This document shows, piece by piece, positions 1 to 64,000 of a stretch of DNA of 64,000 bases. Source of the DNA: Naegleria gruberi (Eukaryota); the NCBI GenBank assembly GCA_000004985.1, contig GG738857.1; one strand, given 5' to 3'. The notes under the pieces were generated by a model. That model was not told where the DNA came from, ran no database searches, and saw nothing but the letters and a program-made list of their open reading frames with translations. How positions within the stretch are numbered: the stretch's first letter is position 1; each line of letters begins with the position of its first letter. A program made the position numbers and the translations under genes.

Positions 1-48
1 GAATGATGACATTTTAAAATTTCTGTCAAGTTTCAAGAATAATAAAAA

Positions 49-3000
49 ATGACAACTCCAGCCTTGGAGACATTATCAGTGTTAGAAAACACCGAATCAG
101 CAGAACCCTCACCACAAACCACAGAAACTACCAATGACATCCCAACTCAACCACAAACTATCCCATCAACTGAAACTATTCCTTCCCAATCTTCATCTCT
201 CGAAATGAATAATAATGCACAAGCAGATGAAAATGATGACGATGAAGATGATGATGAATCCACCAGTACAACCACCTCCTCATCCACCACTTTAACTTCC
301 CCAAGAAATGATCCATCACAACCTTCGTTATCCTCATCACACCATTCTAATAATAATATTCAGAAGGCTCTCCCAACTAATACCTATCGTTTGAGTAGGG
401 ACATTAGACAAACCATTACCAATTCAAAGCAACGTAGTCAATCTCTACTCAATAACAACAACATCAATAATACCCAGAGTGGAATTACGAGAGCAAGTGC
501 TTCTTCATCATCCTCTTCTTCGAGTGGCGCCAATTTTTCTGACTCGACAACTACAAAAAATGTAAAACATAGCGCGGAGAATGATTACAAGTATTATGAG
601 AGTGGTAGTAGTGTTGGTGTATCATCATCATCGTTGGAGGATGGAAAGAATGATGATTTGAGGACTCTGATGAGTACTCATATTGTTAATTTGGTTAATG
701 GTGATTCCAATTCTGATGATATTGTGAATCATACTAATAATAATAACAATAATAATGGTGAACAATTGTGTAGGACATTGGAAATTGAAATTGAAAAATC
801 CAAGACTGTCAATAAGTTTTTCATTGAGAATAGAGATGATAGTGCCATCAAGGATTTATTCTCTCAAAATTGTTTGCATTTGTATAATGGAGAGTTTACA
901 GTGTTGAAACATAATGAGAAGGATTATGTTGAGGCTCAACAGGAAAATGTTGCTAACAATGTAAGTTTTCATTCGGAATAGTTGTATCCGATACAGATGA
1001 TGTTTCTTAACTTTCAATTTGTAGACTAAATGTTTAATGTATCACGAACAAGGAAAGGATATTATGGATTTGGCAACAAAGAGGATTACTTTCCACCCAA
1101 ATGATTTTATAGAGGAGTAAGTGTTGTAATATTGAATATTTAAAAACTAAACATAATTGGAAATATAGTCAATTGAATCTATTGACAAAGATTTATAGAT
1201 TCCGATTGGAAGCAGGTGAATTGGAGCCTTATTTCTTATCGCTTGAACTTGTCAATGCTAAAACAAGAGCTAAAATCAGTGAAAGATTTTACTTCCACAT
1301 GACATCTCATCAGCTCATCAATAGTTTTTATGATGAATTGGATGTTAAGAAACAATTACAAAAACAATTGGACCACCAACCAAAAGCATTGTTTTCTCTA
1401 TCACATTTCTTGAAGGGAGAACCTTTGTCTGATGTTTATGCAGTTGTTTTTGTATTTAAAACATTACAAGGAGTTTCTACTGATCAAACACTCAAACAAT
1501 ATCAAGCAGGAAAGAAAAATCATACACTCACAAGGGATACACAATCCGAATGTCTTTCAGGTTCACAAACCTTTGATGATTTCCAAGGACTTAAATATCA
1601 CAAGGAACCTTTCTTATTTTCATTCTGTCCTGTCAAGGAAAGTGGTATTCATGCTATGAGATACTTTTTACCTGTGGAAAGTTTGTTCCAACTCATGAGT
1701 AGCAGTGAATCTGATGTTACAGAAGGAAGTGTTGGAACAAAGAAATTATCACACATTGATGCAGTGTGTGAAATTATCTCACAACAATCAGAGACGTTAC
1801 TTCACTTTTACACACCTCACAATGTTCATGAACGTAGTGAGTTAAAAGAGCAATTAGTTGCAGAAAGTGAACTTGCAAAGAAGAATATCAAAAAGTACAA
1901 GCCAGTTCCTGGTTATTTAGTTTTTGAAACTTACAAATTTAATCCAAAGAAATTTGAATCAGATCCAGTGGAAAGAGTTTTACTCTTTGGATCTGAACAA
2001 GAAAAACCAATGTTTACTACCAGTTCAGCAATTTCACTCGAAGAAGTAATAATCAAAATCCAACATAGAAATGGTAGTATTTTGAATCCTAGAGATCTAA
2101 CTCAAGAAAAGGAACTGAAAAAATGTTTGGCAGCCTCTGATTCTATCAGTTATCAAAATTACAAGATAGAAGAACTCCATGAAAAGCTTCCAAAATTCCC
2201 TCATTTTGATTTCTCACACTTGTTATATATTTCCCCACTAACTCTAAATTTGGAGAAATTCAAGATTGATTCACTTTCGTGTTTGGATGCTGATCCAGCT
2301 CTTTTGGAAACACTTGCAATTAAGAAATTCAAACCAAAGAACGTTCTGGTAAAAGTAGAATATAGAGAATCTATCAAAAAGACAGCCCAAAGAATTATAT
2401 CTCCACATGGACAATCACTTGTATCTGAAATTTACTGTAATGTATTATTCGATGAAGAAAAGATGGTTCGATTCCTAGATGAAATCAAAATTGCCTTACC
2501 ACTTCCAATGGAAAAAGAAAACCACTTGGTCATTTCATTCTATCATTTAGTTATCGAAAAACAAGGTCCAAAGAGAAAAAAGACCCTAGATAGCAATGGA
2601 AATGTGCCAAAGATTTGTTTTGGTTATGCCGTTCTCCCTATCAAGGACATTGTTGAAAATCACTGCTCCAAGATGACAGATTTTACATACACTTACACAT
2701 TACCTATCTATCAAAAATTGAGTGGAGATTATCTTTCAGATTCTAAACGTTTGAGTATTAGTGCATCTGCTAATATTGGATCAATGTCTCAAAAACGATA
2801 CGATATTAAGAAGGTTTCCTTTGTTTGTAACACGAGAATTGTTTCAACTATTTACCCTAACGAAAAACTTCTCCTTCAATTCTTTGCCGATTGTGCTCCT
2901 TTTATTAGTATCACAAAGGAAGGTTCTGACTCGAAAGAATTGTCTAGAGCGGTTAAAGACTGTAGAAAATCAATTGAGAATCTTACAAAAGTTCCATTCT

Positions 3001-3886
3001 CTAAATTAGTAAGCCATTTCACACTCATCATGGATATGTTGCTTAGTGTAATGTGTCGTATTCCAGATGTGATTCACACTTTTGTGAGCGAATCTGAACA
3101 ACAAGAACAGTCTGCACTCTTTGGTGATACTTCACATGGTTTGAGTTTGACTGGTTCTAGTGGCGAAGATGAAATGCTTAAATCAATTAGTGCCAGATTT
3201 GGACTTGCAGAAAGTACTTCTCCTGTTTCTAACTCTGCTTCACTGGAACACAAATCTCTCAGCTCAATCCTTGCAGCTAAAAGAAAATCTGTTACTAACA
3301 GTGTTACCAATAGCACCTCCTCATCTTCACAACATCTCAGTTTTACTACTCCTAATAATCCTTCTTCTGCTACTACTCCTTCAAGTCCAGGCTCTTCTGG
3401 TGAATTGAAAAAGAGATTCTCCCTCAAGAATATTCTCAAGAGAAAATCAAAGGAAGTTGAACCAACTCCAACTGCTTTGCACACTGCACCAACAAATGCA
3501 AAGAAAATTGCTCAACCAGGTGAAGAGGGTTTCAATTTAATAGAATATCTTAAAGCTCAACAAGAACAACAAGAACAAACTCAACACACACCAGAAGTTG
3601 CAATCCCTTCAAAGGAAGACAAATCAAAGAATGAAAAAATCAAGAGAAGAATGTCTCTCACTGATAGATTATTCAATAGAAACAAATCTCTTGATCAATC
3701 CAGTGAAGAAAGTAATACATCTCCAGTTGCTGAGGCAAACAATTCATCTTCAGGTGCTGTAAGAAAGAGTATTACCTTCACTGCTTCTAATACAGACTCT
3801 CGTGGAAGTCAATCTGATTTTGGTGATTTCCTTGGTGTTACAGCAACTTTGTTCGAATTACAGAAAACCGTTTTCCAAGTTATTGT
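49..3886 (+). CDS. Large Ser/Thr/Asn-rich hypothetical protein. Three exons: 49-960, 1025-1116, and 1169 to at least 3886. The 3' end is lost in an assembly gap.
   Basis: ORF-track entries 49..981 and 1173..4001 join in frame through two introns. Intron 1 runs 961-1024 (GTAAGT to tttgtag) and intron 2 runs 1117-1168 (GTAAGT to atatag). Exon 1 ends in phase 0; exon 2 carries 2 nt, completed by t1169. The protein has low-complexity N/S/T tracts. A segment HLVISFYHLVIEKQG...FGYAVLPIKD faintly resembles a C2/DHR-1-like region, but I could not assign a domain. Confidence 0.45.
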
Positions 3887-3986
3887 NNNNNNNNNNNNNN
3901 NNNNNNNNNNNNNNNNNNNNNNNNNNNNNNNNNNNNNNNNNNNNNNNNNNNNNNNNNNNNNNNNNNNNNNNNNNNNNNNNNNNNNN
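3887..3986. other. Assembly gap (100 N)
   Basis: Run of n characters. The flanking ORF reads through it as X residues, so the continuity of the flanking genes is unknown. Confidence 0.95.
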
Positions 3987-4041
3987 TCTTTGAATCTTTA
4001 AATTCTGTTGGTTCTTCCTTGATTTAATTTTGAAATCTTAC

Positions 4042-6765
4042 ATGTTAACACAACGTGAAAAGTGCGAAAAGAGAAGTGCTATGAATGATGTGGAATTCAA
4101 CTTGCTTTCGGAAAGAGAAAGAGAGGCACTCACCACTGATCATGGGTACAAGTTCACACTTTTGTTGAAAGAATTGATTGGAGCTTTAGCAGAAAAGGCT
4201 GTTTTCTATAAGGACGATTTTGCTAACTTCTTTGTTTCATCTCAAATTAACAATCAACTTGCCTTCTTCTTTAGAGATTTACTTGGCTGTGGTGATTTAA
4301 TCAAACATGAATATGTTTTCGATTTGATGGAAAGTTACTTTAGAGAATTCACAGTCAAAAAGCCAGTCACCATTAACACTATCAAGCTTTGTATTGATTT
4401 CTTGCAAATTTTATCTGACCATCCACAATTTGCTGAATTGAACTTGTCAATCTTCCATCCAAAGGAATATATTTATCATGAATCAATTCTTTGTCCACCA
4501 GTCAAACTTTTGGTCAATCTTATTAGAGATTGTATCACCAAGTTTAAGAGTGAAATTGATGTACACAACAGTGCTATCAAAGTTCTCAGATATATTCTCA
4601 CTAAGGAGGAATATACTCATCTTTCAATTCCAAATGTAACAACAACAAGGGCTGAATTAATTGCTAGAATCTATTTCCCATATATTGTCATGTTGTTGAA
4701 GAATTTCCATGCCTTGGAATCTCTTCCTGAAATGACCACAAGACAGCACTTGAAATGCTCAGTTTGGATTTTATCTAATGTAAACTCTCAATTCTTTGAT
4801 GATTGGATCAAAACATCTGATCAAAATGTTGTTGATAACTTGGTCAAATTATTAGCTTTCTATTTGGACCATTTCGAAATCAAAGGAAGAGTTAAATACG
4901 AAACAAGTTCATTCAAAGCATTCCAACTCGTCTTTTCTAGACTTAGTAACCACCTCAAAGAAAGGGTTGTATCTATTATTGAACAGTTTAGCGATGACAT
5001 CAAGGTATTTGAACCTTCACACAGAGACTTGTCATCATTCATCAAGATGGACATTAGAGATTGTGAAGGTGCCAAATATCAAACAGATAACGGTATGAGC
5101 GAGAAAGATTTCATTGGCTACATTATGTTTACAATTGCAAAAATTATGCAAATTGTATCAATAGGAAGGCAAAAGAAAGTTAGTTTGGATATGGAAGAAA
5201 CTAGTATTGATTTAATTTCTTATTATGTCGAGCTTTTTACTCCAGTTTTCAGAGCTAATCCAAACAGTACTTACTGGAAATGGCTGTATGGAGCTCTTCT
5301 CTCTGGAAAGGAATTCTCTATGGCTACTGTAGAAGGTATCCTTGCAGGTGCAAGCGATACACTCTATGAAAAATTGATCAACATTTTGGAAAGAGTTTAC
5401 GAAAAAGATATCATCAATGTTGACAATCTATCAAAACTATTTGATGATTCAAGCGTCGCTGAAAGCGAAATTATTCTTGATGAGGAAAACAAAATCAAGG
5501 CATCCACTTTGAACAGACTTGTTGCACGTGTTTGTGATCAGAATAATAGTGGTGATTCCAAATTTACTGACACATTCTTAGTGACCTATCGTTCTTTCTG
5601 TACTCCTGAAACTCTACTCACATTAATGATGAGCTACTTTGAATATCATGTATTGCCTAAAGGTGATCAAGAAATTAATAGTAACAATAAGACTCTTGTT
5701 CTGAGAATGTTGAACACTATAAGATTATGGGTTCAAGATCACAGTTATGACTTTAATAATTGTCTCAATGCTTCAATGATGCACTTTATCTATCAACAAG
5801 TTGGTAGATTGTGTGTTATTGAAAAATCATCAAACTCTGGTTATATTAGTATTGCTAATAAGATTAAGGAAAGAATAGAAGCCAATCTTGTTTGTAATGG
5901 CGAATCTCGTGAAAAGTTGGAAAAGATGTTCAGTCGTGAAAGACCTCAACCAAAATATCCATCCAAATGGAGTGAAGCATACGAAAAGAAAGCATTCAGT
6001 ATCAAGCAATGGGATCCTCAAGAAATTGCCAAGCAAATCACTCTCTTGGACAGTGTAATTTTCACAGCCATTGAACCAAAAGAATTCTTTGGTCTTGGTT
6101 GGACAAAGAAGGACAAGATGATCAGAGCTCCAAACATTGTTCACCTCACTGATCAATTCAATAATTTATCAATGTTCGTTACCTCGGATATTGCCTGTGA
6201 GGAAAATCTTAAGAAGAGAGTAAGAAAAGTCAAACAATGGATCAATGTTGCTTGGGAATGCAAAAATCTTAATAATTTGAATGGTTGTAACTCTATTGTT
6301 TCTGCTTTCAACAATGCAGGTATTCACAGACTTAAAAAGACCTGGGATGCCATTCCAAAGAAAGACATTGAGAATGACAGATTAAGACAATTGAATGAGC
6401 TTGTCTCAATGACCAGTTCTTACAAGAATATGAGAGAACATATGTCCAGATCAGGTGAAGGTATTCCATACATTGGTATCTATTTAACTGATATGGTTTT
6501 CATTGAAGATGGTAATAAGGATTACATTACAAAGGAAAATTCCGATTTACAATTAATCAACTTTGCCAAGAGACGTAAAATTGCAGAAGTTATTCAAAGA
6601 ATCAAAACTCAACAACAAACTCTTTATGATTTCATTCCAATTCCATTTTTACAAAGAACTTTTGATTTCTCATCATTGACCGATGAAGAGAAGACTAAGA
6701 CATTATTATCCGATGACGTTATTTGGAACAAATCACTTGTAATTGAACCAAGAGAAAACAAATAA
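4042..6765 (+). CDS. Ras guanine-nucleotide exchange factor with a RasGEF N-terminal (REM) domain and a CDC25-homology domain
   Basis: Continuous ORF. The REM-like motif is FTDTFLVTYRSFCTPETLLTLMMSYF. The CDC25-domain signatures include WDPQEIAKQITLLDSVIF, RLKKTWDAIPKK and GIPYIGIYLTDMVFIEDGN, which matches the GNPD-loop region of RasGEFs. The first in-frame ATG is at 4042, with the nearest upstream in-frame stop at 3991. Confidence 0.8.
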   Translation: MLTQREKCEKRSAMNDVEFNLLSEREREALTTDHGYKFTLLLKELIGALAEKAVFYKDDFANFFVSSQINNQLAFFFRDLLGCGDLIKHEYVFDLMESYFREFTVKKPVTINTIKLCIDFLQILSDHPQFAELNLSIFHPKEYIYHESILCPPVKLLVNLIRDCITKFKSEIDVHNSAIKVLRYILTKEEYTHLSIPNVTTTRAELIARIYFPYIVMLLKNFHALESLPEMTTRQHLKCSVWILSNVNSQFFDDWIKTSDQNVVDNLVKLLAFYLDHFEIKGRVKYETSSFKAFQLVFSRLSNHLKERVVSIIEQFSDDIKVFEPSHRDLSSFIKMDIRDCEGAKYQTDNGMSEKDFIGYIMFTIAKIMQIVSIGRQKKVSLDMEETSIDLISYYVELFTPVFRANPNSTYWKWLYGALLSGKEFSMATVEGILAGASDTLYEKLINILERVYEKDIINVDNLSKLFDDSSVAESEIILDEENKIKASTLNRLVARVCDQNNSGDSKFTDTFLVTYRSFCTPETLLTLMMSYFEYHVLPKGDQEINSNNKTLVLRMLNTIRLWVQDHSYDFNNCLNASMMHFIYQQVGRLCVIEKSSNSGYISIANKIKERIEANLVCNGESREKLEKMFSRERPQPKYPSKWSEAYEKKAFSIKQWDPQEIAKQITLLDSVIFTAIEPKEFFGLGWTKKDKMIRAPNIVHLTDQFNNLSMFVTSDIACEENLKKRVRKVKQWINVAWECKNLNNLNGCNSIVSAFNNAGIHRLKKTWDAIPKKDIENDRLRQLNELVSMTSSYKNMREHMSRSGEGIPYIGIYLTDMVFIEDGNKDYITKENSDLQLINFAKRRKIAEVIQRIKTQQQTLYDFIPIPFLQRTFDFSSLTDEEKTKTLLSDDVIWNKSLVIEPRENK

Positions 6766-6909
6766 ATTTATGCTATTACTCAACCAACAATTTTATTTAG
6801 CAGATAACTCGTTTTCTCAAGTAAATTCTCACTCTCATTGATGAGATCCATGAAATATTAATAAACCAAGTCACTTCTAATCAATTCCGATAATTAATCA
6901 ATAAACAAA

Positions 6910-7977
6910 ATGAGTCAACAACCATTGCTAACCCAAGTCAATTCAATTACAAAGGAAGAAATTGAATCAATGAAATTTATGCTTCCTCCTAGAAAGTTAC
7001 TCGTCCAAAAATTAACTTCCTACATTGAGGAGGATATTCCAGCATTTGATGTGAGTGCAGCCATCGTTGGAGATTCCATCAAGACATCTACGATATTCTA
7101 CAAGAAATCGAATAATGATTTCAATTCCGATACTTTACCAATTATTATGAGTGGTATTCCAATTTTGACAGTTTTATTCGAAGATTGTTTTCCAAATTTG
7201 AAAGTAAATTGGCTTGTTGGAGAAGGTGATAATTTGAATGATGAGGCAACCATTTCGAATTTATTGAAATTATATGGAAGTCTTAAATATCCAACTCAGA
7301 GTCAATGTGAGAAGAAACTTAAAGTTCCAATTGCCATTGTGGAAGGTCCTGTTTATCAATTATTACAAGTGGAAAGATTATGTCTCAATATCTTGTCACA
7401 TTTGACAGGAATTTCCTCAATTTCCAGAAAAGTTCAAAATCTAGTCCTTTCAGAAATTGAAAAGAATGGAGCTAAATTCAGAGGAGAAATTGCTGCCACT
7501 AGAAAGACAACTCCTGGATTGAGACATTTCGAAAAGTATGCAGTGATGGTTGGTGGATGTAAGCCACACCGAATGGATCTATCCCAAATGGTCATGTTGA
7601 AGGATAATCATGTGGATGCATGTGGTGGATCAATTTCTAAATGTGTTAAAAGAGCAAGATCACTCTGTGGATGTAATACTCAGAAAATTGAAGTGGAATG
7701 CAGATCACTGCAAGATGCTAGGGAGGCAGCTCAAGCTGGAGCTGACATTGTCATGTTGGATAATTTCAATGCTGTGCAAGCTAGAGATGCTTCTGATGTG
7801 TTAGTTAAAGAATTTCCAAATCTTGTGATTGAAGTGAGTGGAGGATTGAATCCAGAAACAGTTTTGGAATATTTGAAGGAATGTTCGAATGTTCATGTTC
7901 TTTCGATGGGAATTTTAACAGAAGGAGGTGGAATTAAGGTTGATTTTTCAATGAAAATTACAGAAACAACACAATAA
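6910..7977 (+). CDS. QPRT: Quinolinate phosphoribosyltransferase (nicotinate-nucleotide pyrophosphorylase, carboxylating)
   Basis: A single ORF of 355 aa. Conserved QPRTase blocks are IAATRKTTPGLRHFEKYAVMVGGCKPHRMDLSQMVMLKDNH, IEVECRSLQDAREAAQAGADIVMLDNF and EVSGGLNPETVLEY. Confidence 0.85.
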   Translation: MSQQPLLTQVNSITKEEIESMKFMLPPRKLLVQKLTSYIEEDIPAFDVSAAIVGDSIKTSTIFYKKSNNDFNSDTLPIIMSGIPILTVLFEDCFPNLKVNWLVGEGDNLNDEATISNLLKLYGSLKYPTQSQCEKKLKVPIAIVEGPVYQLLQVERLCLNILSHLTGISSISRKVQNLVLSEIEKNGAKFRGEIAATRKTTPGLRHFEKYAVMVGGCKPHRMDLSQMVMLKDNHVDACGGSISKCVKRARSLCGCNTQKIEVECRSLQDAREAAQAGADIVMLDNFNAVQARDASDVLVKEFPNLVIEVSGGLNPETVLEYLKECSNVHVLSMGILTEGGGIKVDFSMKITETTQ

Positions 7978-8016
7978 ACTCTTTCAATGTAAATAAATTA
8001 GTTTGTTGTTTTTATT

Positions 8017-9207
8017 TTAGGTTTGGAAATCTTGGAGAGCATCATCAATATTCTTAATGAACCCCATTTGTTCGAGAATGAAACATTCCATACCAGTTCT
8101 AAAGCTTGAAGCAGTATCACTGGTCATTTCTCTTGTTAACCAATCAGCTGGAACATCTGAAGTAGTAGGATTGATAAAACCATTCAGTTCTCTATTGAAT
8201 GCTGATTGGAAAGCCAATCTAGAGACTGTCCACAAATCGAAGGACGAATCACGCATAGTTTTGAAAACTTCATCAACTGTCTGAATGTTTGAAAATTTCA
8301 TATTATTTTCCTCAGTGACATATTCAAAACCAGACTTTTCACCTCTAGGTGATGCCATTGGTGATGAAAGAGGGGAAGATGTAGCATAGAAAACAGACAA
8401 GTTTTCTGTAGATTCAAAACTAGAATGTGATCCAACAGATGGCAATGAAGTTGTTGAGTGAGTCTTCATAAGGACAGAGCTGGTGTTGGTCATTGATGAA
8501 TAATCAATAACACCACCAGGAGTATCATTTGATGTGAGAGCTGCCAATTGAATTGTCAAAATTTGCAAAGCATCGTTTTCATCTAAAATTCTCTCTTGTA
8601 AATTCTCAAATCTAATTCCAAAGAAATCCAATGGATCAACTCCATGTTCTTTCAATGTTTTCATTGCATCAATAGCAGACATTACTCCAGCATATTGACA
8701 ACTGCCATATTTACACTTTTGCAAAACACAAATACCTTTGTGATTAAGTAGGAAGGGATTTTCAAATTTGTAAATAAAGATATTTTTAATAAAAGAACTA
8801 AAAAAGGACTTACCAGAAACTCTTTGAAAGAAATCGGCTAGGTTCTTCGATTGACTAACAATATCAGACAACTTGTGAGTAATAGATGGAGTTTTCTCTT
8901 CCTTCTGTTGTTGAAGAGAATTGTTTTCAAAGGCAGTACTAGTACTCGCCGTTGTTGACACTTTGCTTGGTCTTCTACTGTCTATGATTGACCTCTTTCT
9001 CAATCCAGTTTTTATCATTACATGGCCATACTTCAATGAGGACCAAGATTTAAGTTTAAAGATCTTTATCACAATGAATATTGTCAATGCTAATAACGAC
9101 ACAAAGATGGGTATGATAATATCCTTATGTTGACGAAGGGATTCCTCCACAAGTGAATGTGGCAGTAAACTGTTAGCATGTGGTGCTGTTGATGGTTGCG
9201 AATTCAT
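8017..9207 (-). CDS. Hypothetical membrane-associated Ser-rich protein
   Basis: Continuous minus-strand ORF. ATG at 9207-9205. One predicted TM segment (DIIIPIFVSLLALTIFIVIKIF). A Cys-rich block reads GICVLQKCKYGSCQYAG. I could not recognise a family. Confidence 0.4.
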   Translation of the reverse strand: MNSQPSTAPHANSLLPHSLVEESLRQHKDIIIPIFVSLLALTIFIVIKIFKLKSWSSLKYGHVMIKTGLRKRSIIDSRRPSKVSTTASTSTAFENNSLQQQKEEKTPSITHKLSDIVSQSKNLADFFQRVSGKSFFSSFIKNIFIYKFENPFLLNHKGICVLQKCKYGSCQYAGVMSAIDAMKTLKEHGVDPLDFFGIRFENLQERILDENDALQILTIQLAALTSNDTPGGVIDYSSMTNTSSVLMKTHSTTSLPSVGSHSSFESTENLSVFYATSSPLSSPMASPRGEKSGFEYVTEENNMKFSNIQTVDEVFKTMRDSSFDLWTVSRLAFQSAFNRELNGFINPTTSDVPADWLTREMTSDTASSFRTGMECFILEQMGFIKNIDDALQDFQT

Positions 9208-10107
9208 TATATATTGAGGTTGCAGTTTGTATTTTCTCTCTCTTAAAACTCTCAAGATGATCACAAAATCACTCGGAATTTGATGTTACACAAAAAGGGG
9301 AAGACTGTACAGTAGGGGTTGTTGGTCAGGACCTTGTCTCAAAGCCTTGTTGTTGTATTTTTTTCTTGTGTTGTTTTTAGTCTTCTTCATGCTTGAGAAA
9401 AAGCCTATGGAAGTTTTCTACTCGTTTTTGTTGGATGCACATTTTCGGTACTTGAAAAGGTTTATTGATAGACTTTTTAGAGCGATGAAAAAGTAGACTT
9501 CGCCAAAAAAGTAGGCCATCAGGATAGTTTCCAAAAAATCTTTGTAGATAGCATAGAGTTGTTGAGCCTGGAGGATGATCATGGCATGATGACAATAAAT
9601 ATCAACTTTTTAATGTTATTATTGATTGGATTTGAGTGCAGTATCTCGAAGAGTAAAAAGGCGAATAGTTAATTGAGGAAGAAACATAACTTTCATGAAA
9701 TTCCAAATGACAATTGCACTCGTTGTAATAAAGATGAAGATCTTTACAATCATGACCCAAAAAGTAGTTTAGAGAGCCAGTTTCGTCCAGTTCCATTTTT
9801 GATGAATTCCAATTTTTGTATAAAAGATAGTTTTGAGTTGCAATCTGTGTTTGTCAAGACTTTTTTCAAGTACATTTATTCAAATTAAAATCAAATAAGA
9901 ATGGATTTTTGATCTGATTATGGTGTTGATAATTTCTTAATAAATTTTAAAGGTCTTATTTAGTAGTTCGACTATTTTGCTCGATTATCTCAGATACAGA
10001 TATTGCAATACTGTAGAGCTTGTTCATTGTATAATTTTAAATTGAAGAAAAATCAGCTGTCTATTTGGTTTTTATATGGAGTGAAAACGAGTCAAATGAA
10101 AAGGTTA

Positions 10108-10984
10108 CTATTTAGAGCTGTCATGATTGTAAGGCACATCCAAACAAAAACCAGTATCAAATCCACTCGTTACCTTGTCCTTTCTGTATCCCAACTGATT
10201 ACTCACAATGAGTGTCTTCTTCTTCATAAATTTACAATTGAAATGTGTGTGACCGAATGCCCAGAGATTGATATTACGATTTCTATCAATTAAATAGAGT
10301 AAATCACTGGAAAAGGCAGTTTTTAAATTGCAATTCTTGAATCTTGGATCAGAGGTTTGTTTGGTGAGAGGAGCATGATGAGTCAAGACAATTATTGTTT
10401 CATTTCTGGATTTGGATTCAATGATTTCCTTTGTGAGCCATTCCACTTCTTCCAAATGCATTTTGGTCACGTCTGTGGTTTTCAATGGACGTTGCTGACC
10501 ATCTTCTTGGTCAATTATGGTAATATTCTTGTAGTCGTTAACATTTTGTGAAATTTCCTCAGAATGTTTCTCATCAATATTAGTCCACAATGTACATCCC
10601 AATATTCTCAATGATTGACCATTTTCTTCATCAATCAATAATGATGTTTTATCAAGAAATGTCACATTTTCATATTGAGAACAAATGGATTTAATTCTCT
10701 CCTTTGTAGACAATATTTCACTTATAATTGTTTTAAAAATTACAATTCCAATTTCATAATATTTACCTTCCATAAAATTCATGATTTCCAGCAATTACAA
10801 AAATCCTTCCAAATCCGTAAACATTCACACATTTTCCAATAAATTCTTCATATTTATCACTTGATGCCAGTGCAATATCTCCCAATAATGCCAACGTTTT
10901 ATCATGATTTCCTTCGGAGGAGAAAACAGGCTCCAAACAATTGGCCTTCTCCAAGTGAATATCTGAGGCAATGACTAATTTCAT
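10108..10984 (-). CDS. Calcineurin-like metallophosphoesterase. Two exons: 10984-10767 and 10720-10108.
   Basis: Exon 1 carries the IASDIHLE and GNHEFY motifs. A 46-nt intron (10766-10721, GTAAAT to tataag) joins two ORFs that sit in different frames. 46 mod 3 equals 1, which fits the 190-nt offset between them. The downstream exon has LWAFGHTHFN, the GHxH motif. Confidence 0.6.
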
Positions 10985-11705
10985 TTTTTTAAAGTTTGGA
11001 TTTTCAATTTTGAAATGAACATTTTACAATCAATGACGAATTTGATTTTTTTCAAATCTTTCAATTATGAAATGAATTGTTGTACTTTAATTAGAATTGG
11101 TTCTAACAAACGTATTGAATTAAAAGTGATGAAATGTGTTAAATTTTCACAAGCACTTCATGAATAATGTTAAAAATTCACTCAACCACAAAACTGTAAA
11201 TATATCATTGTTACTTATTCACAAGTCCACTAATCATATCAAATATTTTAAATATCAAAACAAGATCTTACCTGCCGATTAGAACCTTTACAATAAATTC
11301 TTCAAAAAGCTCTTCAAAATCCTTTTCAGAATGTCTTTCCCACTTTCATCCGTCTCGTCCTTTTTCTAATTTCCAATCCGGTAACTTTTACTCGTGTTGT
11401 CTCTTGTCCAACACCTTTTTGCTGTTACAATCTGTCAATTGTTATTTGATTTTATTGACAATAAACCAGTACCCACCACTTCCGATCTATCAATGTATAT
11501 TGTATTGTGTTCATTCAGTGATCCTCAACACAATCTTCATAGCAAAGCCTTTGATGAACACTTGCAAAAAACAACACAGAAAAAAAAAGGCTTGCTTGAG
11601 GTTACGCACCGATTTTTATCTTATTATTGCACCAGGGGAAGAACAGAGAGCAAGAAGTTAATAACACTTGAAAAGTATAATAACAAACATAATCGGAGAA
11701 GTAAA

Positions 11706-12931
11706 ATGGTCATTGATATTAGTCCTAGTTCATTCAAGAGAGTTGGTGTTGTTTATAATCCAATTTCAAGAGGAGGTAAGTAAAATAATTAGATGGTGAT
11801 AATTAATATATGCGATGATCAAATTATCAATTAATAATAGGTCAATCTGGAGCCTTGTTTAAGAATACAATTCATCCACTTCTTGACAAATATTTGAAGG
11901 AACGTATGGTAAAATGTAGAGCCACTGAAAGTATGGGTGATGGCAGTAGATGTGCTTTTGAATTGGTTGTTGAAGATAAATGTGATTTGATTATCACACT
12001 TGGTGGTGATGGTTCTACACAAAATACTCTCAACGGTTTAGTGAGAGGTTGTTTGTATTTGGATCCTCAAGCTTTGGCAAAGGGTGCACCACTCCCAGTT
12101 GGTTTGGCAGTTATTCCAACAGGATCTGGTAATGATTTGCAAAAGACAATCGGAGGTGAACCAGTTGACGTTTATTCAGAAGCATTCTTTGAAAGAACTG
12201 TCAAAACTATTGCAGAATCAGGCAAAGTTGTTTATGCAGATATTGGTAAAGTTGAATATACCAAAGATAATACTGGTATTATTTTGCCAGCATTGAATGA
12301 CGAACATATTCCAAAACAATATTTGAGCAATGACAGTTCTAAGAAACTTGCTTATCAATTTGATAGTGAAAATACTGGTGTTAGATTCTTTATGAATGAA
12401 AGTAGCTTTGGTATCAGTACTTCAGTTTTGAATGCTGTCAACAATAGTACCATCAGCAAGGAGATCAATTATAATGTTCAAACTTTGTGGAAACAACTTA
12501 CCTTTGTTAATCCATCGATTGACGTTGAAGTTGATGGAGAGACTGTTTATAGTGGCATTTCTCAATTGGTTTGTGTTGGTAACGGCAAGGCCTTTGGTAA
12601 TGGCATGTATCCAAATCCTAATGCAACAATTACAAGTGAAAACTTGTCCGTCTGTATTTTACATAACATTAGATTGTGGAATGTATTTTCAGTTGTCTAT
12701 TCTTTGAAGGCCGGAACAATTGGTTCATATGCATTGGCATCTCTTCTTGAAGGAAAGAAATCTTTGAAAGCAAAGAGAAGTGAATCCGAAACTCAAGATG
12801 TTTATTTGGAATGTGATGGTGAAGTTGTTGGTAAATTGCCAGCTCAATATGATGTTGTTCCAGCAATTATTAAAATGATTGTTCCAGAAAGCTCACCAGA
12901 ATATGAACTCCATAGCAAGAAGAATCTCTAA
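11706..12931 (+). CDS. Lipid kinase of the diacylglycerol-kinase catalytic-domain family (sphingosine/ceramide/acylglycerol kinase-like). Two exons: 11706-11775 and 11841-12931.
   Basis: ATG at 11706. The intron runs 11776-11840 (GTAAGT to aataatag), with a split Gly codon (g|gt). DAGK_cat signatures are LIITLGGDGSTQNTLNGL and VIPTGSGNDLQKTIG. Confidence 0.7.
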
Positions 12932-13105
12932 ATTAGCACCATAACCTAGAGTTGTACAATATTCAAGAGAATACCAATTTTGACATCCAATTTGCGAAAA
13001 ACATTAATGTATTATAAAAACAACAATCTTATTTATTCTAAAAAAGTACTTGTTATTGTTTACGAAGATAATAAATAGATCAAAATGTTGCTGTAAAGAA
13101 AGTAT

Positions 13106-14707
13106 TTATTTCAGTAACACCTTGTACTCATCAATCTCTCCTTCACATAATTCCTCTAATTTTTCCTTTCTTTCTTTGTGATCCTCAAATGCACCTTCCA
13201 TATCGTATTCACTGTATAGTCTCTTCTTGATAAATAATTTCAATTCATTTCTGTCATTTTGGGTAGTATTTACATTGTCATTGAGATGTTTCAGCCACAG
13301 GACTTCAAAACATTTTCTGAGTTGAGTATCAGAGAGTTTTGTGAGTGGCTTAGCTCTAGCTTTAAATTCTTCAAATGTTTCTCCTTCCTTTTCGTCTGCC
13401 TTTCTCTTAGCTGCTTTAAATATTGGACCACATACTTCTACATCAACCTTATTTCTCATTAATTGGAATTCATCACCAGGGTTTTCCACAGTAACTTCAT
13501 AGCATTCTCTTGGTTCGTAGGTCTTTTCTTCCACATTTTGAAGAGCATTATATCCAATCAAACTCTTTTGTTCCTTGTAACCCTTGATGGCATATGTATA
13601 AATTGCAAGGAGGAGTTTTCTTCCATGTCCTTGACGTTGGAATGGAGGCAATATTAAAAATTGACTCACTCTCAATCTTCTCTTATCTTTTAATACACCA
13701 TCTTCTTTCTTCAGGGTAAAGAATGGATATATTGATGAGAAACCAACAGGTATATATTCGAAATTATTTTCATGATCCTTAATTTTTTCATATCTGAAAG
13801 AAGAGTCAATTTAAATTATTCATGTTGAAAACTTACACTAAAAAGAATTCCCATAGATTATCTTGATCATCAATATATGAAGTTCCTTCAATAAAGAATA
13901 GACACAAGAATTGCCATGGTTTGTGAAGTGCTGCAATTTGTGACATTGTACATTTGTAAATTTCAAAAACTTTTCCATCTCTATAATAAACATCAATTTG
14001 TTCTCCTTTTGGTGTATTTGGTTGATTTATCTTGGATTTAAATTCAGATAAATTTTCAGTATATGGGAAGTAGAGAGGGACTGCACTAAATTCCGAGAAT
14101 TGAAATTCCAACTCCTTTGCAGCAAAGATTGATTTAACATCTGTTGCGTCATCACTTTATAAAATCAGTTAAGTTATCCACTTTCCAATAAAACCTACCT
14201 CTTAGTGTCATACTGAACGTTAAACCAACAGTATAATGATTTAGTAAAATAGAAATTAATTCGGAGGTTCTCATAACCATCTAATACATTGTTATTATCA
14301 TATAACAATCAAAACATACCAATTTTTTCCTCTTCTCCAAATAATTGATAGGTGAATTGTGGATGGAATTCCATCAATTTATGATGATGTTCTACATCAT
14401 TTGTATCAATGTATTGTTGTTCAATATCGGATTCGTTTCTGACAAGACGGAAGCGAATAACATCGTTGGCACTACACGTTAATTCATCATCACGGCTTAC
14501 ATCTGATGCTTCATCTTGTTCTTCAAAATCTTCAAGATCATCTTCATGGGATTCAGCACCCTCCATCTCAACCATCTTGTTTAACTTGTTAAACTTTTTG
14601 GTTTCTTGTGAAGTATTGTGAATACTGCTTCCGCTATCGGTGAGTTGTTCTTCGTTGGTTGCTGTGCCAGAAATTGAGAGCTTCTTCTTCTTTGCAAATG
14701 GTTCCAT
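13106..14707 (-). CDS. HAT1: Histone acetyltransferase type B catalytic subunit (HAT1). Four exons on the minus strand.
   Basis: Exon 1 (14707 to about 14320) encodes VIRFRLV...FHPQFTYQLFGEEEKI, matching the HAT1 N-terminal domain. The last exon (13793-13106) has SQFLILPPFQRQGHGRKLL, the acetyl-CoA-binding motif. Intron 13836-13794 (43 nt, GTAAGT to tttcag) links the middle exon (EFQFSEF...EFFLV) to the last exon, with gt|a forming Val. The exon 1 / exon 2 junction lies somewhere in 14140-14320 and I could not resolve it. Confidence 0.75.
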
Positions 14708-14730
14708 TTTTTTTTGGTTTTTCAACAATA

Positions 14731-14762
14731 TTTGGCGCTAAACGATTTCATTTGGCGGGAAG
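14731..14762. promoter_or_regulatory. Two E2F-like sites, TTTGGCGC and TTTGGCGGGAAG, just 5' of the HAT1 start codon
   Basis: TTTGGCGC lies at 14731-14738 and TTTGGCGGGAAG at 14751-14762. Both are 24-55 nt upstream of the minus-strand HAT1 ATG at 14707. The TTTSSCGC E2F consensus is well established and HAT1 is S-phase regulated in other eukaryotes. This is motif-level evidence only. Confidence 0.3.
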
Positions 14763-14854
14763 AAATTCCTAAAATTTGTGTAATAATCCATTTCAACAAA
14801 ATTAAACTGAATTTGTTAGCTAATTGATTCAATAAATAATGAAATCTTTTATCT

Positions 14855-15570
14855 TTATCTTCTGAATCTTAAATTTGGCATGACAGCTGGCTTTAAATGT
14901 TGATAATGTTGAGAGCTAGTTCTTCCTTCTCTAATTCTTCTCATATGATCATTAGATCTTACTGGACTGCGTCTTGGAAATCTAATTGGTTCTCTACCAC
15001 CAATAGTAATTGGTTCAAGCACTCCACCAATTGGTTGAACAGATGGACTCCTTTTTATAGGATACTTTGGTTGGACCAAATTCTTTCTAATTTTCTTCAT
15101 AAAAGCGTCTGATCTCTTTGGTGACATGAATCCTCTTTGGCCAGCTCTTGGACTATTCTTTCTATTATATTCTTCTCTAATTCTCTTCATGAAGGAATCA
15201 GATCTCTTTGGGGACATGAATCCACGTCCTCTCTTAATAACTTTTGGATATCTTTCTCCAATTTCTCTTCCTGACCACTTTTTGGAATCGTTTGGCTTTT
15301 TGGTCAAAATATTTAGAATTTGATTTCTTCTTTTAATCTATGTTGAATATATTTCAGAATAAATTGTTATACTGTGAGATGAATAGTCCAAATTGATGAT
15401 CAACTTACCATTCCATTTCTTTCTCTCAATTGACTAACAATCTTTCCATCAAGGAAGAAGCCAAGACTTTCCCATCCTTGTTTTTCAAAACTGTCATCAG
15501 TTTGTTGTGCAAGAACGACAACATTCAACAAGGCGAAAAGGACAACCACAACTGCCACAGCAATCTTCAT
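14855..15570 (-). CDS. Secreted, highly basic repeat-containing protein that looks like a peptide precursor. Two exons: 15570-15409 and 15337-14855.
   Basis: Exon 1 is MKIAVAVVVVLFALLNVVVLAQQ..., a classic signal peptide; the ATG is at 15570, or possibly 15630. The intron runs 15408-15338 (71 nt, GTAAGT to caacatag). Exon 2 carries a duplicated unit, RGFMSPKRSD(S/A)FMK(R/K)IR, flanked by KR, RR and GR basic pairs. The theoretical pI is very high. The same nucleotide duplication is visible at 15065-15125 versus 15179-15240. Confidence 0.5.
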
Positions 15571-16662
15571 CTTGTTAATTTTTTTGCAATGGTGGTTACA
15601 ACCTTGCCATATCAAGATTGCTTCCTTCATTTCAACCTAATTGGAGTATTCGATTATAATGACTGTTCTTTGAGTGAAGAAATGGATATGATCTTTACAA
15701 TTTACAATTGCAAATAAATGGGTGATTTGGATGGACAAATTGTTTGGAAAAATGTCTTGCCCATCTGCTCATAGATTCAGTTTCAGTTTTTGTCAAGTGA
15801 ATTTAAGGGAGTGCCTTAGTGAACATCACCTGATACGTTCGCCTAACCTTCCCAATTCAATAGTGGAAGCATAAACTCTCTTCAATGGTTATTATCATTA
15901 TGCTCTTTTTTTGAAAACCCAATTATTTCAAAATGAAACAGTTCATCACTCTGATAAATGAAAACAAGGCGTTCGTTCTGTTGATTCAAGATGTTTTATT
16001 CAACACCAGATTCGTTTCTTAGAAGTGAATAGCATTGTTTGGAAGAAGCCAAAACCATCATCTGAAAAATTACAAATGAATCCCTAATCTCTATTCAAAA
16101 TCTCCATCTAGATTATTGTATCCATCACGTTTACAATTCACTACGGAAGCTCAAATCTTATTAATAACAACATCACCAAGAACCGAACAAATCTTTTATC
16201 TGACCGTTCCTTAACAATTTACAGTTCTTTTTTTTAGTATTTTGGGTTTGTCTCGCCATTTATTACAGCTGCTAAAACCTCAACTTCCGCAAGAAGCTAG
16301 GCCTTTGATTGGTCTCACCAAAGCAAAAATGCCCTTAAAAAAAAAGACACCCATTTCTTGTTACTTGGCTGCCCTTTTGCGCGTTTTTTTTGCAACTCAT
16401 CACCCTCTTGAGCCAGTGACTTTGTATTAATATATATTGGCGGAGAAGAATATAGCAATAATAATTTGATTCGGACTTTGTGTTCTTGTGTGATAGTAGT
16501 AGTATTTGTATTTTTTGATTGTAGTAGAATAGTCTCTCATTATCATTTTGACAAGTTTAAAGTGGACGTTATTTCATCATCAGCATCAGCATCAATAGAA
16601 AAGGTTTCGAACCTGTATAACTGTCATCTTGAATAATTATTTAATTACTGTATAATATAGAA

Positions 16663-18011
16663 ATGTTTTATGCCGCCGGAGCTAATGAACATGGTAGGTT
16701 ATTAGTAATAATTAAATAGTAAATTGATGGAATATCAAATTAATTTATAGGTCAATTGGGGAATGGTACTTACTCGAACGTTATGGATCTCTCTCCCATC
16801 AACATATCAGCTCATCACTATAGACAAAAAACCTATCGTCAGCTAGGTCCCAAATGTCTTGCTGATTTTGCATCACTCGATGAACGTTCATTGATTGGTC
16901 TTTGTAAAATTAAACAAATTGCTTGTGGTAAACGTCATACCATGATACTAACTGGTAAGTTATTGTATCACAGCATGTTCAAGCTAATTAAACTATTTAA
17001 ATAGAGGAAAATGATTTGTATGCTTGCGGAGATAATTCCAACTCTCAACTTGGAGTCTATGAAACAATATCCAATAATACTGTTGAATGGATAGATTTTG
17101 AACCCGCTAGGACGTCAAGAATTACCTCAATTGCTTGCAGCTCTAATTCTTCCTTTATATTTTTGGAAAATGGTGAAATGTACAAAACAAGTCCTAACAA
17201 AATCTCTAATTTATCCCACAAAAATTCATTTTTCAAACTTACCATCGATAGCAAGAGCCAAGTGAAGAATTTCTTTAGCTCACCAACAACGAGTAGATTC
17301 CACATACTAACCAATGATAATTCTGTATTTGTAGGAGGGGAAGATGAGCAAGGTTTTTGGTTGTCAAGACAAGACCAAGCTCTGAAACCGACATCATTCC
17401 CTATCATCACCAACCCAATTAAAATAATTTCAAGTGGAGGTTTCCATACAGTCATTATTACCGAGAAGAATGAATATTTCAGTTTGGGAGGAAATTATTT
17501 CTATCAACGAGGTGACACAGATGATAGAGCTGCCATTAGAGAAGGTACTAATTTACCATTCTCTGGAAAGGCTATTAGTCAAGTTTGTTGTGGACATTTC
17601 CACACACTAGTGTTGTGTGCAGATGGAAGCTTGTATGCTTGTGGTAAAAACAGTCATGGACAACTTGGAAGCCCAACCCTCAATGAAAAGAATCTCTACA
17701 TGAAAGTACCAATTAATGCCTATATACACTCAATGCTTTGTGGAACAGACCATACCGTATTATTATCAACTGATAAGAGAGTTATGAGATGTGGAAAAAA
17801 TGACAGAGGGCAAATCTTTATAGATTTCAAAAAGCAAAACTCATCATTTGAAATGCTGAAAGTCAAGGAGTTTGCCCATTTGGCTTGTGGTGCTCATTTT
17901 ACAATATGTTATGGAGACATGACCTATGTTATTAATCGTTTCCCAAAGATTGCTTCATTTCTGAAGAGAACAGAACTATCTGATGTGAGGATTAAGTGTT
18001 ATGACGATTAA
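16663..18011 (+). CDS. RCC1-repeat (regulator of chromosome condensation-like) protein. Three exons: 16663-16693, 16751-16954 and 17005-18011.
   Basis: Exon 1 is MFYAAGANEH plus g. Intron 16694-16750 (GTAGGT to tttatag) gives ...HGQLGNGTYS. Intron 16955-17004 (GTAAGT to aaatag) gives ...ILTG-E-NDLYACGDNSNSQLG. The GxNxxGQLG and CGxxHT motifs recur at least six times. Confidence 0.7.
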
Positions 18012-18216
18012 TCAATTTTGAGACATTCACAATAAAAATATTTGCAAACAAAAGAATTAGACTTCCGGAAAAACTTTATATTACATAATTATGGACTTAA
18101 TTTCTAAATTAATCAAATTAAATCAGTAAATTAATCAGCAGAATTAATATGCTTAATTATGATCACATACAAAAAAGTAAACGTAGCTCAGAGACTTTTT
18201 GTTATTTGTATTTCTT

Positions 18217-20256
18217 TTATTGTTGGTTGGTATTGAGAATATACGATAGTTTGTGTTTAGGTTGATCTGGTAAACTATCTGAAGATTTGGAAAATGTTGA
18301 GTGTTTTTGTTTTTCGGTAGTCCATCTCTTAAATGAATCGAAAATGATATTATTCACGACAATATCCTCCAAACCACTAAAAAGTTCCTGCTGTCCAATA
18401 CCACTATTAATTTTGTATCTATATGAATCCAATTCTGTGCTTGAAATATTCAGCAATTTTGGAGCGTTTGGAGCCAAATACTTTTGATACATTTCCTTCT
18501 GCAGTTCACTTCTTTGCTGTAAATTGTTCAGCATCTTGTAGAATTGAACATCTTCCAAGAAGAGTATGGATTCTTCATTGTGCTCCTTAATACAGAACTC
18601 TTTAAATTCATTTCTCTTGGTGTGGTTGTCGAACATTTCCTTAAATTCAATTTTTTCTACGAGTTTGTTGTATTGGGTTTCCTTTTCCTTCAAGTGCTTC
18701 AAGAGGGATGTTTTATCTGTATGGTTGTGGATGAGAAGGACGCAAACCAAAATATAATCAGAGATTTCTTCTGTTGACTTATCCTCTGATTGATGCTTGT
18801 TTGCCTCAGTTTTGAGCATTTTACAAAAGTTGATAGAAACTCTCACATTGAACTCAATGCCCACCTTACTAGAGGCAACAGTTTCAAGATCGTGGAATGA
18901 TGCTTCATCTCCTTCAGTGAGGGCTTTTTCAAACATTTCTTTCAAATTGAGTTTTGGTAGAATTGAATTAATGATAGTTGACCTATCCTTTTCACCTCTT
19001 CTCAAATCAATTTCTGTCAGTGAAAACATGTTGTAGAATGCATTATTACAGTGAATAATGGATCCATCAGTTAGAATTGTAATGACAGCATCATCGATGG
19101 TGTTCAAAATTCTTCTTGTTCTCTGCTCCTCGAGAGAAATCTTATCCAATAGCACAGATAATTGTTGATGACTCTGAGCTAGATCTTTCGTCCTCTCTGC
19201 CACCTTAATTTCTAATTTGTTTTGAATGATGAGGTATTCCTTCTTTCTAAAATAGTCCTGAACCAATTGGAAGACTGCCAGAATGACTAGAACTGCCAAA
19301 ATAAAATTCAAAACAATACCAAAAGCAATTTCCACATAGTAGGTATCTTCGTGGGTCCATCCTTGTAAAGGTTTTAACAAGAGTTTGTATTCGCTATTGA
19401 GAATGGTCATATTTACAGAGATTGCATCATCAATGCTAGTCAAGTTGGTAGTGATACCATTTGTTGTCATGTTGGTACCATTTCTGGCCTCTAAGAAAAT
19501 TCTATTTTGTTCATATTCATATAATTGATATTCATAACCTTTGAGAGTATCATGGAGGTTGATTCTGTTGAATAATGTTGTAAAATAGATGATTGAACTC
19601 GATAATCCCCAAAATGTTTGATTAGGATAAAACAATGGGTACTGTGTAATGAGAGCAGCTGTTGCTAATCTCTTAATATAGATTGGTCCAAAGATTGTAG
19701 TTTCCTTCAGTTCAATTGCTCTGTTGATGGCTCTCAAGTGAGCTGCTTCACTACCAACAACCTTTCCATAAACAAACGAAAGAACAAGTCCCTTGTCAAT
19801 TTCGAATTGTGCTAATTCCGGATAAATTACATTTAACCTCGAACCAAGGTCTGCAAATGAAGAATCCGTTATTGTATAATTTGATGAATAAATTACTTGA
19901 GCAATTGAAACTAAACTACTCATTGACAATTCTATTTGTCTTTTCATGGCCAAGTAGGCTGTTAATCCCACCTGTGTAACTTGTGCCTTCTTTGTTTCCA
20001 TTCTATTATCATCAACAGTTTTTAAAACGACAGACGTCACCGGCACAGTCACACACAAGGCAACCAATGCCAGAACTAAACCCAATATTATACTCAATAT
20101 ATAGACTCCTCGTTGTCTTTTCGATAATTCTTGTTTCAAATTTCCTACAACATTTTCACTTGTTGAAAGAGCTTGTTTAGATTGTTTTAATGTTGGAGTT
20201 GAATCTCCAGCCACAGTTGGCCCAATTTCTTCGTCTATTAGCGAATCCAGCACCAT
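18217..20256 (-). CDS. Two-TM sensor receptor. An extracellular CHASE/Cache-like domain sits between the TM helices, followed by a coiled coil, a PAS domain and a C-terminal RGS domain.
   Basis: Continuous 679-aa ORF with ATG at 20256. The TM helices are VYILSIILGLVLALVALCVTVPV and VEIAFGIVLNFILAVLVILAVFQLV, with about 250 aa between them. The PAS-like block is RILNTIDDAVITILTDGSIIHCNNAFYNMF. The C-terminal RGS box runs EFCIKEHNEESILFLEDVQFYK...YQKYLAPNAPKLLNISS...FDSFKRW. Confidence 0.6.
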   Translation of the reverse strand: MVLDSLIDEEIGPTVAGDSTPTLKQSKQALSTSENVVGNLKQELSKRQRGVYILSIILGLVLALVALCVTVPVTSVVLKTVDDNRMETKKAQVTQVGLTAYLAMKRQIELSMSSLVSIAQVIYSSNYTITDSSFADLGSRLNVIYPELAQFEIDKGLVLSFVYGKVVGSEAAHLRAINRAIELKETTIFGPIYIKRLATAALITQYPLFYPNQTFWGLSSSIIYFTTLFNRINLHDTLKGYEYQLYEYEQNRIFLEARNGTNMTTNGITTNLTSIDDAISVNMTILNSEYKLLLKPLQGWTHEDTYYVEIAFGIVLNFILAVLVILAVFQLVQDYFRKKEYLIIQNKLEIKVAERTKDLAQSHQQLSVLLDKISLEEQRTRRILNTIDDAVITILTDGSIIHCNNAFYNMFSLTEIDLRRGEKDRSTIINSILPKLNLKEMFEKALTEGDEASFHDLETVASSKVGIEFNVRVSINFCKMLKTEANKHQSEDKSTEEISDYILVCVLLIHNHTDKTSLLKHLKEKETQYNKLVEKIEFKEMFDNHTKRNEFKEFCIKEHNEESILFLEDVQFYKMLNNLQQRSELQKEMYQKYLAPNAPKLLNISSTELDSYRYKINSGIGQQELFSGLEDIVVNNIIFDSFKRWTTEKQKHSTFSKSSDSLPDQPKHKLSYILNTNQQ

Positions 20257-21743
20257 TTGAATGTTGTGAGAGTGAATCTACAAAATATATTAAAAAGTGA
20301 GAAGAAGAATCAGTGTTGGCTTCTTTTTTTCAAAATTGTGTTGGAAATGTGATGGATGCTTTTTGTATAACACAATGATATTCTCTTATCCACACTATTA
20401 AAAATACTACTACTACTATCAAATATATTCAAAAAACAACTCTAAAAGGCTAACTCCTTCGCTACTAGAAATATTATTGTTATCGGTTGGAGAGTTTGTT
20501 TTTTTGGCGCGAATTTTTCAAAGCGAAAAACCAACAGGTTTGTGTTCTTTTTTTCAGAGTTGAAAAGCGGTAACTTGTTCCAGCTGGAAAGGAGAGCTTG
20601 CACCTTCTTTGTTAGAAAAAGTAACATGAAAGTGTTGAATGAATGGGAATTATGAGAGACTATGAAAATGCATGGAGATGATTGGTTGACAATTTGGCAG
20701 TGATGTTGATTTTCGTGAACTCACGTCGTAGTGTTGATTCTGTCTGTGGTAACCAAGTTGAGAAGGTGGTTGGACAAATAGCCAGTTAAGAGAAAGAGTT
20801 ACCATTTCAATTATTATGGCAAAAAACATTGTTGTTTTTAACAAGATGTAAAAACTGTATCTGTAATGGAGTGAAAACATTGTATGCAAGGAAAATAGTG
20901 TTGTAGTCATTGAATTACTGTTGTAATAACATGTTGAAAGCCATGTTTTAATTTGCAATTGCTTACAGTCACTGTCGATTGGGAAGTCATTTTAGATGTA
21001 AAAATGCACAAGGTAGCTTACAATGTGGAAAATAAAAAGGTTAAAGAGAATAATTGCATGAACCCGTTGGATTTCCAAATGTGGTGTTTGTTACAGGTTC
21101 ATAACCACTATACATATTTGGATGATTTAAAAAACAATAAGGAAGGAATTCAATATTTGAGGAACGATATACTGTTTGATGTGGTTTACTGTAAACAGTT
21201 CGATATCGATTGCATGAGTCCAATTTATTGTATTGTTTCAATTTCTCATTCTTTCTAATAACCAGCAAAGCCAACCGATGAAAACGCCATGTTCAACCAA
21301 CTCGAATTTCACATCAAAAGTTTTTAGTAATCCCCCTCATCAAGACAAACAAGTCAACTCTTTTTTTCATATTTGAATATGAGTGCTCACGCCTCCATTG
21401 CCTCGTGCTTAATGGACCAACAGGAAGACACATCAGCTAAGGGCATCCTCAATTGTGAAAGAATTTTGCCTGTACGGATAAATATGGATGAATTTCTATT
21501 GAGCATAAGTCTCCAATTGGAGTGTATCCAAACAGAGATGATGCACGTACAGGAAGAGGCACAACAGATTCAAGCTTGGTCAAGGGCGAGTTGTGTGTGT
21601 GATTTGATGATGCCTCGAATCGAGAGCTCTTACATCAGCAACAGCTACTACTCTTGAGGATATAGGCAGCATCCTTTATATAGAGACCATCAAGAAAAAA
21701 ACAACAACAATCTCATACTCATTTACCTTAGATCTTGTTAAGA

Positions 21744-22292
21744 ATGGGTGGATGTGCCAGTATGTGTTCTAGTAATGTACACGTTCCATCATCAGTGAGA
21801 AGGGACTGTTATACTCAATTAACAAAGACTTGTAGTACTGGAAGCGTTTGTAAGGAGAGTTGCTTTTCTACAACAACATTCAAGATTAAACACATCAAAT
21901 CTTTGGATGATATGTCTTCGACAGCTAATTGTTGGGAAAATGTTAATCTGCTCTCTAATAGAAGTAGTCTGAATCAATCAGTAATGCTTACTAATCAAGG
22001 TGTTCCAGTTCTAATGCTCTCTTCATTTTCTTCATCCTACTCTCCATCTTCAAATGCTAGTGTTTGTTCTTTTAGATCTAAAATTGAAGAACTGCCTCCA
22101 ATCACATCTAAGAATACTCCAATTAAATTACCACCTCTTGCTCAATCAACTGTTGAAGAAGCATGCAATACATCTCCAATCAAGAAATCCCACATTCCTT
22201 TCATTCTCATTCATGAATCCTCAGCCTCTAAGTTAAGCCCACCAAATACGTTGCCTTCGTTGGACTATGATTTCCTAGTGCCTGAAAGTTGA
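21744..22292 (+). CDS. Hypothetical Ser-rich protein with an N-terminal MGGC motif, a candidate myristoylation/palmitoylation signal
   Basis: ATG at 21744 gives MGGCASMCSS.... The rest is low complexity and has no recognisable domain. Coding status rests only on ORF length and codon usage. Confidence 0.3.
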   Translation: MGGCASMCSSNVHVPSSVRRDCYTQLTKTCSTGSVCKESCFSTTTFKIKHIKSLDDMSSTANCWENVNLLSNRSSLNQSVMLTNQGVPVLMLSSFSSSYSPSSNASVCSFRSKIEELPPITSKNTPIKLPPLAQSTVEEACNTSPIKKSHIPFILIHESSASKLSPPNTLPSLDYDFLVPES

Positions 22293-23360
22293 ATGCAGTA
22301 ACCCTTAATCGGAAGGAAGAGTAAAGTTGCAACTTGAGAATAAGGAATGAGAAGAAGCCAAACGAGACCTCAACAATTTGGTAATGATAACTGTTGCTTG
22401 AGGACATACAAATAAGGTTCTAATATTTCTATGCTAGTATTTGAACATGCCTTTATTGAAAAGGCATTAATAAAGACACTAACTGTTTAACTGGAATGAT
22501 GAGTCAATTTGTGCCTTGATTTCATACTAGCAGAATACCAACAGTTGATTGTATAATTCAATCCCTCTCTTACGTTTGATGGAAATAATGTGATAAATGT
22601 TAAAATCCGAATTCGGTGCGTGGCTAAGGGTCATTGAAGTGTCGATTGACATTAAATACACGACAGAGAAAAGTAGATTCGTGGCTATATTCAATGGTTA
22701 TCAGAGTTGGATATTATTATACTCTCCATTTCGCTTATCTCTCCTATTCCGACTTAATGATGATTGGAATCTTAATTGTGTCCTTTCATTGTCTACGATA
22801 ATGTCTCTTCGCAACAAACAAATAAACAATATGAAACGACCCCTAAAACCCTATTTTCCTCAATGCCATTAATAACATAGCTCTTGTCTCTAGTCAATTA
22901 TTGCAATGTCACTTGACAAGATATTTTACCTCAATGAAATTAAAGTAAACTCATAGCATTCTAATAGGTCTATAATGAACCTTATCCCAAGCTTCACAAT
23001 TGTGCCTCTCAACATGTTGAGACGTTTAAATCAAGTTCTCTATTCCATCAACCACAACCATTTCCAAATCTAAATCCACAACAACAATCTGAACTGTGTA
23101 AATTGAAATCTTCCTCAACAAGCAACAACAACTCCTCAATATCAAAGCTTGCCAGCACAAACAAACTCGTCCAAGCAATCATCACCTCAAAACAAGGATG
23201 GAACTTGTAACTCATCAAAAAAAAATAGTGCACACTGAACTCACTCTACAGGTGTGTTCACACTTCCGTTAGCCTCCATAAAGACATCAACAACAAGCAT
23301 TTTCATTCATCACCATCATCATTCCGAGCCAATACAATAATAATTTTTCTGTGATTAGAG

Positions 23361-24884
23361 ATGAGTGAGAATAATACACCAAACTTTGACGCATTCTCTC
23401 CAATTGTATTTCCAATGGATCTGCCAACGGCAGGTGGTAGTAATCAAACATCATCATCAGCAGTCGGTGGTGGATCATCATCATTGGGTTTGAATACATC
23501 GAGCAATTTTCTAACACCTTCAGTCTTTGAAACGAATGTAAGAGTTGGCGTTAATCAAACTTCAAGTATTAAACCGATTAGAGCTGTGGGTCTTGATGCT
23601 TTTAATAATGATACTTCATCGGTGCCAATTTCTAATGAAGAATCACCACAAATATTTACACCAGGCATCACAGCTGAACTTTTAAATACACAAACACCAA
23701 GGATTCAACTTTTACCTCCAACTCCAACACCAAACGAAACTCCATTCGCAACCAAGATTGACAATCTTTATCCACAGCAGGTTGATCCATTGAGCAACTT
23801 TGATTTTGGACAAAAGAATCATAGACCTGTAGGTGCTGCAAATATTGTGACACAATATCCTGCCAATACTTTTAATATGCATGTCATGAAGGGTTTCTTT
23901 ATTGATCCAAGTCAAGTTGCCGCAGTTCCACAAGGTATGCCACAAATTCCAGGTCCCAGTAGTGATTCGCCATCGTCACCAACTGGTGAATGTCTTCCAA
24001 CTGGTACTTTACTTTCTGTTATTAGAGGATTTAGTATTGATGATGGAGTTCCAGAAGAACCTGGTGGCAGAGACAATAAGAAACCACTCACTTCACACAC
24101 TGTTCAAGTTAGAATTGCTGACCTAGTTGCCGAACATCCATTAGGTCCAAATCAAACCTACGTAATCAAATGTGTATTATTAGGTTATAAACGATATGAA
24201 AAGGAAGAATTATCAACATTAGAATCAATACCAATTGAAAATATTGATAACCCTGCAGAGTATGAAGAATTTGTCTTTAACAATCTGATTGTTAAACAAA
24301 CAAGTCACAGCAATGGTCAAAAGTTATTCTTGAGATTTAAACTTGAAATTAATTCTGATAGTGGAGAACAAGTATTGGAAGCTTTAGATACTACACACTT
24401 TAAAACAGTCACAAAGAGAGCTGTCATTAAAAGAGGTGTAACTAGGAAATTGAGCGAGCAAAAGAAGACAGCAACTGTATTGACAGGAGCAGAACCAAAA
24501 TACAGTGTCACTTCTGGTGGTCAATTGATAAAACTGGTAACAAATAACATGCCAGAAAAGGTCAGAGTTCAAACAATTGTAGTTAAATTTGGAGAAAAGA
24601 AAGCCAGAAGAGTTCACTCAGCTAGGGATAATGTAATTATTTGTGAAACACCTGAATATCCAAAATCTGACAATGTACCAATTTCTGTTTCATTAGATAG
24701 TGGAGCAACATTTTTCCATTCGTCTGGTGTTAAAATGTCGTTTATTGACCCAACTGATGGATTACCAGATATCACTCCTCACAGTCAAACATTTGTTGTG
24801 AACTTTGCTCAGGCTGCCAGTGACCTTAAACATGACAGAGATGAAGATACCGAACCAAATAATAAGAAAAAGTCTAAGAAATAA
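23361..24884 (+). CDS. Putative DNA-binding transcription factor with an IPT/TIG domain, resembling the Rel/NDT80/CSL family, plus a long low-complexity N-terminus
   Basis: ATG at 23361, continuous 507 aa. The C-terminal block EPKYSVTSGGQLIKLVTNNMPEKVRVQTIVVKFGEKKARRVHSARDNVIICETPEYPKSDNVPISVSLDSGATFF has IPT/TIG character. The upstream beta-rich segment (VQVRIADLV...YVIKCVLLGYKRYEKEEL...LFLRFKLEINSD) is compatible with a p53-like DNA-binding fold, but the family is uncertain. Confidence 0.45.
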   Translation: MSENNTPNFDAFSPIVFPMDLPTAGGSNQTSSSAVGGGSSSLGLNTSSNFLTPSVFETNVRVGVNQTSSIKPIRAVGLDAFNNDTSSVPISNEESPQIFTPGITAELLNTQTPRIQLLPPTPTPNETPFATKIDNLYPQQVDPLSNFDFGQKNHRPVGAANIVTQYPANTFNMHVMKGFFIDPSQVAAVPQGMPQIPGPSSDSPSSPTGECLPTGTLLSVIRGFSIDDGVPEEPGGRDNKKPLTSHTVQVRIADLVAEHPLGPNQTYVIKCVLLGYKRYEKEELSTLESIPIENIDNPAEYEEFVFNNLIVKQTSHSNGQKLFLRFKLEINSDSGEQVLEALDTTHFKTVTKRAVIKRGVTRKLSEQKKTATVLTGAEPKYSVTSGGQLIKLVTNNMPEKVRVQTIVVKFGEKKARRVHSARDNVIICETPEYPKSDNVPISVSLDSGATFFHSSGVKMSFIDPTDGLPDITPHSQTFVVNFAQAASDLKHDRDEDTEPNNKKKSKK

Positions 24885-24892
24885 ATGTAAAT

Positions 24893-26899
24893 TTAAACAA
24901 GATTTAAATTCTTCATATCATCGTCATATTTCTTCAATTCTCTAACCATGTCAATAAAGTTAGAGCTCAGAATAAATCTTGACCATGTATCTTGAACACA
25001 ATTTAAACAGGTTATTTCTACATTATCAAGGATGGTATTTAAAAGGTCAGTGTTGCTGGATTGCCATGATGAATCCCCTTTCTCTGTCATTTCTTGATCT
25101 CCACTTTTGTTGAGATGGGTTTCCACGAGTTGATTGAGTTGCTTAAGAGATCTATCAAACTCCTTCTTTACATTGGATGAAAGATTGAGCTCGAATGGTG
25201 CACCATTGACAATAAAGCTCTCGTTGAGTTTGTGTAATATTTGTGTTTTCTTTCTGATATCCTCAAAGGTATGAGTTGGAAGATTGTTGAAAACCTTATT
25301 GGAAAAGTACAAGAATAAAAAGTTCTCTGCTGAAAACTCCAATTCGCACCATTCTTTGAAATATTTCTGACAAACCTCCTCATTAAACATGACAAAGAGA
25401 ATGACACGAGTATCAACAATTCTTTCATCTTGCTCTTCTGCATTTTCCTTTGTAAGAAATCCAGCTTCAGTGTAGAGAATCTTTCTAATTCTATCATTTT
25501 CCATATCGGAGGATAAATCTCTGAACAAGTTGCTACTACCACTTCTATCAGCAGAATTATTCTTATTCTTGATTCCAATTTTCTTGCCGTCAGAGTTTTG
25601 CCATAAGAAACTTCTAATCAAAGGTATCCATACACTGATGATACTTGTAATGAAGAGAGGAATATTAACCATCCATGCAGCTGCAAAGTAATATTCAGGT
25701 TCTGCTTGGTATTGTGGAATGACACTCATTAAAATAAAGCCAATTAAGAAAATGGCCCAAATTACCACAACAGATACCAACTCTGCCTTGATGCCAAAGG
25801 ATTCCTTGGCATATCTCATTACCTTGTAGAAGAAGAATAGAATGAAAATACCATAGAATAGAATGAGAGAAATTGAACCTGCATATACAGGAATAGTAGC
25901 AGCACAACCCACATTCCAAGTTTCTTGACCTGTCAATCTATTCAAAAACACTCCACAATAAGCCAAAAAGATAATACTGTTCAAGAGGAAAGTGAATAAG
26001 AAAATTTTAGCAGTAAAGTCCTCTCTAGCCAATTTTCTCAATTGCTTCAATCTCTTTTGTCTCTTTTCTGACCATTTCTTACTCTTGGCTGTATTGTCAA
26101 CATTTCCACCTAAATGCAAAGCACTTTTCACTCTCTCCTTAAAACTCTTCGATGTAGAACTATCTCTTTTAAGGTGTGGAATGTTTTGTGAATTTTTTCT
26201 ATCCAGGGCAAGGTCGAATGAACCTGTTGTGGAGACAGTTGCTGGTGAAGCATCTGTTGTTATCTGTGAAAGTGAAGAATTTGCAGTCAACAAATGTATT
26301 TGAGAAGATGATTTGTCAAGCTTCTTTTCCGTTGTTGATGATGTTTCCAAAAGATCAACGCCCATGGAAACTAAATGACTCTTAAAACTATCACCCTGTA
26401 ATCTGTTCATTTCAGAAATATAGTACAATCTGATGCACAAGACAAGGTATGGAATGGCTATCAGTGGAAAGCCATAAAATTGAAAACTCAAATAGAATAT
26501 ACAAGGGAAGGCCTCTCTTTTCACAGCCAACCTCAGAGAAAGTATCGTAAAGGAAAAATAATGTGCAATAATTAATATAAATACAAATAGTGAGGATCTC
26601 GCCTTGACAGGTTGTTTGTTTCTTCTAAAGAAGAATGTTATGAGTGTTACGATTGTATATATTGTGAATGCTCCCCAAATTGCATATGATGTGTACCAAA
26701 CGTATGGTGGATCATCTCGTGTAATCTGTTGATTAAATTGGTCCTGTTGAATATCATAGATTTTTCCAATTTCTTCCAAATTATTCGAAAGTTGAAAATG
26801 ACTCGCCGATGCTGATGATGATGTACACGTGAACATATTCATTATCCTATTCACTATCGATTGTGAAAGGAAATCCATCGTGGTTAATAAATATCTCAT
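24893..26899 (-). CDS. Seven-transmembrane protein with a C-terminal RGS domain (7TM-RGS, AtRGS1-like topology)
   Basis: Continuous 668-aa ORF with ATG at 26899. It has seven hydrophobic helices; three come before and four after a roughly 150-aa Ser-rich loop. The C-terminal RGS box reads CQKYFKEWCELEFSAENFLFLYFSNKVF...ILHKLNESFIVNGAPFELNLSSNVKKEF...TWSRFILSSNFIDMV. Confidence 0.65.
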   Translation of the reverse strand: MRYLLTTMDFLSQSIVNRIMNMFTCTSSSASASHFQLSNNLEEIGKIYDIQQDQFNQQITRDDPPYVWYTSYAIWGAFTIYTIVTLITFFFRRNKQPVKARSSLFVFILIIAHYFSFTILSLRLAVKREAFPCIFYLSFQFYGFPLIAIPYLVLCIRLYYISEMNRLQGDSFKSHLVSMGVDLLETSSTTEKKLDKSSSQIHLLTANSSLSQITTDASPATVSTTGSFDLALDRKNSQNIPHLKRDSSTSKSFKERVKSALHLGGNVDNTAKSKKWSEKRQKRLKQLRKLAREDFTAKIFLFTFLLNSIIFLAYCGVFLNRLTGQETWNVGCAATIPVYAGSISLILFYGIFILFFFYKVMRYAKESFGIKAELVSVVVIWAIFLIGFILMSVIPQYQAEPEYYFAAAWMVNIPLFITSIISVWIPLIRSFLWQNSDGKKIGIKNKNNSADRSGSSNLFRDLSSDMENDRIRKILYTEAGFLTKENAEEQDERIVDTRVILFVMFNEEVCQKYFKEWCELEFSAENFLFLYFSNKVFNNLPTHTFEDIRKKTQILHKLNESFIVNGAPFELNLSSNVKKEFDRSLKQLNQLVETHLNKSGDQEMTEKGDSSWQSSNTDLLNTILDNVEITCLNCVQDTWSRFILSSNFIDMVRELKKYDDDMKNLNLV

Positions 26900-27640
26900 C
26901 TCCTACTATTATACGAAGTGATTTAAATCTATTTTGTTATTATATATATTATTCTACAGTTTGTTCGCTTCTCGAAAAGAAAGTTAGAGGTCAATCAAAA
27001 GGCTCTTTGCAAAAATTCCAACCTCCTCTAGCTATGGTTATAGACTCTTCGCGAAGGTTGTTGTGGGTTTTTTTTCTTGATCTTCTCTTGTTGAAAGATG
27101 AAGATGATAATCAAAGGCCTGGAATGCTGTGCAGCTTTGAATGGATGTTGTTTGGCGCGCAAATTTATGAATAAAAAAAAAGTTGTTTTTTATTATCCGT
27201 TAAAGGAAGCAGAGGCTGCTTTGTTTATATTGTATATTGCAAGGTTGAAGCCGACCGGTTAATTGGACCAATCATTTCATGCATTTTGTGTATTAGATTC
27301 CAATGAATTGAGGATTTTTGAATCAATTGTTGTAAACAGAAAGTAGTGGTTGAATATCGTTGTGTGTTCGGAAAGGAAAGAACAGAGTTGTTTTGATAGA
27401 AGAACTTTACGGAACGAAAATTGAAATTAAATTGAAAGAGATTTTTAAGAAGGTTTCAGGAGTTTGGAGAAGGAGTTTCCAGTAAGAAAGGTGTTGGAAA
27501 TTGAAGCTATTTGACGATTACCTAATTGAATATGATCTCTACAGTGCTTTTACAAAATTCTTATTATTTTTAATAATAATCTAATTCTAAATTATTAATT
27601 AATTATTGAATAATTTAACAAATTTTAAAAAAAAAGAAAA

Positions 27641-29146
27641 ATGATGGGAAATGTGATTTTGGAGTTGGATAGAAATATTTCATCGGAATTTCTAAAGGAT
27701 CAATTTTCAAGGACTTGCAAATTGAATTATTTAAAAACTATAATATTTCAACTTGTTGTGATTAGAGATAAGAAGTGCCTCCCTCTTGTTCAATTATTTA
27801 GTCATGATCGAGGATTTATTGAAAAGATGGTCGAATATCAGGCATTTGCTCTTGGCTATGCTTCAAAAGAAATTAAAAAAGACAAATCGATAGCAGTTAA
27901 GGCATTGAAAACAAGTGGACACTCAATATCTTGTGTCGATGAGTCGTTATATTCCGATCGAGAAATAGCTCTTATTGCACTATCAAGTCATTCCTATGCC
28001 ATTCGTTTCTTTATGGAACACTTTTCTAATGATAAGGAGATAATCATGAATGCAGTTTCGAAATGTGGTAACTTAATTCATTATGCTACATATTGTGATT
28101 TGGATATTATATTGGCTGCTGTGACAACGTACGAGCTTGCATTTGAGCTTGCCGACCCAAAATATTATTTTGATAGAGAAATAATGATGGTAGCGGTTAC
28201 AAGGAATGGAATAACTCTTAGATATGCAAGTGAAACATTACGAGAGGATAGAGAAATAGTTCTGAAAGCTGTGAAAAATGCTGGAGATGCTTTGAGATAT
28301 GCCTTAGTACAAGATAGAGAAATTGCCTTAGAGGCAGTAAAATCTTCTGGTACAGCGCTTCAGTTTGTTGACAAGAATTTCCTTAGCGACTCAGAAATAG
28401 TCATGATAGCTCTTCATTCAAATGGTTCTTCTTTACAGTATCTACCTAAAGAAATGAGAGAAATAAGGGAATATGTTGAAGCTGCAATTTCTGAAAATCC
28501 TCTGTCAATTCAATATGCTAGTGAGGTGTATAAATCAGATAGAGAGCTAGTTAAAAAGGCTATATCCGAAAAGGGAAATATTTTAGGATATGTTGACAAG
28601 AAATTTCTGAAAGATGAGCAAATTGTTTTTTTGGCTGCTTTAAACAATCCTATAACCTTCAAATACGCAGATGAAAGTTTACGGTCTAATCTGAATTTCA
28701 TATTGGACATTATAAGGACTTCAAAGAAAACAAATGTATTAATGAGCTATTTGCCGGCCCCTGGTAGCATTAACATTTATAATGATAGAGAGTTCTATTC
28801 AAAGATTCCTATCGATACACATTTTATTAAGGAGAAAATTAGACTTTGTGGATTCAAGGCTACATTTGAAGAGTTTAGTTACAGTAAGGAAATAATTACA
28901 GAGATGGTCAAAGATTACATGACACTTGCTTTTATTAATGAAGGACTTCAACAAGATAGAGAAATGCTTCGAACTGCTCTTAATCTTAATGGTGAGCTGA
29001 TTAGTGAAATGCCTTTCATTATTGACAACTTGGATATTGAACTGATTCAAGTATCATTAATTTCCCTTCTTTCTGGCAGCGATGATAAAGAAAAGGAAAT
29101 TATCCATCAAACTCTACAATTAATCCAACATTCACAACAACTTTAA
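27641..29146 (+). CDS. DUF4116-type repeat protein
   Basis: ATG at 27641. At least eight copies of an approximately 37-aa repeat occur, for example DREIVLKAVKNAGDALRYALVQDREIALEAVKSSGTALQFV. These match the DUF4116 repeat pattern (REIxLxAVxxNGxALxYA). Confidence 0.6.
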   Translation: MMGNVILELDRNISSEFLKDQFSRTCKLNYLKTIIFQLVVIRDKKCLPLVQLFSHDRGFIEKMVEYQAFALGYASKEIKKDKSIAVKALKTSGHSISCVDESLYSDREIALIALSSHSYAIRFFMEHFSNDKEIIMNAVSKCGNLIHYATYCDLDIILAAVTTYELAFELADPKYYFDREIMMVAVTRNGITLRYASETLREDREIVLKAVKNAGDALRYALVQDREIALEAVKSSGTALQFVDKNFLSDSEIVMIALHSNGSSLQYLPKEMREIREYVEAAISENPLSIQYASEVYKSDRELVKKAISEKGNILGYVDKKFLKDEQIVFLAALNNPITFKYADESLRSNLNFILDIIRTSKKTNVLMSYLPAPGSINIYNDREFYSKIPIDTHFIKEKIRLCGFKATFEEFSYSKEIITEMVKDYMTLAFINEGLQQDREMLRTALNLNGELISEMPFIIDNLDIELIQVSLISLLSGSDDKEKEIIHQTLQLIQHSQQL

Positions 29147-29202
29147 AAGGATACTCATTGTAATGGATAATAATCAACTATTATCAAAATATCAAAAAAA
29201 AA

Positions 29203-30006
29203 ATGAGCGCACAACCTTCACAAATTCTCTACAAGGATCTTTTATCAGGAGATGTGCTCGTTACCAATTATTATAAAATTGAAAAGGTATATCATGGATG
29301 TATCTATCAAGTAAAATCACATTTCATGATCCGAGAACCATCAGCCTTTGATGTATCATCACATTCCGAAGCATTAAAATCATCAGGATCATCAACTCCT
29401 TCATCTCCTTCACCTTCTTCCACCTTCTCTGATATTAAAAAATCTATTCGTTATTCTATTGTGGAAAAATTTGGATATCATGAATGCGCATTGAAAAAGA
29501 AGGAATTTCTCATGATTATGAATACCTACACAAGTACACTCAAATCAATTATTGAAGATACAGGAGATGAGGAGAAACAAAAAGCATTTCTAATGGGAAC
29601 AACACTTTTTATTCAAAGTGTACTGTCAAATTTCAATAATTATAGATTCTTTATTGGACCATCCAATCAAATGAATAAGGGAATGGTCATTGTACAAAAT
29701 TGTGCCAATGATTTACTGACACCAGAATTCTACTACTTTGTTGATGGCTTGAAAGAAGAAGTGTTCCACACCAAACCACATCAAACAAACACCACAACAA
29801 CCAACACAATTAGCCATAGTACTGTATCCTCTCAGAATCCAAACAATCCTCATCCCTATGCAACTCCATCCCCAACAGATTCCATTGACATTACTGGTTT
29901 AAAATCGCCCAATTTTGATGAACTCACCAATACAAGCGATAGCTTTGTTGGAAGTGCATCTAGTACTGGATCCATTCCAATCATTGATCACCATGAGAAT
30001 ATGTAA
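29203..30006 (+). CDS. Translationally controlled tumour protein (TCTP/Mss4-like fold) homologue with an internal Ser-rich insertion and a C-terminal extension
   Basis: The N-terminus ILYKDLLSGDVLVTNYYKIEKV parallels the TCTP start (MIIYKDIISGDEM...). The C-terminal core IGPSNQMNKGMVIVQNCANDLLTPEFYYFVDGLKEE parallels the TCTP GESMDPD...FV.WKHGL block. The match is moderate. Confidence 0.5.
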   Translation: MSAQPSQILYKDLLSGDVLVTNYYKIEKVYHGCIYQVKSHFMIREPSAFDVSSHSEALKSSGSSTPSSPSPSSTFSDIKKSIRYSIVEKFGYHECALKKKEFLMIMNTYTSTLKSIIEDTGDEEKQKAFLMGTTLFIQSVLSNFNNYRFFIGPSNQMNKGMVIVQNCANDLLTPEFYYFVDGLKEEVFHTKPHQTNTTTTNTISHSTVSSQNPNNPHPYATPSPTDSIDITGLKSPNFDELTNTSDSFVGSASSTGSIPIIDHHENM

Positions 30007-30248
30007 CCTATTGTAAAAACTCAAATTAACATGCACATGATGAACCATTTGAATATAAATTAAGGTTTTCCTTGCCATTTTCATCGAATATTCGAACCAT
30101 GTCTCCCCAACGTAACCACAAAACATTGTTGCACCAACATGAACAACTAGATCTTCCACATTGTGTGTTGTATTCCAAGCCTTCAACAACAACAAACATA
30201 AAAACTAACAACGTCCAAAATAAGTGAAATTGAAACCCCCTTTAAAAA

Positions 30249-32325
30249 ATGCACAAAAAAGAACATTCTTCATTCTTCACGGTGGTGCCGAGGAGAGAAG
30301 GCGAAAAACATGATAGTAATGATGATGATGGCTCATCAACGCCAAGCAGTATCATAACAAAGCCTTCATTGTTGACCACGGCTGATGAAGCAAGTAAAAC
30401 GGAATATATTAAATTACATAGTAGAAATTGGTTGGAAGAGAAAATGTTGAAGCTGTGCTCATCGAGAGGAGCTACAATGTTCATTGTTGTAATGGGCTAT
30501 GCATTGGCTTTAATGTATGGATATGCGTCGATGAGTTGGAATGAAAATTTGATTAATATTGGAATAATTTTAGGACAAATCGTGTTGAATCAGAATGTTT
30601 TCATGTTCTTGTTTAAAGTGGATCAATTCTTGAGGATTGAAAATGGAGATAGACTAAAGATGGGATGTTTATTGATCTTATTGACAATAAGGTTCTTTTT
30701 ATTTGAAAGAAATAAGATTCTCTTTGTGCCAACCATGTTAATGTATATATTTGGAGGAAATCTTGTTTATTTGGAATCAACATTCTATGGACTCTTACCA
30801 ACGTATTATTTGTGCTCGCTCTACGTTTTGACTGGATCTTGGCGTGGTTATTTTCATTATTTGGAACATGGATTGGATAAAGAGCTAGTTGATATTTTGA
30901 TTGAGTGTTTTGGGTTGGCTTCTTGTTTATGGATTGCAACATTTTATCTTGTAACAACTACAGGATACTTGACAATCAAAGTTTCAAAACTAGAAGAAAC
31001 TAGAGCAAAATTGGAGGATGCTTTGTCGATTAGAAATACTTTCATGAGCCATATTTCACACGAATTTAGGTAAGACTTTTCTTTTATTAAGTGCTTATTA
31101 ATATGTGAAATTATTGAAACAAGATGTCCAATTCAATCAAGTATGGGATGTCTTCAATTGCTGAAAGAGACTGAATTGACAAAGAAACAACAAGAACTTG
31201 TGGATACAGTCACATATTCCAATAGTGTATCACTACTTCTTATTGAGGATATTTTGCGCCTGGTTAAAATTGAACATGGAAGAGATGATAACCTTGAATG
31301 TCAACATATTTTTGATATCGGAAGAGCTGTAGGAGTGTTGGACAAAATGGTTTGTGGATATGCACACCAATTTGGAGTCAATTTGAAATTAACGTGTGAA
31401 TCGCTTAACAATCTAGTAGTTCGATCCAGTCAGTCTCAACTACTCCAGATATTGAGTAATTTATTAACAAACGGTATCAAGGTAAGTGTTCTAATGAATC
31501 AGAAATAGGCTCACTTAGTAAAGGCCTCAAATCCAGATAGTGCAGTAGAATTAGTAGCTAACATTGTTTCAAAAACAGATAATCTGGCAGTAGTTCAATT
31601 CAAAATTATTGATCATGGCAAGGGAATACCTGAAGCTTTGATACCGACCATATTTGAGCCATTTGTTCAATTAGGAAATGTTAATGAGTCCAAGGTTCCC
31701 TCTTCTGGACTAGGATTAACAACAGTTTCTCATCTAGTAAATTCAATGAAAGGAAAAATTGAAGTCAAATCAAAGACTAATATTGGAAGTGAATTTATTG
31801 TGGAATTGCCATTTGATTTGGCATCAACGGAAGCTCAGGAAGATATAGTTCAAGATCCTATTCTAGAACTACAGTTAGCAGTGCCTCAAGAGCAATTAAA
31901 AATAGGAAGTTCTTCAGTTAGCTTGGACGGTGAAATGGACACAACTAGCATTATTGTAGCAGAAGACAATTCAGTGAATAGAAAAGTTATCTTGAAGATG
32001 TTGGAAAGTCTAGGACATAAGGCAGATGCTGTATGTGATGGTGAAGAGTTGGTTCAGCAATTCGATCCACAAAGACACAAAATTGTGCTTACTGACTTGG
32101 TAAGTTTGTTGATTCAAATTTTTTTAACATTCTGAAAAATAGAATATGCCCAACTTGAATGGAATCAAAGCAGCACAAGAATTGAGAAAAAGATTTGGAA
32201 ATGATTTCAAAATTTATCTGCTCACAGGAAATGTCATGGCTTGTGAAGAAGACTATTCTTCAATTATTGACAAGGTGGTAATCAAGCCAGTTTCTAAAAC
32301 AAATTTAAAGCATTTAATATCGTAA
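30249..32325 (+). CDS. Hybrid sensor histidine kinase with a multi-TM sensor, HisKA, HATPase_c and a receiver domain. Four exons.
   Basis: Exon 1 (30249-31069) has at least six TM helices and ends in the H-box SHISHEF+ag. Intron 31070-31123 (54 nt) restores HEFR-CPIQSSMGCLQLL, which matches the HEFRTPL consensus. Exon 2 (31124-31481) ends in the N-box LLTNGIK. Exon 3 (about 31509-32099) carries the G1/G2 boxes (IIDHGKGIPEA..., SSGLGLTTV) and the receiver start IIVAEDNSVNRKVI...VLTDL. Intron 32100-32142 is followed by exon 4 (32143-32325), NMPNLNGIKAAQEL...YLLTGNV, with stop at 32323-32325. The intron 2/3 boundary (a roughly 27-33-nt candidate at 31482-31508) is uncertain. Confidence 0.75.
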
Positions 32326-32522
32326 ACCCACAAAACTAGTAATTCTATTATTGTAGAATGCAATTGGAAGTTTAAGATCTTGCGGAAAACATTGGTTGTT
32401 TATCATTACAGTGAAAGGTGAAATAAATCACCTCATCAAGGAACTCTATTTACAATATTAGCGTATTATACAATGTAATTATCTCAAAATTATTGACCTA
32501 ATAAAGTTGCAAAATTATAAAA

Positions 32523-34449
32523 TTATGGTGTAAGAGATGTTAGAGAAACAAAATCATCCTTCCAATCATTCTCATATTTCTCAATTAAGAATTTCCAACC
32601 TCCTGTCAAATCTACAAGAAGACTATTATATTTATCCGGACCTGCCACTCCATTCAAATCATTATGTCCATCCTTTCCTCTCCACTTGTATCCAAACGTT
32701 GGTGAAAAGTGTGGTGATTTAGCTGAGAGACTGTGATATCCTCCTGATTGATCGTATTTACTATATTCTGAACCCTCCACACCAACTATATAAAGATTAA
32801 TAAATTATTAAATTATATATATCACTTACTCAATAGTCCACCAAATCTTCCCTTCTTTGGTGATTGGTAATAAATATACATGTGGCCATGTTCTCCATTG
32901 GCCTCAATCTTCTTTCCTGTCAATGAACGATTCTCTGCTCCTCCTAAAGGTAAATTCATTCCCCAATCTTGAATAATGCTATTTTAATTGAATTGTGAAT
33001 GAAAACTTACGTCTGTGATGTTTCAAAAATCCATCAGTCGTTCCAAACAACTTGGTATCTCTGAAAGTTATTCCAATAGTTTTGGTTTCATGCAAAACCT
33101 TCTTCTTTCCCATTGGTAAGCTAAAATTGTACTTGTCGTCTATTATTTTCTTTGGCAGTTGTATTGGCGGTTCTTCCATCATTTTACTGACATCTCTCAT
33201 AACTCGTCGTTGTCTATAATGACCATTTGATTGTGATTCATTCTCTAGGAATTTATCTATCATATTGGTTGGTAATTCTTCATCATTAGTGATCTCTAGT
33301 TCGATTGGCTTATCCAAAATGAGTTGATCAGATGCTTGTGGCTTGTAGTAATCTAAAGCATGTGTAGCTCCCAATCTTCTAAAAATCACCTTTCCATCAA
33401 TTCTTGCCTCATCTAAAATTAAATGTTCACACAATTTAAATTCCATTAAAAACTTACTTCCACTCGTTTTGGTTGAAATTATCTTTGATAAATCTCCATC
33501 CACAGTTCCACTGAATTATTATTATAAAGTTATTAATCCTTCATTATTAATCAATTAGAAAACCTACGTAACGAGCCATTTCCAAAATGAATGTTCATCC
33601 TCTCCATGTGTTTTCCTATCCATACTGTCCAACTGTATTATCACTCTACTTCCATGTGACAGGACACTTGCAATTGGATATCTGGTAGTGTTCCACAATT
33701 TCCAATCCTCCACCTTTGCATCCTGTCTATACATTAATCCTCCATATCTCAACACACAAAATACTCTCCTCAGAATATTTCCTAGAGAGTCATACTCTGG
33801 ATTTTCCAAAGTTCTCCTCCACAGAATGGCATCTCTCTTACATTGTGAAATTACTCCACTCTCATTATATTCCTTTTCGATAATTTGTTTTAATCTCTCA
33901 ACTTGACTCAGAAAGAGAGGATCCGAATATTCAACATCATCTGGAATGAGTGCATATTCAAAATGATCAATAAATATCACTGATTTTGGATCNNNNNNNN
34001 NNNNNNNNNNNNNNNNNNNNNNNNNNNNNNNNNNNNNNNNNNTTCAGCTATTGTAGATTTGAAGGCAAACTTGTGCAAACTGTTGAGCTCCTCATACGGG
34101 TTATTACTACATAATCATCATAGTCATTGAGTGAAAGTGAATCAAAATTTTTCACACTCTGGCTGGTTTGATGATGGTAATGATGATTGGAAAGGTCTTC
34201 CGATAGAGTTGACCTTGTATTTGATGGTGATAGTGTTGCTTGATGATTATCACCAACATCAGCCGACAATGATGAGGTTGTTGATGAAGAGGAATTTCTA
34301 AAATATTCTTGTTGATGATGAGGAGAGGTTGTAGTGGTGGCGGATGAGTCAACAACCTTTGAAATTTGTGTGTCTGTTATTGTTTCTTCTCCACCTTCTG
34401 CCACATTAGTATCAACACCTGTCGAGTCAGTATTGTAATGAAATTCCAT
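32523..34449 (-). CDS. Hypothetical multi-exon protein. It has a Ser/Thr-rich N-terminus and a conserved C-terminal region of unknown family, and is interrupted by an assembly gap.
   Basis: Five minus-strand exons are joined by introns 33567-33511 (57 nt), 33010-32968 (43 nt) and 32829-32786 (44 nt), all GTAAGT/GTAGGT to AG. The reading frame is continuous from ...WKWLVT-GTVDGDLSK... through ...HHR-HWGMNLPLGG...GHMYIYYQSPKKGRFGGLL-IGVEGSEYSKYDQSGG...KWRGKDGHNDLNG...FLIEKYENDWKDD. The N-terminal exon (34449 to at least 34043) runs into the gap. Confidence 0.4.
33993..34042. other. Assembly gap (50 N)
   Basis: Run of n characters inside the hypothetical gene above. Confidence 0.95.
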
Positions 34450-34664
34450 TTTTTTGATTGATGACTGCCTTCCAAACAGTTAGCGGAAACGAAAGATAAT
34501 TGCCTAATGTAACGGTCGCTGATTGCTAGCCCTATTGTGAAAGACAATAAACTGAGTTTATTGTGAAATGTAATTAATGTTCATGTCCTCAACTGGGACA
34601 TAATTAGAGAACTCGAATTGTTAATGAATTGTTAATACTGTATAAATTAATTTTTTGGTGTTAT

Positions 34665-35519
34665 TTACACAACACATTGACACTTTTTAGAATCGTGTTG
34701 ATTTGGAGTTTGAGTTTGAGTTTTTGAGAGATTAATATTTGTAGAGGACCCATGATCTCGTTCTTTGGATTCTCTTTCAGCAAAGCAAACTACCAAAAAA
34801 AGAAATAGTTCAAAAATTAAAACCAATTTGGAATGCTAGTAATACTTACGAACTGCATTTAAAAAAGCTTCATTCACTCCATTATTTGTTGATACAGAAC
34901 ATTCGTAAAAGGCATCCAATTCCAATTCCTTCTTTAAAATTTCACCTTCCTCCCTGCTCACCACTCTTTGATCTCGCAAGTCCATTTTGTTCCCAACTAG
35001 TGTTATATAAGGAGGACATGTATCTGAATTGCTATATGTTTGAAAATCAAGTAACCAACTTTTAACACTCTCAAATGATTTCCTAGATGTTACATCATAG
35101 ACCAGAAATACCAAATGAGAAGCTCTATAGTAATTACTCGTAACTGTTCTGAATCGTTCCTGTCCAGCACTGTAAATATTTGGTGGTTGATATCATCAAT
35201 TCTAATAAAACATACGTATCGTAAATTGTTACTTTATACACTTTATCATCCTTTGTAATACTTTTAATTTTCATTTCCACTCCGATCGTTGGTTTTGTTT
35301 CCTTCTTTTCATTGGTAATACACATCATGAAACAACTCTTCCCAACCTGTGTATCTCCCAATACAATCGCTAATTAGTTTCATCATCCACATATTCATCA
35401 GAATTTAAATTCAATCCAATTAATAATAATTACAATAATAAATTTTTATAATTGATGATCAAAATTCCATCACGATCAAATTATTCCTATTTACCTTTAA
35501 AAACCCTCACTTCGCTCAT
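34665..35519 (-). CDS. Rab-family small GTPase with at least four exons
   Basis: Exon 1 (35519-35495) is MSEVRVFK plus g. After an intron reaching 35370, exon 2 reads AIVLGDTQVGKSCFMM (P-loop) ...KVTIYDT. The next exon reads AGQERFRTVTSNYYRASHLVFLVYDVTSRKSF (switch II and G3). The NKMD (G4) motif is present. A final small exon after the donor at 34830 encodes ...KKCQCVV, a Cys-containing prenylation-type tail. The 3' exon assignment is tentative. Confidence 0.65.
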
Positions 35520-36524
35520 ATTTCCTCAAGGTAATAATGATGATGATAATATCAATTCCAATGTATCTTTTCTCCACACAACACTGTCTTTTCAACAACC
35601 AACAGACACAAAACAATAACAAACTCTCCCAACCGACAAAATCAATTCTCGTTGTTGGCCAAACTAGAATGTTGTTGTGGTCGACCAATAATTTTTTTAA
35701 GAGAATTTTATTGCAGTGATGCTTAATATCAAAGGAGAAAGCGCGAAAAAAATACTGCACAACAAAGGCTTCATACAGTATGAAAGAGTTTTCCTTCTCG
35801 GAAGGGCGGTGTTTAGATGTTGATGGTTGAGAAACAAAATTGAGATTGGCATGACGAGGACGAGTATGAATGAGGGGTAGACTTTTGGGGAGTTTGTGCT
35901 ACATCCAACACAATTTAATGATGATTGCTTGTTTTAGATTGGTGAACATTCACGAATAGCCTTAATAATGGCTTCTATTAGGATTGGACATAGGAAATGA
36001 TCCAGATGAGGAACTCTTATGAAACTTTTCATAAGTACAGTCTGTATCTCGAAAGAAGCAAAATGATCCAACATTCCTTGTCAGATTTATTAAATGTGAA
36101 TTAACTTCTGACAAGTCATTGTCATAATATCATCATTCAACAACTGGTGGTACCAATACAGGATCAACTTCAAGCTACAATGATGAAATTATTGAAATGT
36201 TTGTTAAACACTTATGAAAATGATAGAAACACCAATAATAGCTAAAACGAGAAAGTGAACAAGTTAATAATGATTCTCGAAAATTGGTCAACCACAATAT
36301 TTCTTAACAAAGAAAATTTTAGATAATTGTTGTAAAAGTTTAATGTAATAAAAAGGATATTGGTCGGATTATGTTAATTGTTCAGTCATTCTCCGCCTTA
36401 AACTCCTTTTGGTCTCGATATCATTTTTGGCATGTCCATTACAATTTGCATAAGATGAGGGAACTGAATTGGCCAAGAATTGGTCAAAAAAACAAACAAA
36501 AAACCAAGCTTCTAAGAATCGGCA

Positions 36525-38045
36525 ATGATTTCGTCCACTTCTACTACACCAGACCAAATTTCTGGGACCACGGTCCCGGTCTTGAGCAAGACAGAAGTCT
36601 TTGAAGAAGCAACCAATTTTGTAACATTACTTTATACAGAGTTGAAGAAGAAACCAGAAGAAATTGATGAAAGATTGCAAATAATCAAGGCAGAGATTGA
36701 TAGGACTGGAACTTATGTTCATACCAGTGAAGAATTAACCTATGGCTGCAAGGTTGCTTGGAGAAATTCAGTGAGTTGGTAAGTTAAAAGTTTCGAATAA
36801 TGATAGTAACAAGAATTAAAGTATTGGAAAGGTTCACTGGCAAGTATTAGCCGTCCATGACAAGAGACATTGCAAAACAGAGGAAGAAATAGCTCAAGCA
36901 CTAAAGGAACATGCCAAATTTGCCTTCAATGATGGTAATGTGAGATCTAGTGTTACCCTCTTTCGTCAAGTTTCCAATCCAGATGGAAGTGATGAAATTC
37001 GTATTCACAATCCACAAATCATTCGTTATGCAGGTTATAAAAACAATGATGGAAGTGTTTTAGGTGATCCAGATCATGTTGCCTTGACTGAACATGCACT
37101 TTCTCTTGGTTGGAGGAAAGATCAACCAAAATCAAGATTTGACATTCTTCCACTCCTGATTCAAATTGGAGTTCAAGGAAAGACTAAATATTTCGATTTG
37201 GAACCTGAATACACAACTGAGGTTCATCTCGAACATCCAAAATATCCACAAACAAGTGACATGGCTTTACGTTGGCATGGATTGCCAGCTATTACCAATA
37301 TGAGATTCGAATTGGGAGGTGTTTTTTATACTGCAGCTGCATTCAATGGATGGTAAGTTTCTAAGAATTAATTGTTTGAATGAAAACAAAATATTCGAAT
37401 CAAAGGTACATGACAACTGAAATTACAAGAAACTTTTTGGATGATTTTAGATATAATCTCTTAGATGAATTTGGAAGAGTTATTGGTGTGCGGCCTGATT
37501 CAGATGCCGAATCAAAAAAGAATCCATTCTGGAAAGATATTGCCTCTGCCGAATTCAATGTCATGGTTCAACATTCATTCGATAAACAAAATGTCAAGAT
37601 GGTTGATCATCACACTGCAGGTAAACAATTTGTAAAGCATATGCAAAATGAGGAAAAGAAAGGAAGAGAATGTCCTGCACGTTACAGTTGGATTGTTCCA
37701 CCAAGTGCTGCTCACACAAATCCAGTTTTTCACACAAGGATGAAGGAAATTTGGTTGAAACCAACCATTTCTTATCAACCTGAGATTTTTGATGGAAGTT
37801 TTAGAAATGTTATGGCAAGAGGAGAGGTTTTACCTTCAGATCCTGATTGGAATGTTAAGGAAAGTGTTCCTTCCACACCAACTCAAAGGAGCAAGGCAAC
37901 CTCAAGTCAAAAATCAACGACAGCCAAATCATCCACAAAACAAGTAAGAAGTAATTCTAGTGATAGAGTTCTGGTTAAGATTTTGGCAATTCTTGTGGTC
38001 TTGTTAGCAATCTTATTGGCGTACAATTCTTCACAACACCAATAA
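36525..38045 (+). CDS. Nitric-oxide synthase oxygenase-domain protein (bacterial NOSoxy-like) with a C-terminal transmembrane anchor. Three exons: 36525-36778, 36822-37352 and 37406-38045.
   Basis: Exon 1 reads ...[24 protein letters not shown] plus tg. Intron 36779-36821 follows (GTAAGT to ttaaag). The split codon tg|t gives the heme-thiolate Cys in SCIGKVHW. Exon 2 carries IRYAGYKNNDGSVLGDP and WHGLPAITNMRFELGGVFYTAAAFNG plus tg. Intron 37353-37405 follows; tg|g gives W, and the sequence continues YMTTEITRNFLDDFRYN...DHHTAGKQFVKHMQNEE...WIVPPSAAHTNPVFH. There is no reductase (FMN/FAD/NADPH) domain. The protein ends in VLVKILAILVVLLAILLAY, a tail-anchor-like TM helix. Confidence 0.75.
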
Positions 38046-38145
38046 ATTTTAAGCAAATGCTTTTGAACATTTCAACTATTAATGTTTTCTAAATTTGTAA
38101 TATTGATTATGAACATACAATCAAATAAGCTTTACTATCAAGAAA

Positions 38146-41100
38146 TTATCTCTTTGTTAACTTTTTTGGTGGATCAATACTCTTATCAGATTCCTTTCTC
38201 TTTCTGTTGGCAGTATTAGTCGATGGAGATGATGAAGAACTTGCAGCCCTGTTTTGATTGGTATGTTTTGGAGCTGTTGAAGAGCTTGAACTTGCTTGTC
38301 CACTTTTAACAGATTGAACATTCTTTTCAATATTAGAAATTGATGAACTTGTTGCTTTCTTTCTATTTGATGTAGGATTTGATGTAGGGGTGTTTTCAAT
38401 AATTTCTTTTACCTTCTTTTCTTTTTTCACTGGTAACTTATTCAACTCTAACTTTACAATAGGTGATGAGGATGAAGAACTTGATGCTTGTTGTTTCTTA
38501 TTTCCCTTAACTTGTGGTGATTTTTGAGTAGGAGATTTAACCTTCTTATCTGTCAATTTTTTATGTGGAAATTGTCTATTTGCATTCTTTCTTAAACCTC
38601 CACTATATTTGAAAGCATAGATTTGGAATCCACCAATACCATATAATAACATTTGTCTGATAAAGTATTCATCTGAGGAATTGTTTCCTTCCTTGAATGA
38701 TTCATGATCTTTCTTAACAACATCCTTTGATGAAATACCATCGAATAGAACCATATCTGAGACTGGATGAATTCCAATCATATTAGGACCATAGAATGTA
38801 CTGATATTACCTCTTGCAGATGAAACAAAATGAGTTGTTTTTTGTAATTTGTCAACTTCATTACTAAGGAATTTTGATTGAGCAGTTCTAACATTCCACA
38901 ATGAGACATGACCTACATGATTTCTCTTATCAAACTTTTCATTATATAGCTTCTTATACTTTGAAAGAATTTGTTTACCTTCCTTTGTTAGATGTGCCTT
39001 GGTCTCCTCAAGAATAGTCCACAATTCTCTTGGATCTTCAATGCACTTTTTTCTGAATTCTTCAAAGGTTTTAAACATTCTCAATCGATCACTATCACCT
39101 ATTTTACCACAAGTATAATGTGATCTTATCAATGGATTTTCTTCCGTGACATAGGTTAGAAATTCCTTAATTACTTCTTCTTTTTGTTGATAATCATAAC
39201 TTGAATGTAATTCAAAGTAAATGATGGCCTCTGCAAATATGAGATATCTTGCCAATGCGTTATTGTGTCGAACAAAAATAGGTTTCTTATACTCTTCAGC
39301 ATGAATGAAATTATCTTCCATGACATGATAAATTTCCAATTCGAAATGTTCTGCCAATAACATACAAAGTTTCTTCTTCTTTCCAATATTGATAAATATT
39401 TCAGTATCAATACTGACAAATACATAGTTAGGTGCCTTTTCTACCTCATTCATGGCTTCATTTAGGAATGAACGAGCCTTTTCCAAAAATGCATTTTCAA
39501 CCATGATGAAAATTAAATAATCTTGACTTCCATTTTTGGAATGTTTAATACAACAATCATGAACATGTCTCTCTAAAAAGTTTGGAGATGTTTCTTCAAA
39601 ATATTCTGGAAGAGTTGTAATGAAAATTGGAGCAATTCGTTGTCGACTATGACTCTTATTACCACCCATAGTTCCAATTAAGGCATCAGTGGAGAGCAAG
39701 GATTTAAATTTTGCCAGTTTAGTTTCCTTCAATTCCTTTTCATAGGAAACAAGAACTTGTTTTTCATTTCTATCAATTTCCATGAGGACCAGTTGACCTT
39801 TTTGATATAATTTCTTTTGTTCTTCAGATAAACCTGCATCAATACTTTCCTTTTCAACTCTTGTCAAACTAATGCTACTTTTTGGTAATTTTTGAACATT
39901 ACCAAATTTTTCACTGGGTGAAAGAACTTTTGCTCTTTTAAGCTCTCTAATGGTGTTATATTCCTTATCAGGAATAATCATACAACCCTTTCCTGATTTA
40001 CATGCAGGTGATGGATAACGATTTGAAAGACCTAAATGTTCGGCTTTAAGAGGTTTAGTTTTTTCCTTTTTCAAAAGCACTCTCATATCATCAATTAACT
40101 TGAATTTCTCAATTGCTAATTTGAGATATTCTTCAGATTCTAATTGACCTCTAATATGTAAGAGTTCATCTGCACAATTACTCAAATACTCTTTCATTGA
40201 ATTCAAAATTGAGTAAAATATATCAAAACTTCCATAATCTTCAATGCGTTCATTTGGTGAAACAAAATTCATAGAGTGGAAAATATCATCAACAATTTCA
40301 ACTAATTCTCCCTTAAAAGTATTCATTTCTTCTTCCTTAGTTGCTAAATCCTTCTTTTGTTTTGCCATTAATGAATCAATCTTCTTTTCAATAAATTCAA
40401 ACATTTGATTCTTGTACATGTCAATTCTATATCTAATTTTTCTGTTTCTTTCATAGAAATAAGTTGTAAACTCAATCCAATTATCATATTCAATTAATTG
40501 ACTTTGAATATTACAATCTAAGGTTTCGTGAGGTGAAAATGTTTCAATGGGTTCTTCACTCTGTCTCTGTTCAATATTTCTACATTTCTTTTCAGTTCTT
40601 TTAATACTTTTCATCAATGTCTTGACACATGTTGATAATTCAAAGTAAGTTTCCTTGAGAATGGTTTTAATTGCTGCTCTTGCATCTACTGCTGCCTTGA
40701 TTGGAAATTGAGATTTGTAAAGAGTTGCAATTTGTAAAGCATATCTCAATCCCTGAAAAACTAAAAAATTAGTTTCAATAGTCTTTCTCATTTCAATTAT
40801 TTCACCAAGTTGTTTGAAGAATATATTCCATCTCTCCTTATCTGTTTTATGTGGGATTGTTAAATTAGTGGCTCGATTAGCTACTGCAACAACAAAATCA
40901 TACTTTCCAAAGAAATCAACATCCTTCCTCTTGGACTCTTCAATCTTTCCAAGTTGTGAAATATTTTCATTCAAGATCAACATCGAAGAAATCACTCAAA
41001 TTACTCTTAAAATCTGTTAAATATTTTTCATGAAGTTCTGTCAATTCTTTGTATGGATTCTTCTCTTTAGCTATTGTCTGACATAGTGATGTCAAAACAA

Positions 41101-42136
41101 TGGTTGGTGGATTATCAGTATTCTTTTCAAATACCTTGTAGGTCCATAAATCAGGGACACAATCAACACCAACAATTTGTCTTACACTTTCTAAACCCTT
41201 AAGAATGACATTACAATTAGAAATAACCTCTTCAATTAACATGGAAAGAATTTCACTATTATTCTGTTCACCATAACCAGGAATGTCCCATATTGCCACT
41301 TTACCATATCTACTTTTCAAGATTTCACTATTATAACAGAGAACAAATTTGTCAACCATCAAGAGTCTTTCCTTTGATTGAAGTCTTTCCTTCTCAAAGA
41401 CTGACATTACAGCTTTGTCATCTGAAACTTGAAATTCAATTTGTAAATCTCCTTCTTGTTCAAATTTTAAAAGTTCAGCATAACATGTCTTGAGTTCACT
41501 TTGATCGAGACCACAATTAGAAACTGGATTGGATTCTGCTTTTCTAGGTAGAATACATTCTTCTTGTTCATCATTGTAATCATCATCATCTGAACTTTCT
41601 TCATTAGAACCCAATGATGGACTCTCATCAGCAGCAACATCTTGATAATCATCAAGCAATTGATCTTCATTACGATCACTAGAGAGTAAATCAGCAATTA
41701 TCGTATTATCTTCATTCTTCTTTGAGAGACGAATAATTCTATCTACGTACTTCTTAGGTGAGCAATAAACCTTTAATAGACGTAATTTATCAGAATATTT
41801 AATCTCAGTACAAAACAAAGTTTCACCTGAACCAAATTTAGAAGATGCCTTCATTGGATAATCATCTTTTCCAGATAGTATCATATTCAATGTGCTTGTT
41901 TTACCAAATCCAGGTTCTGATAATAAACCTATTGAAATTTCAGGTCCTTTTTCAATCTTTTCATAAATCTTTTCATAATTGTCAAAGGCTTCTTTCACAA
42001 ACTTGTTAGACTGATTCTGCTTTGAAGAAGTTCCAAAATCCTTGACAATTTTATCAAGAAATTGTCTCTTGATTCTCTCTTCTTTAACAACATTGACGTG
42101 GTTAATCTTTGAGTCAGCAGGTGTTTGAGGAATCAT
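38146..42136 (-). CDS. Large P-loop (TRAFAC-class-like) GTPase with an acidic insert and a roughly 570-aa conserved C-terminal domain of unknown function. This is paralogue A.
   Basis: ATG at 42136. The N-terminal ORF (42136-40970) has the Walker A motif LLSEPGFGKTSTLNMILSG and the G3-like WDIPGYGEQN. The long C-terminal ORF (to 38146) is collinear with paralogue B (FFGKYDFVV..., SHSRQRIAPIFIT, NFLERHVHDCC, NIGKKKKLCML, HVGHVSLWN, GIGGFQIYAF). The two ORFs are out of frame by +1 at about 40960-41000. This implies either a 37-nt intron (gttgat...ggaaag) or a frameshift. Confidence 0.6.
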
Positions 42137-42347
42137 TTTTTTCTTTTTTCAATATTAACAAGCGTTGAGTTTTATGTGAGGTGATGGCAAAGGTTAAGAA
42201 GTGTTGGAGAAGTGAGAAATGACGTGTGGTGCATTTATCATGGTAAATTTGAAATTCAAAATTTAGAAGAGAAATTTGAATCCATGAAGCTTAACAAACA
42301 CGACGAGGTGTAACATTTTAAAAACTCGAATGACATGATGTAAAAAA
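42137..42347. promoter_or_regulatory. A 211-bp divergent intergenic region between the start codons of paralogues A and B, likely a shared bidirectional promoter
   Basis: The ATG of the minus-strand gene is at 42136 and that of the plus-strand gene at 42348. The spacer is AT-rich. No specific motif was identified. Confidence 0.3.
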
Positions 42348-45300
42348 ATGTCAACATCGCTATTGCCAAGTGCCTCCTTTGACCTATTCGATTCTGAATT
42401 ACATAATGTAATTGATGAAGAAAGGGATCGGAAACATATTTTGCAGCAATGTCTACATAAATTAAATGAAAATAATTATGTGACGAAAGCTTTTGCAAAA
42501 TATTCGAATATATTCGAAACTATTGACAAAGGACCTGAAGTTTCTGTTTGTTTATTATCAGAACCTGGATTTGGTAAAACAAGCACATTGAATATGATAC
42601 TATCTGGAAATGACAATTCTCCAATGAAGGCATCCGATAGATTAGGTTCAGGTGAAACTTTAGTCTGTACACAAATTAAATATTCGAAAGACATTCGAGT
42701 TACAAAAGTTTATTGTACAGCTGAAAAGTATGAAGAAAGAATTATGAAATTAATGAAAACAAAAGATTCAGAAGATGAACAAACATCACCAACGCCACTC
42801 ACAGATGGTTTAAGTTTAGTTTCGTCTTCAAGTTTCGAATTTCAAGACGATGATGATGATGAAGAAACTGATTGCGAAGATTCAGCATCAGATGAAGCAA
42901 ATTCACTTTTACTTCCAGAGAAATTAAATGTAGAAACTTCAAGTGTAAGATTAAGTGAAGATCATTTCGTATTTCTTAATGGAAAGGCAGATAGAAATGA
43001 ATTAGAAGAAACATTTACGTTTCAATCTGTTCATGATATTCATAACTATTTTGAAAAGGAAAGAAAAAGAGATGAATGCAATAGAGATGACATTTTAATG
43101 GTTGACAAATATATTTTATACTATCCGTGTGAATTACTTAAAAGTGAATATGGAGAAGTGATATTATGGGATATTCCTGGTTATGGTGAACAAAATTATG
43201 GTGATATTCAAGCTATGCTTGTTGAAGAAGTTGTTTCTAATTGTAATGTCATCTTAATGGCATTGACAGGTAACAGAAATATCCTATCTTTAAATTGTTC
43301 ATCTAATTTATGGAAATATAAGGCATTTGAAAAAAGAAAAGATAATCCACCTACTATTGTCTTAACTTCAAGATGTCCAATAGAAAATTCAAATCATTAT
43401 TCAGAATTAATCAAATGTCATAATTCCTATATTAGGGAATTTAAAGAAAATTTAAGTGATTTTTTCAATGTTGATTTTGAATCTAATCCAAAACCTAAAA
43501 AGAAAGAATTGAAAGAAGAAAATGAAGACGAACCTAAAATAATTGACTTTTTTGGAAAGTATGATTTTGTTGTAACAGTTTCAAATTATGCAACAAATAT
43601 TACAATACCACATTTAACGGATAAAAATAATTGGACTATATTTAAGGATGAATTTTCAAAAATAATTGAAATGAGAAAGAGAATTGAAACTGATTATTCA
43701 ATTTTTAAGGGATTGAGATATGCTTTACAAATTGTAACACTTTACAGAACTCAATTTCCTGTCAATTTTCAAAAATTATGTAAAACAGAGACAGATAAAA
43801 TTGCAGATGAAACTTTAAAAACTTTACTACAATATATTGAAACTTTGGAATCAAATATTCAAAGAGCAATTTCAAGAGGTGAAAAATTAGAGAAGAAAAT
43901 TGAAAATTCTTTCAGTTTTGGAAATGAAAATTCATTGACTGATAAAATTCAGAGAAGATTATTCGAATCACATACAAGAGATGTCATGATTGCTTACTAT
44001 AGTGAAAGAATGAAAAAAATCAGTACAAGAATTGAAATGTTCAGAATTCAATTACATTTTCTATTGGAAACTAAAATTTTAGCAGCACAAAGTCATGAAA
44101 AATGTTTTGATTTTACAAATTTTAAAAACATGTTGTCAGATCATATTGATGAGATATTCGATTCTTTAAAAGCAATTATTCCAAACGAAATGACAGATGA
44201 TTCTAGAATGAAACTTGATTCGTATCATGAATCTTTTAAATCAATGAAAGGAATTTCAGAACAATCTAAAATTTTATTGAAAACTTTAACTAAATCAGGA
44301 TTCAAAAAAATAACCAAAACAGATGATAAGGAACTTTCATTATATGAAAAAGCAGAGAGAGTGAAAAGAGATTTTAAAAAGAAGAACTTCAAGTCCTATG
44401 AAGATGAAATCAAAATTCCAAGTCTTTCTAATGCCTATATGAATCCTTCTCGTAGAACAGGTAATATTCTAATTCCACTAAAAGAATACGAAACTATTAA
44501 GGAATTGAAAGAAAATTTCATTTTACCATCAGTAGGTGAGAAATTTGAAGAAAATATTGGAAAAATAGAAAAACAATCAAAAAGTGAATTGGAATTGGTA
44601 TATCGTTCAGATGAAATTAGTGGAAATATCATTTCCTTACAAATCGACAAATCACAGAGAAGAATTACAGTTTCGTATAATGAAAGTTTGCAAAAATCAA
44701 TTCAAAGTTTTAAAAAACTATTGACCACTGATTCACTCATTGGAACTAAGGGTGGAAACAAGAGTCATAGCCGACAACGAATTGCTCCAATTTTCATTAC
44801 TGCAGTTCCAGAATATTTCAATGATTTCACTCCAAACTTTTTAGAGAGACATGTTCATGATTGTTGTGTTAAATCAGATGTCAATCATATCATTTTCATT
44901 ATGATTGAGTCAATTTATTTGGAAAAAGCTCAATCATTCCTTAATCAGAATTTAAGTTTGTTGAATAATGAATATTCAAAGAAAAAATTGAATTATGTAT
45001 TTATCAGTATTGATACTGAACTTCCTGTAAATATTGGAAAGAAGAAGAAACTTTGCATGTTGGTGGCAGAACATTTCGAATTGGAAATTTATCATGTCAT
45101 GGAAGATAACATACTTCACGTTGAGGAATATATCAAACCAATCTTTTTCAGACATAACAATGCATTGGCAAGATATCTCATCTATGCAGAGGCCATTCTC
45201 TATTTTGAACTTTATTCAAGCATGGATTACACTCAGAAAAAAGGAATTATTAAGGAATTGCATGATTTTTTCTTGGATGAACCTTTAACGAGACGATACT

Positions 45301-45953
45301 ATTTGGAAAACAAGATTTCAGATTCAGATCCACTCAGGAAATTTAACACAGATGAGAAGATTAGAGAGAAGTATATTCACGATCCGAGACAATTATTATT
45401 TGCTTTTAATTATTTGAAACCTAAACTAAATGAAGATGGATTACAAATCGTTCACCAATATGAGGTGAAATTTAATGAATTCTTTAATAGGAGAGATCAT
45501 GTAGGTCATATTTCATTGTGGAATACTCAAAGTTCTCAATCAAAATCACTGAGCTCATTTATTGACAGCACTCAAAAAACAACTCATTTTGTTTCACCTA
45601 TGAGAGGAAATATCAGTACATTTTATGGACCGAATACGAAAGGAATTCATCCAGTTTCGGATAATGTTCTATTTGATGGGATGGCAGAAACATCACCATC
45701 TCCATTGACTCCTACATCAAAAAGAAGAACTAAGTTCGATATGTTGGAATCTTTTTTATGTGGAAATAGTTTCTCTGATGATTACTTTATTAGGCAAATG
45801 TTATTGCATGGAATTGGTGGATTTCAAATTTATGCTTTTAGATATCTTGCTGGAAACAGAGCTAGAATTAAGGATCGCAAAAAGAATTCGAAACGAAAGG
45901 ATATGGAATCGATCAAAAATGTTTCCCAACAGAAAAAGAAGAAGAATAAATGA
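42348..45953 (+). CDS. Large P-loop (TRAFAC-class-like) GTPase with an acidic insert and a roughly 570-aa conserved C-terminal domain of unknown function. This is paralogue B.
   Basis: Continuous 1201-aa ORF with ATG at 42348. The Walker A motif is LLSEPGFGKTSTLNMILSG, with WDIPGYGEQN about 200 aa downstream across an Asp/Glu-rich insert. The C-terminal domain shares long identical blocks with paralogue A. Off-frame ORFs 45034..45288 and 39171..39425 are almost identical, which indicates patches of high nucleotide identity. Confidence 0.7.
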   Translation: MSTSLLPSASFDLFDSELHNVIDEERDRKHILQQCLHKLNENNYVTKAFAKYSNIFETIDKGPEVSVCLLSEPGFGKTSTLNMILSGNDNSPMKASDRLGSGETLVCTQIKYSKDIRVTKVYCTAEKYEERIMKLMKTKDSEDEQTSPTPLTDGLSLVSSSSFEFQDDDDDEETDCEDSASDEANSLLLPEKLNVETSSVRLSEDHFVFLNGKADRNELEETFTFQSVHDIHNYFEKERKRDECNRDDILMVDKYILYYPCELLKSEYGEVILWDIPGYGEQNYGDIQAMLVEEVVSNCNVILMALTGNRNILSLNCSSNLWKYKAFEKRKDNPPTIVLTSRCPIENSNHYSELIKCHNSYIREFKENLSDFFNVDFESNPKPKKKELKEENEDEPKIIDFFGKYDFVVTVSNYATNITIPHLTDKNNWTIFKDEFSKIIEMRKRIETDYSIFKGLRYALQIVTLYRTQFPVNFQKLCKTETDKIADETLKTLLQYIETLESNIQRAISRGEKLEKKIENSFSFGNENSLTDKIQRRLFESHTRDVMIAYYSERMKKISTRIEMFRIQLHFLLETKILAAQSHEKCFDFTNFKNMLSDHIDEIFDSLKAIIPNEMTDDSRMKLDSYHESFKSMKGISEQSKILLKTLTKSGFKKITKTDDKELSLYEKAERVKRDFKKKNFKSYEDEIKIPSLSNAYMNPSRRTGNILIPLKEYETIKELKENFILPSVGEKFEENIGKIEKQSKSELELVYRSDEISGNIISLQIDKSQRRITVSYNESLQKSIQSFKKLLTTDSLIGTKGGNKSHSRQRIAPIFITAVPEYFNDFTPNFLERHVHDCCVKSDVNHIIFIMIESIYLEKAQSFLNQNLSLLNNEYSKKKLNYVFISIDTELPVNIGKKKKLCMLVAEHFELEIYHVMEDNILHVEEYIKPIFFRHNNALARYLIYAEAILYFELYSSMDYTQKKGIIKELHDFFLDEPLTRRYYLENKISDSDPLRKFNTDEKIREKYIHDPRQLLFAFNYLKPKLNEDGLQIVHQYEVKFNEFFNRRDHVGHISLWNTQSSQSKSLSSFIDSTQKTTHFVSPMRGNISTFYGPNTKGIHPVSDNVLFDGMAETSPSPLTPTSKRRTKFDMLESFLCGNSFSDDYFIRQMLLHGIGGFQIYAFRYLAGNRARIKDRKKNSKRKDMESIKNVSQQKKKKNK

Positions 45954-45978
45954 ACAACTTGGTAAACAAAAATGCAAC

Positions 45979-46051
45979 CGCCCCACGTGGGGCTCGAACC
46001 CACGACCGTTGGATTAAAAGTCCAACGCTCTACCGACTGAGCTAGCGGGGC
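45979..46051 (-). tRNA. tRNA-Lys: tRNA-Lys (anticodon UUU)
   Basis: The minus-strand sequence GCCCCGCTAGCTCAGTCGGTAGAGCGTTGGACTTTTAATCCAACGGTCGTGGGTTCGAGCCCCACGTGGGGCG folds as a cloverleaf. The 7-bp acceptor stem has one G-U pair. The D-loop is AGCTCAGTCGGTAGAGC. The anticodon loop cTTTTaa gives anticodon TTT. The T-arm is GGTTCGAGCCC. CCA is not encoded. Confidence 0.85.
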
Positions 46052-46346
46052 TGCTAATGTAAAGTAATTGGTAATGGTTCTTGAGGCTATTGACGAAACT
46101 GTTTATTATGTACCTTTGTAAGTGATGATTACTCTGAAAATACAACTATTTTTGAAAATGTTAATTTGTTGGGATGGGCAGTATAAATAAGATTAGCCTT
46201 AACTGTTCAGATTTATAGTGACCGAGAAGCAACTTGGTAGTGTCAGAAGACCAACAAGCCTAAGCGAGGAATCATTTTTGCGAATGATTGGACTAACTAA
46301 CCTAAATATTATTTCGTTTCTAGAAAATTTTCTTGTTTAATTGAAA

Positions 46347-48488
46347 TTACAAGTCTTCATCACTCTCATCAAGTGTATATTCTTGGATGCCTTGAGGTTT
46401 GTTTTGACTTGGTTCTGTTTGTTGCTCTCTTTCTAAAAAGTGTGGTTCATCTTCTAATTCTTCATCTTCCCCCCCATTGATTGGATCATGATGAGAAATA
46501 ATTGATCTATCTCCATACAAAGCCAAATATTCCTTTCTGTGTCTTCCAAGGAAACAAAAAACAAGCATTAATAAACCAATAATTGTTACCAAGGAAATAA
46601 CACCATATGTAATCATGATTGGATAAAGTCCACGATCTGAAACTAAGGCATTTTCATAGTATTCGCAAATACTTCCACTATATCTATCTTCACATTTACA
46701 CTATTATTATGAATGAATAAATATGAGTTTCAAATCAACTTACTTCATTGTAATCTACGCATGCACCTTTACCTCCACAAACCTTGCCAGTTGTTGAAAT
46801 TGAAGGAACTCCAAAGCAATATGTATGTTCGCATTCATTTCCAAAATATTCAGCCTTACATTTACAAGTATTTTCTGACAAACATTCTCCCCTCTTTACA
46901 CCTCCACAAACACTTGATGAATTAGCTGGTAATCCATAACATTTGTGAACTATTCCGTGATTATGATAAATTGGTGAAATTAATTTTAGCCACTTACTCT
47001 TTAGGTCACTGCAATACTTTCCTTCAAATTTGGCAGTGCATTTCTCACATTTTTCTCCATCAAAATTACCTTTACATTTGCAAATATTCTCTGCAACACA
47101 CTCTCCATTACCACTACACACATCAGAGTCTGTGTTTTTAAAACCATGGCAACTGACAGGAGGCTTGAGTGCAAATTTCAGTAACATGGGATTACTGCTG
47201 TCGGCATGTACCAAAATTGCAAACTCAAAATCTTTATACTTCAATGGTAAGAGCATATAATCCCAATTGCCTTTATCGTCATTATCAGTGTCCTCAATTA
47301 GGGTAAAAACTTTTTCTTTTCCATCCATTCTTTTGACAGAACAGATACCGCCGAGAGTTGTACAAGTTTTGAATACCAAATTACCATTATTGAAAGTTAA
47401 AATATTTTGAGCATCTCCTCCAGTGTAGATAGTATCAACTTCATTAAAAGTATCTCTAACAACTGCAAATGAGATAATATTTCCATCCTTGATATAAAAT
47501 CCTAATCCATCATTAATAAACAAGCTCATTACTGCGTCATTGATTTTTTGGAGCTTGTCATTCAAATGTATGTAGAGAGACTTTTTGTTTCCAATAATAT
47601 TTTTTCCCATAACAGTAGTTTGGTAAGATGGTTTGCCATCGAATAAATTTGAGTACTTTCCATCATCTGAGGTGACAATAGTTTTGAGGCCATCAAAATA
47701 AAACGTAAGGGATGTTCCTTGAACCATTGAATCGGATTGATAAGTAAGGTTTTTTACCCAAGTAATATTCAATGCTAATGGATCCAATTTTCCAATAGAT
47801 AAGACCTCTCCATTTTGGTAAAGGACGTTGACATCTCCTTCATAATCTTTGGAAAATGTAAGAGGGAAATATACTTTGTCTCCTTTCCTTTCAAAATTTT
47901 CTTTAACATTGTAACTTTTGTCGACACTTAACAATCCTTCACTGTTTGCTCCAATGAATAAATTTTTTGTAAGAATTGATGAAAGGGTGTCTACTTCCTT
48001 GATTGATTTAATTGCATTTGCGTTAAAGTTAGCTTTGTATAATCCTTGCTTCCTGTCAGTACCGATGGCACCATCAAAAAGAAGATCATTTTCATTCAAG
48101 AAAATGAGTTGATTCATTTCAGATATTTCTGTGTCACTGATAATATTAGCAGAGTCGTCATTTTTCAAATAAACGAGTCTAACACCCTTATATCCATTAG
48201 TATTCTTTAACAACCATGATTAGTGAATATATTCATTTCAAAACATACTTGATTTGGAGCGTAGTGTGCTTTAAAGTAAACAGTGCTTCCATCGGGTTTA
48301 ACAATATAGTTTTTAAAATCATCTTGATCATTGTCTTCTTGTAAAACTGTAAAATTATCAGTATCTTTTCTTTCTTGTCTGTAAACGTTGTCTGTTGGTG
48401 TTGAAATTGAATAGACGAAACTAATTCCGGCCATCAAATTGACAACCAAAAAAACGGCAATCAACAAACTTGCCAGATTTTTAAACAT
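46347..48488 (-). CDS. Type-I membrane glycoprotein with tandem EGF-like Cys-rich repeats. Three exons: 48488-48249, 48204-46744 and 46700-46347.
   Basis: ATG at 48488 gives the signal peptide MFKNLASLLIAVFLVVNLMAG. Intron 48248-48205 (44 nt, GTATGT to ttaaag) and intron 46743-46701 (43 nt, GTAAGT to aataatag) are both phase 0. The ectodomain of about 330 aa is of unknown fold. Three to four EGF/tenascin-like repeats follow (CSGNGECVAENICKCKGNFDGEKC, CGGVKRGECLSENTCKCKAEYFGNEC, CGGKGACVDYNE-CKCEDRYSGSIC). A TM helix IMITYGVISLVTIIGLLMLVFCFL and an acidic cytoplasmic tail complete the protein. Confidence 0.65.
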
Positions 48489-48861
48489 TTTTTTTTAAAA
48501 TGAATAAAGAATTGATTGCGTCATTTCAATCCACAATCCATTGAGGGTTATGAAGGCGATTGAACAACGTGTTTAATGCCAATTTTCTTCCTTTTGATTA
48601 TGTTACTTATTCAAAACTCGCTAATATAGATCGAGAATCATTCTGTTGAAATCCAACACAATATTATTCCGACCATCAAATTAGTTGAACTAGTTGCATC
48701 GCCTTACATTAATCAGTATTTTCTCTCCACAAAAACTACAGCCAAACAGCTAGTTGATGAAGGTTGTTCCAAACACTGTGGTGAGCCATTTTTTTGATAA
48801 ATGTTCTTTAATATTTTGGCGCCAATCAAACTACAACACGTTATTGATACTTAATAAAAAA

Positions 48862-49536
48862 ATGTCTAAAAAACCAACCTCAGCAAAGAAACCCACCGAT
48901 CCAAAGAAAGCAGCAACACCAGTGATAAAGATAAATCCTCATTCATTCTTTCTATTTGAACAAGATGACGGAACAACACAAGAGGAAATAGGAAAGGTAA
49001 TATTTGAATTATATGAGGATAAGGTTCCTAAAACAGTGGCCAATTTTAAAAGTTTATGTTTAGGAGATAAGGGAAAAACCAAACCATTGAAGGAATTTAA
49101 TAATATTACAGCAACATTGCACTATAAAGGAACGAATGTAAATAGGATAGCTAGAGGATTTTTAATACAAGGAGGTGATGTTGTTTTAAATAATGGGAAT
49201 TCAGGTCATTCAGTGACAAGTAAGGTCTTGGAAGATGAAAATTTTGAATTGAAACATGAACCATTCGTGTTGACATGTCCAAATTATGGCCCAAATACTA
49301 ATACAAGTCAGTACGCCATTACACTTTCTAAATGTCCATGGCTCGATGACCAACATGTTGTATTTGGGAGAGTGAAAGAAGGATTTGAAGTGCTGAAGAA
49401 GATTGAATCGTTTGGGAGCGACTCAGGTAAGATAGTGATTGGAACGTTGAGGATCAAGGATTGTGGGTTATTAACAGAACAAGAGCTGCAAAAATATGCT
49501 CCTCCTTCCAGACCTCAAACACCTTCAAATCAATGA
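48862..49536 (+). CDS. Cyclophilin-type peptidyl-prolyl cis-trans isomerase
   Basis: ATG at 48862. Cyclophilin blocks are HSFFLFEQDDG...GKVIFELYEDKVPKTVANF, GFLIQGGDVV, SQYAITLSKCPWLDDQHVVFGRVKEGFEVLKKIE and IKDCG. Confidence 0.8.
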   Translation: MSKKPTSAKKPTDPKKAATPVIKINPHSFFLFEQDDGTTQEEIGKVIFELYEDKVPKTVANFKSLCLGDKGKTKPLKEFNNITATLHYKGTNVNRIARGFLIQGGDVVLNNGNSGHSVTSKVLEDENFELKHEPFVLTCPNYGPNTNTSQYAITLSKCPWLDDQHVVFGRVKEGFEVLKKIESFGSDSGKIVIGTLRIKDCGLLTEQELQKYAPPSRPQTPSNQ

Positions 49537-49647
49537 TGATTTATTGCTTGTCTTTCCGAAGGTACTCATCAATCAATTGTCATCCAATTGCAATTTTCAA
49601 TAAAAAAAATTAACAAATCACCACTCCATCAACAAAACCTGATAGAG

Positions 49648-50982
49648 ATGTCAACTAGAGACGAAATTTTGGATCAAATTGAATCCTTACAAAACCTTCT
49701 TGATGATGGTATCATGGACGAAGAACAATTCTCTGCTGCCAAAGATAAACTCCTCAAGAAATTAGAAGAACTCGAAAATGAAGAAGCTGAAGCCAATCAC
49801 CACAACGATGAAGATGATTATCCACCACGTGGTGCTAGTTCTCGTAATAATAGAGGAGGAGATGATGAAGAAGAAGGTGATCCATACGCAGATGCCTACG
49901 GTGATGAAGATATTGCAGGAGCAGGTGCTGAAGGTGATGATGTTGTTGAATCATACTTGGATACTCACGAAAGATTGTTGGCCACCATGAAGAATACAAA
50001 GGCTAATGAACAAACTAGATGGGGAAAGTCAGGTCAAATTTATGTAAGTATTGAAAAGGTCATTGATATTTATACTTTTTTACTTGTTTTTATATATGTT
50101 GATAATGATAATATTATTATGATTGTTATTGTTGTTCATATTGTTATAACACAACTAATAATGTGTGTATTAATACTTTTTGTATTGAATACATTGAATG
50201 GGTAATATTTATTATTATTATTACTACTACTACTATACTGCTGACGTCAAATTTAATATTTGTTGTTGTTGTTGATGTGCTGTTGTTGTGTTACTGTGTG
50301 TAATTACACTATTGTGTAATGATAATGTAACAATCTATTATTGTAAAATTACATTACAATGAATTCTAACACGTATTTATATTCGAATAGGATGAAAACA
50401 AACTCACTTGGGGTAGTTATTTGGACACTCACGAAAAGGACTCATCCAGCAGAAAGGAAACCAAATTCCGTTCTGGTGCTCAATGGGGTAAAAGTGCTGA
50501 TGTTGTCTATGTAAGTTTCTAACACTATTTAAACAAGTTTCTAATAATTTTAATTACTAATTACTACCACAATTTGTTGTTATCCACTTACAATTTAACA
50601 CAAATGTTCACACACTGCTACTATTGCTATTGTTCATATACTACAAAAAAAAACAGGATGAAACCAAGTTGACATTCGGTTCTTATCTCAAGAGTGAAGA
50701 AGAAAAGAAGAAGAAGATTGAAGAAGAAGAAGCCAAAAAGAAGATGGAAACCATTGATGCTATTAAGAAGAAGAAGGATGGTGAATTCTTAGATCCAAGA
50801 AATGCCAAGTTCAAGCTTGAAGAACTGCAAGGAAAGTTCCCTAAGGGAGTTGATCCAATTAAGAAGGAACTCTACTTGTCTTCTGAAGATTTCAAAAAGC
50901 ACTTTGGCATGACATTGACTGAATATGTTAAATTGGGTGCTTTCCAAAAGAAGAAGCTCAAGAAGCAACTTGATTTGTTCTA
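49648..50982 (+). CDS. Villin-headpiece (VHP) domain protein with internal repeats. Three exons: 49648-50043, 50391-50510 and 50647-50982.
   Basis: Introns 50044-50390 and 50511-50646 are both GTAAGT to AG and phase 0. The C-terminus LSSEDFKKHFGMTLTEYVKLGAFQKKKLKKQLDLF is a canonical VHP. Each exon ends with a repeat of the form KLT(W/F)GSYL....WGKSxxxxY. The N-terminal helix DEILDQIESLQNLLDDGIMDEEQFSAAKDKLL resembles a SHOCT-like motif. Confidence 0.65.
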
Positions 50983-51736
50983 AATTGACTTCAATGATTC
51001 CAAATCATTTCTTATATCAACCTTGTTTATCACTCAGGGTTTTCACAAATTGTACATTTTTTCAAGTTTTGTTAATTATTTCTATTATTCAATTCAAATC
51101 ATTGAATTTGACAAGTTATTTAATGACATTGTGATATTTCAATAAATGAAATGTCATGTAAAATTATAAATTAAAAATTATGTTAATCTTTTTGTTCATC
51201 TGTGGTTCCTAATAAGTCAGATTTTAATGTCAAGTGAAAAAATTGACTTTTATTGATGTCATCTCTCTGTCATCTTTGACAGGTCTTCAATCTACTTCTG
51301 TTACTTGATATTATTTAATGAATTCATCATGAATTTAATGACATTCTAAACTTTATGGGAACTTCACAATAAGCAAAACAACAACAACTCTGTCTCAAGT
51401 AATCAATTTTTACTCTAAAAATCTTGTCACTTGTTAGGTACAAAGAAACTGTTCAGTGTGGTTGTAGGTTGTTTTTTCTTCGCCTTTTTGAGCTTATTTC
51501 CTGTAAGGTAGGAATCTCGCCATTGAGGATTGTTGTCAGGCTCAAAATAGGCAGTAAAACAATTATGAAAGATGCCAATTTTTTAAAGACAACTGACACC
51601 AATTAGTCAATGAAAAGGACTAAAACCTATTAGGTCACTTTTCCCCTCATCATGCAAAATAGAGTCTCCAAGATAATCAACCAATTTGCCAGCTAAAGAA
51701 CTCTCCAACACCAAAAAAACGACAACACTCAAACTC

Positions 51737-52645
51737 ATGGGCCACAAGCATTCTCATCACAACAACAACTCCTCATCGACCATGATGATGAGCGAACACG
51801 AACAAGATTTCCATTCAAACTCTTCGCCGAATAGTGCAAGATTCAACCATTCATCCTCTTCTTCGCCACGAGCAAACAACTTTACATGTAATAGTCATGG
51901 ACAATTGGATACTTGTCAGACATGCAAGGATAGCAATACGAATTGCGTGAAGAGCAAGCAGGAGAGAAGATTCGCTCAGCTCTTAATGTTATGTCAGGCA
52001 TTTGAAGAGCAGTATCCTGAGGTGTGGAAACAATTTGTGATTCAATATTACTTGACTGCCAATTTCAAGTTTCCACAAAAGAGAAAGAGAAGGATGAGCT
52101 CTTCTATAGATTCAGCACCTGGAAAATTGGTGTCTTCTTCTTTGGATTCTCAAAATGTTATGTATTCGAATAGTGGCAATTCGTTCAAAGTGAGCTCGCT
52201 GCCTAGTGAGTCGAATCCTTCCACAAATCAAATTGCTCAGGTACCAACCACTTTTGTACATCATTCATACTCTTTGGGAAGTTTAAATGATAATCCAAAT
52301 TCGAATATAATGGTAAATTCGAATGATGCAATGATAACAGACAAGGTTGTCCATTTACCAGAATCAGCGAGGAAAGAAATTGAAAAGATTGATAGGAAAA
52401 TGTGTTGTACATCATCTCAGGATTTTGACCTTTCCTCTGACGATGAAATGTTTCCCAATGTTGATCTTGGAAACAATATAGCATGCGAGGGAGGAGATAG
52501 AAATCCACAATATGGTCAAGTGATGGATCAATTCATGAGGGAATTTATAGAATATAATCTTAAACACTGGAAAATACCAAACAAATTGGAAGATATTAAT
52601 ATGGTTAAAATATTTGAGGATTTTCTAAAGAATATCAATAAATGA
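51737..52645 (+). CDS. Hypothetical low-complexity protein with an N-terminal MGHKHS motif, a candidate N-myristoylation site
   Basis: The ORF-track entry 51686..52645 has its first ATG at 51737. The protein is rich in Ser/Asn/His tracts, with a Cys cluster CNSHGQLDTCQTCKDSNTNC. I could not recognise a domain. Confidence 0.3.
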   Translation: MGHKHSHHNNNSSSTMMMSEHEQDFHSNSSPNSARFNHSSSSSPRANNFTCNSHGQLDTCQTCKDSNTNCVKSKQERRFAQLLMLCQAFEEQYPEVWKQFVIQYYLTANFKFPQKRKRRMSSSIDSAPGKLVSSSLDSQNVMYSNSGNSFKVSSLPSESNPSTNQIAQVPTTFVHHSYSLGSLNDNPNSNIMVNSNDAMITDKVVHLPESARKEIEKIDRKMCCTSSQDFDLSSDDEMFPNVDLGNNIACEGGDRNPQYGQVMDQFMREFIEYNLKHWKIPNKLEDINMVKIFEDFLKNINK

Positions 52646-52715
52646 AAATGGAATTTTCTGAAAAAGCAATACTCCAAATTCGTCTTGTTCAATTTGCTTT
52701 GAATAATGATAAAAA

Positions 52716-53345
52716 ATGATTAGTTTGCAGAATAAGAGGTTGTATCTGTGGATATTCCTTGTGTTTTCCATTTCTTTCCTTTCTTTTTCCATGTTCTTAT
52801 TGGTTACTTCAACATTGTTAGTCAACCGAATTAATGATTTTCCTCCAATCAAGACAAGTGTTAAAACAACTTGTACCATTATCAATCCAAACATATATTG
52901 TGAAAAAACCTCTGTTCAAGATTACGTTGTTTTACACGGTACTTCCAAACAAGATCAAAGTGAAATCTTGAATTGCCATGCCTTACTCAAATACACCACT
53001 CAATCAGTTTACACACCAACTCTAGAGAGTGTTTCCTATTTTCCTCATTCATCCACCAGTTCCCAACATTCCTACAAGGAGGGAGAAGTGGTTGAATGTT
53101 TCTATGATCATCTTCGTCCTCAAATTGTCAGCTATTATCATACCATTGTAGTGGAGGATAAAACCACTTGGTACAAGGTTAAGGAAATTGGCTATGTTGG
53201 TTTGGCTGCTTGTGCTATCCTTGCACTCACTAGTGTCGTTTGTATGTTTGCTTCATGTTGGTGTTCCTTCTTGTATAATAGAGAGGTGAGGAGGTATGGT
53301 AATGCTGATGTTGGAGTTAAGGAGTTTCCGTACAGCAATGGATAA
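52716..53345 (+). CDS. Hypothetical small membrane protein with two TM helices
   Basis: ATG at 52716. The N-terminal TM helix is LYLWIFLVFSISFLSFSMFLLV and the C-terminal one is YVGLAACAILALTSVVCMFASCWC. The ectodomain between them is Cys-containing. I could not recognise a family. Confidence 0.35.
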   Translation: MISLQNKRLYLWIFLVFSISFLSFSMFLLVTSTLLVNRINDFPPIKTSVKTTCTIINPNIYCEKTSVQDYVVLHGTSKQDQSEILNCHALLKYTTQSVYTPTLESVSYFPHSSTSSQHSYKEGEVVECFYDHLRPQIVSYYHTIVVEDKTTWYKVKEIGYVGLAACAILALTSVVCMFASCWCSFLYNREVRRYGNADVGVKEFPYSNG

Positions 53346-53856
53346 CTAGATAATTCTAGTTTAGTAATATATTGTTGTTTTCTAATTGAAACATTCATCA
53401 TCATCTTCATCAATAAATAGATAAATTAATAATTTCTCAACTGATAATTTTGTTCAATCATTAAGGACACATATCGCAAAGAAATTCCTTCCAAATTTCA
53501 ATCCTTAATCATCAGCCAACATATTATGGCAAGAAGTATATTAGTAATTCAACTCAATTTTTTCATCATCAATTTTTCACCATTTATTAACAATAGCTGT
53601 TTATGAGCTTCTTCGAACGGACGGGATTATTGAATATTTTATGAATGGACATTCTTGTTCTAAATGAACCCAAATATGGATAATAAGCGTTCTTTGGTAT
53701 CAAATCCAATTCTTCTCTTGTAGTGATACTCCATCGAACTCTTCGAAGATTTGAAAAATCCCCTCATCCGAAGCTAAGAAATAAAAAAATATCGCATTGT
53801 GACTACTGGTATTACATAGCCGAACAAGAATCCAACTGTAAATAATCAAAGAAGTA

Positions 53857-54840
53857 ATGAAAAGTAAAAGGCAACAAGAATATTCTCTGAAGGGAATTCG
53901 AATAATTGTAGTTTTGATGATGGTGATGATAGGTTTCTTCGGAATAATATCTTGTAAGGATGATTTTCGGGAAACAAGTAATGAATTGGCTTTGGAGTTC
54001 TTTCCTCTTGATAAATTGATTATGAAGAGTATTGTATTGGATGAATACAATAATGAACTTGTTTATAATATGGTCAATTTGACGAATAATGATTCCATGA
54101 CAAATGGAACAGATAGTAACAATTCGAGTGGGATTGAAGATAATCTTTTTTGGGTTATTGTCAAGTCAATTTATTTCAATGCATTTGGAAGTGGAGTGTT
54201 TGCTGGTTTGGTGACAATTGCTATCACTGTCATTATTGAAAAGTTTGGACCTCAGGTTGGAGGTGTTATTGGTACGTTGTAAACCAATTAGTTCAATTTT
54301 TTTAAATCAACTTTTAAATCAATAATAGGCACCTTACCAAGTACAATTATTCCAGCAACAATTGGGTTCTCAATTGAGGCAGATAAGAATTACGGAACAG
54401 ATCCAGAATTGAGGAAACACATGCTCATCCAGCAATTCTTTGTGATACCTTTGGCTGTTTTCTGCAATTGTCTCTTTTTGGTTATTTGGAAATATTCGCC
54501 ACACATTATTGATAGGATTAAACTTTTAATTGATAGGAAGAGAGGGAAGAGCAAGCAAATCAATATTGTTGCTTCTCATGAGGCAAGCGTTCAAGAAATG
54601 AATGAGATTCCATTTGAAGAAAACCATGATATACACGATGCAGATGAGGGACATCATCGTCCTTCTGTTGAGCTCCTCACTGCTGCACAAGGCACTGATG
54701 AACATAGTACCACTGAGCTCCAAACAGAAAGCCAACCAAGCAGAAAGTACCTTGTTGGAAAAATGTTTATTGTAATGACATTGTCATTGGTGGTATGGTT
54801 TACATTGGCTATTGTGATTGTGACAGTTACTAAGGTCGAA
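53857..54840 (+). CDS. Polytopic membrane protein (two exons: 53857-54271 and 54329 to at least 54840), truncated at the 3' end by an assembly gap
   Basis: ATG at 53857. Intron 54272-54328 (57 nt, GTACGT to ataatag) joins ...GPQVGGVIG to GTLPSTIIPATIGFSIEADK..., so ORF-track entries 53857..54282 and 54409.. belong to the same gene. The protein has multiple hydrophobic helices and runs into the N gap at 54842. Confidence 0.45.
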
Positions 54841-54841
54841 A

Positions 54842-55128
54842 NNNNNNNNNNNNNNNNNNNNNNNNNNNNNNNNNNNNNNNNNNNNNNNNNNNNNNNNNNN
54901 NNNNNNNNNNNNNNNNNNNNNNNNNNNNNNNNNNNNNNNNNNNNNNNNNNNNNNNNNNNNNNNNNNNNNNNNNNNNNNNNNNNNNNNNNNNNNNNNNNNN
55001 NNNNNNNNNNNNNNNNNNNNNNNNNNNNNNNNNNNNNNNNNNNNNNNNNNNNNNNNNNNNNNNNNNNNNNNNNNNNNNNNNNNNNNNNNNNNNNNNNNNN
55101 NNNNNNNNNNNNNNNNNNNNNNNNNNNN
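54842..55128. other. Assembly gap (287 N)
   Basis: Run of n characters. It separates the membrane-protein gene from the PPR gene. The ORF-track entry 54409..58980 (1523 aa with X residues) is an artefact of reading through this gap. Confidence 0.95.
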
Positions 55129-58100
55129 AACATGATCAAACAGTCAAACATTTCCAGCGTAACACTTGATGGCATACTAATCAAGTTTTATACAAAGTGT
55201 GGACACGAGGAAATGGCAATAGAGCTCTATAGAGATATCATTTCACAAAATAAGCCAATAGATGTCATAACTTTTACTTGTGTCATTCAAGCATTTGCTC
55301 AACAAAAACAAATAGAACAAGCAATAGGCGCTTTGGAGGAAATGAAAAAGAGAAATATTAACCCAAATAGTGTAACATTTACTATATTAATTAGGTTGTG
55401 TGCAGAAAATCAATATTACAAAGAAGGTGTGAAATTACATGAAATGATCAAAATATCGAAAATTTCGAGTTTAGAATTGAGTAACTCATTAATGAATTTT
55501 TACACAAAATGTGGTAAACCTGATGTTGCCCTTCAACTATTTGAACAACTCAAAGTTGGCAAAATGAAATTGAATGTAGCTTCTTGGTCATGTGCAATTC
55601 AGGCCCTTGGAGAGAAAAAAGACATCAGAGGAGCAATTGGTTTATTGGAAGAAATGCAAGCCAATAATATCAAAGCAGATTCTATTCTATTTACCATATT
55701 ATTATCTCTATGTGCAGACAATCAACTTTATGAAGAAGGAGTGAAATTACATGAAATTATCAACGTATTGAAAATTTCTAGTTTAGGATTGTCGAACACA
55801 TTAATGAATTTTTATAACAAATGTGATCAAACCAGTATATCACTTGAAATATTTGAAGAACTTAAAAAAGAAAACAAGACAAATGTTGTATCATGGAATT
55901 GTGCAATTCAAGCTCTTGCTAAACAGAAACATTTCAAAAAAGCTATTGATTTATTGGAAGAAATGGAATCAAACAAAGTCAAACCAGACACTATTACATT
56001 CACAATACTTATTAGTTTCTGCGCGGAAAATCAGCTCTATGAGGAAGGTGTAAAATTGCATGAGTTCATACAAAGGTTAAATGTATCGAGTTTGGAATTG
56101 AGCAATACATTGATGACCTTTTACACCAAATGTCACAAACCTGAAGTTTCACTCGCGATGTTTGAACATCTTACAAAAGAAAACAAAGCTGATAACGTAT
56201 CTTGGAATTGTGTAATTCAAGCACTTATCCAAAAAGAAGATATAACAAAGGTAACCGAGCTACTGGATAGTATGGCAAAAACCAATATTATGGTTGATGT
56301 TTCCATGTTAGTAGCTGTAGTGAATAAGTGCACAGAACGAAAATTGTTAAAGGAGGGAGTTTTGTTTCACAAGCAGATGAGAATACACAAAATTGAAAAT
56401 GTAGAATTGAGTAATTCCTTAATGAATTTTTACACTAAGTCTGGCCAACCTAATTTATCACTTGAAATATTTGAAGAACTTAAAAAAGAAAACAAGACGA
56501 ATGTTATATCATGGAATTGTGCAATCCAAGCTCTTGGACAAAAAAAAGACATCAACAAAGCTATTGATTTGTTAAAGGATATGCAAATCAATTCTGTTAA
56601 ACCAGACTTCGTAACATTTACTACATTAGTTAGTTTATGCGCAAAGAATCAGCTCTATAGCGAAGGAGTAACATTACATACAATTATCAAAAGCCTTGGT
56701 ATGGAAAATATAGAATTGTCAAACACATTAATGAATTTTTACACAAAATGTGGTAAACCTGATGTTGCCCTTCAACTATTTGAACAGCTCAAAATTGGCA
56801 AAATGAAATTGAATGTAGCTTCTTGGTCATGTGCAATTCAGGCCCTTGGAGAGAAAAAAGATATCAGAGGAGCAATTGGTTTATTGGAGGAAATGCAAGC
56901 CAATAATATCAAAGCAGATTCTATTTTATTTACCATATTATTATCTCTATGTGCAGACAATCAACTTTATGAAGAAGGAGTGAAATTACATGAAATAATC
57001 AAAGTATTGAAAATTTCTAGTTTGGAATTGTCACACACATTAATGAATTTTTACACAAAATGTGGCCACACTAACGTTGCGCTTCAGCTATTTGAGGACT
57101 TGAAAAAAGAAAATAATACCAATGCTATTTCTTGGAACAGTGCTATTCAAGCCTTAGTGCTAGCTAAAGACACCCAGAAAGCAATAGACCTTCTTGCAGA
57201 AATGCAATTGCTCAATGTTAAACCAGATACTATTACGTTCACTATATTAATTGGTCTGTGTGCAGAAAATCAATATTACAAAGAAGGAGTGAAATTACAT
57301 GAAATGATCAAAGTATTGAACATTTCAAGTTTAGAATTGAGTAATTCATTAATGAATTTTTACACAAAATGTGGTCAACCTGATGTTGCACTTCAACTAT
57401 TTGAACAGCTTAAAATTGACAAGATGAAAATGAATGTAGTTTCTTGGTCATGTGCAATTCAGGCCCTTGGAGAGAAAAAAGACATCAGAGGAGCAATTGG
57501 TTTATTGGAAGAAATGCAAGCCAATAATATCAAAGCAGATACTATTTTATTTACTATTTTACTAACTTTATGTGCAGACAATCAACTTTATGAAGAAGGA
57601 GTGAAATTACATGAAATAATCAAAGTATTGAAAATTTCAAGTTTGGAATTGTCAAATACATTAATGAATTTTTACACAAAATGTGGACAAACCAGTATAT
57701 CACTTGAAATATTTGAAGAACTTAAAAAAGAAAACAAGACAAATGTTGTATCATGGAATAGTGCAATCCAAGCTCTGCGATCTAGGAAAGATATTACAAG
57801 AGCCTTTGAATTGCTAGAGGAAATGAAAAAACTCAACATTGAACCAGATGAAATAACATATGTTAGCCTTCTTACTCTATGTGCAGACAGTGTTGCCATT
57901 AAGCAGGGAGAGGAGGTGGTGCAGCAGTTCAAAACAAAACATATAGCAAAAAGTGTCTTTTGGATTGGTGCAACTATAAGCTTTCATGCAAAAGTTGGAA
58001 GATTGGAAAGAGCAGAATCAGTATTCAATGAATATTTATCTAACAACCCACCATTTGATCCAATCTTGACAAGTGTTATGATAGATGCTTATGCCAAACA

Positions 58101-58980
58101 TGGAAAAGGAAAAGAGGCTGTTTATTTGTATCAACAAATAATTGATAGAAACCAACTCCCAAGTGCAGAGGCTGTTACAAGTGTTTTAACCGCTTGTAGT
58201 CATGCAGGGTTAGTTGATGAGGCAAGAAGAATTTACAAGTCAATTGAAAATACACAAGTATGTACACCAAGTCACAAAGCTTGTATGGTAGATGTTTTGG
58301 CCAGAAGTGGATATTTGGAGGAGGCTGAACAATTTATTGGTTCATCAAGAGATGTAGTTAGTTGGGTAACACTACTGGGAGCATGCAGAATTCATACGAA
58401 TGTTGAAATAGCTGAAAGAACGTTTGATATTCTCTTAGAAATAGACAATGAACAAGCTTCCCACTATGTACAAATGTCACATATTTACAATCAAATGGGA
58501 CAAATTGACAAGGCAAACGAAGTAAGGGAATTAATGAAACGTAATAATGCAACGAAAATTCCTGGAATTACCACTATTGAGGTTGATGGTGAGACCCATA
58601 ATTTTGTGTCAGATGATTCATACCACCCTAGAATGCAAGAAATTAACCAAGAGTTAGAAAAGCTGAATAAGGAAATGTTAGATGCTGGTTATGCTCCAGA
58701 TACTAGATGGGTAACAAGGTTAGATGTTGATCCAAATGATGAAAAAAAGAAGAAAGAATTATTATGTAGACACTCCGAAAGAATAGCAATGGCATTTGCT
58801 TTTATTTCATTACCAAAAGATGAACCAATTGTGATGAGAAAGAATTTGAGAGTGTGTGGCGATTGCCATACAGCTACCAAATTCATTTCCAAAATAAGAA
58901 AAAGGGAAATAATTGTGAGAGATGCCAGTAGGCATCATCATTTTAAAGATGGCAAATGCTCATGTGGTGACTTCTTCTAA
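55129..58980 (+). CDS. PLS-class pentatricopeptide-repeat protein with C-terminal E1/E2 motifs and a DYW-type cytidine-deaminase domain (plant-type organellar RNA-editing factor). The 5' end is missing in the gap.
   Basis: Nine tandem units of about 104 aa, each three helical-hairpin (PLS-like) motifs, are followed by HAKVGRLERAESVF, MIDAYAKHGKGKEA, VTSVLTACSHAGLVDEA and HKACMVDVLARSGYLEEA. Then come the E motifs (WVTLLGACRIHTNVEIAE...HYVQMSHIYNQ) and PGITTIEVDGETHNFVSDDSYHP. The DYW domain reads LLCRHSERIAMAFAFISLPKDEPIVMRKNLRVCGDCHTATKFISKIRKREIIVRDASRHHHFKDGKCSCGDFF. The zinc-binding deaminase motifs HSE and CGDCH are both present. The terminal tripeptide is DFF rather than DYW. Confidence 0.85.
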   Translation, partial: NMIKQSNISSVTLDGILIKFYTKCGHEEMAIELYRDIISQNKPIDVITFTCVIQAFAQQKQIEQAIGALEEMKKRNINPNSVTFTILIRLCAENQYYKEGVKLHEMIKISKISSLELSNSLMNFYTKCGKPDVALQLFEQLKVGKMKLNVASWSCAIQALGEKKDIRGAIGLLEEMQANNIKADSILFTILLSLCADNQLYEEGVKLHEIINVLKISSLGLSNTLMNFYNKCDQTSISLEIFEELKKENKTNVVSWNCAIQALAKQKHFKKAIDLLEEMESNKVKPDTITFTILISFCAENQLYEEGVKLHEFIQRLNVSSLELSNTLMTFYTKCHKPEVSLAMFEHLTKENKADNVSWNCVIQALIQKEDITKVTELLDSMAKTNIMVDVSMLVAVVNKCTERKLLKEGVLFHKQMRIHKIENVELSNSLMNFYTKSGQPNLSLEIFEELKKENKTNVISWNCAIQALGQKKDINKAIDLLKDMQINSVKPDFVTFTTLVSLCAKNQLYSEGVTLHTIIKSLGMENIELSNTLMNFYTKCGKPDVALQLFEQLKIGKMKLNVASWSCAIQALGEKKDIRGAIGLLEEMQANNIKADSILFTILLSLCADNQLYEEGVKLHEIIKVLKISSLELSHTLMNFYTKCGHTNVALQLFEDLKKENNTNAISWNSAIQALVLAKDTQKAIDLLAEMQLLNVKPDTITFTILIGLCAENQYYKEGVKLHEMIKVLNISSLELSNSLMNFYTKCGQPDVALQLFEQLKIDKMKMNVVSWSCAIQALGEKKDIRGAIGLLEEMQANNIKADTILFTILLTLCADNQLYEEGVKLHEIIKVLKISSLELSNTLMNFYTKCGQTSISLEIFEELKKENKTNVVSWNSAIQALRSRKDITRAFELLEEMKKLNIEPDEITYVSLLTLCADSVAIKQGEEVVQQFKTKHIAKSVFWIGATISFHAKVGRLERAESVFNEYLSNNPPFDPILTSVMIDAYAKHGKGKEAVYLYQQIIDRNQLPSAEAVTSVLTACSHAGLVDEARRIYKSIENTQVCTPSHKACMVDVLARSGYLEEAEQFIGSSRDVVSWVTLLGACRIHTNVEIAERTFDILLEIDNEQASHYVQMSHIYNQMGQIDKANEVRELMKRNNATKIPGITTIEVDGETHNFVSDDSYHPRMQEINQELEKLNKEMLDAGYAPDTRWVTRLDVDPNDEKKKKELLCRHSERIAMAFAFISLPKDEPIVMRKNLRVCGDCHTATKFISKIRKREIIVRDASRHHHFKDGKCSCGDFF
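55440..57700 (+). repeat. Near-identical tandem repeats of about 312-330 nt (PLS triplet units) inside the PPR gene
   Basis: Units at about 55440-55790, 56690-57040 and 57300-57660 share roughly 95-98% nucleotide identity. An example is aaatgtggtaaacctgatgttgcccttcaactatttgaaca...gaaattatcaa. A second repeat class with ccagtatatcacttgaaatatttgaagaacttaaaaaagaaaacaagac occurs at about 55830, 56455 and 57690. Confidence 0.7.
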
Positions 58981-59200
58981 TTTGATATGAAATTATATTG
59001 CTGGAAATAATTTGGATACTTTTTGTGGATAAAATTCTTAAATAGTTTCAAAATTGACTAATTTTAATTTATTCTTATTAGAAAAATAAAATTCGAAATC
59101 TTAATAAATGGTGCACAGAATTATTGCTTGTGAACATTTCAGTTTGAGTCATTAGTGCTTTTTGATTATTGTAAACAGTTGACTCTTTTGGTTCGATCTG

Positions 59201-59663
59201 TCAACTTGAACCATTTTTCACAAGGTCACCATCTTTCGAATAGATTGCAGAACTCAAACTACTCATCCATTCCAAATTCCTCTCTCTTTTGATAAAATCC
59301 ATCCTTTGGATGATTTCTGTGCCACTTCTTATGATTAGTATCTCTATTATGATCATGTCTATAATGTTTCCACTTTTGTTGGTGATGTTCCTCTGCTGTT
59401 TTAATATATTCAACTCTTCTATATCCCTTCTCACTATTATACTTGTGATAGGAATTTGTAATGACCTCTTCCGATGATGAAGTGGCACTTGTCTTGTGCA
59501 ATCGATAGGCTCCACTCTTATATTGTAAATTGGTCGATGATTTAATTCGGAATTTACATCTTCCCTGTTGTGAGTAGGAATGATCAGTGTTGGTTTTATT
59601 GACTCGTGGAGTCATGCTGAATTTTACTAAACCAGCACGACATAGGGAACCCATCATCTTCAT
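59201..59663 (-). CDS. Hypothetical basic His/Lys-rich protein
   Basis: The ORF-track entry 59259..59663 encodes 134 aa and is joined by a possible short exon around 59201-59258. There is no recognisable domain and the coding status is weak. Confidence 0.25.
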
Positions 59664-59852
59664 GATTATTTGTTTTTTTCTTCTTGATTTTTATTATTAG
59701 ATTTCAGAAGATGTGGAGAAATTTAGAGAAAATGTTCGGAAGAGTTCTTGTTTTTGTAATGTTGTGGAAAATTACAAAGAAATACAGTGTTAAATCCAAT
59801 ACTCTTCATCTTGATCCTATTGAATGTGTTACTACTAGTATTACACGAAAAA

Positions 59853-61474
59853 AATGTCCCAACATCAAGTGTATGATGAGTTGAAGAAGGTAAGGACATG
59901 ATGAATAAGCTTATCTCTAAAAAAGCAAATTGCAACACATACGGAAGAAGAGTAGAGATAATCAAAAGTGGGAAGAAAATCGTAAAATATTGAGAAATTC
60001 GTTCATTCCGATCGAGTTTAGAAATGATCGTGATTATGTAAAGAGGAATGTCGAAATGTACAGTAGAACCTTTGAATGGGCTTCTGAGGAATTGAGATCC
60101 GATAAGAAATTAATCATGGAAGCATTGGTAAAGATGAGTTCCTTTCCGGCGTTGGAATTCATCTCTGATTCATTGAAGAAGGATCAGGAATTTATTAGTA
60201 AGATGATTGAACAAAATCCAATCTTGATGGATGGAGCCAGTGAATATAACATTAATTTTATTAAGGAGGCAATTAGAAAGGGGTTGAAGAAATTTCCTCC
60301 AAAGAAAGTAGCAGTTGTGGATAGGAAAGAAATGTTGGAAAAGTTCAAAAAGAAGGAGATTGAATTTTGGGATTTACCTGAAAAGTTTAAAAAGGATGAT
60401 GAATTTTGCTTGATTGCAATTCAGAGGAGTTTGAATATAATGCAGGAAATTGGGCCAAATCTGAGTAGAGAAATGATTATTAAGGCAGTGAGGGAAGCAT
60501 CGTTCCTTGCATTCTATCATGCTGATGAAAATTTAAAGAAGGATAAGTTGCTTATTGGAAGATTGATTAAAATAGATCCTCATGTATTATTATTTGCTGA
60601 TAAGGAGGTAAGAAAAGATAGAACAATTATATCAGATGCTGTTAAATTGGATGTTGAAACATTGAATTATGCCACAAATGATATTTTGAAAGATGTCCAA
60701 TTTGTACAGAAAATCAAGTCAACTGGAGGTTCAAAAGACTCTAAAAATCACAAAGAAGTCATTTTGTTAGCACTCTCTTATGCTCCAGAAATTGCTGCCA
60801 TCATACCCCTTTCTTTGAAGAAGAATAAGGAATTCATGCTTCAAGCAATCAATGCTGGAGGTTCAGAGGTGCTACATCATCTTCACGAATCATTGAAGGA
60901 TGATAAGGAATTCATACTAAAAGCAATCAAATCAATTGAATATTGTTCAATGTTGGCAGAATGCCTCCCAGAAAGTTTACTCTCAGATAAGGAAATTGTT
61001 TTGGCAGTTGTAGAGAAGGATCCAGGAAGTTTCAATCACTTTAAAAACTTGTCAGACATTCCATTCACTAGAGAGATGATTCTAAAAGTTGTGAAAGAAA
61101 GTGCAAGTGCATACAAGGGAATTCCAGAAGAATTCAAAAAAGATAAGGAAATTGCTTTAGAAACAATGAAGGGAGGCCTAGCCTACCTTATCAGTAAAGT
61201 ACCTGATGAATTAAAGAAAGATAGAGAATTTATTTTGAAATGTTCACAAGAGAATCCTGAAGTGGTTAGATATTGCATTGATGATTTCAGATTCGATTCA
61301 GAATTTTGTTTGCAAGCTATACGATTGAATGGATGTGTTCTTGGTAAGGTCCTGATAGACAAGACAAGAGAAATGGAAATTGAGGCTGTAAAACAGAATG
61401 GGTTCTTTCTTCCATCTAGTGAAATTCTGGGCGAATTGCTAAAGATTAGAATGGAACATTTCAACAGTATTTAA
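59853..61474 (+). CDS. DUF4116-type repeat protein (paralogue of 27641-29146). Two exons: 59853-59888 and 59948-61474.
   Basis: The candidate first exon MSQHQVYDELKK has a GTAAGG donor at 59889. A 59-nt intron reaches the acceptor aag at 59946-59947, in phase 0 with the long ORF. The DUF4116-like repeats include KDKLLIGRLIKIDPHVLLFADKEVRKDRTIISDAVKLDVETLNYA and KEFMLQAINAGGSEVLHHLHESLKDDKEFILKAIKS. Confidence 0.55.
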
Positions 61475-61674
61475 CCAGCTCTCTTCATCCTATTATTACA
61501 TGTGACAATGTTCCAAATCTGTGTGATATGCGAAATATGCCAAACTTGTCAATGGATGAATATAAACCACTCCTGGAGTTATAGGTCCTATCTTATTATT
61601 GTAATCTCAATCTTTTCTGAACAATGCTGAACTAGTAGCTGTAATAATAAATTAGACCATTGTAACAAGACCCT

Positions 61675-62532
61675 TTATTTTCTCATCAATGTTCCATAAA
61701 TAATGTCTCCAACAAAAGAAACAGGAGTACAAAGAATTGAATAAGTCATAGAGGCAGCAAAACCAGAATAGAATCTACGTAAACCTTCACTCTTAATGGC
61801 CTTTACAGTTTCTGGTACTGATTGTTGTTCTGATTTCTTTTGAGCTTGTATACGTCTGGTAACTGTTAATAAAGGATAGGTAATAAGGCTTGTCAAAATA
61901 GTTGTCAATGTTCCACAAATTAATTCATCAGTAAATGAAGAACCTGTTGCAAGTGATTTACGTTTCAATAGTGGAGCCAAGGCACTATGAATAATAAGAT
62001 AAAATACAGAATGAATTTCGTTACCAATAACTTGAAGAAGGAAACCCCTATATAATCCTAATAATCCTTCTTCATTAAATACCTTCTTTAATCCAGTAAA
62101 AACATTATCATTAGTCATTGATGGATCGGAAACCAATTTTACATAAACTGTACTGAATGGTAAAGATAACAATGGACTAATTACATGTCCCAAGAAATTA
62201 TTATTTGGTACAATAGCAGAACAAAGACGTTTTCCTAAAACCTTTGCCCAAGCGTTCAGCAAACTTGCATCAAGTCCTCTATACAAAGCCAAACCATTAA
62301 TAACTTTCTTTTCCGAAGCTACAGTAGTAGATGTTGAATTATTCGTCGATGATGATAAAGATGATGTTGAATCATCAGTCTTTTTAGTGGTAACAATTTT
62401 AATCAGAACATGAAAGGCATTTCCCTGTACGGTACGTGTTTGTTGGGCAACTTGAATACGCTGTATTGGAGAACAAACAACTCGGGCCAGTGTTTGAGTA
62501 AAGACTTCTCTAGTGATGGAAATATCCTGCAT
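61675..62532 (-). CDS. Mitochondrial carrier family (SLC25-like) protein
   Basis: ATG at 62532. Three tandem carrier repeats carry the signatures PIQRIQVAQQ, GLALYRGLDASLL, GLLGLYRGFLLQV, PLLTVTRRIQAQ and GLRRFYSGFAASM, each associated with hydrophobic helices. Confidence 0.7.
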   Translation of the reverse strand: MQDISITREVFTQTLARVVCSPIQRIQVAQQTRTVQGNAFHVLIKIVTTKKTDDSTSSLSSSTNNSTSTTVASEKKVINGLALYRGLDASLLNAWAKVLGKRLCSAIVPNNNFLGHVISPLLSLPFSTVYVKLVSDPSMTNDNVFTGLKKVFNEEGLLGLYRGFLLQVIGNEIHSVFYLIIHSALAPLLKRKSLATGSSFTDELICGTLTTILTSLITYPLLTVTRRIQAQKKSEQQSVPETVKAIKSEGLRRFYSGFAASMTYSILCTPVSFVGDIIYGTLMRK

Positions 62533-62788
62533 CTTTTGTTTTTGAATATTTTTTTAAATATAAAGTGCGCCAATTTTAAATCAAAATCAATTTCTTTTTT
62601 AGCCCTCAGTCAATAGTTCAATTCTGTGTTATGATGATTGTTTTATTATTAAGATGAGTATTAGTACTGATTGTTGTTGATTTTTAATGTTGTACAGGTA
62701 ATAGTGGGTAGGAAATGAATTTTTGAAAGTCCGATTTCAATGTCCTCTCTTAAGGATTACAATAAGGAATTCATGATATTGTGTGGAT

Positions 62789-63976
62789 TTATTGGATTGG
62801 ACATGTGGAATGAGGTAAAACAGAGTTACAGGAAGAAGGAAGTGTTGCACATCTAATGCTAGATGATGGATGGAAAGTTTGATCACATTCTCCACTTTCT
62901 GAATTCCACACTCGAATGGTATTATCATCTGAAAAACTAATAATACTGAGATTATTGACAATTACCTCATAGACAAAGTTTTTGTGACTTCTCAATGCCT
63001 TTGATTGTTGTCCATCAAATTTGGCGATGGTAACTTGTCTATCTGTTGAACCAGTTACTATATAGTTCATACTCAAATCTGATGAGAGCAACATGACATC
63101 AACGGCATAAACAAATCCATTGGATACTTCAATTTTCTTGACTTGTACAAAATGGGCATCAGAAATATCCCACAAAACTACAGACCTATCGCATGAGGCA
63201 CTCAATAAATAATCCTTATGATCAATAGTGACCCGTTTTAAATAGAGTACAGCATCCGTGTGTGATCTTTTTACATCCCATTCCTCCGATAAGTTTCCAG
63301 CATACCACATCTTTACTGCACCATTAACTAGACCTGCAATTAAATAATCTCCAAAGAGACAAACACAACGAACATTTGAAGTATCTGCCTTTCTTTCGAA
63401 TTGCACTTCCTTAAATATTGGAGTAGGATCTGTTGGTGAGCTAATCGAAATATCAAAAATATGAATAGACCCTACACTTGAGTTTACAACCAAAAAATTA
63501 TCATTCAAGTCCATGGTGAGGACTGGCGATTCTAATTTAAAACTGGTCAATTGTTCCAATATTGAATGATCATTAGAACATCGGGAAAGTATAACATGAC
63601 CATCCTCTCCACATGTGAAAATATAATTTTGATTCTCCCTTTTAAAGGTTTTGATATCGTGTATAATATTGGAATGCACTTTCAATGAGGTGACGCATTT
63701 TTCTCTGTAGAGATCCCAAACTTCGATATATCCACTTATAGATCCACAATACACAATCGATTGAATGTAGGTTCGTGGCTCCAATTCTGAATAGTTCTTG
63801 AGTCGGTTGTTTTGCATTTCATTTTTTAAATTTTCACTTATGGTTGAATTGCTCATGAGCTCCTCAAATTCCTGATTACTAAGACTACAAACTCTCAATG
63901 ATTTCCACAAATTATCCCTTTCAACTTGATTAATCTCTGGATGTGATTCGATGAACCAAGAAATAGCTCGATACAC
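62789..63976 (-). CDS. WD40-repeat protein. The N-terminal assignment is uncertain because the window ends at 64000.
   Basis: Minus-strand ORF of 395 aa with repeated WD signatures: LSASCDRSVVLWD, VTGSTDRQVTIAKFD, FSDDNTIRVWNSESGEC and GEDGHVILSRC. The start at 63976 may be an alternative in-frame start, and the true 5' end may lie beyond the window. Confidence 0.6.
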   Translation of the reverse strand: MYRAISWFIESHPEINQVERDNLWKSLRVCSLSNQEFEELMSNSTISENLKNEMQNNRLKNYSELEPRTYIQSIVYCGSISGYIEVWDLYREKCVTSLKVHSNIIHDIKTFKRENQNYIFTCGEDGHVILSRCSNDHSILEQLTSFKLESPVLTMDLNDNFLVVNSSVGSIHIFDISISSPTDPTPIFKEVQFERKADTSNVRCVCLFGDYLIAGLVNGAVKMWYAGNLSEEWDVKRSHTDAVLYLKRVTIDHKDYLLSASCDRSVVLWDISDAHFVQVKKIEVSNGFVYAVDVMLLSSDLSMNYIVTGSTDRQVTIAKFDGQQSKALRSHKNFVYEVIVNNLSIISFSDDNTIRVWNSESGECDQTFHPSSSIRCATLPSSCNSVLPHSTCPIQ

Positions 63977-64000
63977 TTGATATTCCGAATAAATTCCTAT

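What the first reader, a model, noticed from the sequence alone, without database searches (positions are those of the whole stretch)
38146..45953. Divergent pair of large GTPase paralogues with an uncharacterised ~570-aa C-terminal domain
Two genes of about 1200-1330 aa lie head to head, separated by a 211-bp spacer. Each has a TRAFAC-like P-loop (GxxxxGKTS) and a DxPG switch (WDIPGYGE), separated by a roughly 130-aa Asp/Glu-rich insert. That spacing recalls immunity-related, septin or AIG-type GTPases. The C-terminal domain is strongly conserved between the copies. Its blocks include FFGKYDFVV, GLRYALQI, SHSRQRIAPIFIT, NFLERHVHDCC, YVFxSIDTE, NIGKKKKLCML, AEHFELEIYHVMEDN, RHNNALARYLI, HVGHxSLWN, ARGNISTFYGPN, GIHPVSD and IRQMLLxGIGGFQIYAF. 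I cannot assign it to any domain family I know. Some stretches are so similar at the nucleotide level that identical off-frame ORFs appear in both copies (39171..39425 and 45034..45288), which implies recent duplication or gene conversion. A divergent tandem pair of large inducible-looking GTPases is the kind of arrangement seen for innate-immunity GTPase families.
Basis: partly seen in the sequence, partly recalled or inferred. Interest (0 to 1): 0.75.

Follow-up and report, generated by a model that had tools for sequence, protein, structure and literature searches.

The report
Dynamin-like GTPase fused to TAGT glycosyltransferase
Two head-to-head Naegleria gruberi genes encode large proteins that join a dynamin-type GTPase to a glycosyltransferase of the kind that puts sugars on modified DNA bases, a combination I found described nowhere and whose function has not been tested.

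Summary
The observation mostly holds. Two paralogues lie head to head across a 211-bp spacer in Naegleria gruberi nuclear DNA. Gene B (42348..45953, +) is an intact 1201-aa ORF. Gene A (38146..42136, -) codes for about 1330 aa but is broken by one frame change near 40967-40995.

The N-terminal domain is a dynamin-superfamily GTPase. The Willaertia homologue passes Pfam Dynamin_N, and it matches the profile of A, B and their closest relative at E 1.7e-19. The guanine-specificity (G4) motif is missing.

The family has at least five N. gruberi paralogues, plus members in Willaertia, Hydra, Paraphysoderma, Brachionus and Paulinella.

The copies are old (49% amino-acid identity) and the off-frame ORFs are similar, not identical. 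Exact nucleotide runs of up to 61 nt exceed all 2000 codon-usage simulations, which points to short conversion tracts.

The likeliest function is GTP-gated, probably nuclear, sugar transfer. The substrate (DNA hydroxymethyl-pyrimidine or protein) is inferred only. The immune reading is untested.

The parts
42348..45953 (+). Gene B: intact 1201-aa ORF. Order of parts: dynamin-like GTPase, conserved and poorly conserved middle region, TAGT-like GT-A domain, basic tail.
   Evidence: The full product is absent from the 15-billion-protein collection. Only a 207-aa fragment model (P0003) exists.
38146..42136 (-). Gene A: paralogue of about 1330 aa with the same architecture. It is split into ORFs 40967..42136 and 38146..40995.
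   Evidence: It is annotated only inside the chimeric model XP_002679602 (P0001).
40967..40995 (-). Frame-change junction in gene A. A TGA at 40967..40969 ends the N-terminal frame and the downstream frame overlaps it.
   Evidence: Protein conservation with gene B continues on both sides. This is a single-base indel, a sequencing error, or, less likely, a 37-nt GT..AG intron without a consensus 5' splice site.
42137..42347 (.). 211-bp spacer between the two divergent start codons; presumed shared bidirectional promoter.
   Evidence: The promoter function is inferred, not tested.
42510..43487 (+). Gene B GTPase domain (about residues 55-380). G1 GFGKTS 42567..42584; switch I GSGET 42645..42659; G3 DIPG 43170..43181; G4-equivalent LTSRC 43362..43376, which is not NKxD.
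42750..43052 (+). Acidic, low-complexity insert in the gene B GTPase between switch I and G3 (27% Asp/Glu). It is longer than in other family members.
40970..42136 (-). Gene A N-terminal part with the GTPase domain. G1 41894..41911; switch I 41819..41833; G3 41276..41287; LTSLC 41081..41095.
43530..44714 (+). Gene B middle region (about residues 395-789). Contains conserved blocks FFGKYDFVV (43548..43574) and GLRYALQI (43710..43733), then a poorly conserved stretch. I presume it is a helical stalk.
   Evidence: amino-acid identity falls to 15-35% at B 463-683.
44715..45872 (+). Gene B TAGT-like GT-A glycosyltransferase domain with a helical insert. Motifs: GKKKK 45036..45050; variant DxD 'EDN' 45102..45110; EEY 45123..45131; HVGH 45498..45509; TTHF 45579..45590; GIHPVSD 45642..45662.
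38578..39750 (-). Gene A TAGT-like GT-A glycosyltransferase domain. Motifs: GKKKK 39370..39384; VMEDN 39310..39324; GIHPVSD 38755..38775.
45873..45950 (+). Gene B basic C-terminal tail (DRKKNSKRKD...QQKKKKNK), which looks like a nuclear localisation signal.
   Evidence: Similar basic clusters sit at the termini of relatives. Nuclear targeting is inferred.
38149..38577 (-). Gene A Ser/Lys-rich C-terminal tail ending in a bipartite-looking basic motif (RKRKESDKSIDPPKKLTKR).
   Evidence: Inferred nuclear localisation signal.

Best explanation
Genes A and B are old, lineage-specific paralogues. They belong to an uncharacterised eukaryotic family whose members share one architecture, listed here from N- to C-terminus:
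- a dynamin-superfamily P-loop GTPase;
- a long middle region, presumed helical;
- a GT-A-fold glycosyltransferase of the TAGT clade, the clade of the kinetoplastid base-J glucosyltransferase, phage 5hmC/5hmU DNA glycosyltransferases and GREB1;
- a basic tail that looks like a nuclear localisation signal.

Proposed mechanism:
- Nucleotide-dependent dimerisation or oligomerisation of the GTPase and stalk positions or switches on the C-terminal transferase.
- The transferase moves a sugar from a nucleotide-sugar onto a nuclear substrate.
- I think the likeliest acceptor is hydroxymethyl-pyrimidine in DNA, made by Naegleria's own TET-like dioxygenases. A protein acceptor, as reported for GREB1, is the main alternative.

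Shown: the architecture, the folds and the family relationships. Inferred: the GTP gating, the nuclear location and the acceptor. The confidence of 0.6 is for the statement as a whole; for the architecture alone I would put it at about 0.85, and for the DNA acceptor at about 0.3.
For: C-terminal domain:
- The AlphaFold model of B 775-1180 with a 15-sequence alignment has pLDDT 79.4 and pTM 0.81.
- In the Foldseek search of viral models, 12 hits reach E<=1e-3 at probability 1.0 over about 330-400 aligned columns. Several of the best are phage proteins named 'TET-Associated Glycosyltransferase domain-containing protein'.
- Pfam TAGT (PF20691) is the top or only family for 7 of 15 members in one scan and 9 of 10 further relatives in another. 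The matches always cover about model positions 23-124. The best whole-protein score is 27.0 bits against a cut-off of 27.5, and the best domain-only E-value is 1.1e-6.

GTPase:
- G1, the switch-I Thr and DxxG are invariant across the family.
- Pfam Dynamin_N scores 43.4 bits against a cut-off of 27 for Willaertia P0004, and 3 of 10 members hit it, best E 1.6e-12.
- The N-terminal profile of A, B and P0002 hits P0004 at E 1.7e-19 with Z set to 1e6.
- The PDB profile search returns TRAFAC GTPases almost exclusively (the signal-recognition-particle receptor FtsY, E 0.13, is the only other hit).

The family and its shared architecture:
- The exhaustive HMMER search gave 30 hits at E<=1e-3. The long ones are 1100-1290 aa with the domain at the C-terminus.

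Nuclear and DNA-related hints:
- Basic clusters resembling nuclear localisation signals sit at the termini of many members.
- N. gruberi has active TET-like dioxygenases (PMC4678852).
- Phage GT-A enzymes of this clade and JGT act on DNA (bioRxiv 10.1101/2023.12.21.572611).
Against: - The window proteins themselves give no Pfam hit at E<=1. Their membership rests on transitive homology and on one predicted structure.
- The published active-site pattern of the clade is R...DDD...EDY/F. In A and B it reads GKKKK...EDN...EEY, so metal or donor binding may be altered or lost.
- No NKxD/TKxD motif is present (LTSRC/LTSLC), so guanine specificity is unproven.
- No TET/JBP gene lies in the window or in seven related loci.
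- GREB1, the only animal TAGT protein studied, is reported to glycosylate a protein (PMC7968844).
- Gene A carries a frame change.
- The middle region was not modelled.
- I know of no evidence for glycosylated bases in Naegleria DNA.
Confidence: 0.6

Rival explanations
1. The architecture is the same, but the transferase glycosylates proteins on Ser/Thr, as reported for GREB1, rather than DNA. The GTPase and stalk act as a regulated scaffold.
For: - GREB1's TAGT-type domain is reported to O-GlcNAcylate ER-alpha (PMC7968844).
- No TET/JBP gene is linked in any locus examined.
- The variant motifs could reflect a different acceptor or donor.
Against: - The best structural matches are phage TAGT proteins, and phage GT-A enzymes of this clade and JGT act on DNA.
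- The GREB1-specific modules (zinc ribbon, circularly permuted SF2 helicase) are absent, with no Pfam hits for them.
- Basic tails suggest a nuclear location, which fits either substrate.
Confidence: 0.25
2. The pair are inducible innate-immunity GTPases, analogous to IRG, GBP or Mx. They assemble on invaders, and the glycosyltransferase is the effector, for example marking foreign DNA or surfaces.
For: - The N-terminal domain is a dynamin-superfamily GTPase.
- The family is expanded by paralogy: at least five copies in N. gruberi and a tandem pair in Paraphysoderma.
- It has a patchy distribution across eukaryotes.
- It has fast-evolving acidic inserts and a poorly conserved middle region.
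Against: - There are no expression or infection data.
- PADLOC and PHROGs gave nothing meaningful.
- The IIGP match is only 12.7 bits against a cut-off of 24.
- The neighbouring genes are ordinary housekeeping genes.
- The copies are old and conserved, not rapidly diversifying throughout.
Confidence: 0.15
3. The glycosyltransferase domains of A and B are pseudo-enzymes used only for binding, and/or gene A is a pseudogene.
For: - The active-site pattern is altered: the conserved Arg is Lys, and DDD is EDN.
- Gene A has a frame change with an in-frame TGA.
- Relatives P0008 and P0009 have lost the GRKRK motif.
Against: - The central Asp is invariant in all 15 aligned members.
- VMEDN, HVGH, TTHF and GIHPVSD are identical in A and B despite 49% overall identity, and VMEDN is also kept in P0002, which is 34% identical. 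That indicates purifying selection on the site.
- Both halves of gene A stay open for 389 and 949 codons, so any inactivation is very recent or is a sequencing error.
Confidence: 0.2

Closest known systems
TAGT clade of GT-A glycosyltransferases (Pfam PF20691): kinetoplastid base-J glucosyltransferase JGT and phage 5hmC/5hmU DNA glycosyltransferases
   Same: - GT-A fold.
- The best viral structural matches are TAGT-annotated phage proteins.
- Relatives hit PF20691 over the strand-2 to DxD region.
- A basic motif, an xDD motif and an E-Y motif occur in the same order as the published R...DDD...EDY/F pattern.
   Different: - The window proteins score below the Pfam threshold.
- A helical insert of about 100 residues splits the domain.
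- The motifs read K / EDN / EEY in A and B.
- The domain is fused to a GTPase of about 380 aa and a middle region of about 400 aa, whereas the matched phage TAGT models are only 229-310 residues.
- No TET/JBP gene is a neighbour.
GREB1 / GREB1L
   Same: Both are large eukaryotic proteins in which a C-terminal TAGT-type transferase follows an NTPase-type module. Both have a possible nuclear role (PMC7968844, PMC6163654).
   Different: GREB1 has a zinc ribbon and an inactive circularly permuted SF2 helicase. This family has a dynamin-type GTPase with intact G1-G3 motifs. No GREB1 Pfam domain was detected.
Dynamin superfamily (dynamin, Mx, mitofusin, bacterial dynamin-like proteins)
   Same: - The G1, switch-I (GSGxT) and DxPG motifs are present.
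- The Willaertia homologue passes Pfam Dynamin_N.
- It is a large protein with a long region after the G domain.
   Different: - There is no TKxD/NKxD motif.
- A large acidic insert sits in the G domain.
- I detected no PH domain, GED or membrane segment.
- The C-terminus is an enzyme domain. I know of no described dynamin-family protein fused to a glycosyltransferase; that is from my own knowledge, not an exhaustive check.
IRG/IIGP immunity-related GTPases
   Same: The motif strings are similar (GxGKSS...N..; WDLPG).

The profile hits to IRG structures are weak, E 0.006-0.2, and cover the P-loop region only.
   Different: Pfam IIGP scores 12.7 bits against a cut-off of 24. Dynamin_N is the family that passes its threshold in a homologue. 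The size and domain content also differ.

Membership tests
Dynamin superfamily GTPase (Pfam Dynamin_N PF00350) | Walker A / G1 motif GxxxxGK[ST] | tested here: met
   The motif is S-E-P-G-F-G-K-T-S in both A and B, with the first Gly replaced by Ser. Pro, Lys and the GK core are invariant or nearly invariant in 10 family members.
Dynamin superfamily GTPase (Pfam Dynamin_N PF00350) | Switch I Thr (G2) and DxxG (G3) | tested here: met
   G100, G102, T104 and D275, G278 are invariant across the family. The strings are GSGET and DIPG in A and B.
Dynamin superfamily GTPase (Pfam Dynamin_N PF00350) | G4 guanine-specificity motif [NT]KxD | tested here: not met
   The equivalent strand reads LTSRC in B and LTSLC in A. 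Relatives keep only an Asn (LANNK, LVNDK and so on) and no conserved Asp.
Dynamin superfamily GTPase (Pfam Dynamin_N PF00350) | Score above the Pfam gathering threshold | tested here: inconclusive
   - A and B give no hit at E<=1.
- The homologue P0004 scores 43.4 bits against a cut-off of 27.
- 3 of 10 members hit the family, best E 1.6e-12.
- The profile of A, B and P0002 matches P0004 at E 1.7e-19.
Dynamin superfamily GTPase (Pfam Dynamin_N PF00350) | Helical stalk or bundle after the G domain, and assembly-stimulated GTP hydrolysis | not tested
Hydrolysis needs biochemistry.
TAGT / GT-A glycosyltransferase (Pfam PF20691) | GT-A (nucleotide-diphospho-sugar transferase) fold | tested here: met
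TAGT / GT-A glycosyltransferase (Pfam PF20691) | Closer to TAGT than to other GT-A families | tested here: met
   Foldseek against BFVD: the top hits, E 1e-5 to 7e-4 at probability 1.0, include several phage proteins annotated as TAGT.

TAGT is the only Pfam family that recurs among relatives.
TAGT / GT-A glycosyltransferase (Pfam PF20691) | Score above the Pfam gathering threshold (27.5 bits) | tested here: not met
   A and B give no hit. The best relative as a whole protein scores 27.0 bits (P0014) and the others 13.7-25.8 bits. The best domain-only E-value is 1.1e-6.
TAGT / GT-A glycosyltransferase (Pfam PF20691) | Active-site pattern R...DDD...EDY/F | tested here: inconclusive
   Most relatives have GRKRK...DDD...(F/Y)xEY. 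A and B have GKKKK...EDN...EEY. Only the central Asp is invariant. I matched the motifs by eye and did not confirm the match by superposition.
TAGT / GT-A glycosyltransferase (Pfam PF20691) | Association with a TET/JBP dioxygenase | tested here: not met
   No TET/JBP domain was found in the 20 neighbouring window ORFs scanned or in loci L001-L007. N. gruberi does encode TET-like enzymes elsewhere (PMC4678852). Gene linkage is not expected in eukaryotes.
TAGT / GT-A glycosyltransferase (Pfam PF20691) | Sugar transfer to hydroxymethyl-pyrimidine in DNA | not testable with these tools
   This needs enzyme assays and nucleoside mass spectrometry.
GREB1-like proteins | N-terminal zinc ribbon and circularly permuted SF2 helicase before the TAGT domain | tested here: not met
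   No GREB1-family Pfam domain was found in A, B or eight relatives. The N-terminus is a GTPase.
IRG/IIGP GTPases (Pfam PF05049) | Score above the gathering threshold across the G domain | tested here: not met
   Gene B scores 12.7 bits against a cut-off of 24, over residues 265-302 only.

The most novel reading that the evidence does not exclude
The family are GTP-gated nuclear DNA glycosyltransferases. They would add a sugar to 5hmC or 5hmU made by Naegleria's TET-like enzymes, writing a base-J-like hypermodified base outside the Euglenozoa. That would make them the first dynamin-superfamily proteins whose assembly controls a DNA-modifying enzyme. The same pathway might exist in Hydra, a rotifer and a blastoclad fungus.
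Probability: 0.2. Interest if true: 0.85.

Novelty: new variant of a known kind. Interest (0 to 1): 0.58.

Why it matters
- Naegleria has well-studied TET-like dioxygenases, but nothing is known about what happens to their products in the cell. A TAGT-type transferase family with at least five copies in the same genome is an obvious candidate next step. It makes the question 'does Naegleria glycosylate its DNA?' directly testable.
- The fusion to a dynamin-type GTPase would be a new way to regulate a glycosyltransferase, and a new job for a dynamin-like protein.
- The analysis corrects the public annotation. Gene B is missing as a full-length protein. Gene A is buried in a chimeric model (XP_002679602) that treats gene B as an intron.
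- If the acceptor turns out to be protein, the family would be a second eukaryotic lineage of GREB1-type cytoplasmic or nuclear glycosyltransferases.

Tried and rejected
- Pfam, NCBIfam, PADLOC and PHROGs on A and B directly: nothing significant. The only weak hints were TIGR00231 small_GTP (E 6.7e-4) and a P-loop match.
- PDB sequence searches with the two-sequence profiles: nothing. With the 15-sequence C-terminal profile, only spurious helical-bundle hits appeared.
- AlphaFold with only A and B in the alignment: pLDDT 38, unusable.
- Word-index homologue search with the C-terminal domain: it returned nothing, not even the known self-hit P0001, so it is a tool limitation and not evidence of absence. 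The profile version returned only 4 proteins.
- The afdb50 library was unavailable, so GREB1, JGT and the AlphaFold models of the Naegleria paralogues could not be compared.
- Iyer et al. 2013 (NAR 41:7635), which defined TAGT, is not held. I could not check whether this architecture was already noted there. Literature searches for TAGT with dynamin or GTPase found nothing relevant.
- The contigs of N. gruberi paralogues P0008, P0009 and P0048 are not on record.
- Rejected: assembly duplicate (49% identity); recent duplication; IRG membership.
- Rejected: the JGI 'intron' that removes about 150 residues of gene A. Those residues are conserved with gene B and with the family.
- Rejected: a 37-nt intron at the frame change. 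It would restore the frame, but it lacks a consensus 5' splice site and is very short.

Full report
**Where the window comes from**

The only database relative of gene B in the first search was a 1662-aa 'predicted protein [Naegleria gruberi]' (P0001 = XP_002679602 / NAEGRDRAFT_47587). Its sequence is a chimera of window sequences. It starts with the EGF-like ORF at 46735..48213 (-) and continues with gene A. It jumps over gene B as if it were an intron, and it also drops about 150 residues of gene A. So the window is N. gruberi nuclear DNA.

The neighbouring genes are ordinary:
- a nitric-oxide-synthase oxygenase domain, a cyclophilin and TCTP;
- a PPR-DYW protein, DOCK and RasGEF;
- RCC1, RGS and quinolinate phosphoribosyltransferase.

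**Checking the observation**

Gene B is one 1201-aa ORF at 42348..45953. Gene A is on the other strand, and the two ATGs are 211 bp apart.

Gene A is not a single ORF. The frame that starts at 42136 ends with a TGA at 40967..40969. The rest is read in an overlapping frame (38146..40995). Similarity to gene B runs on both sides of the junction. The cause is therefore one of three things:
- a one-base indel, that is, a very young pseudogene;
- a sequencing error;
- a 37-nt GT..AG intron, which is less likely because it has no consensus 5' splice site.

The two proteins are 49% identical over 1152 aligned residues. They are 45% identical over the N-terminal 387 aa and 47% over the C-terminal 810 aa. 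The last roughly 490 aa are 59% identical. The pair is not an assembly duplicate.

**Nucleotide similarity between the copies**

The two 'identical off-frame ORFs' are only similar. The best nucleotide blocks are 72-88% identical, so the duplication is old.

There is nevertheless an excess of synonymous identity. Third positions of identical codons match in 68.5% of cases, against 56.9% expected from codon usage. There are exact runs of 61 nt (over the P-loop), 46, 38, 29, 27 and 26 nt. In 2000 simulations that kept the protein alignment and each gene's codon usage, the longest run never exceeded 47 nt. None of them had six runs of at least 26 nt. Short gene-conversion tracts between the inverted copies, or constraint at the nucleotide level, are the likely cause.

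**Finding the family**

Pfam, NCBIfam, PADLOC, PHROGs and PDB sequence searches on A and B gave nothing significant.

An exhaustive HMMER search with the C-terminal profile of A and B found 30 proteins at E<=1e-3 among 1.84 billion representatives. Their sources are:
- three more N. gruberi paralogues (XP_002677248, XP_002673838, XP_002670230);
- Willaertia magna (KAL9645939);
- Hydra vulgaris LOC101240012;
- Paraphysoderma sedebokerense;
- Brachionus calyciflorus;
- Paulinella micropora;
- eukaryotic metagenome contigs.

The long members are 1100-1290 aa and carry the domain at the C-terminus. Several 'short' members are fragments of long genes cut by gene callers.

In a neighbour-joining tree of the domain, A and B are sisters. 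Next come a metagenomic protein (P0002, 34% identical to both) and then the Willaertia protein. The other three N. gruberi paralogues form a second clade. Paraphysoderma also has two copies side by side.

**The C-terminal domain**

The family alignment shows this order of conserved elements:
- strand-like motifs (APIFI., IIF.V.E, Y.F.V...);
- a GIGRKRK motif;
- a strand followed by DDD;
- F/Y-x-E-Y;
- a variable helical insert;
- K.IG...LWN, TH..S..R, GIHPVSD and GY..SD....Q.L..GV.GF.

Individual relatives give weak to borderline hits to Pfam TAGT (TET-associated glycosyltransferase, PF20691). TAGT is the top or only family for 7 of 15 members in one scan and for 9 of 10 further members in another. 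The hits always cover about model positions 23-124. The best whole-protein score is 27.0 bits against the cut-off of 27.5.

With the 15-sequence alignment, AlphaFold gave a usable model of B 775-1180 (pLDDT 79.4, pTM 0.81). The structure searches gave three results:
- Foldseek against PDB: only weak GT-A hits.
- Foldseek against predicted viral structures: 12 hits at E<=1e-3 and probability 1.0, aligned over about 330-400 columns. Several of them are phage proteins annotated as TAGT, and Ralstonia phage phiRSL1 contributes a glycosyltransferase (B2ZYD6) within that set and a TAGT-annotated protein (B2ZYD7) just outside it at E 0.011.

The 'unassignable' domain is therefore a divergent member of the TAGT clade of GT-A enzymes. 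That clade contains the kinetoplastid base-J glucosyltransferase, phage enzymes that glycosylate 5hmC or 5hmU in DNA (bioRxiv 10.1101/2023.12.21.572611) and GREB1 (PMC7968844).

The published active-site pattern of the clade is R...DDD...EDY/F. Most relatives keep GRKRK...DDD...xEY. A and B read GKKKK...EDN...EEY, and only the central Asp is invariant in the family. VMEDN, HVGH, TTHF and GIHPVSD are identical in A and B, and VMEDN is also kept in P0002. So the variant site is under selection, but its activity cannot be assumed.

**The N-terminal domain**

Across ten family members the following residues are invariant: P73, K77, G100, G102, T104, Y112, D275 and G278 (gene B numbering). They make up a P-loop, a GSGxT switch I and DxPG.

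- The Willaertia protein passes Pfam Dynamin_N (43.4 bits against a cut-off of 27).
- Three of ten members hit Dynamin_N (best E 1.6e-12) and five hit MMR_HSR1.
- A profile of the N-terminal regions of A, B and P0002 matches the Willaertia protein at E 1.7e-19, even with the database size set to one million.
- The family profile finds TRAFAC GTPases almost exclusively in PDB: Der/EngA, NUG1, IRGs, mitofusin-2 and FeoB, with FtsY (E 0.13) the only hit outside that class.
- The G4 motif is absent: LTSRC in B and LTSLC in A. Guanine specificity is therefore not established.
- A and B have an extra acidic insert of about 100 residues between switch I and G3.

**Other features**

The middle 400 residues contain two conserved blocks followed by a poorly conserved stretch. 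I presume they form a helical stalk but could not model them.

The C-terminal tails of A, B, P0002, the Willaertia protein, P0048 and the Paraphysoderma proteins are clusters of Lys/Arg. So are the N-termini of P0008, P0009 and the Hydra protein. These clusters look like nuclear localisation signals. This is an inference from sequence.

No TET/JBP gene lies in the window or in seven related loci. Linkage would not be expected in eukaryotes. N. gruberi does have active TET-like dioxygenases elsewhere (PMC4678852).

**Interpretation**

Shown:
- the paralogue pair;
- the three-part architecture;
- the dynamin-type G domain;
- the GT-A/TAGT-type transferase;
- the existence and spread of the family.

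Inferred:
- GTP-dependent assembly gates or targets the transferase;
- the proteins act in the nucleus;
- the acceptor is hydroxymethyl-pyrimidine in DNA.

A protein acceptor, as reported for GREB1, is the main rival. An immune role and loss of catalysis remain possible.

I found no description of a dynamin-TAGT fusion in the searchable literature. The paper that defined TAGT (Iyer et al. 2013) was not available to me, so prior mention cannot be excluded. I rate the finding as a new variant of known kinds, with moderate to good interest.

Noticed in passing
window 38146..48213 (-): The public N. gruberi model XP_002679602 / NAEGRDRAFT_47587 (P0001, 1662 aa) is a chimera. It joins the EGF-like gene at 46735..48213 to gene A, treats the whole of gene B as an intron, and splices out about 150 conserved residues of gene A. 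Gene B's full product is absent from the 15-billion-protein collection. Its only model is a 207-aa fragment (P0003) that starts in the off-frame ORF (MHWQDISSMQR...).
   Followed up: yes
window 36940..38045 (+): A nitric-oxide-synthase oxygenase domain (Pfam NO_synthase, E 2e-48 and 5e-42) is split over two adjacent ORFs covering model positions 105-237 and 235-360. This implies a short intron or a frame change near 37356..37380, and a missing upstream part.
   Followed up: no
window 54409..58980 (+): A 1523-aa PPR protein with E, E+ and DYW deaminase domains. This is the plant-type RNA-editing factor architecture, present here in an amoeboflagellate.
   Followed up: no
window 38001..46000: The two genes have lower G+C (29-31%) than the rest of the window (about 32-37%, apart from one 28% stretch at 54001..56000). 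This may only reflect their Lys/Asn/Glu/Ile-rich composition.
   Followed up: no
L001 2095..11526 (Paraphysoderma sedebokerense JAHLJZ010000108.1): Two full-length family members lie in tandem on one strand and are about 41-61% identical block by block. The first is annotated as two separate genes of 515 and 691 aa.
   Followed up: partly
P0010/P0045 (Hydra vulgaris LOC101240012), P0028: The Hydra member has a degenerate P-loop (PNSRKS) but a canonical DDD transferase motif. A metagenomic member (P0028) carries a B-box zinc finger inside the helical insert of the transferase domain.
   Followed up: no
L002 734..4480 and 16525..20352 (Willaertia magna JBEGDK010000136.1): The Willaertia homologue has a RecQ-type helicase two genes downstream. 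About 5.5 kb upstream lies a 1248-aa protein with no Pfam hit that is unrelated to this family. The proximity is probably coincidental.
   Followed up: partly
window 27641..29146 (+): A 501-aa protein made of eight DUF4116 repeats (E 9e-89).
   Followed up: no

What the first reader, a model, noticed from the sequence alone, without database searches (positions are those of the whole stretch)
55440..57700. PPR array built from near-identical tandem PLS triplets, next to an assembly gap
Three 104-aa PLS units are about 95-98% identical at the nucleotide level (starting at 55507, 56747 and 57370 in protein terms). Other units share long identical stretches. This implies very recent unit duplication or ongoing gene conversion. 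PPR proteins normally diverge motif by motif because each motif reads one nucleotide, so identical triplets would read a repeated RNA motif, or else the array is evolutionarily young. The 287-N gap immediately upstream (54842-55128) probably reflects assembly collapse of the same repeats. The true protein is likely longer.
Basis: seen in the sequence. Interest (0 to 1): 0.55.

Follow-up and report, generated by a model that had tools for sequence, protein, structure and literature searches.

The report
Naegleria PPR editing-factor gene, repeated units
This is an already catalogued Naegleria gruberi gene for a plant-type RNA-editing protein (PPR array plus DYW deaminase); three of its nine 104-residue repeat units really are 92-97% identical because they were copied within the gene fairly recently, which is a modest curiosity and not a new kind of system.

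Summary
Window 55129-58980 (+) is one open frame of 1283 codons running from the edge of the 287-N gap to a stop. It encodes 31 PPR motifs, nine of them S-P-L triplet units of 309/312 nt, followed by E1, E2 and an intact DYW deaminase. Units U2, U6 and U8 are 92.6-96.5% identical in DNA; the other 33 unit pairs are 52-73%. Synonymous divergence among the three is low (dS 0.12-0.26, dN/dS about 0.14), so the likeness reflects shared ancestry followed by purifying selection. It is not protein constraint or stacked haplotypes. Sharply bounded in-register tracts between non-adjacent units point to intragenic gene conversion or unequal exchange. All three units carry the same specificity residues (NN-SD-TS, read as "Y-G-n"). 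The window is Naegleria gruberi. The C-terminal 799 aa equal XP_002679496.1, a truncated gene model, and the species' DYW-PPR family was published in 2010. A paralogous locus and an environmental relative have even more uniform units, and a few lycophyte PPRs show similar duplications. The protein is longer than annotated and continues into the gap. Nothing shows the gap hides more of the same repeats.

The parts
54842..55128 (.). Assembly gap of 287 N. Coding sequence of two different genes on the + strand abuts it on both sides.
55129..58980 (+). Open frame of 1283 codons plus stop, 5'-truncated by the gap: a PLS-class PPR-E1-E2-DYW protein. The other five frames carry 54-111 stops over the same span. 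The chance of such an open frame at this base composition is about 1e-43.
56581..58980 (+). Extent of the public gene model XP_002679496.1 / NAEGRDRAFT_32040 (799 aa, 100% identical). It starts at an internal Met inside U5 and omits 484 in-frame PPR codons.
55177..55488 (+). Unit U1 (312 nt), the divergent first unit. Its 3' third (from 55381) belongs to the 536-nt block shared with U7.
55489..55800 (+). Unit U2 (312 nt, 104 aa), near-identical copy 1.
55801..56109 (+). Unit U3 (309 nt). Its 5' third is shared with U5 and U9.
56110..56418 (+). Unit U4 (309 nt), the most divergent unit: 54-58% nt identity to all others.
56419..56727 (+). Unit U5 (309 nt). Its 5' third is shared with U3 and U9.
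56728..57039 (+). Unit U6 (312 nt, 104 aa), near-identical copy 2. The tract 56726-57053 matches 55487-55814 at 96.6%.
57040..57348 (+). Unit U7 (309 nt). Its 3' third resembles that of U1.
57349..57660 (+). Unit U8 (312 nt, 104 aa), near-identical copy 3. The tract 57347-57686 matches 56726-57065 at 94.7%.
57661..57969 (+). Unit U9 (309 nt). Its 5' third is shared with U3 and U5; the rest is divergent.
57955..58353 (+). Terminal S, P2, L2 and S2 motifs: 57955-58059, 58060-58164, 58165-58266 and 58267-58353.
   Evidence: manual segmentation against the plant motif register.
58354..58557 (+). E1 (58354-58455) and E2 (58456-58557) motifs.
58558..58977 (+). DYW cytidine-deaminase domain. It has a PG-box-like PGITTIEVDGETHNF, HSE, CGDCH, and HHFKDGKCSCGDFF at the C-terminus.
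53857..54841 (+). Unrelated upstream gene, not part of the PPR gene: a predicted membrane protein. Exon 1 is 53857-54273, a GT..AG intron lies at about 54274-54329, and exon 2 runs open into the gap. It has no Pfam match.

Best explanation
The region is the 3' 3.85 kb of a nuclear Naegleria gruberi gene for a plant-type PLS-class PPR protein. It has at least 31 PPR motifs, then E1 and E2 motifs and a catalytically intact-looking DYW cytidine deaminase. By analogy with land-plant editing factors, the array would bind single-stranded mitochondrial RNA one motif per nucleotide, just 5' of a target C, and the DYW domain would deaminate that C to U (inferred, not shown here). The array was built and is remodelled in place by in-register recombination between its 309/312-nt S-P-L units. 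One unit type now sits at positions 2, 6 and 8, and shorter tracts are shared among U3/U5/U9 and U1/U7. The copies are not adjacent and the identity tracts end sharply while their flanks differ, so non-reciprocal transfer (intragenic gene conversion, or unequal sister-chromatid exchange) explains the pattern better than simple neighbour duplication. After copying, the units accumulated mostly synonymous changes, so the protein is under purifying selection. The three copies keep identical specificity residues, which gives the predicted target a recurring Y-G-n at positions -31..-29, -19..-17 and -13..-11.
For: Identity of the gene: 100% match over 799 aa to XP_002679496.1 [Naegleria gruberi]. 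Pfam gives PPR_2 3e-140, E_motif 7.9e-15 and DYW_deaminase 2e-36. The E2-DYW region matches the synthetic PPR-DYW structure 9kfx at E 1.5e-63 and the OTP86 DYW domain 7o4e at 8.9e-33, with HSE, CGDCH and CSCGD aligned. The frame is open for 1283 codons where the other frames have 54-111 stops. Copying: U2/U6/U8 are 92.6-96.5% identical in DNA against 52-73% for the other pairs. Their dS is 0.12-0.26 with dN/dS about 0.14, while the other pairs have dS of 0.75 or saturated. Mosaic structure: ungapped in-register tracts of 536 nt (92.7%, offset 6 units), 328 nt (96.6%, offset 4), 340 nt (94.7%, offset 2), 81 nt (96.3%) and 116 nt (90.5%). A Sawyer-type permutation test finds runs of matching variable sites in U3/U5, U3/U9 and U5/U9 reached by 0 of 5000 permutations, and U1/U7 at p=0.0006. 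Units cluster by gene: mean protein identity is 58% within this gene, 89% within the paralogous locus, 86% within the environmental relative, and only 40-44% between genes. Specificity code. Context from the literature: N. gruberi has 10-11 DYW-type PPR proteins and two verified mitochondrial C-to-U sites (PMC4202320; PMC5421314).
Against: No sequencing reads, long-read assembly or second N. gruberi assembly could be consulted, so copy number and order rest on a single draft scaffold. The N-terminus lies in the gap, so organelle targeting cannot be assessed. No expression or editing data were available, and the mitochondrial genome could not be retrieved to test the predicted target. The literature notes that DYW proteins greatly outnumber known editing sites in this species, so a non-editing role is possible. 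Gene conversion and multi-step unequal crossing-over cannot be formally separated from a single sequence. The permutation test ignores rate differences among sites.
Confidence: 0.85

Rival explanations
1. Assembly artefact: the near-identical units are alleles or haplotypes, or misplaced reads, stacked in tandem in a draft Sanger assembly, and do not represent real copies.
For: The gene sits next to an assembly gap. The paralogous locus is also split into two abutting truncated models, so these repeats evidently troubled assembly or annotation.
Against: If blocks of 4, 2 or 6 units were stacked haplotypes, the neighbouring units would match equally well. They do not: U3/U7 is 68.6%, U4/U8 56.6%, U5/U9 64.7% and U7/U9 58.6%. 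The copies differ at 11-23 sites, all in frame and mostly synonymous, and each sits between unique junctions. The same architecture appears in an independent environmental contig.
Confidence: 0.05
2. The three units are alike because selection holds their protein sequence constant (functional constraint or convergence), not because they were copied recently.
For: All three keep the same specificity residues.
Against: Synonymous sites are nearly identical too: dS is 0.12-0.26 against 0.75 or more (or saturated) for the other pairs. Exact shared runs of 70-100 nt occur.
Confidence: 0.02
3. Plain stepwise tandem duplication by unequal crossing-over, followed by divergence, with no gene conversion.
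For: All offsets are whole numbers of units and in frame. Unit number clearly grew within each gene. Unequal crossing-over is documented for RFL-type PPR genes (PMC5075784).
Against: The similar copies are separated by 1, 3 and 5 dissimilar units. Identity tracts stop abruptly at or inside unit borders and have different ages (90.5-96.6%). Multi-unit duplication predicts similar neighbours, which is not seen.
Confidence: 0.15
4. The protein is not a site-specific editing factor. Its long, low-complexity array binds U-rich mitochondrial RNA for another purpose such as stabilisation, processing or cleavage, or it is functionally redundant.
For: Two editing sites are known against 10-11 DYW proteins in N. 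gruberi, and the authors themselves suggest other roles. The predicted code is of low diversity: S motifs are mostly NN, and P motifs are ND or SD.
Against: The DYW catalytic signatures are fully conserved. Purifying selection acts on the array.
Confidence: 0.3

Closest known systems
Land-plant PLS-E-DYW organellar C-to-U RNA editing factors, e.g. Arabidopsis OTP86 (DYW structure 7o4e) and the synthetic PPR-DYW 9kfx
   Same: The same P-L-S triplet architecture and the same terminal P2-L2-S2-E1-E2-DYW order. The HxE and CxDCH zinc-site signatures and the C-terminal CSCGD motif are present. The match is E 1.5e-63 to 9kfx over the last 196 aa.
   Different: The host is a heterolobosean amoeba. 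Motif lengths are 35/34/34-35, whereas plants have about 35/35-36/31-32 (plant figures from my own knowledge). The array is very long, at least 31 motifs. Units within the array reach 97% identity, whereas 56 other PPR proteins had a median of 37.5% and a maximum of 64% over any 100 aa. The C-terminus ends in DFF, not DYW, and the PG box reads PGITTIE.
N. gruberi paralogous locus NAEGRDRAFT_45423/45424 (XP_002682649.1 plus XP_002682650.1)
   Same: Same species and same unit design (104 aa, '..INFYTKCG..TFTILLSACA..EEGVKIHE'). It is 40-42% identical to this protein and has a DYW end. Its units are 83-96% identical to each other.
   Different: Its units are more uniform than those here and form their own cluster, only 29-51% identical to the units of this gene. 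XP_002682649.1 retains an N-terminal region of about 215 aa, which this gene lacks because of the gap.
Willaertia magna KAL9657062.1 (808 aa), a DYW-type PPR
   Same: The best-scoring named relative from another species: 40% identity, E 2.1e-166, with the same 'PDTRWVTR ... CGDCH ... KCSCGD' C-terminus.
   Different: Its PLS units are diverged as in plants, with a maximum of 32% self-identity over 100 aa. The homogeneous arrays were therefore not seen in this relative.
Restorer-of-fertility-like (RFL) P-class PPR genes of plants
   Same: [quoted passage not shown]
   Different: RFL genes are P-class and have no deaminase. Exchange there is mainly between clustered paralogous genes, whereas here it is between units inside one gene.
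Lycophyte PLS-DYW proteins with duplicated triplets (Selaginella moellendorffii EFJ36621.1; Diphasiastrum complanatum KAJ7517631.1 and KAJ7568880.1)
   Same: PLS triplets repeated at 84-100% protein identity within one protein.
   Different: These look like single adjacent or two-unit duplications in very large PPR families. The 100% cases could be artefacts of the gene model or assembly, and I did not examine them at the DNA level.

Membership tests
PLS-class PPR-E-DYW RNA editing factor family | Tandem PPR motifs arranged as repeating P-L-S triplets | tested here: met
   Pfam gives PPR_2 3e-140 (14 stretches) and PPR 1.9e-113. Manual segmentation finds nine S-P-L units plus a terminal S-P2-L2-S2, with plant-like anchors: W at P position 4, C at L position 11, and F/Y-Y at S positions 10-11.
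PLS-class PPR-E-DYW RNA editing factor family | E1/E2 (E, E+) motifs between the PPR array and the DYW domain | tested here: met
   PF20431 E_motif scores 7.9e-15 (55.3 bits, cut-off 27.3). PF20430 Eplus_motif scores 20.4 bits, below its cut-off of 24. The region aligns end to end with the E2-DYW part of 9kfx.
PLS-class PPR-E-DYW RNA editing factor family | DYW deaminase domain with the HxE and CxxCH zinc-binding catalytic signature | tested here: met
   PF14432 scores 2e-36 over positions 1-93 of 93. HSE, CGDCH and HHFKDGKCSCGD align with 7o4e and 9kfx. The terminal tripeptide is DFF, not DYW.
PLS-class PPR-E-DYW RNA editing factor family | PG box (PGxSWIEVxGxxHxF, as quoted in PMC4202320) | tested here: met
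   The window has PGITTIEVDGETHNF: 9 of the 11 fixed positions match, with SW replaced by TT.
PLS-class PPR-E-DYW RNA editing factor family | Targeting to mitochondria or plastids | not testable with these tools
   The N-terminus lies in the 287-N gap.
PLS-class PPR-E-DYW RNA editing factor family | Site-specific C-to-U editing of an organellar transcript | not testable with these tools
   No N. gruberi mitochondrial sequence or transcript data could be reached. Only a code-based target prediction was made.
Published set of N. gruberi DYW-type PPR proteins (Knoop and Ruedinger 2010) | Encoded in the N. gruberi nuclear genome with a C-terminal E/DYW domain | tested here: met
   100% identity to XP_002679496.1 / NAEGRDRAFT_32040, and the DYW domain is present.
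Published set of N. gruberi DYW-type PPR proteins (Knoop and Ruedinger 2010) | Listed by accession in that paper | not tested
   The FEBS Letters 2010, RNA 2011 and RNA Biology 2013 papers are not held. No held paper mentions the accessions.
Concerted evolution of tandem repeat units by intragenic conversion or unequal exchange | Units within a gene are more alike than units of paralogous genes | tested here: met
   Mean identity within genes is 58-89%, and between genes 40-44%.
Concerted evolution of tandem repeat units by intragenic conversion or unequal exchange | Sharply bounded, in-register identity tracts between non-adjacent units, clustered beyond chance, with low synonymous divergence | tested here: met
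   Tracts are, the permutation test and dS. The site-order permutation does not model rate heterogeneity among sites.

The most novel reading that the evidence does not exclude
Naegleria PLS arrays may be kept semi-homogeneous by continuing intragenic conversion. The protein would then carry a low-complexity specificity code with a 3-nt period (S = pyrimidine, P = U or G, L = weak). That is the period of codons, so such an array could bind in codon register to U-rich mitochondrial coding RNA with relaxed or multi-site specificity. This mode would differ from the one-site recognition of plant editing factors, and it might explain why DYW proteins far outnumber the known editing sites in this organism.
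Probability: 0.08. Interest if true: 0.6.

Novelty: already known. Interest (0 to 1): 0.27.

Why it matters
This is a routine curation result with a small evolutionary point. First, the public model for this gene (XP_002679496.1, 799 aa) is truncated. At least 484 further in-frame PPR codons lie upstream, and the true start is lost in a gap, so any code-based target prediction made from the database entry would miss at least half of the array. Second, the DYW-type PPR genes of N. gruberi, thought to have been acquired horizontally from plants, expand their RNA-reading arrays by copying whole PLS triplets in place, at two loci and in an environmental relative. This shows how such arrays lengthen, and it gives them a repetitive predicted target. 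Neither point changes what kind of system this is.

Tried and rejected
1. Retrieving the genomic context of XP_002679496.1 and XP_002682650.1 from other assemblies, to resolve the gap and to get the paralog's DNA. Neither is on record.
2. Reading the primary papers (Knoop and Ruedinger 2010; Ruedinger et al. 2011; Schallenberg-Ruedinger et al. 2013). None is held. One PMC id that I guessed was an unrelated paper. I therefore could not check whether the repeat homogeneity has been described, nor obtain the sequences around the cox1 and cox3 editing sites.
3. A possible 'bacterial PLS-PPR'. The closest non-gruberi hit to the unit, P0060, lies on a 47-kb metagenome contig with bacterial neighbours. 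I rejected horizontal transfer into a bacterium. GC content jumps from 31% to about 49% at roughly position 3000, exactly where a bacterial COX1 gene is cut short, so the contig is most simply a chimeric join.
4. Self-BLASTP to measure internal repeat identity returned only the trivial self-hit. I replaced it with an ungapped sliding-window measure.
5. The long ORF 54409-58980 that bridges the gap is an artefact of N being translated as X. The upstream part belongs to a different, spliced membrane-protein gene.
6. A bacterial-type promoter and terminator scan downstream is irrelevant for a eukaryote and was ignored.
7. A search for a second PPR gene or stray units elsewhere in the window found none.
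Full report
What the window is. The window has 33.6% G+C and three N runs, one of which is 54842-55128 (287 nt). The long open frame after that gap, translated from 55129, is 100% identical over its last 799 residues to 'predicted protein [Naegleria gruberi]'. That entry is XP_002679496.1 / EFC46752.1 / NAEGRDRAFT_32040 on a 573-kb scaffold. The sequence is therefore nuclear DNA of the amoeboflagellate N. gruberi.

Checking the observation. Tandem Repeats Finder reports a single array at 55375-57734, with period 309, 7.6 copies and 67% matches. It is the only tandem repeat scoring at least 100 in the whole window. The protein anchor L[MI]xFYxK recurs nine times, 309 or 312 nt apart, and this defines units U1-U9. 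In a codon-aware alignment, U2 (55489-55800), U6 (56728-57039) and U8 (57349-57660) are 96.5%, 94.2% and 92.6% identical in DNA. The other 33 unit pairs average 63.3% (sd 6.3, maximum 73.5). In register they give 95.5/94.2/91.7% over 312 nt, so '95-98%' is slightly too high. The observation itself is correct and far outside the spread of the other pairs. Other units do share long stretches: U3/U5 share 81 nt at 96.3%, U5/U9 share 116 nt at 90.5%, and the U2/U8 likeness extends into U1/U7 and U3/U9 as one ungapped 536-nt block at 92.7%.

Is it real, and what causes the likeness? The frame 55129-58980 is open for 1283 codons, while the other five frames carry 54-111 stops. At this base composition the chance of such an open frame is about 1e-43. 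Among U2/U6/U8 the differences are mostly synonymous: 7 of 11, 10 of 17 and 14 of 23 differing codons. By the Nei-Gojobori method dS is 0.12-0.26, dN is 0.02-0.04 and dN/dS is about 0.14, whereas the other unit pairs have dS of 0.75 or are saturated. The likeness therefore comes from shared ancestry of the DNA and not from constraint on the protein. The copies have since evolved separately under purifying selection, so 'very recent' overstates the case. Tandemly stacked haplotypes can also be excluded. For the observed offsets of 4, 2 and 6 units, the neighbouring units would have to match equally well, but U3/U7, U4/U8, U5/U9 and U7/U9 are only 57-69% identical.

Anatomy of the gene. Pfam finds PPR_2 (3e-140), PPR (1.9e-113), E_motif (7.9e-15), a sub-threshold E+ motif and DYW_deaminase (2e-36, full length). 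I segmented the protein against the plant motif register and found 31 PPR motifs after the gap. These are an S motif, then nine P-L-S rounds of 35, 34 (35 for the last L motif) and 34-35 residues, then P2-L2-S2, followed by E1, E2 and the DYW domain. The last 196 residues align end to end with the synthetic PPR-DYW structure 9kfx (E 1.5e-63) and with the OTP86 DYW domain 7o4e (E 8.9e-33). The HSE, CGDCH and HHFKDGKCSCGD signatures are all conserved. The protein ends in DFF, and its PG box reads PGITTIEVDGETHNF. On sequence criteria this is a complete PLS-E-DYW editing-factor module.

Specificity residues. They do. Each of the three carries S(N5, N-last), P(S5, D-last) and L(T5, S-last). Under the established PPR code (my own knowledge: ND reads U, NN reads a pyrimidine, S/T-D reads G, S/T-N reads A), this reads pyrimidine-G-n. 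What sets the U2 type apart from the other units is mainly P-motif position 5, which is S (reads G) where the others have N (reads U). With S2 placed at -4, the predicted target from -34 to -2 is nAnYGnYUnUUnYUAYGnnUnYGnYUnnnnnnn, and the three copies fall at -31..-29, -19..-17 and -13..-11. The code is of low diversity overall. I could not test it against the mitochondrial genome, which no tool here could retrieve.

Mechanism of copying. All similarity offsets are whole numbers of units and preserve the frame. The similar copies are not neighbours: dissimilar units separate them. The identity tracts end abruptly (328, 340 and 536 nt) and differ in age (90.5-96.6%). A Sawyer-type permutation of variable sites shows runs of matches in U3/U5, U3/U9 and U5/U9 that none of 5000 permutations reached, and U1/U7 gives p=0.0006. 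This mosaic is what intragenic gene conversion or unequal sister-chromatid exchange between misaligned repeats produces. A history of simple adjacent duplications predicts similar neighbours, which are not seen. I therefore favour repeated non-reciprocal exchange, but one sequence cannot fully separate the two processes.

How general is it? Two other N. gruberi models, XP_002682649.1 and XP_002682650.1, have consecutive locus tags on a 1.0-Mb scaffold. One lacks a C-terminus and the other lacks an N-terminus, so they are probably one gene split in two. They consist of 104-aa units that are 83-96% identical to each other. The closest relative of the unit outside N. gruberi lies at the end of a metagenome contig and has at least nine 311-313-nt units that are 82-96.5% identical in DNA. 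That contig is a chimera: GC content jumps from 31% to about 49% at a truncated bacterial COX1. Units cluster by gene, with 58%, 89% and 86% mean identity within genes against 40-44% between genes. Each array was therefore expanded or homogenised on its own. As background, I took the maximum identity of any 100-aa window to another window at least 60 aa away. It is 92-98% for the N. gruberi proteins, against a median of 37.5% and a maximum of 64% in 56 other PPR proteins. Four of them are plant proteins (Selaginella, two from Diphasiastrum, Ancistrocladus) and one is an unnamed JGI metagenome protein. The best-scoring named relative from another species, from Willaertia magna, has ordinary diverged units with a 32% maximum.

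The gap and the gene model. The first residues after the gap, NMIKQSNISS, are the tail of an L motif (compare HEMIKISKISS in the later units), so the array continues into the gap. The best alignment places them at residue 216 of XP_002682649.1. In that protein the first 215 residues are a basic N-terminus and degenerate PPR motifs, not homogeneous units. By that analogy about 650 nt of mostly non-repetitive coding sequence is missing. On the other side, a different gene also runs open into the gap: exon 1 at 53857-54273, a GT..AG intron, then exon 2 from about 54330. It is a predicted membrane protein with no Pfam match. The gap must therefore contain the end of that gene, an intergenic spacer and the 5' part of the PPR gene, which is clearly more than 287 nt. 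Nothing indicates that it contains further U2-like repeats, and nothing excludes it either. The public CDS starts at 56581, at an internal Met in U5, and it omits 484 in-frame PPR codons including U2.

Comparison with what is known. DYW-type PPR proteins of N. gruberi were reported in 2010, 10-11 of them. Two mitochondrial C-to-U sites were verified in 2011, and similar proteins occur in Acrasis, Physarum, rotifers and others. They are usually interpreted as horizontal transfers from early land plants, and the excess of DYW proteins over editing sites has been noted (PMC4202320; PMC5421314). Motif duplication, gene conversion and unequal crossing-over are documented for plant RFL-type PPR genes (PMC5075784). 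I could not read the primary Naegleria papers, and no held paper cites this accession. I therefore cannot say whether the homogeneity of the units has been described before.

Verdict. The feature is real and its description is essentially right. It is an already catalogued member of a published gene family. The near-identical triplets reflect moderately recent intragenic copying under purifying selection, and parallels exist in a paralog, an environmental relative and some plants. The practical results are a corrected, longer gene model and a caution about target prediction. Interest is low to moderate.

Noticed in passing
L001 1-3000 (ENA ERZ25039499 contig_51910, contig end): An environmental, Naegleria-like PLS array of at least nine 311-313-nt units that are 82-96.5% identical in DNA. 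Single-base length differences break the frame. It is joined at about position 2990 to 49%-GC bacterial DNA that begins inside a truncated COX1 gene. This is most simply a chimeric metagenome contig, not a bacterial PPR gene.
   Followed up: partly
window 56581-58980 versus 55129-58980: The public gene model XP_002679496.1 starts at an internal Met and omits 484 upstream in-frame PPR codons.
   Followed up: yes
N. gruberi XP_002682649.1 and XP_002682650.1 (P0003, P0002), not in the window: These adjacent gene models look like the N- and C-terminal halves of one PLS-DYW gene, split by a gap or a model error. The first ends abruptly in a repeat and the second starts in one. Their units are 83-96% identical to each other.
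   Followed up: partly
window 53857-54841 (+): A spliced gene for a predicted multi-pass membrane protein with no Pfam match. Its second exon runs open into the same gap, so the gap truncates two genes.
   Followed up: partly
window 59930-61474 (+): A 514-aa ORF made of about 13 DUF4116 repeats (Pfam 2e-68), immediately downstream of the PPR gene. It is another repeat protein of unknown function.
   Followed up: no
window 1173-6765 (+), gap 3887-3986: A DOCK-C2-containing ORF (1173-3884) and a RasGEF_N/RasGEF ORF (4030-6762) flank a 100-N gap on the same strand. They could be two genes or one mis-split gene.
   Followed up: no
window 45979-46051 (-): A tRNA-Lys(UUU) gene, the only Rfam or ARAGORN hit in the window.
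   Followed up: no
P0112 (Selaginella moellendorffii EFJ36621.1) and P0121 (Ancistrocladus abbreviatus GAB4825152.1): These plant PLS-DYW proteins contain a PLS unit repeated at 100% protein identity over 100 aa. They are either very fresh duplications or artefacts of the gene model or assembly.
   Followed up: no
window 57034-57036 versus 55795-55797: One of the four amino-acid differences between the U2 and U6 tracts is at a specificity position: position 5 of the following S motif is N in U2 and H in U6.
   Followed up: no
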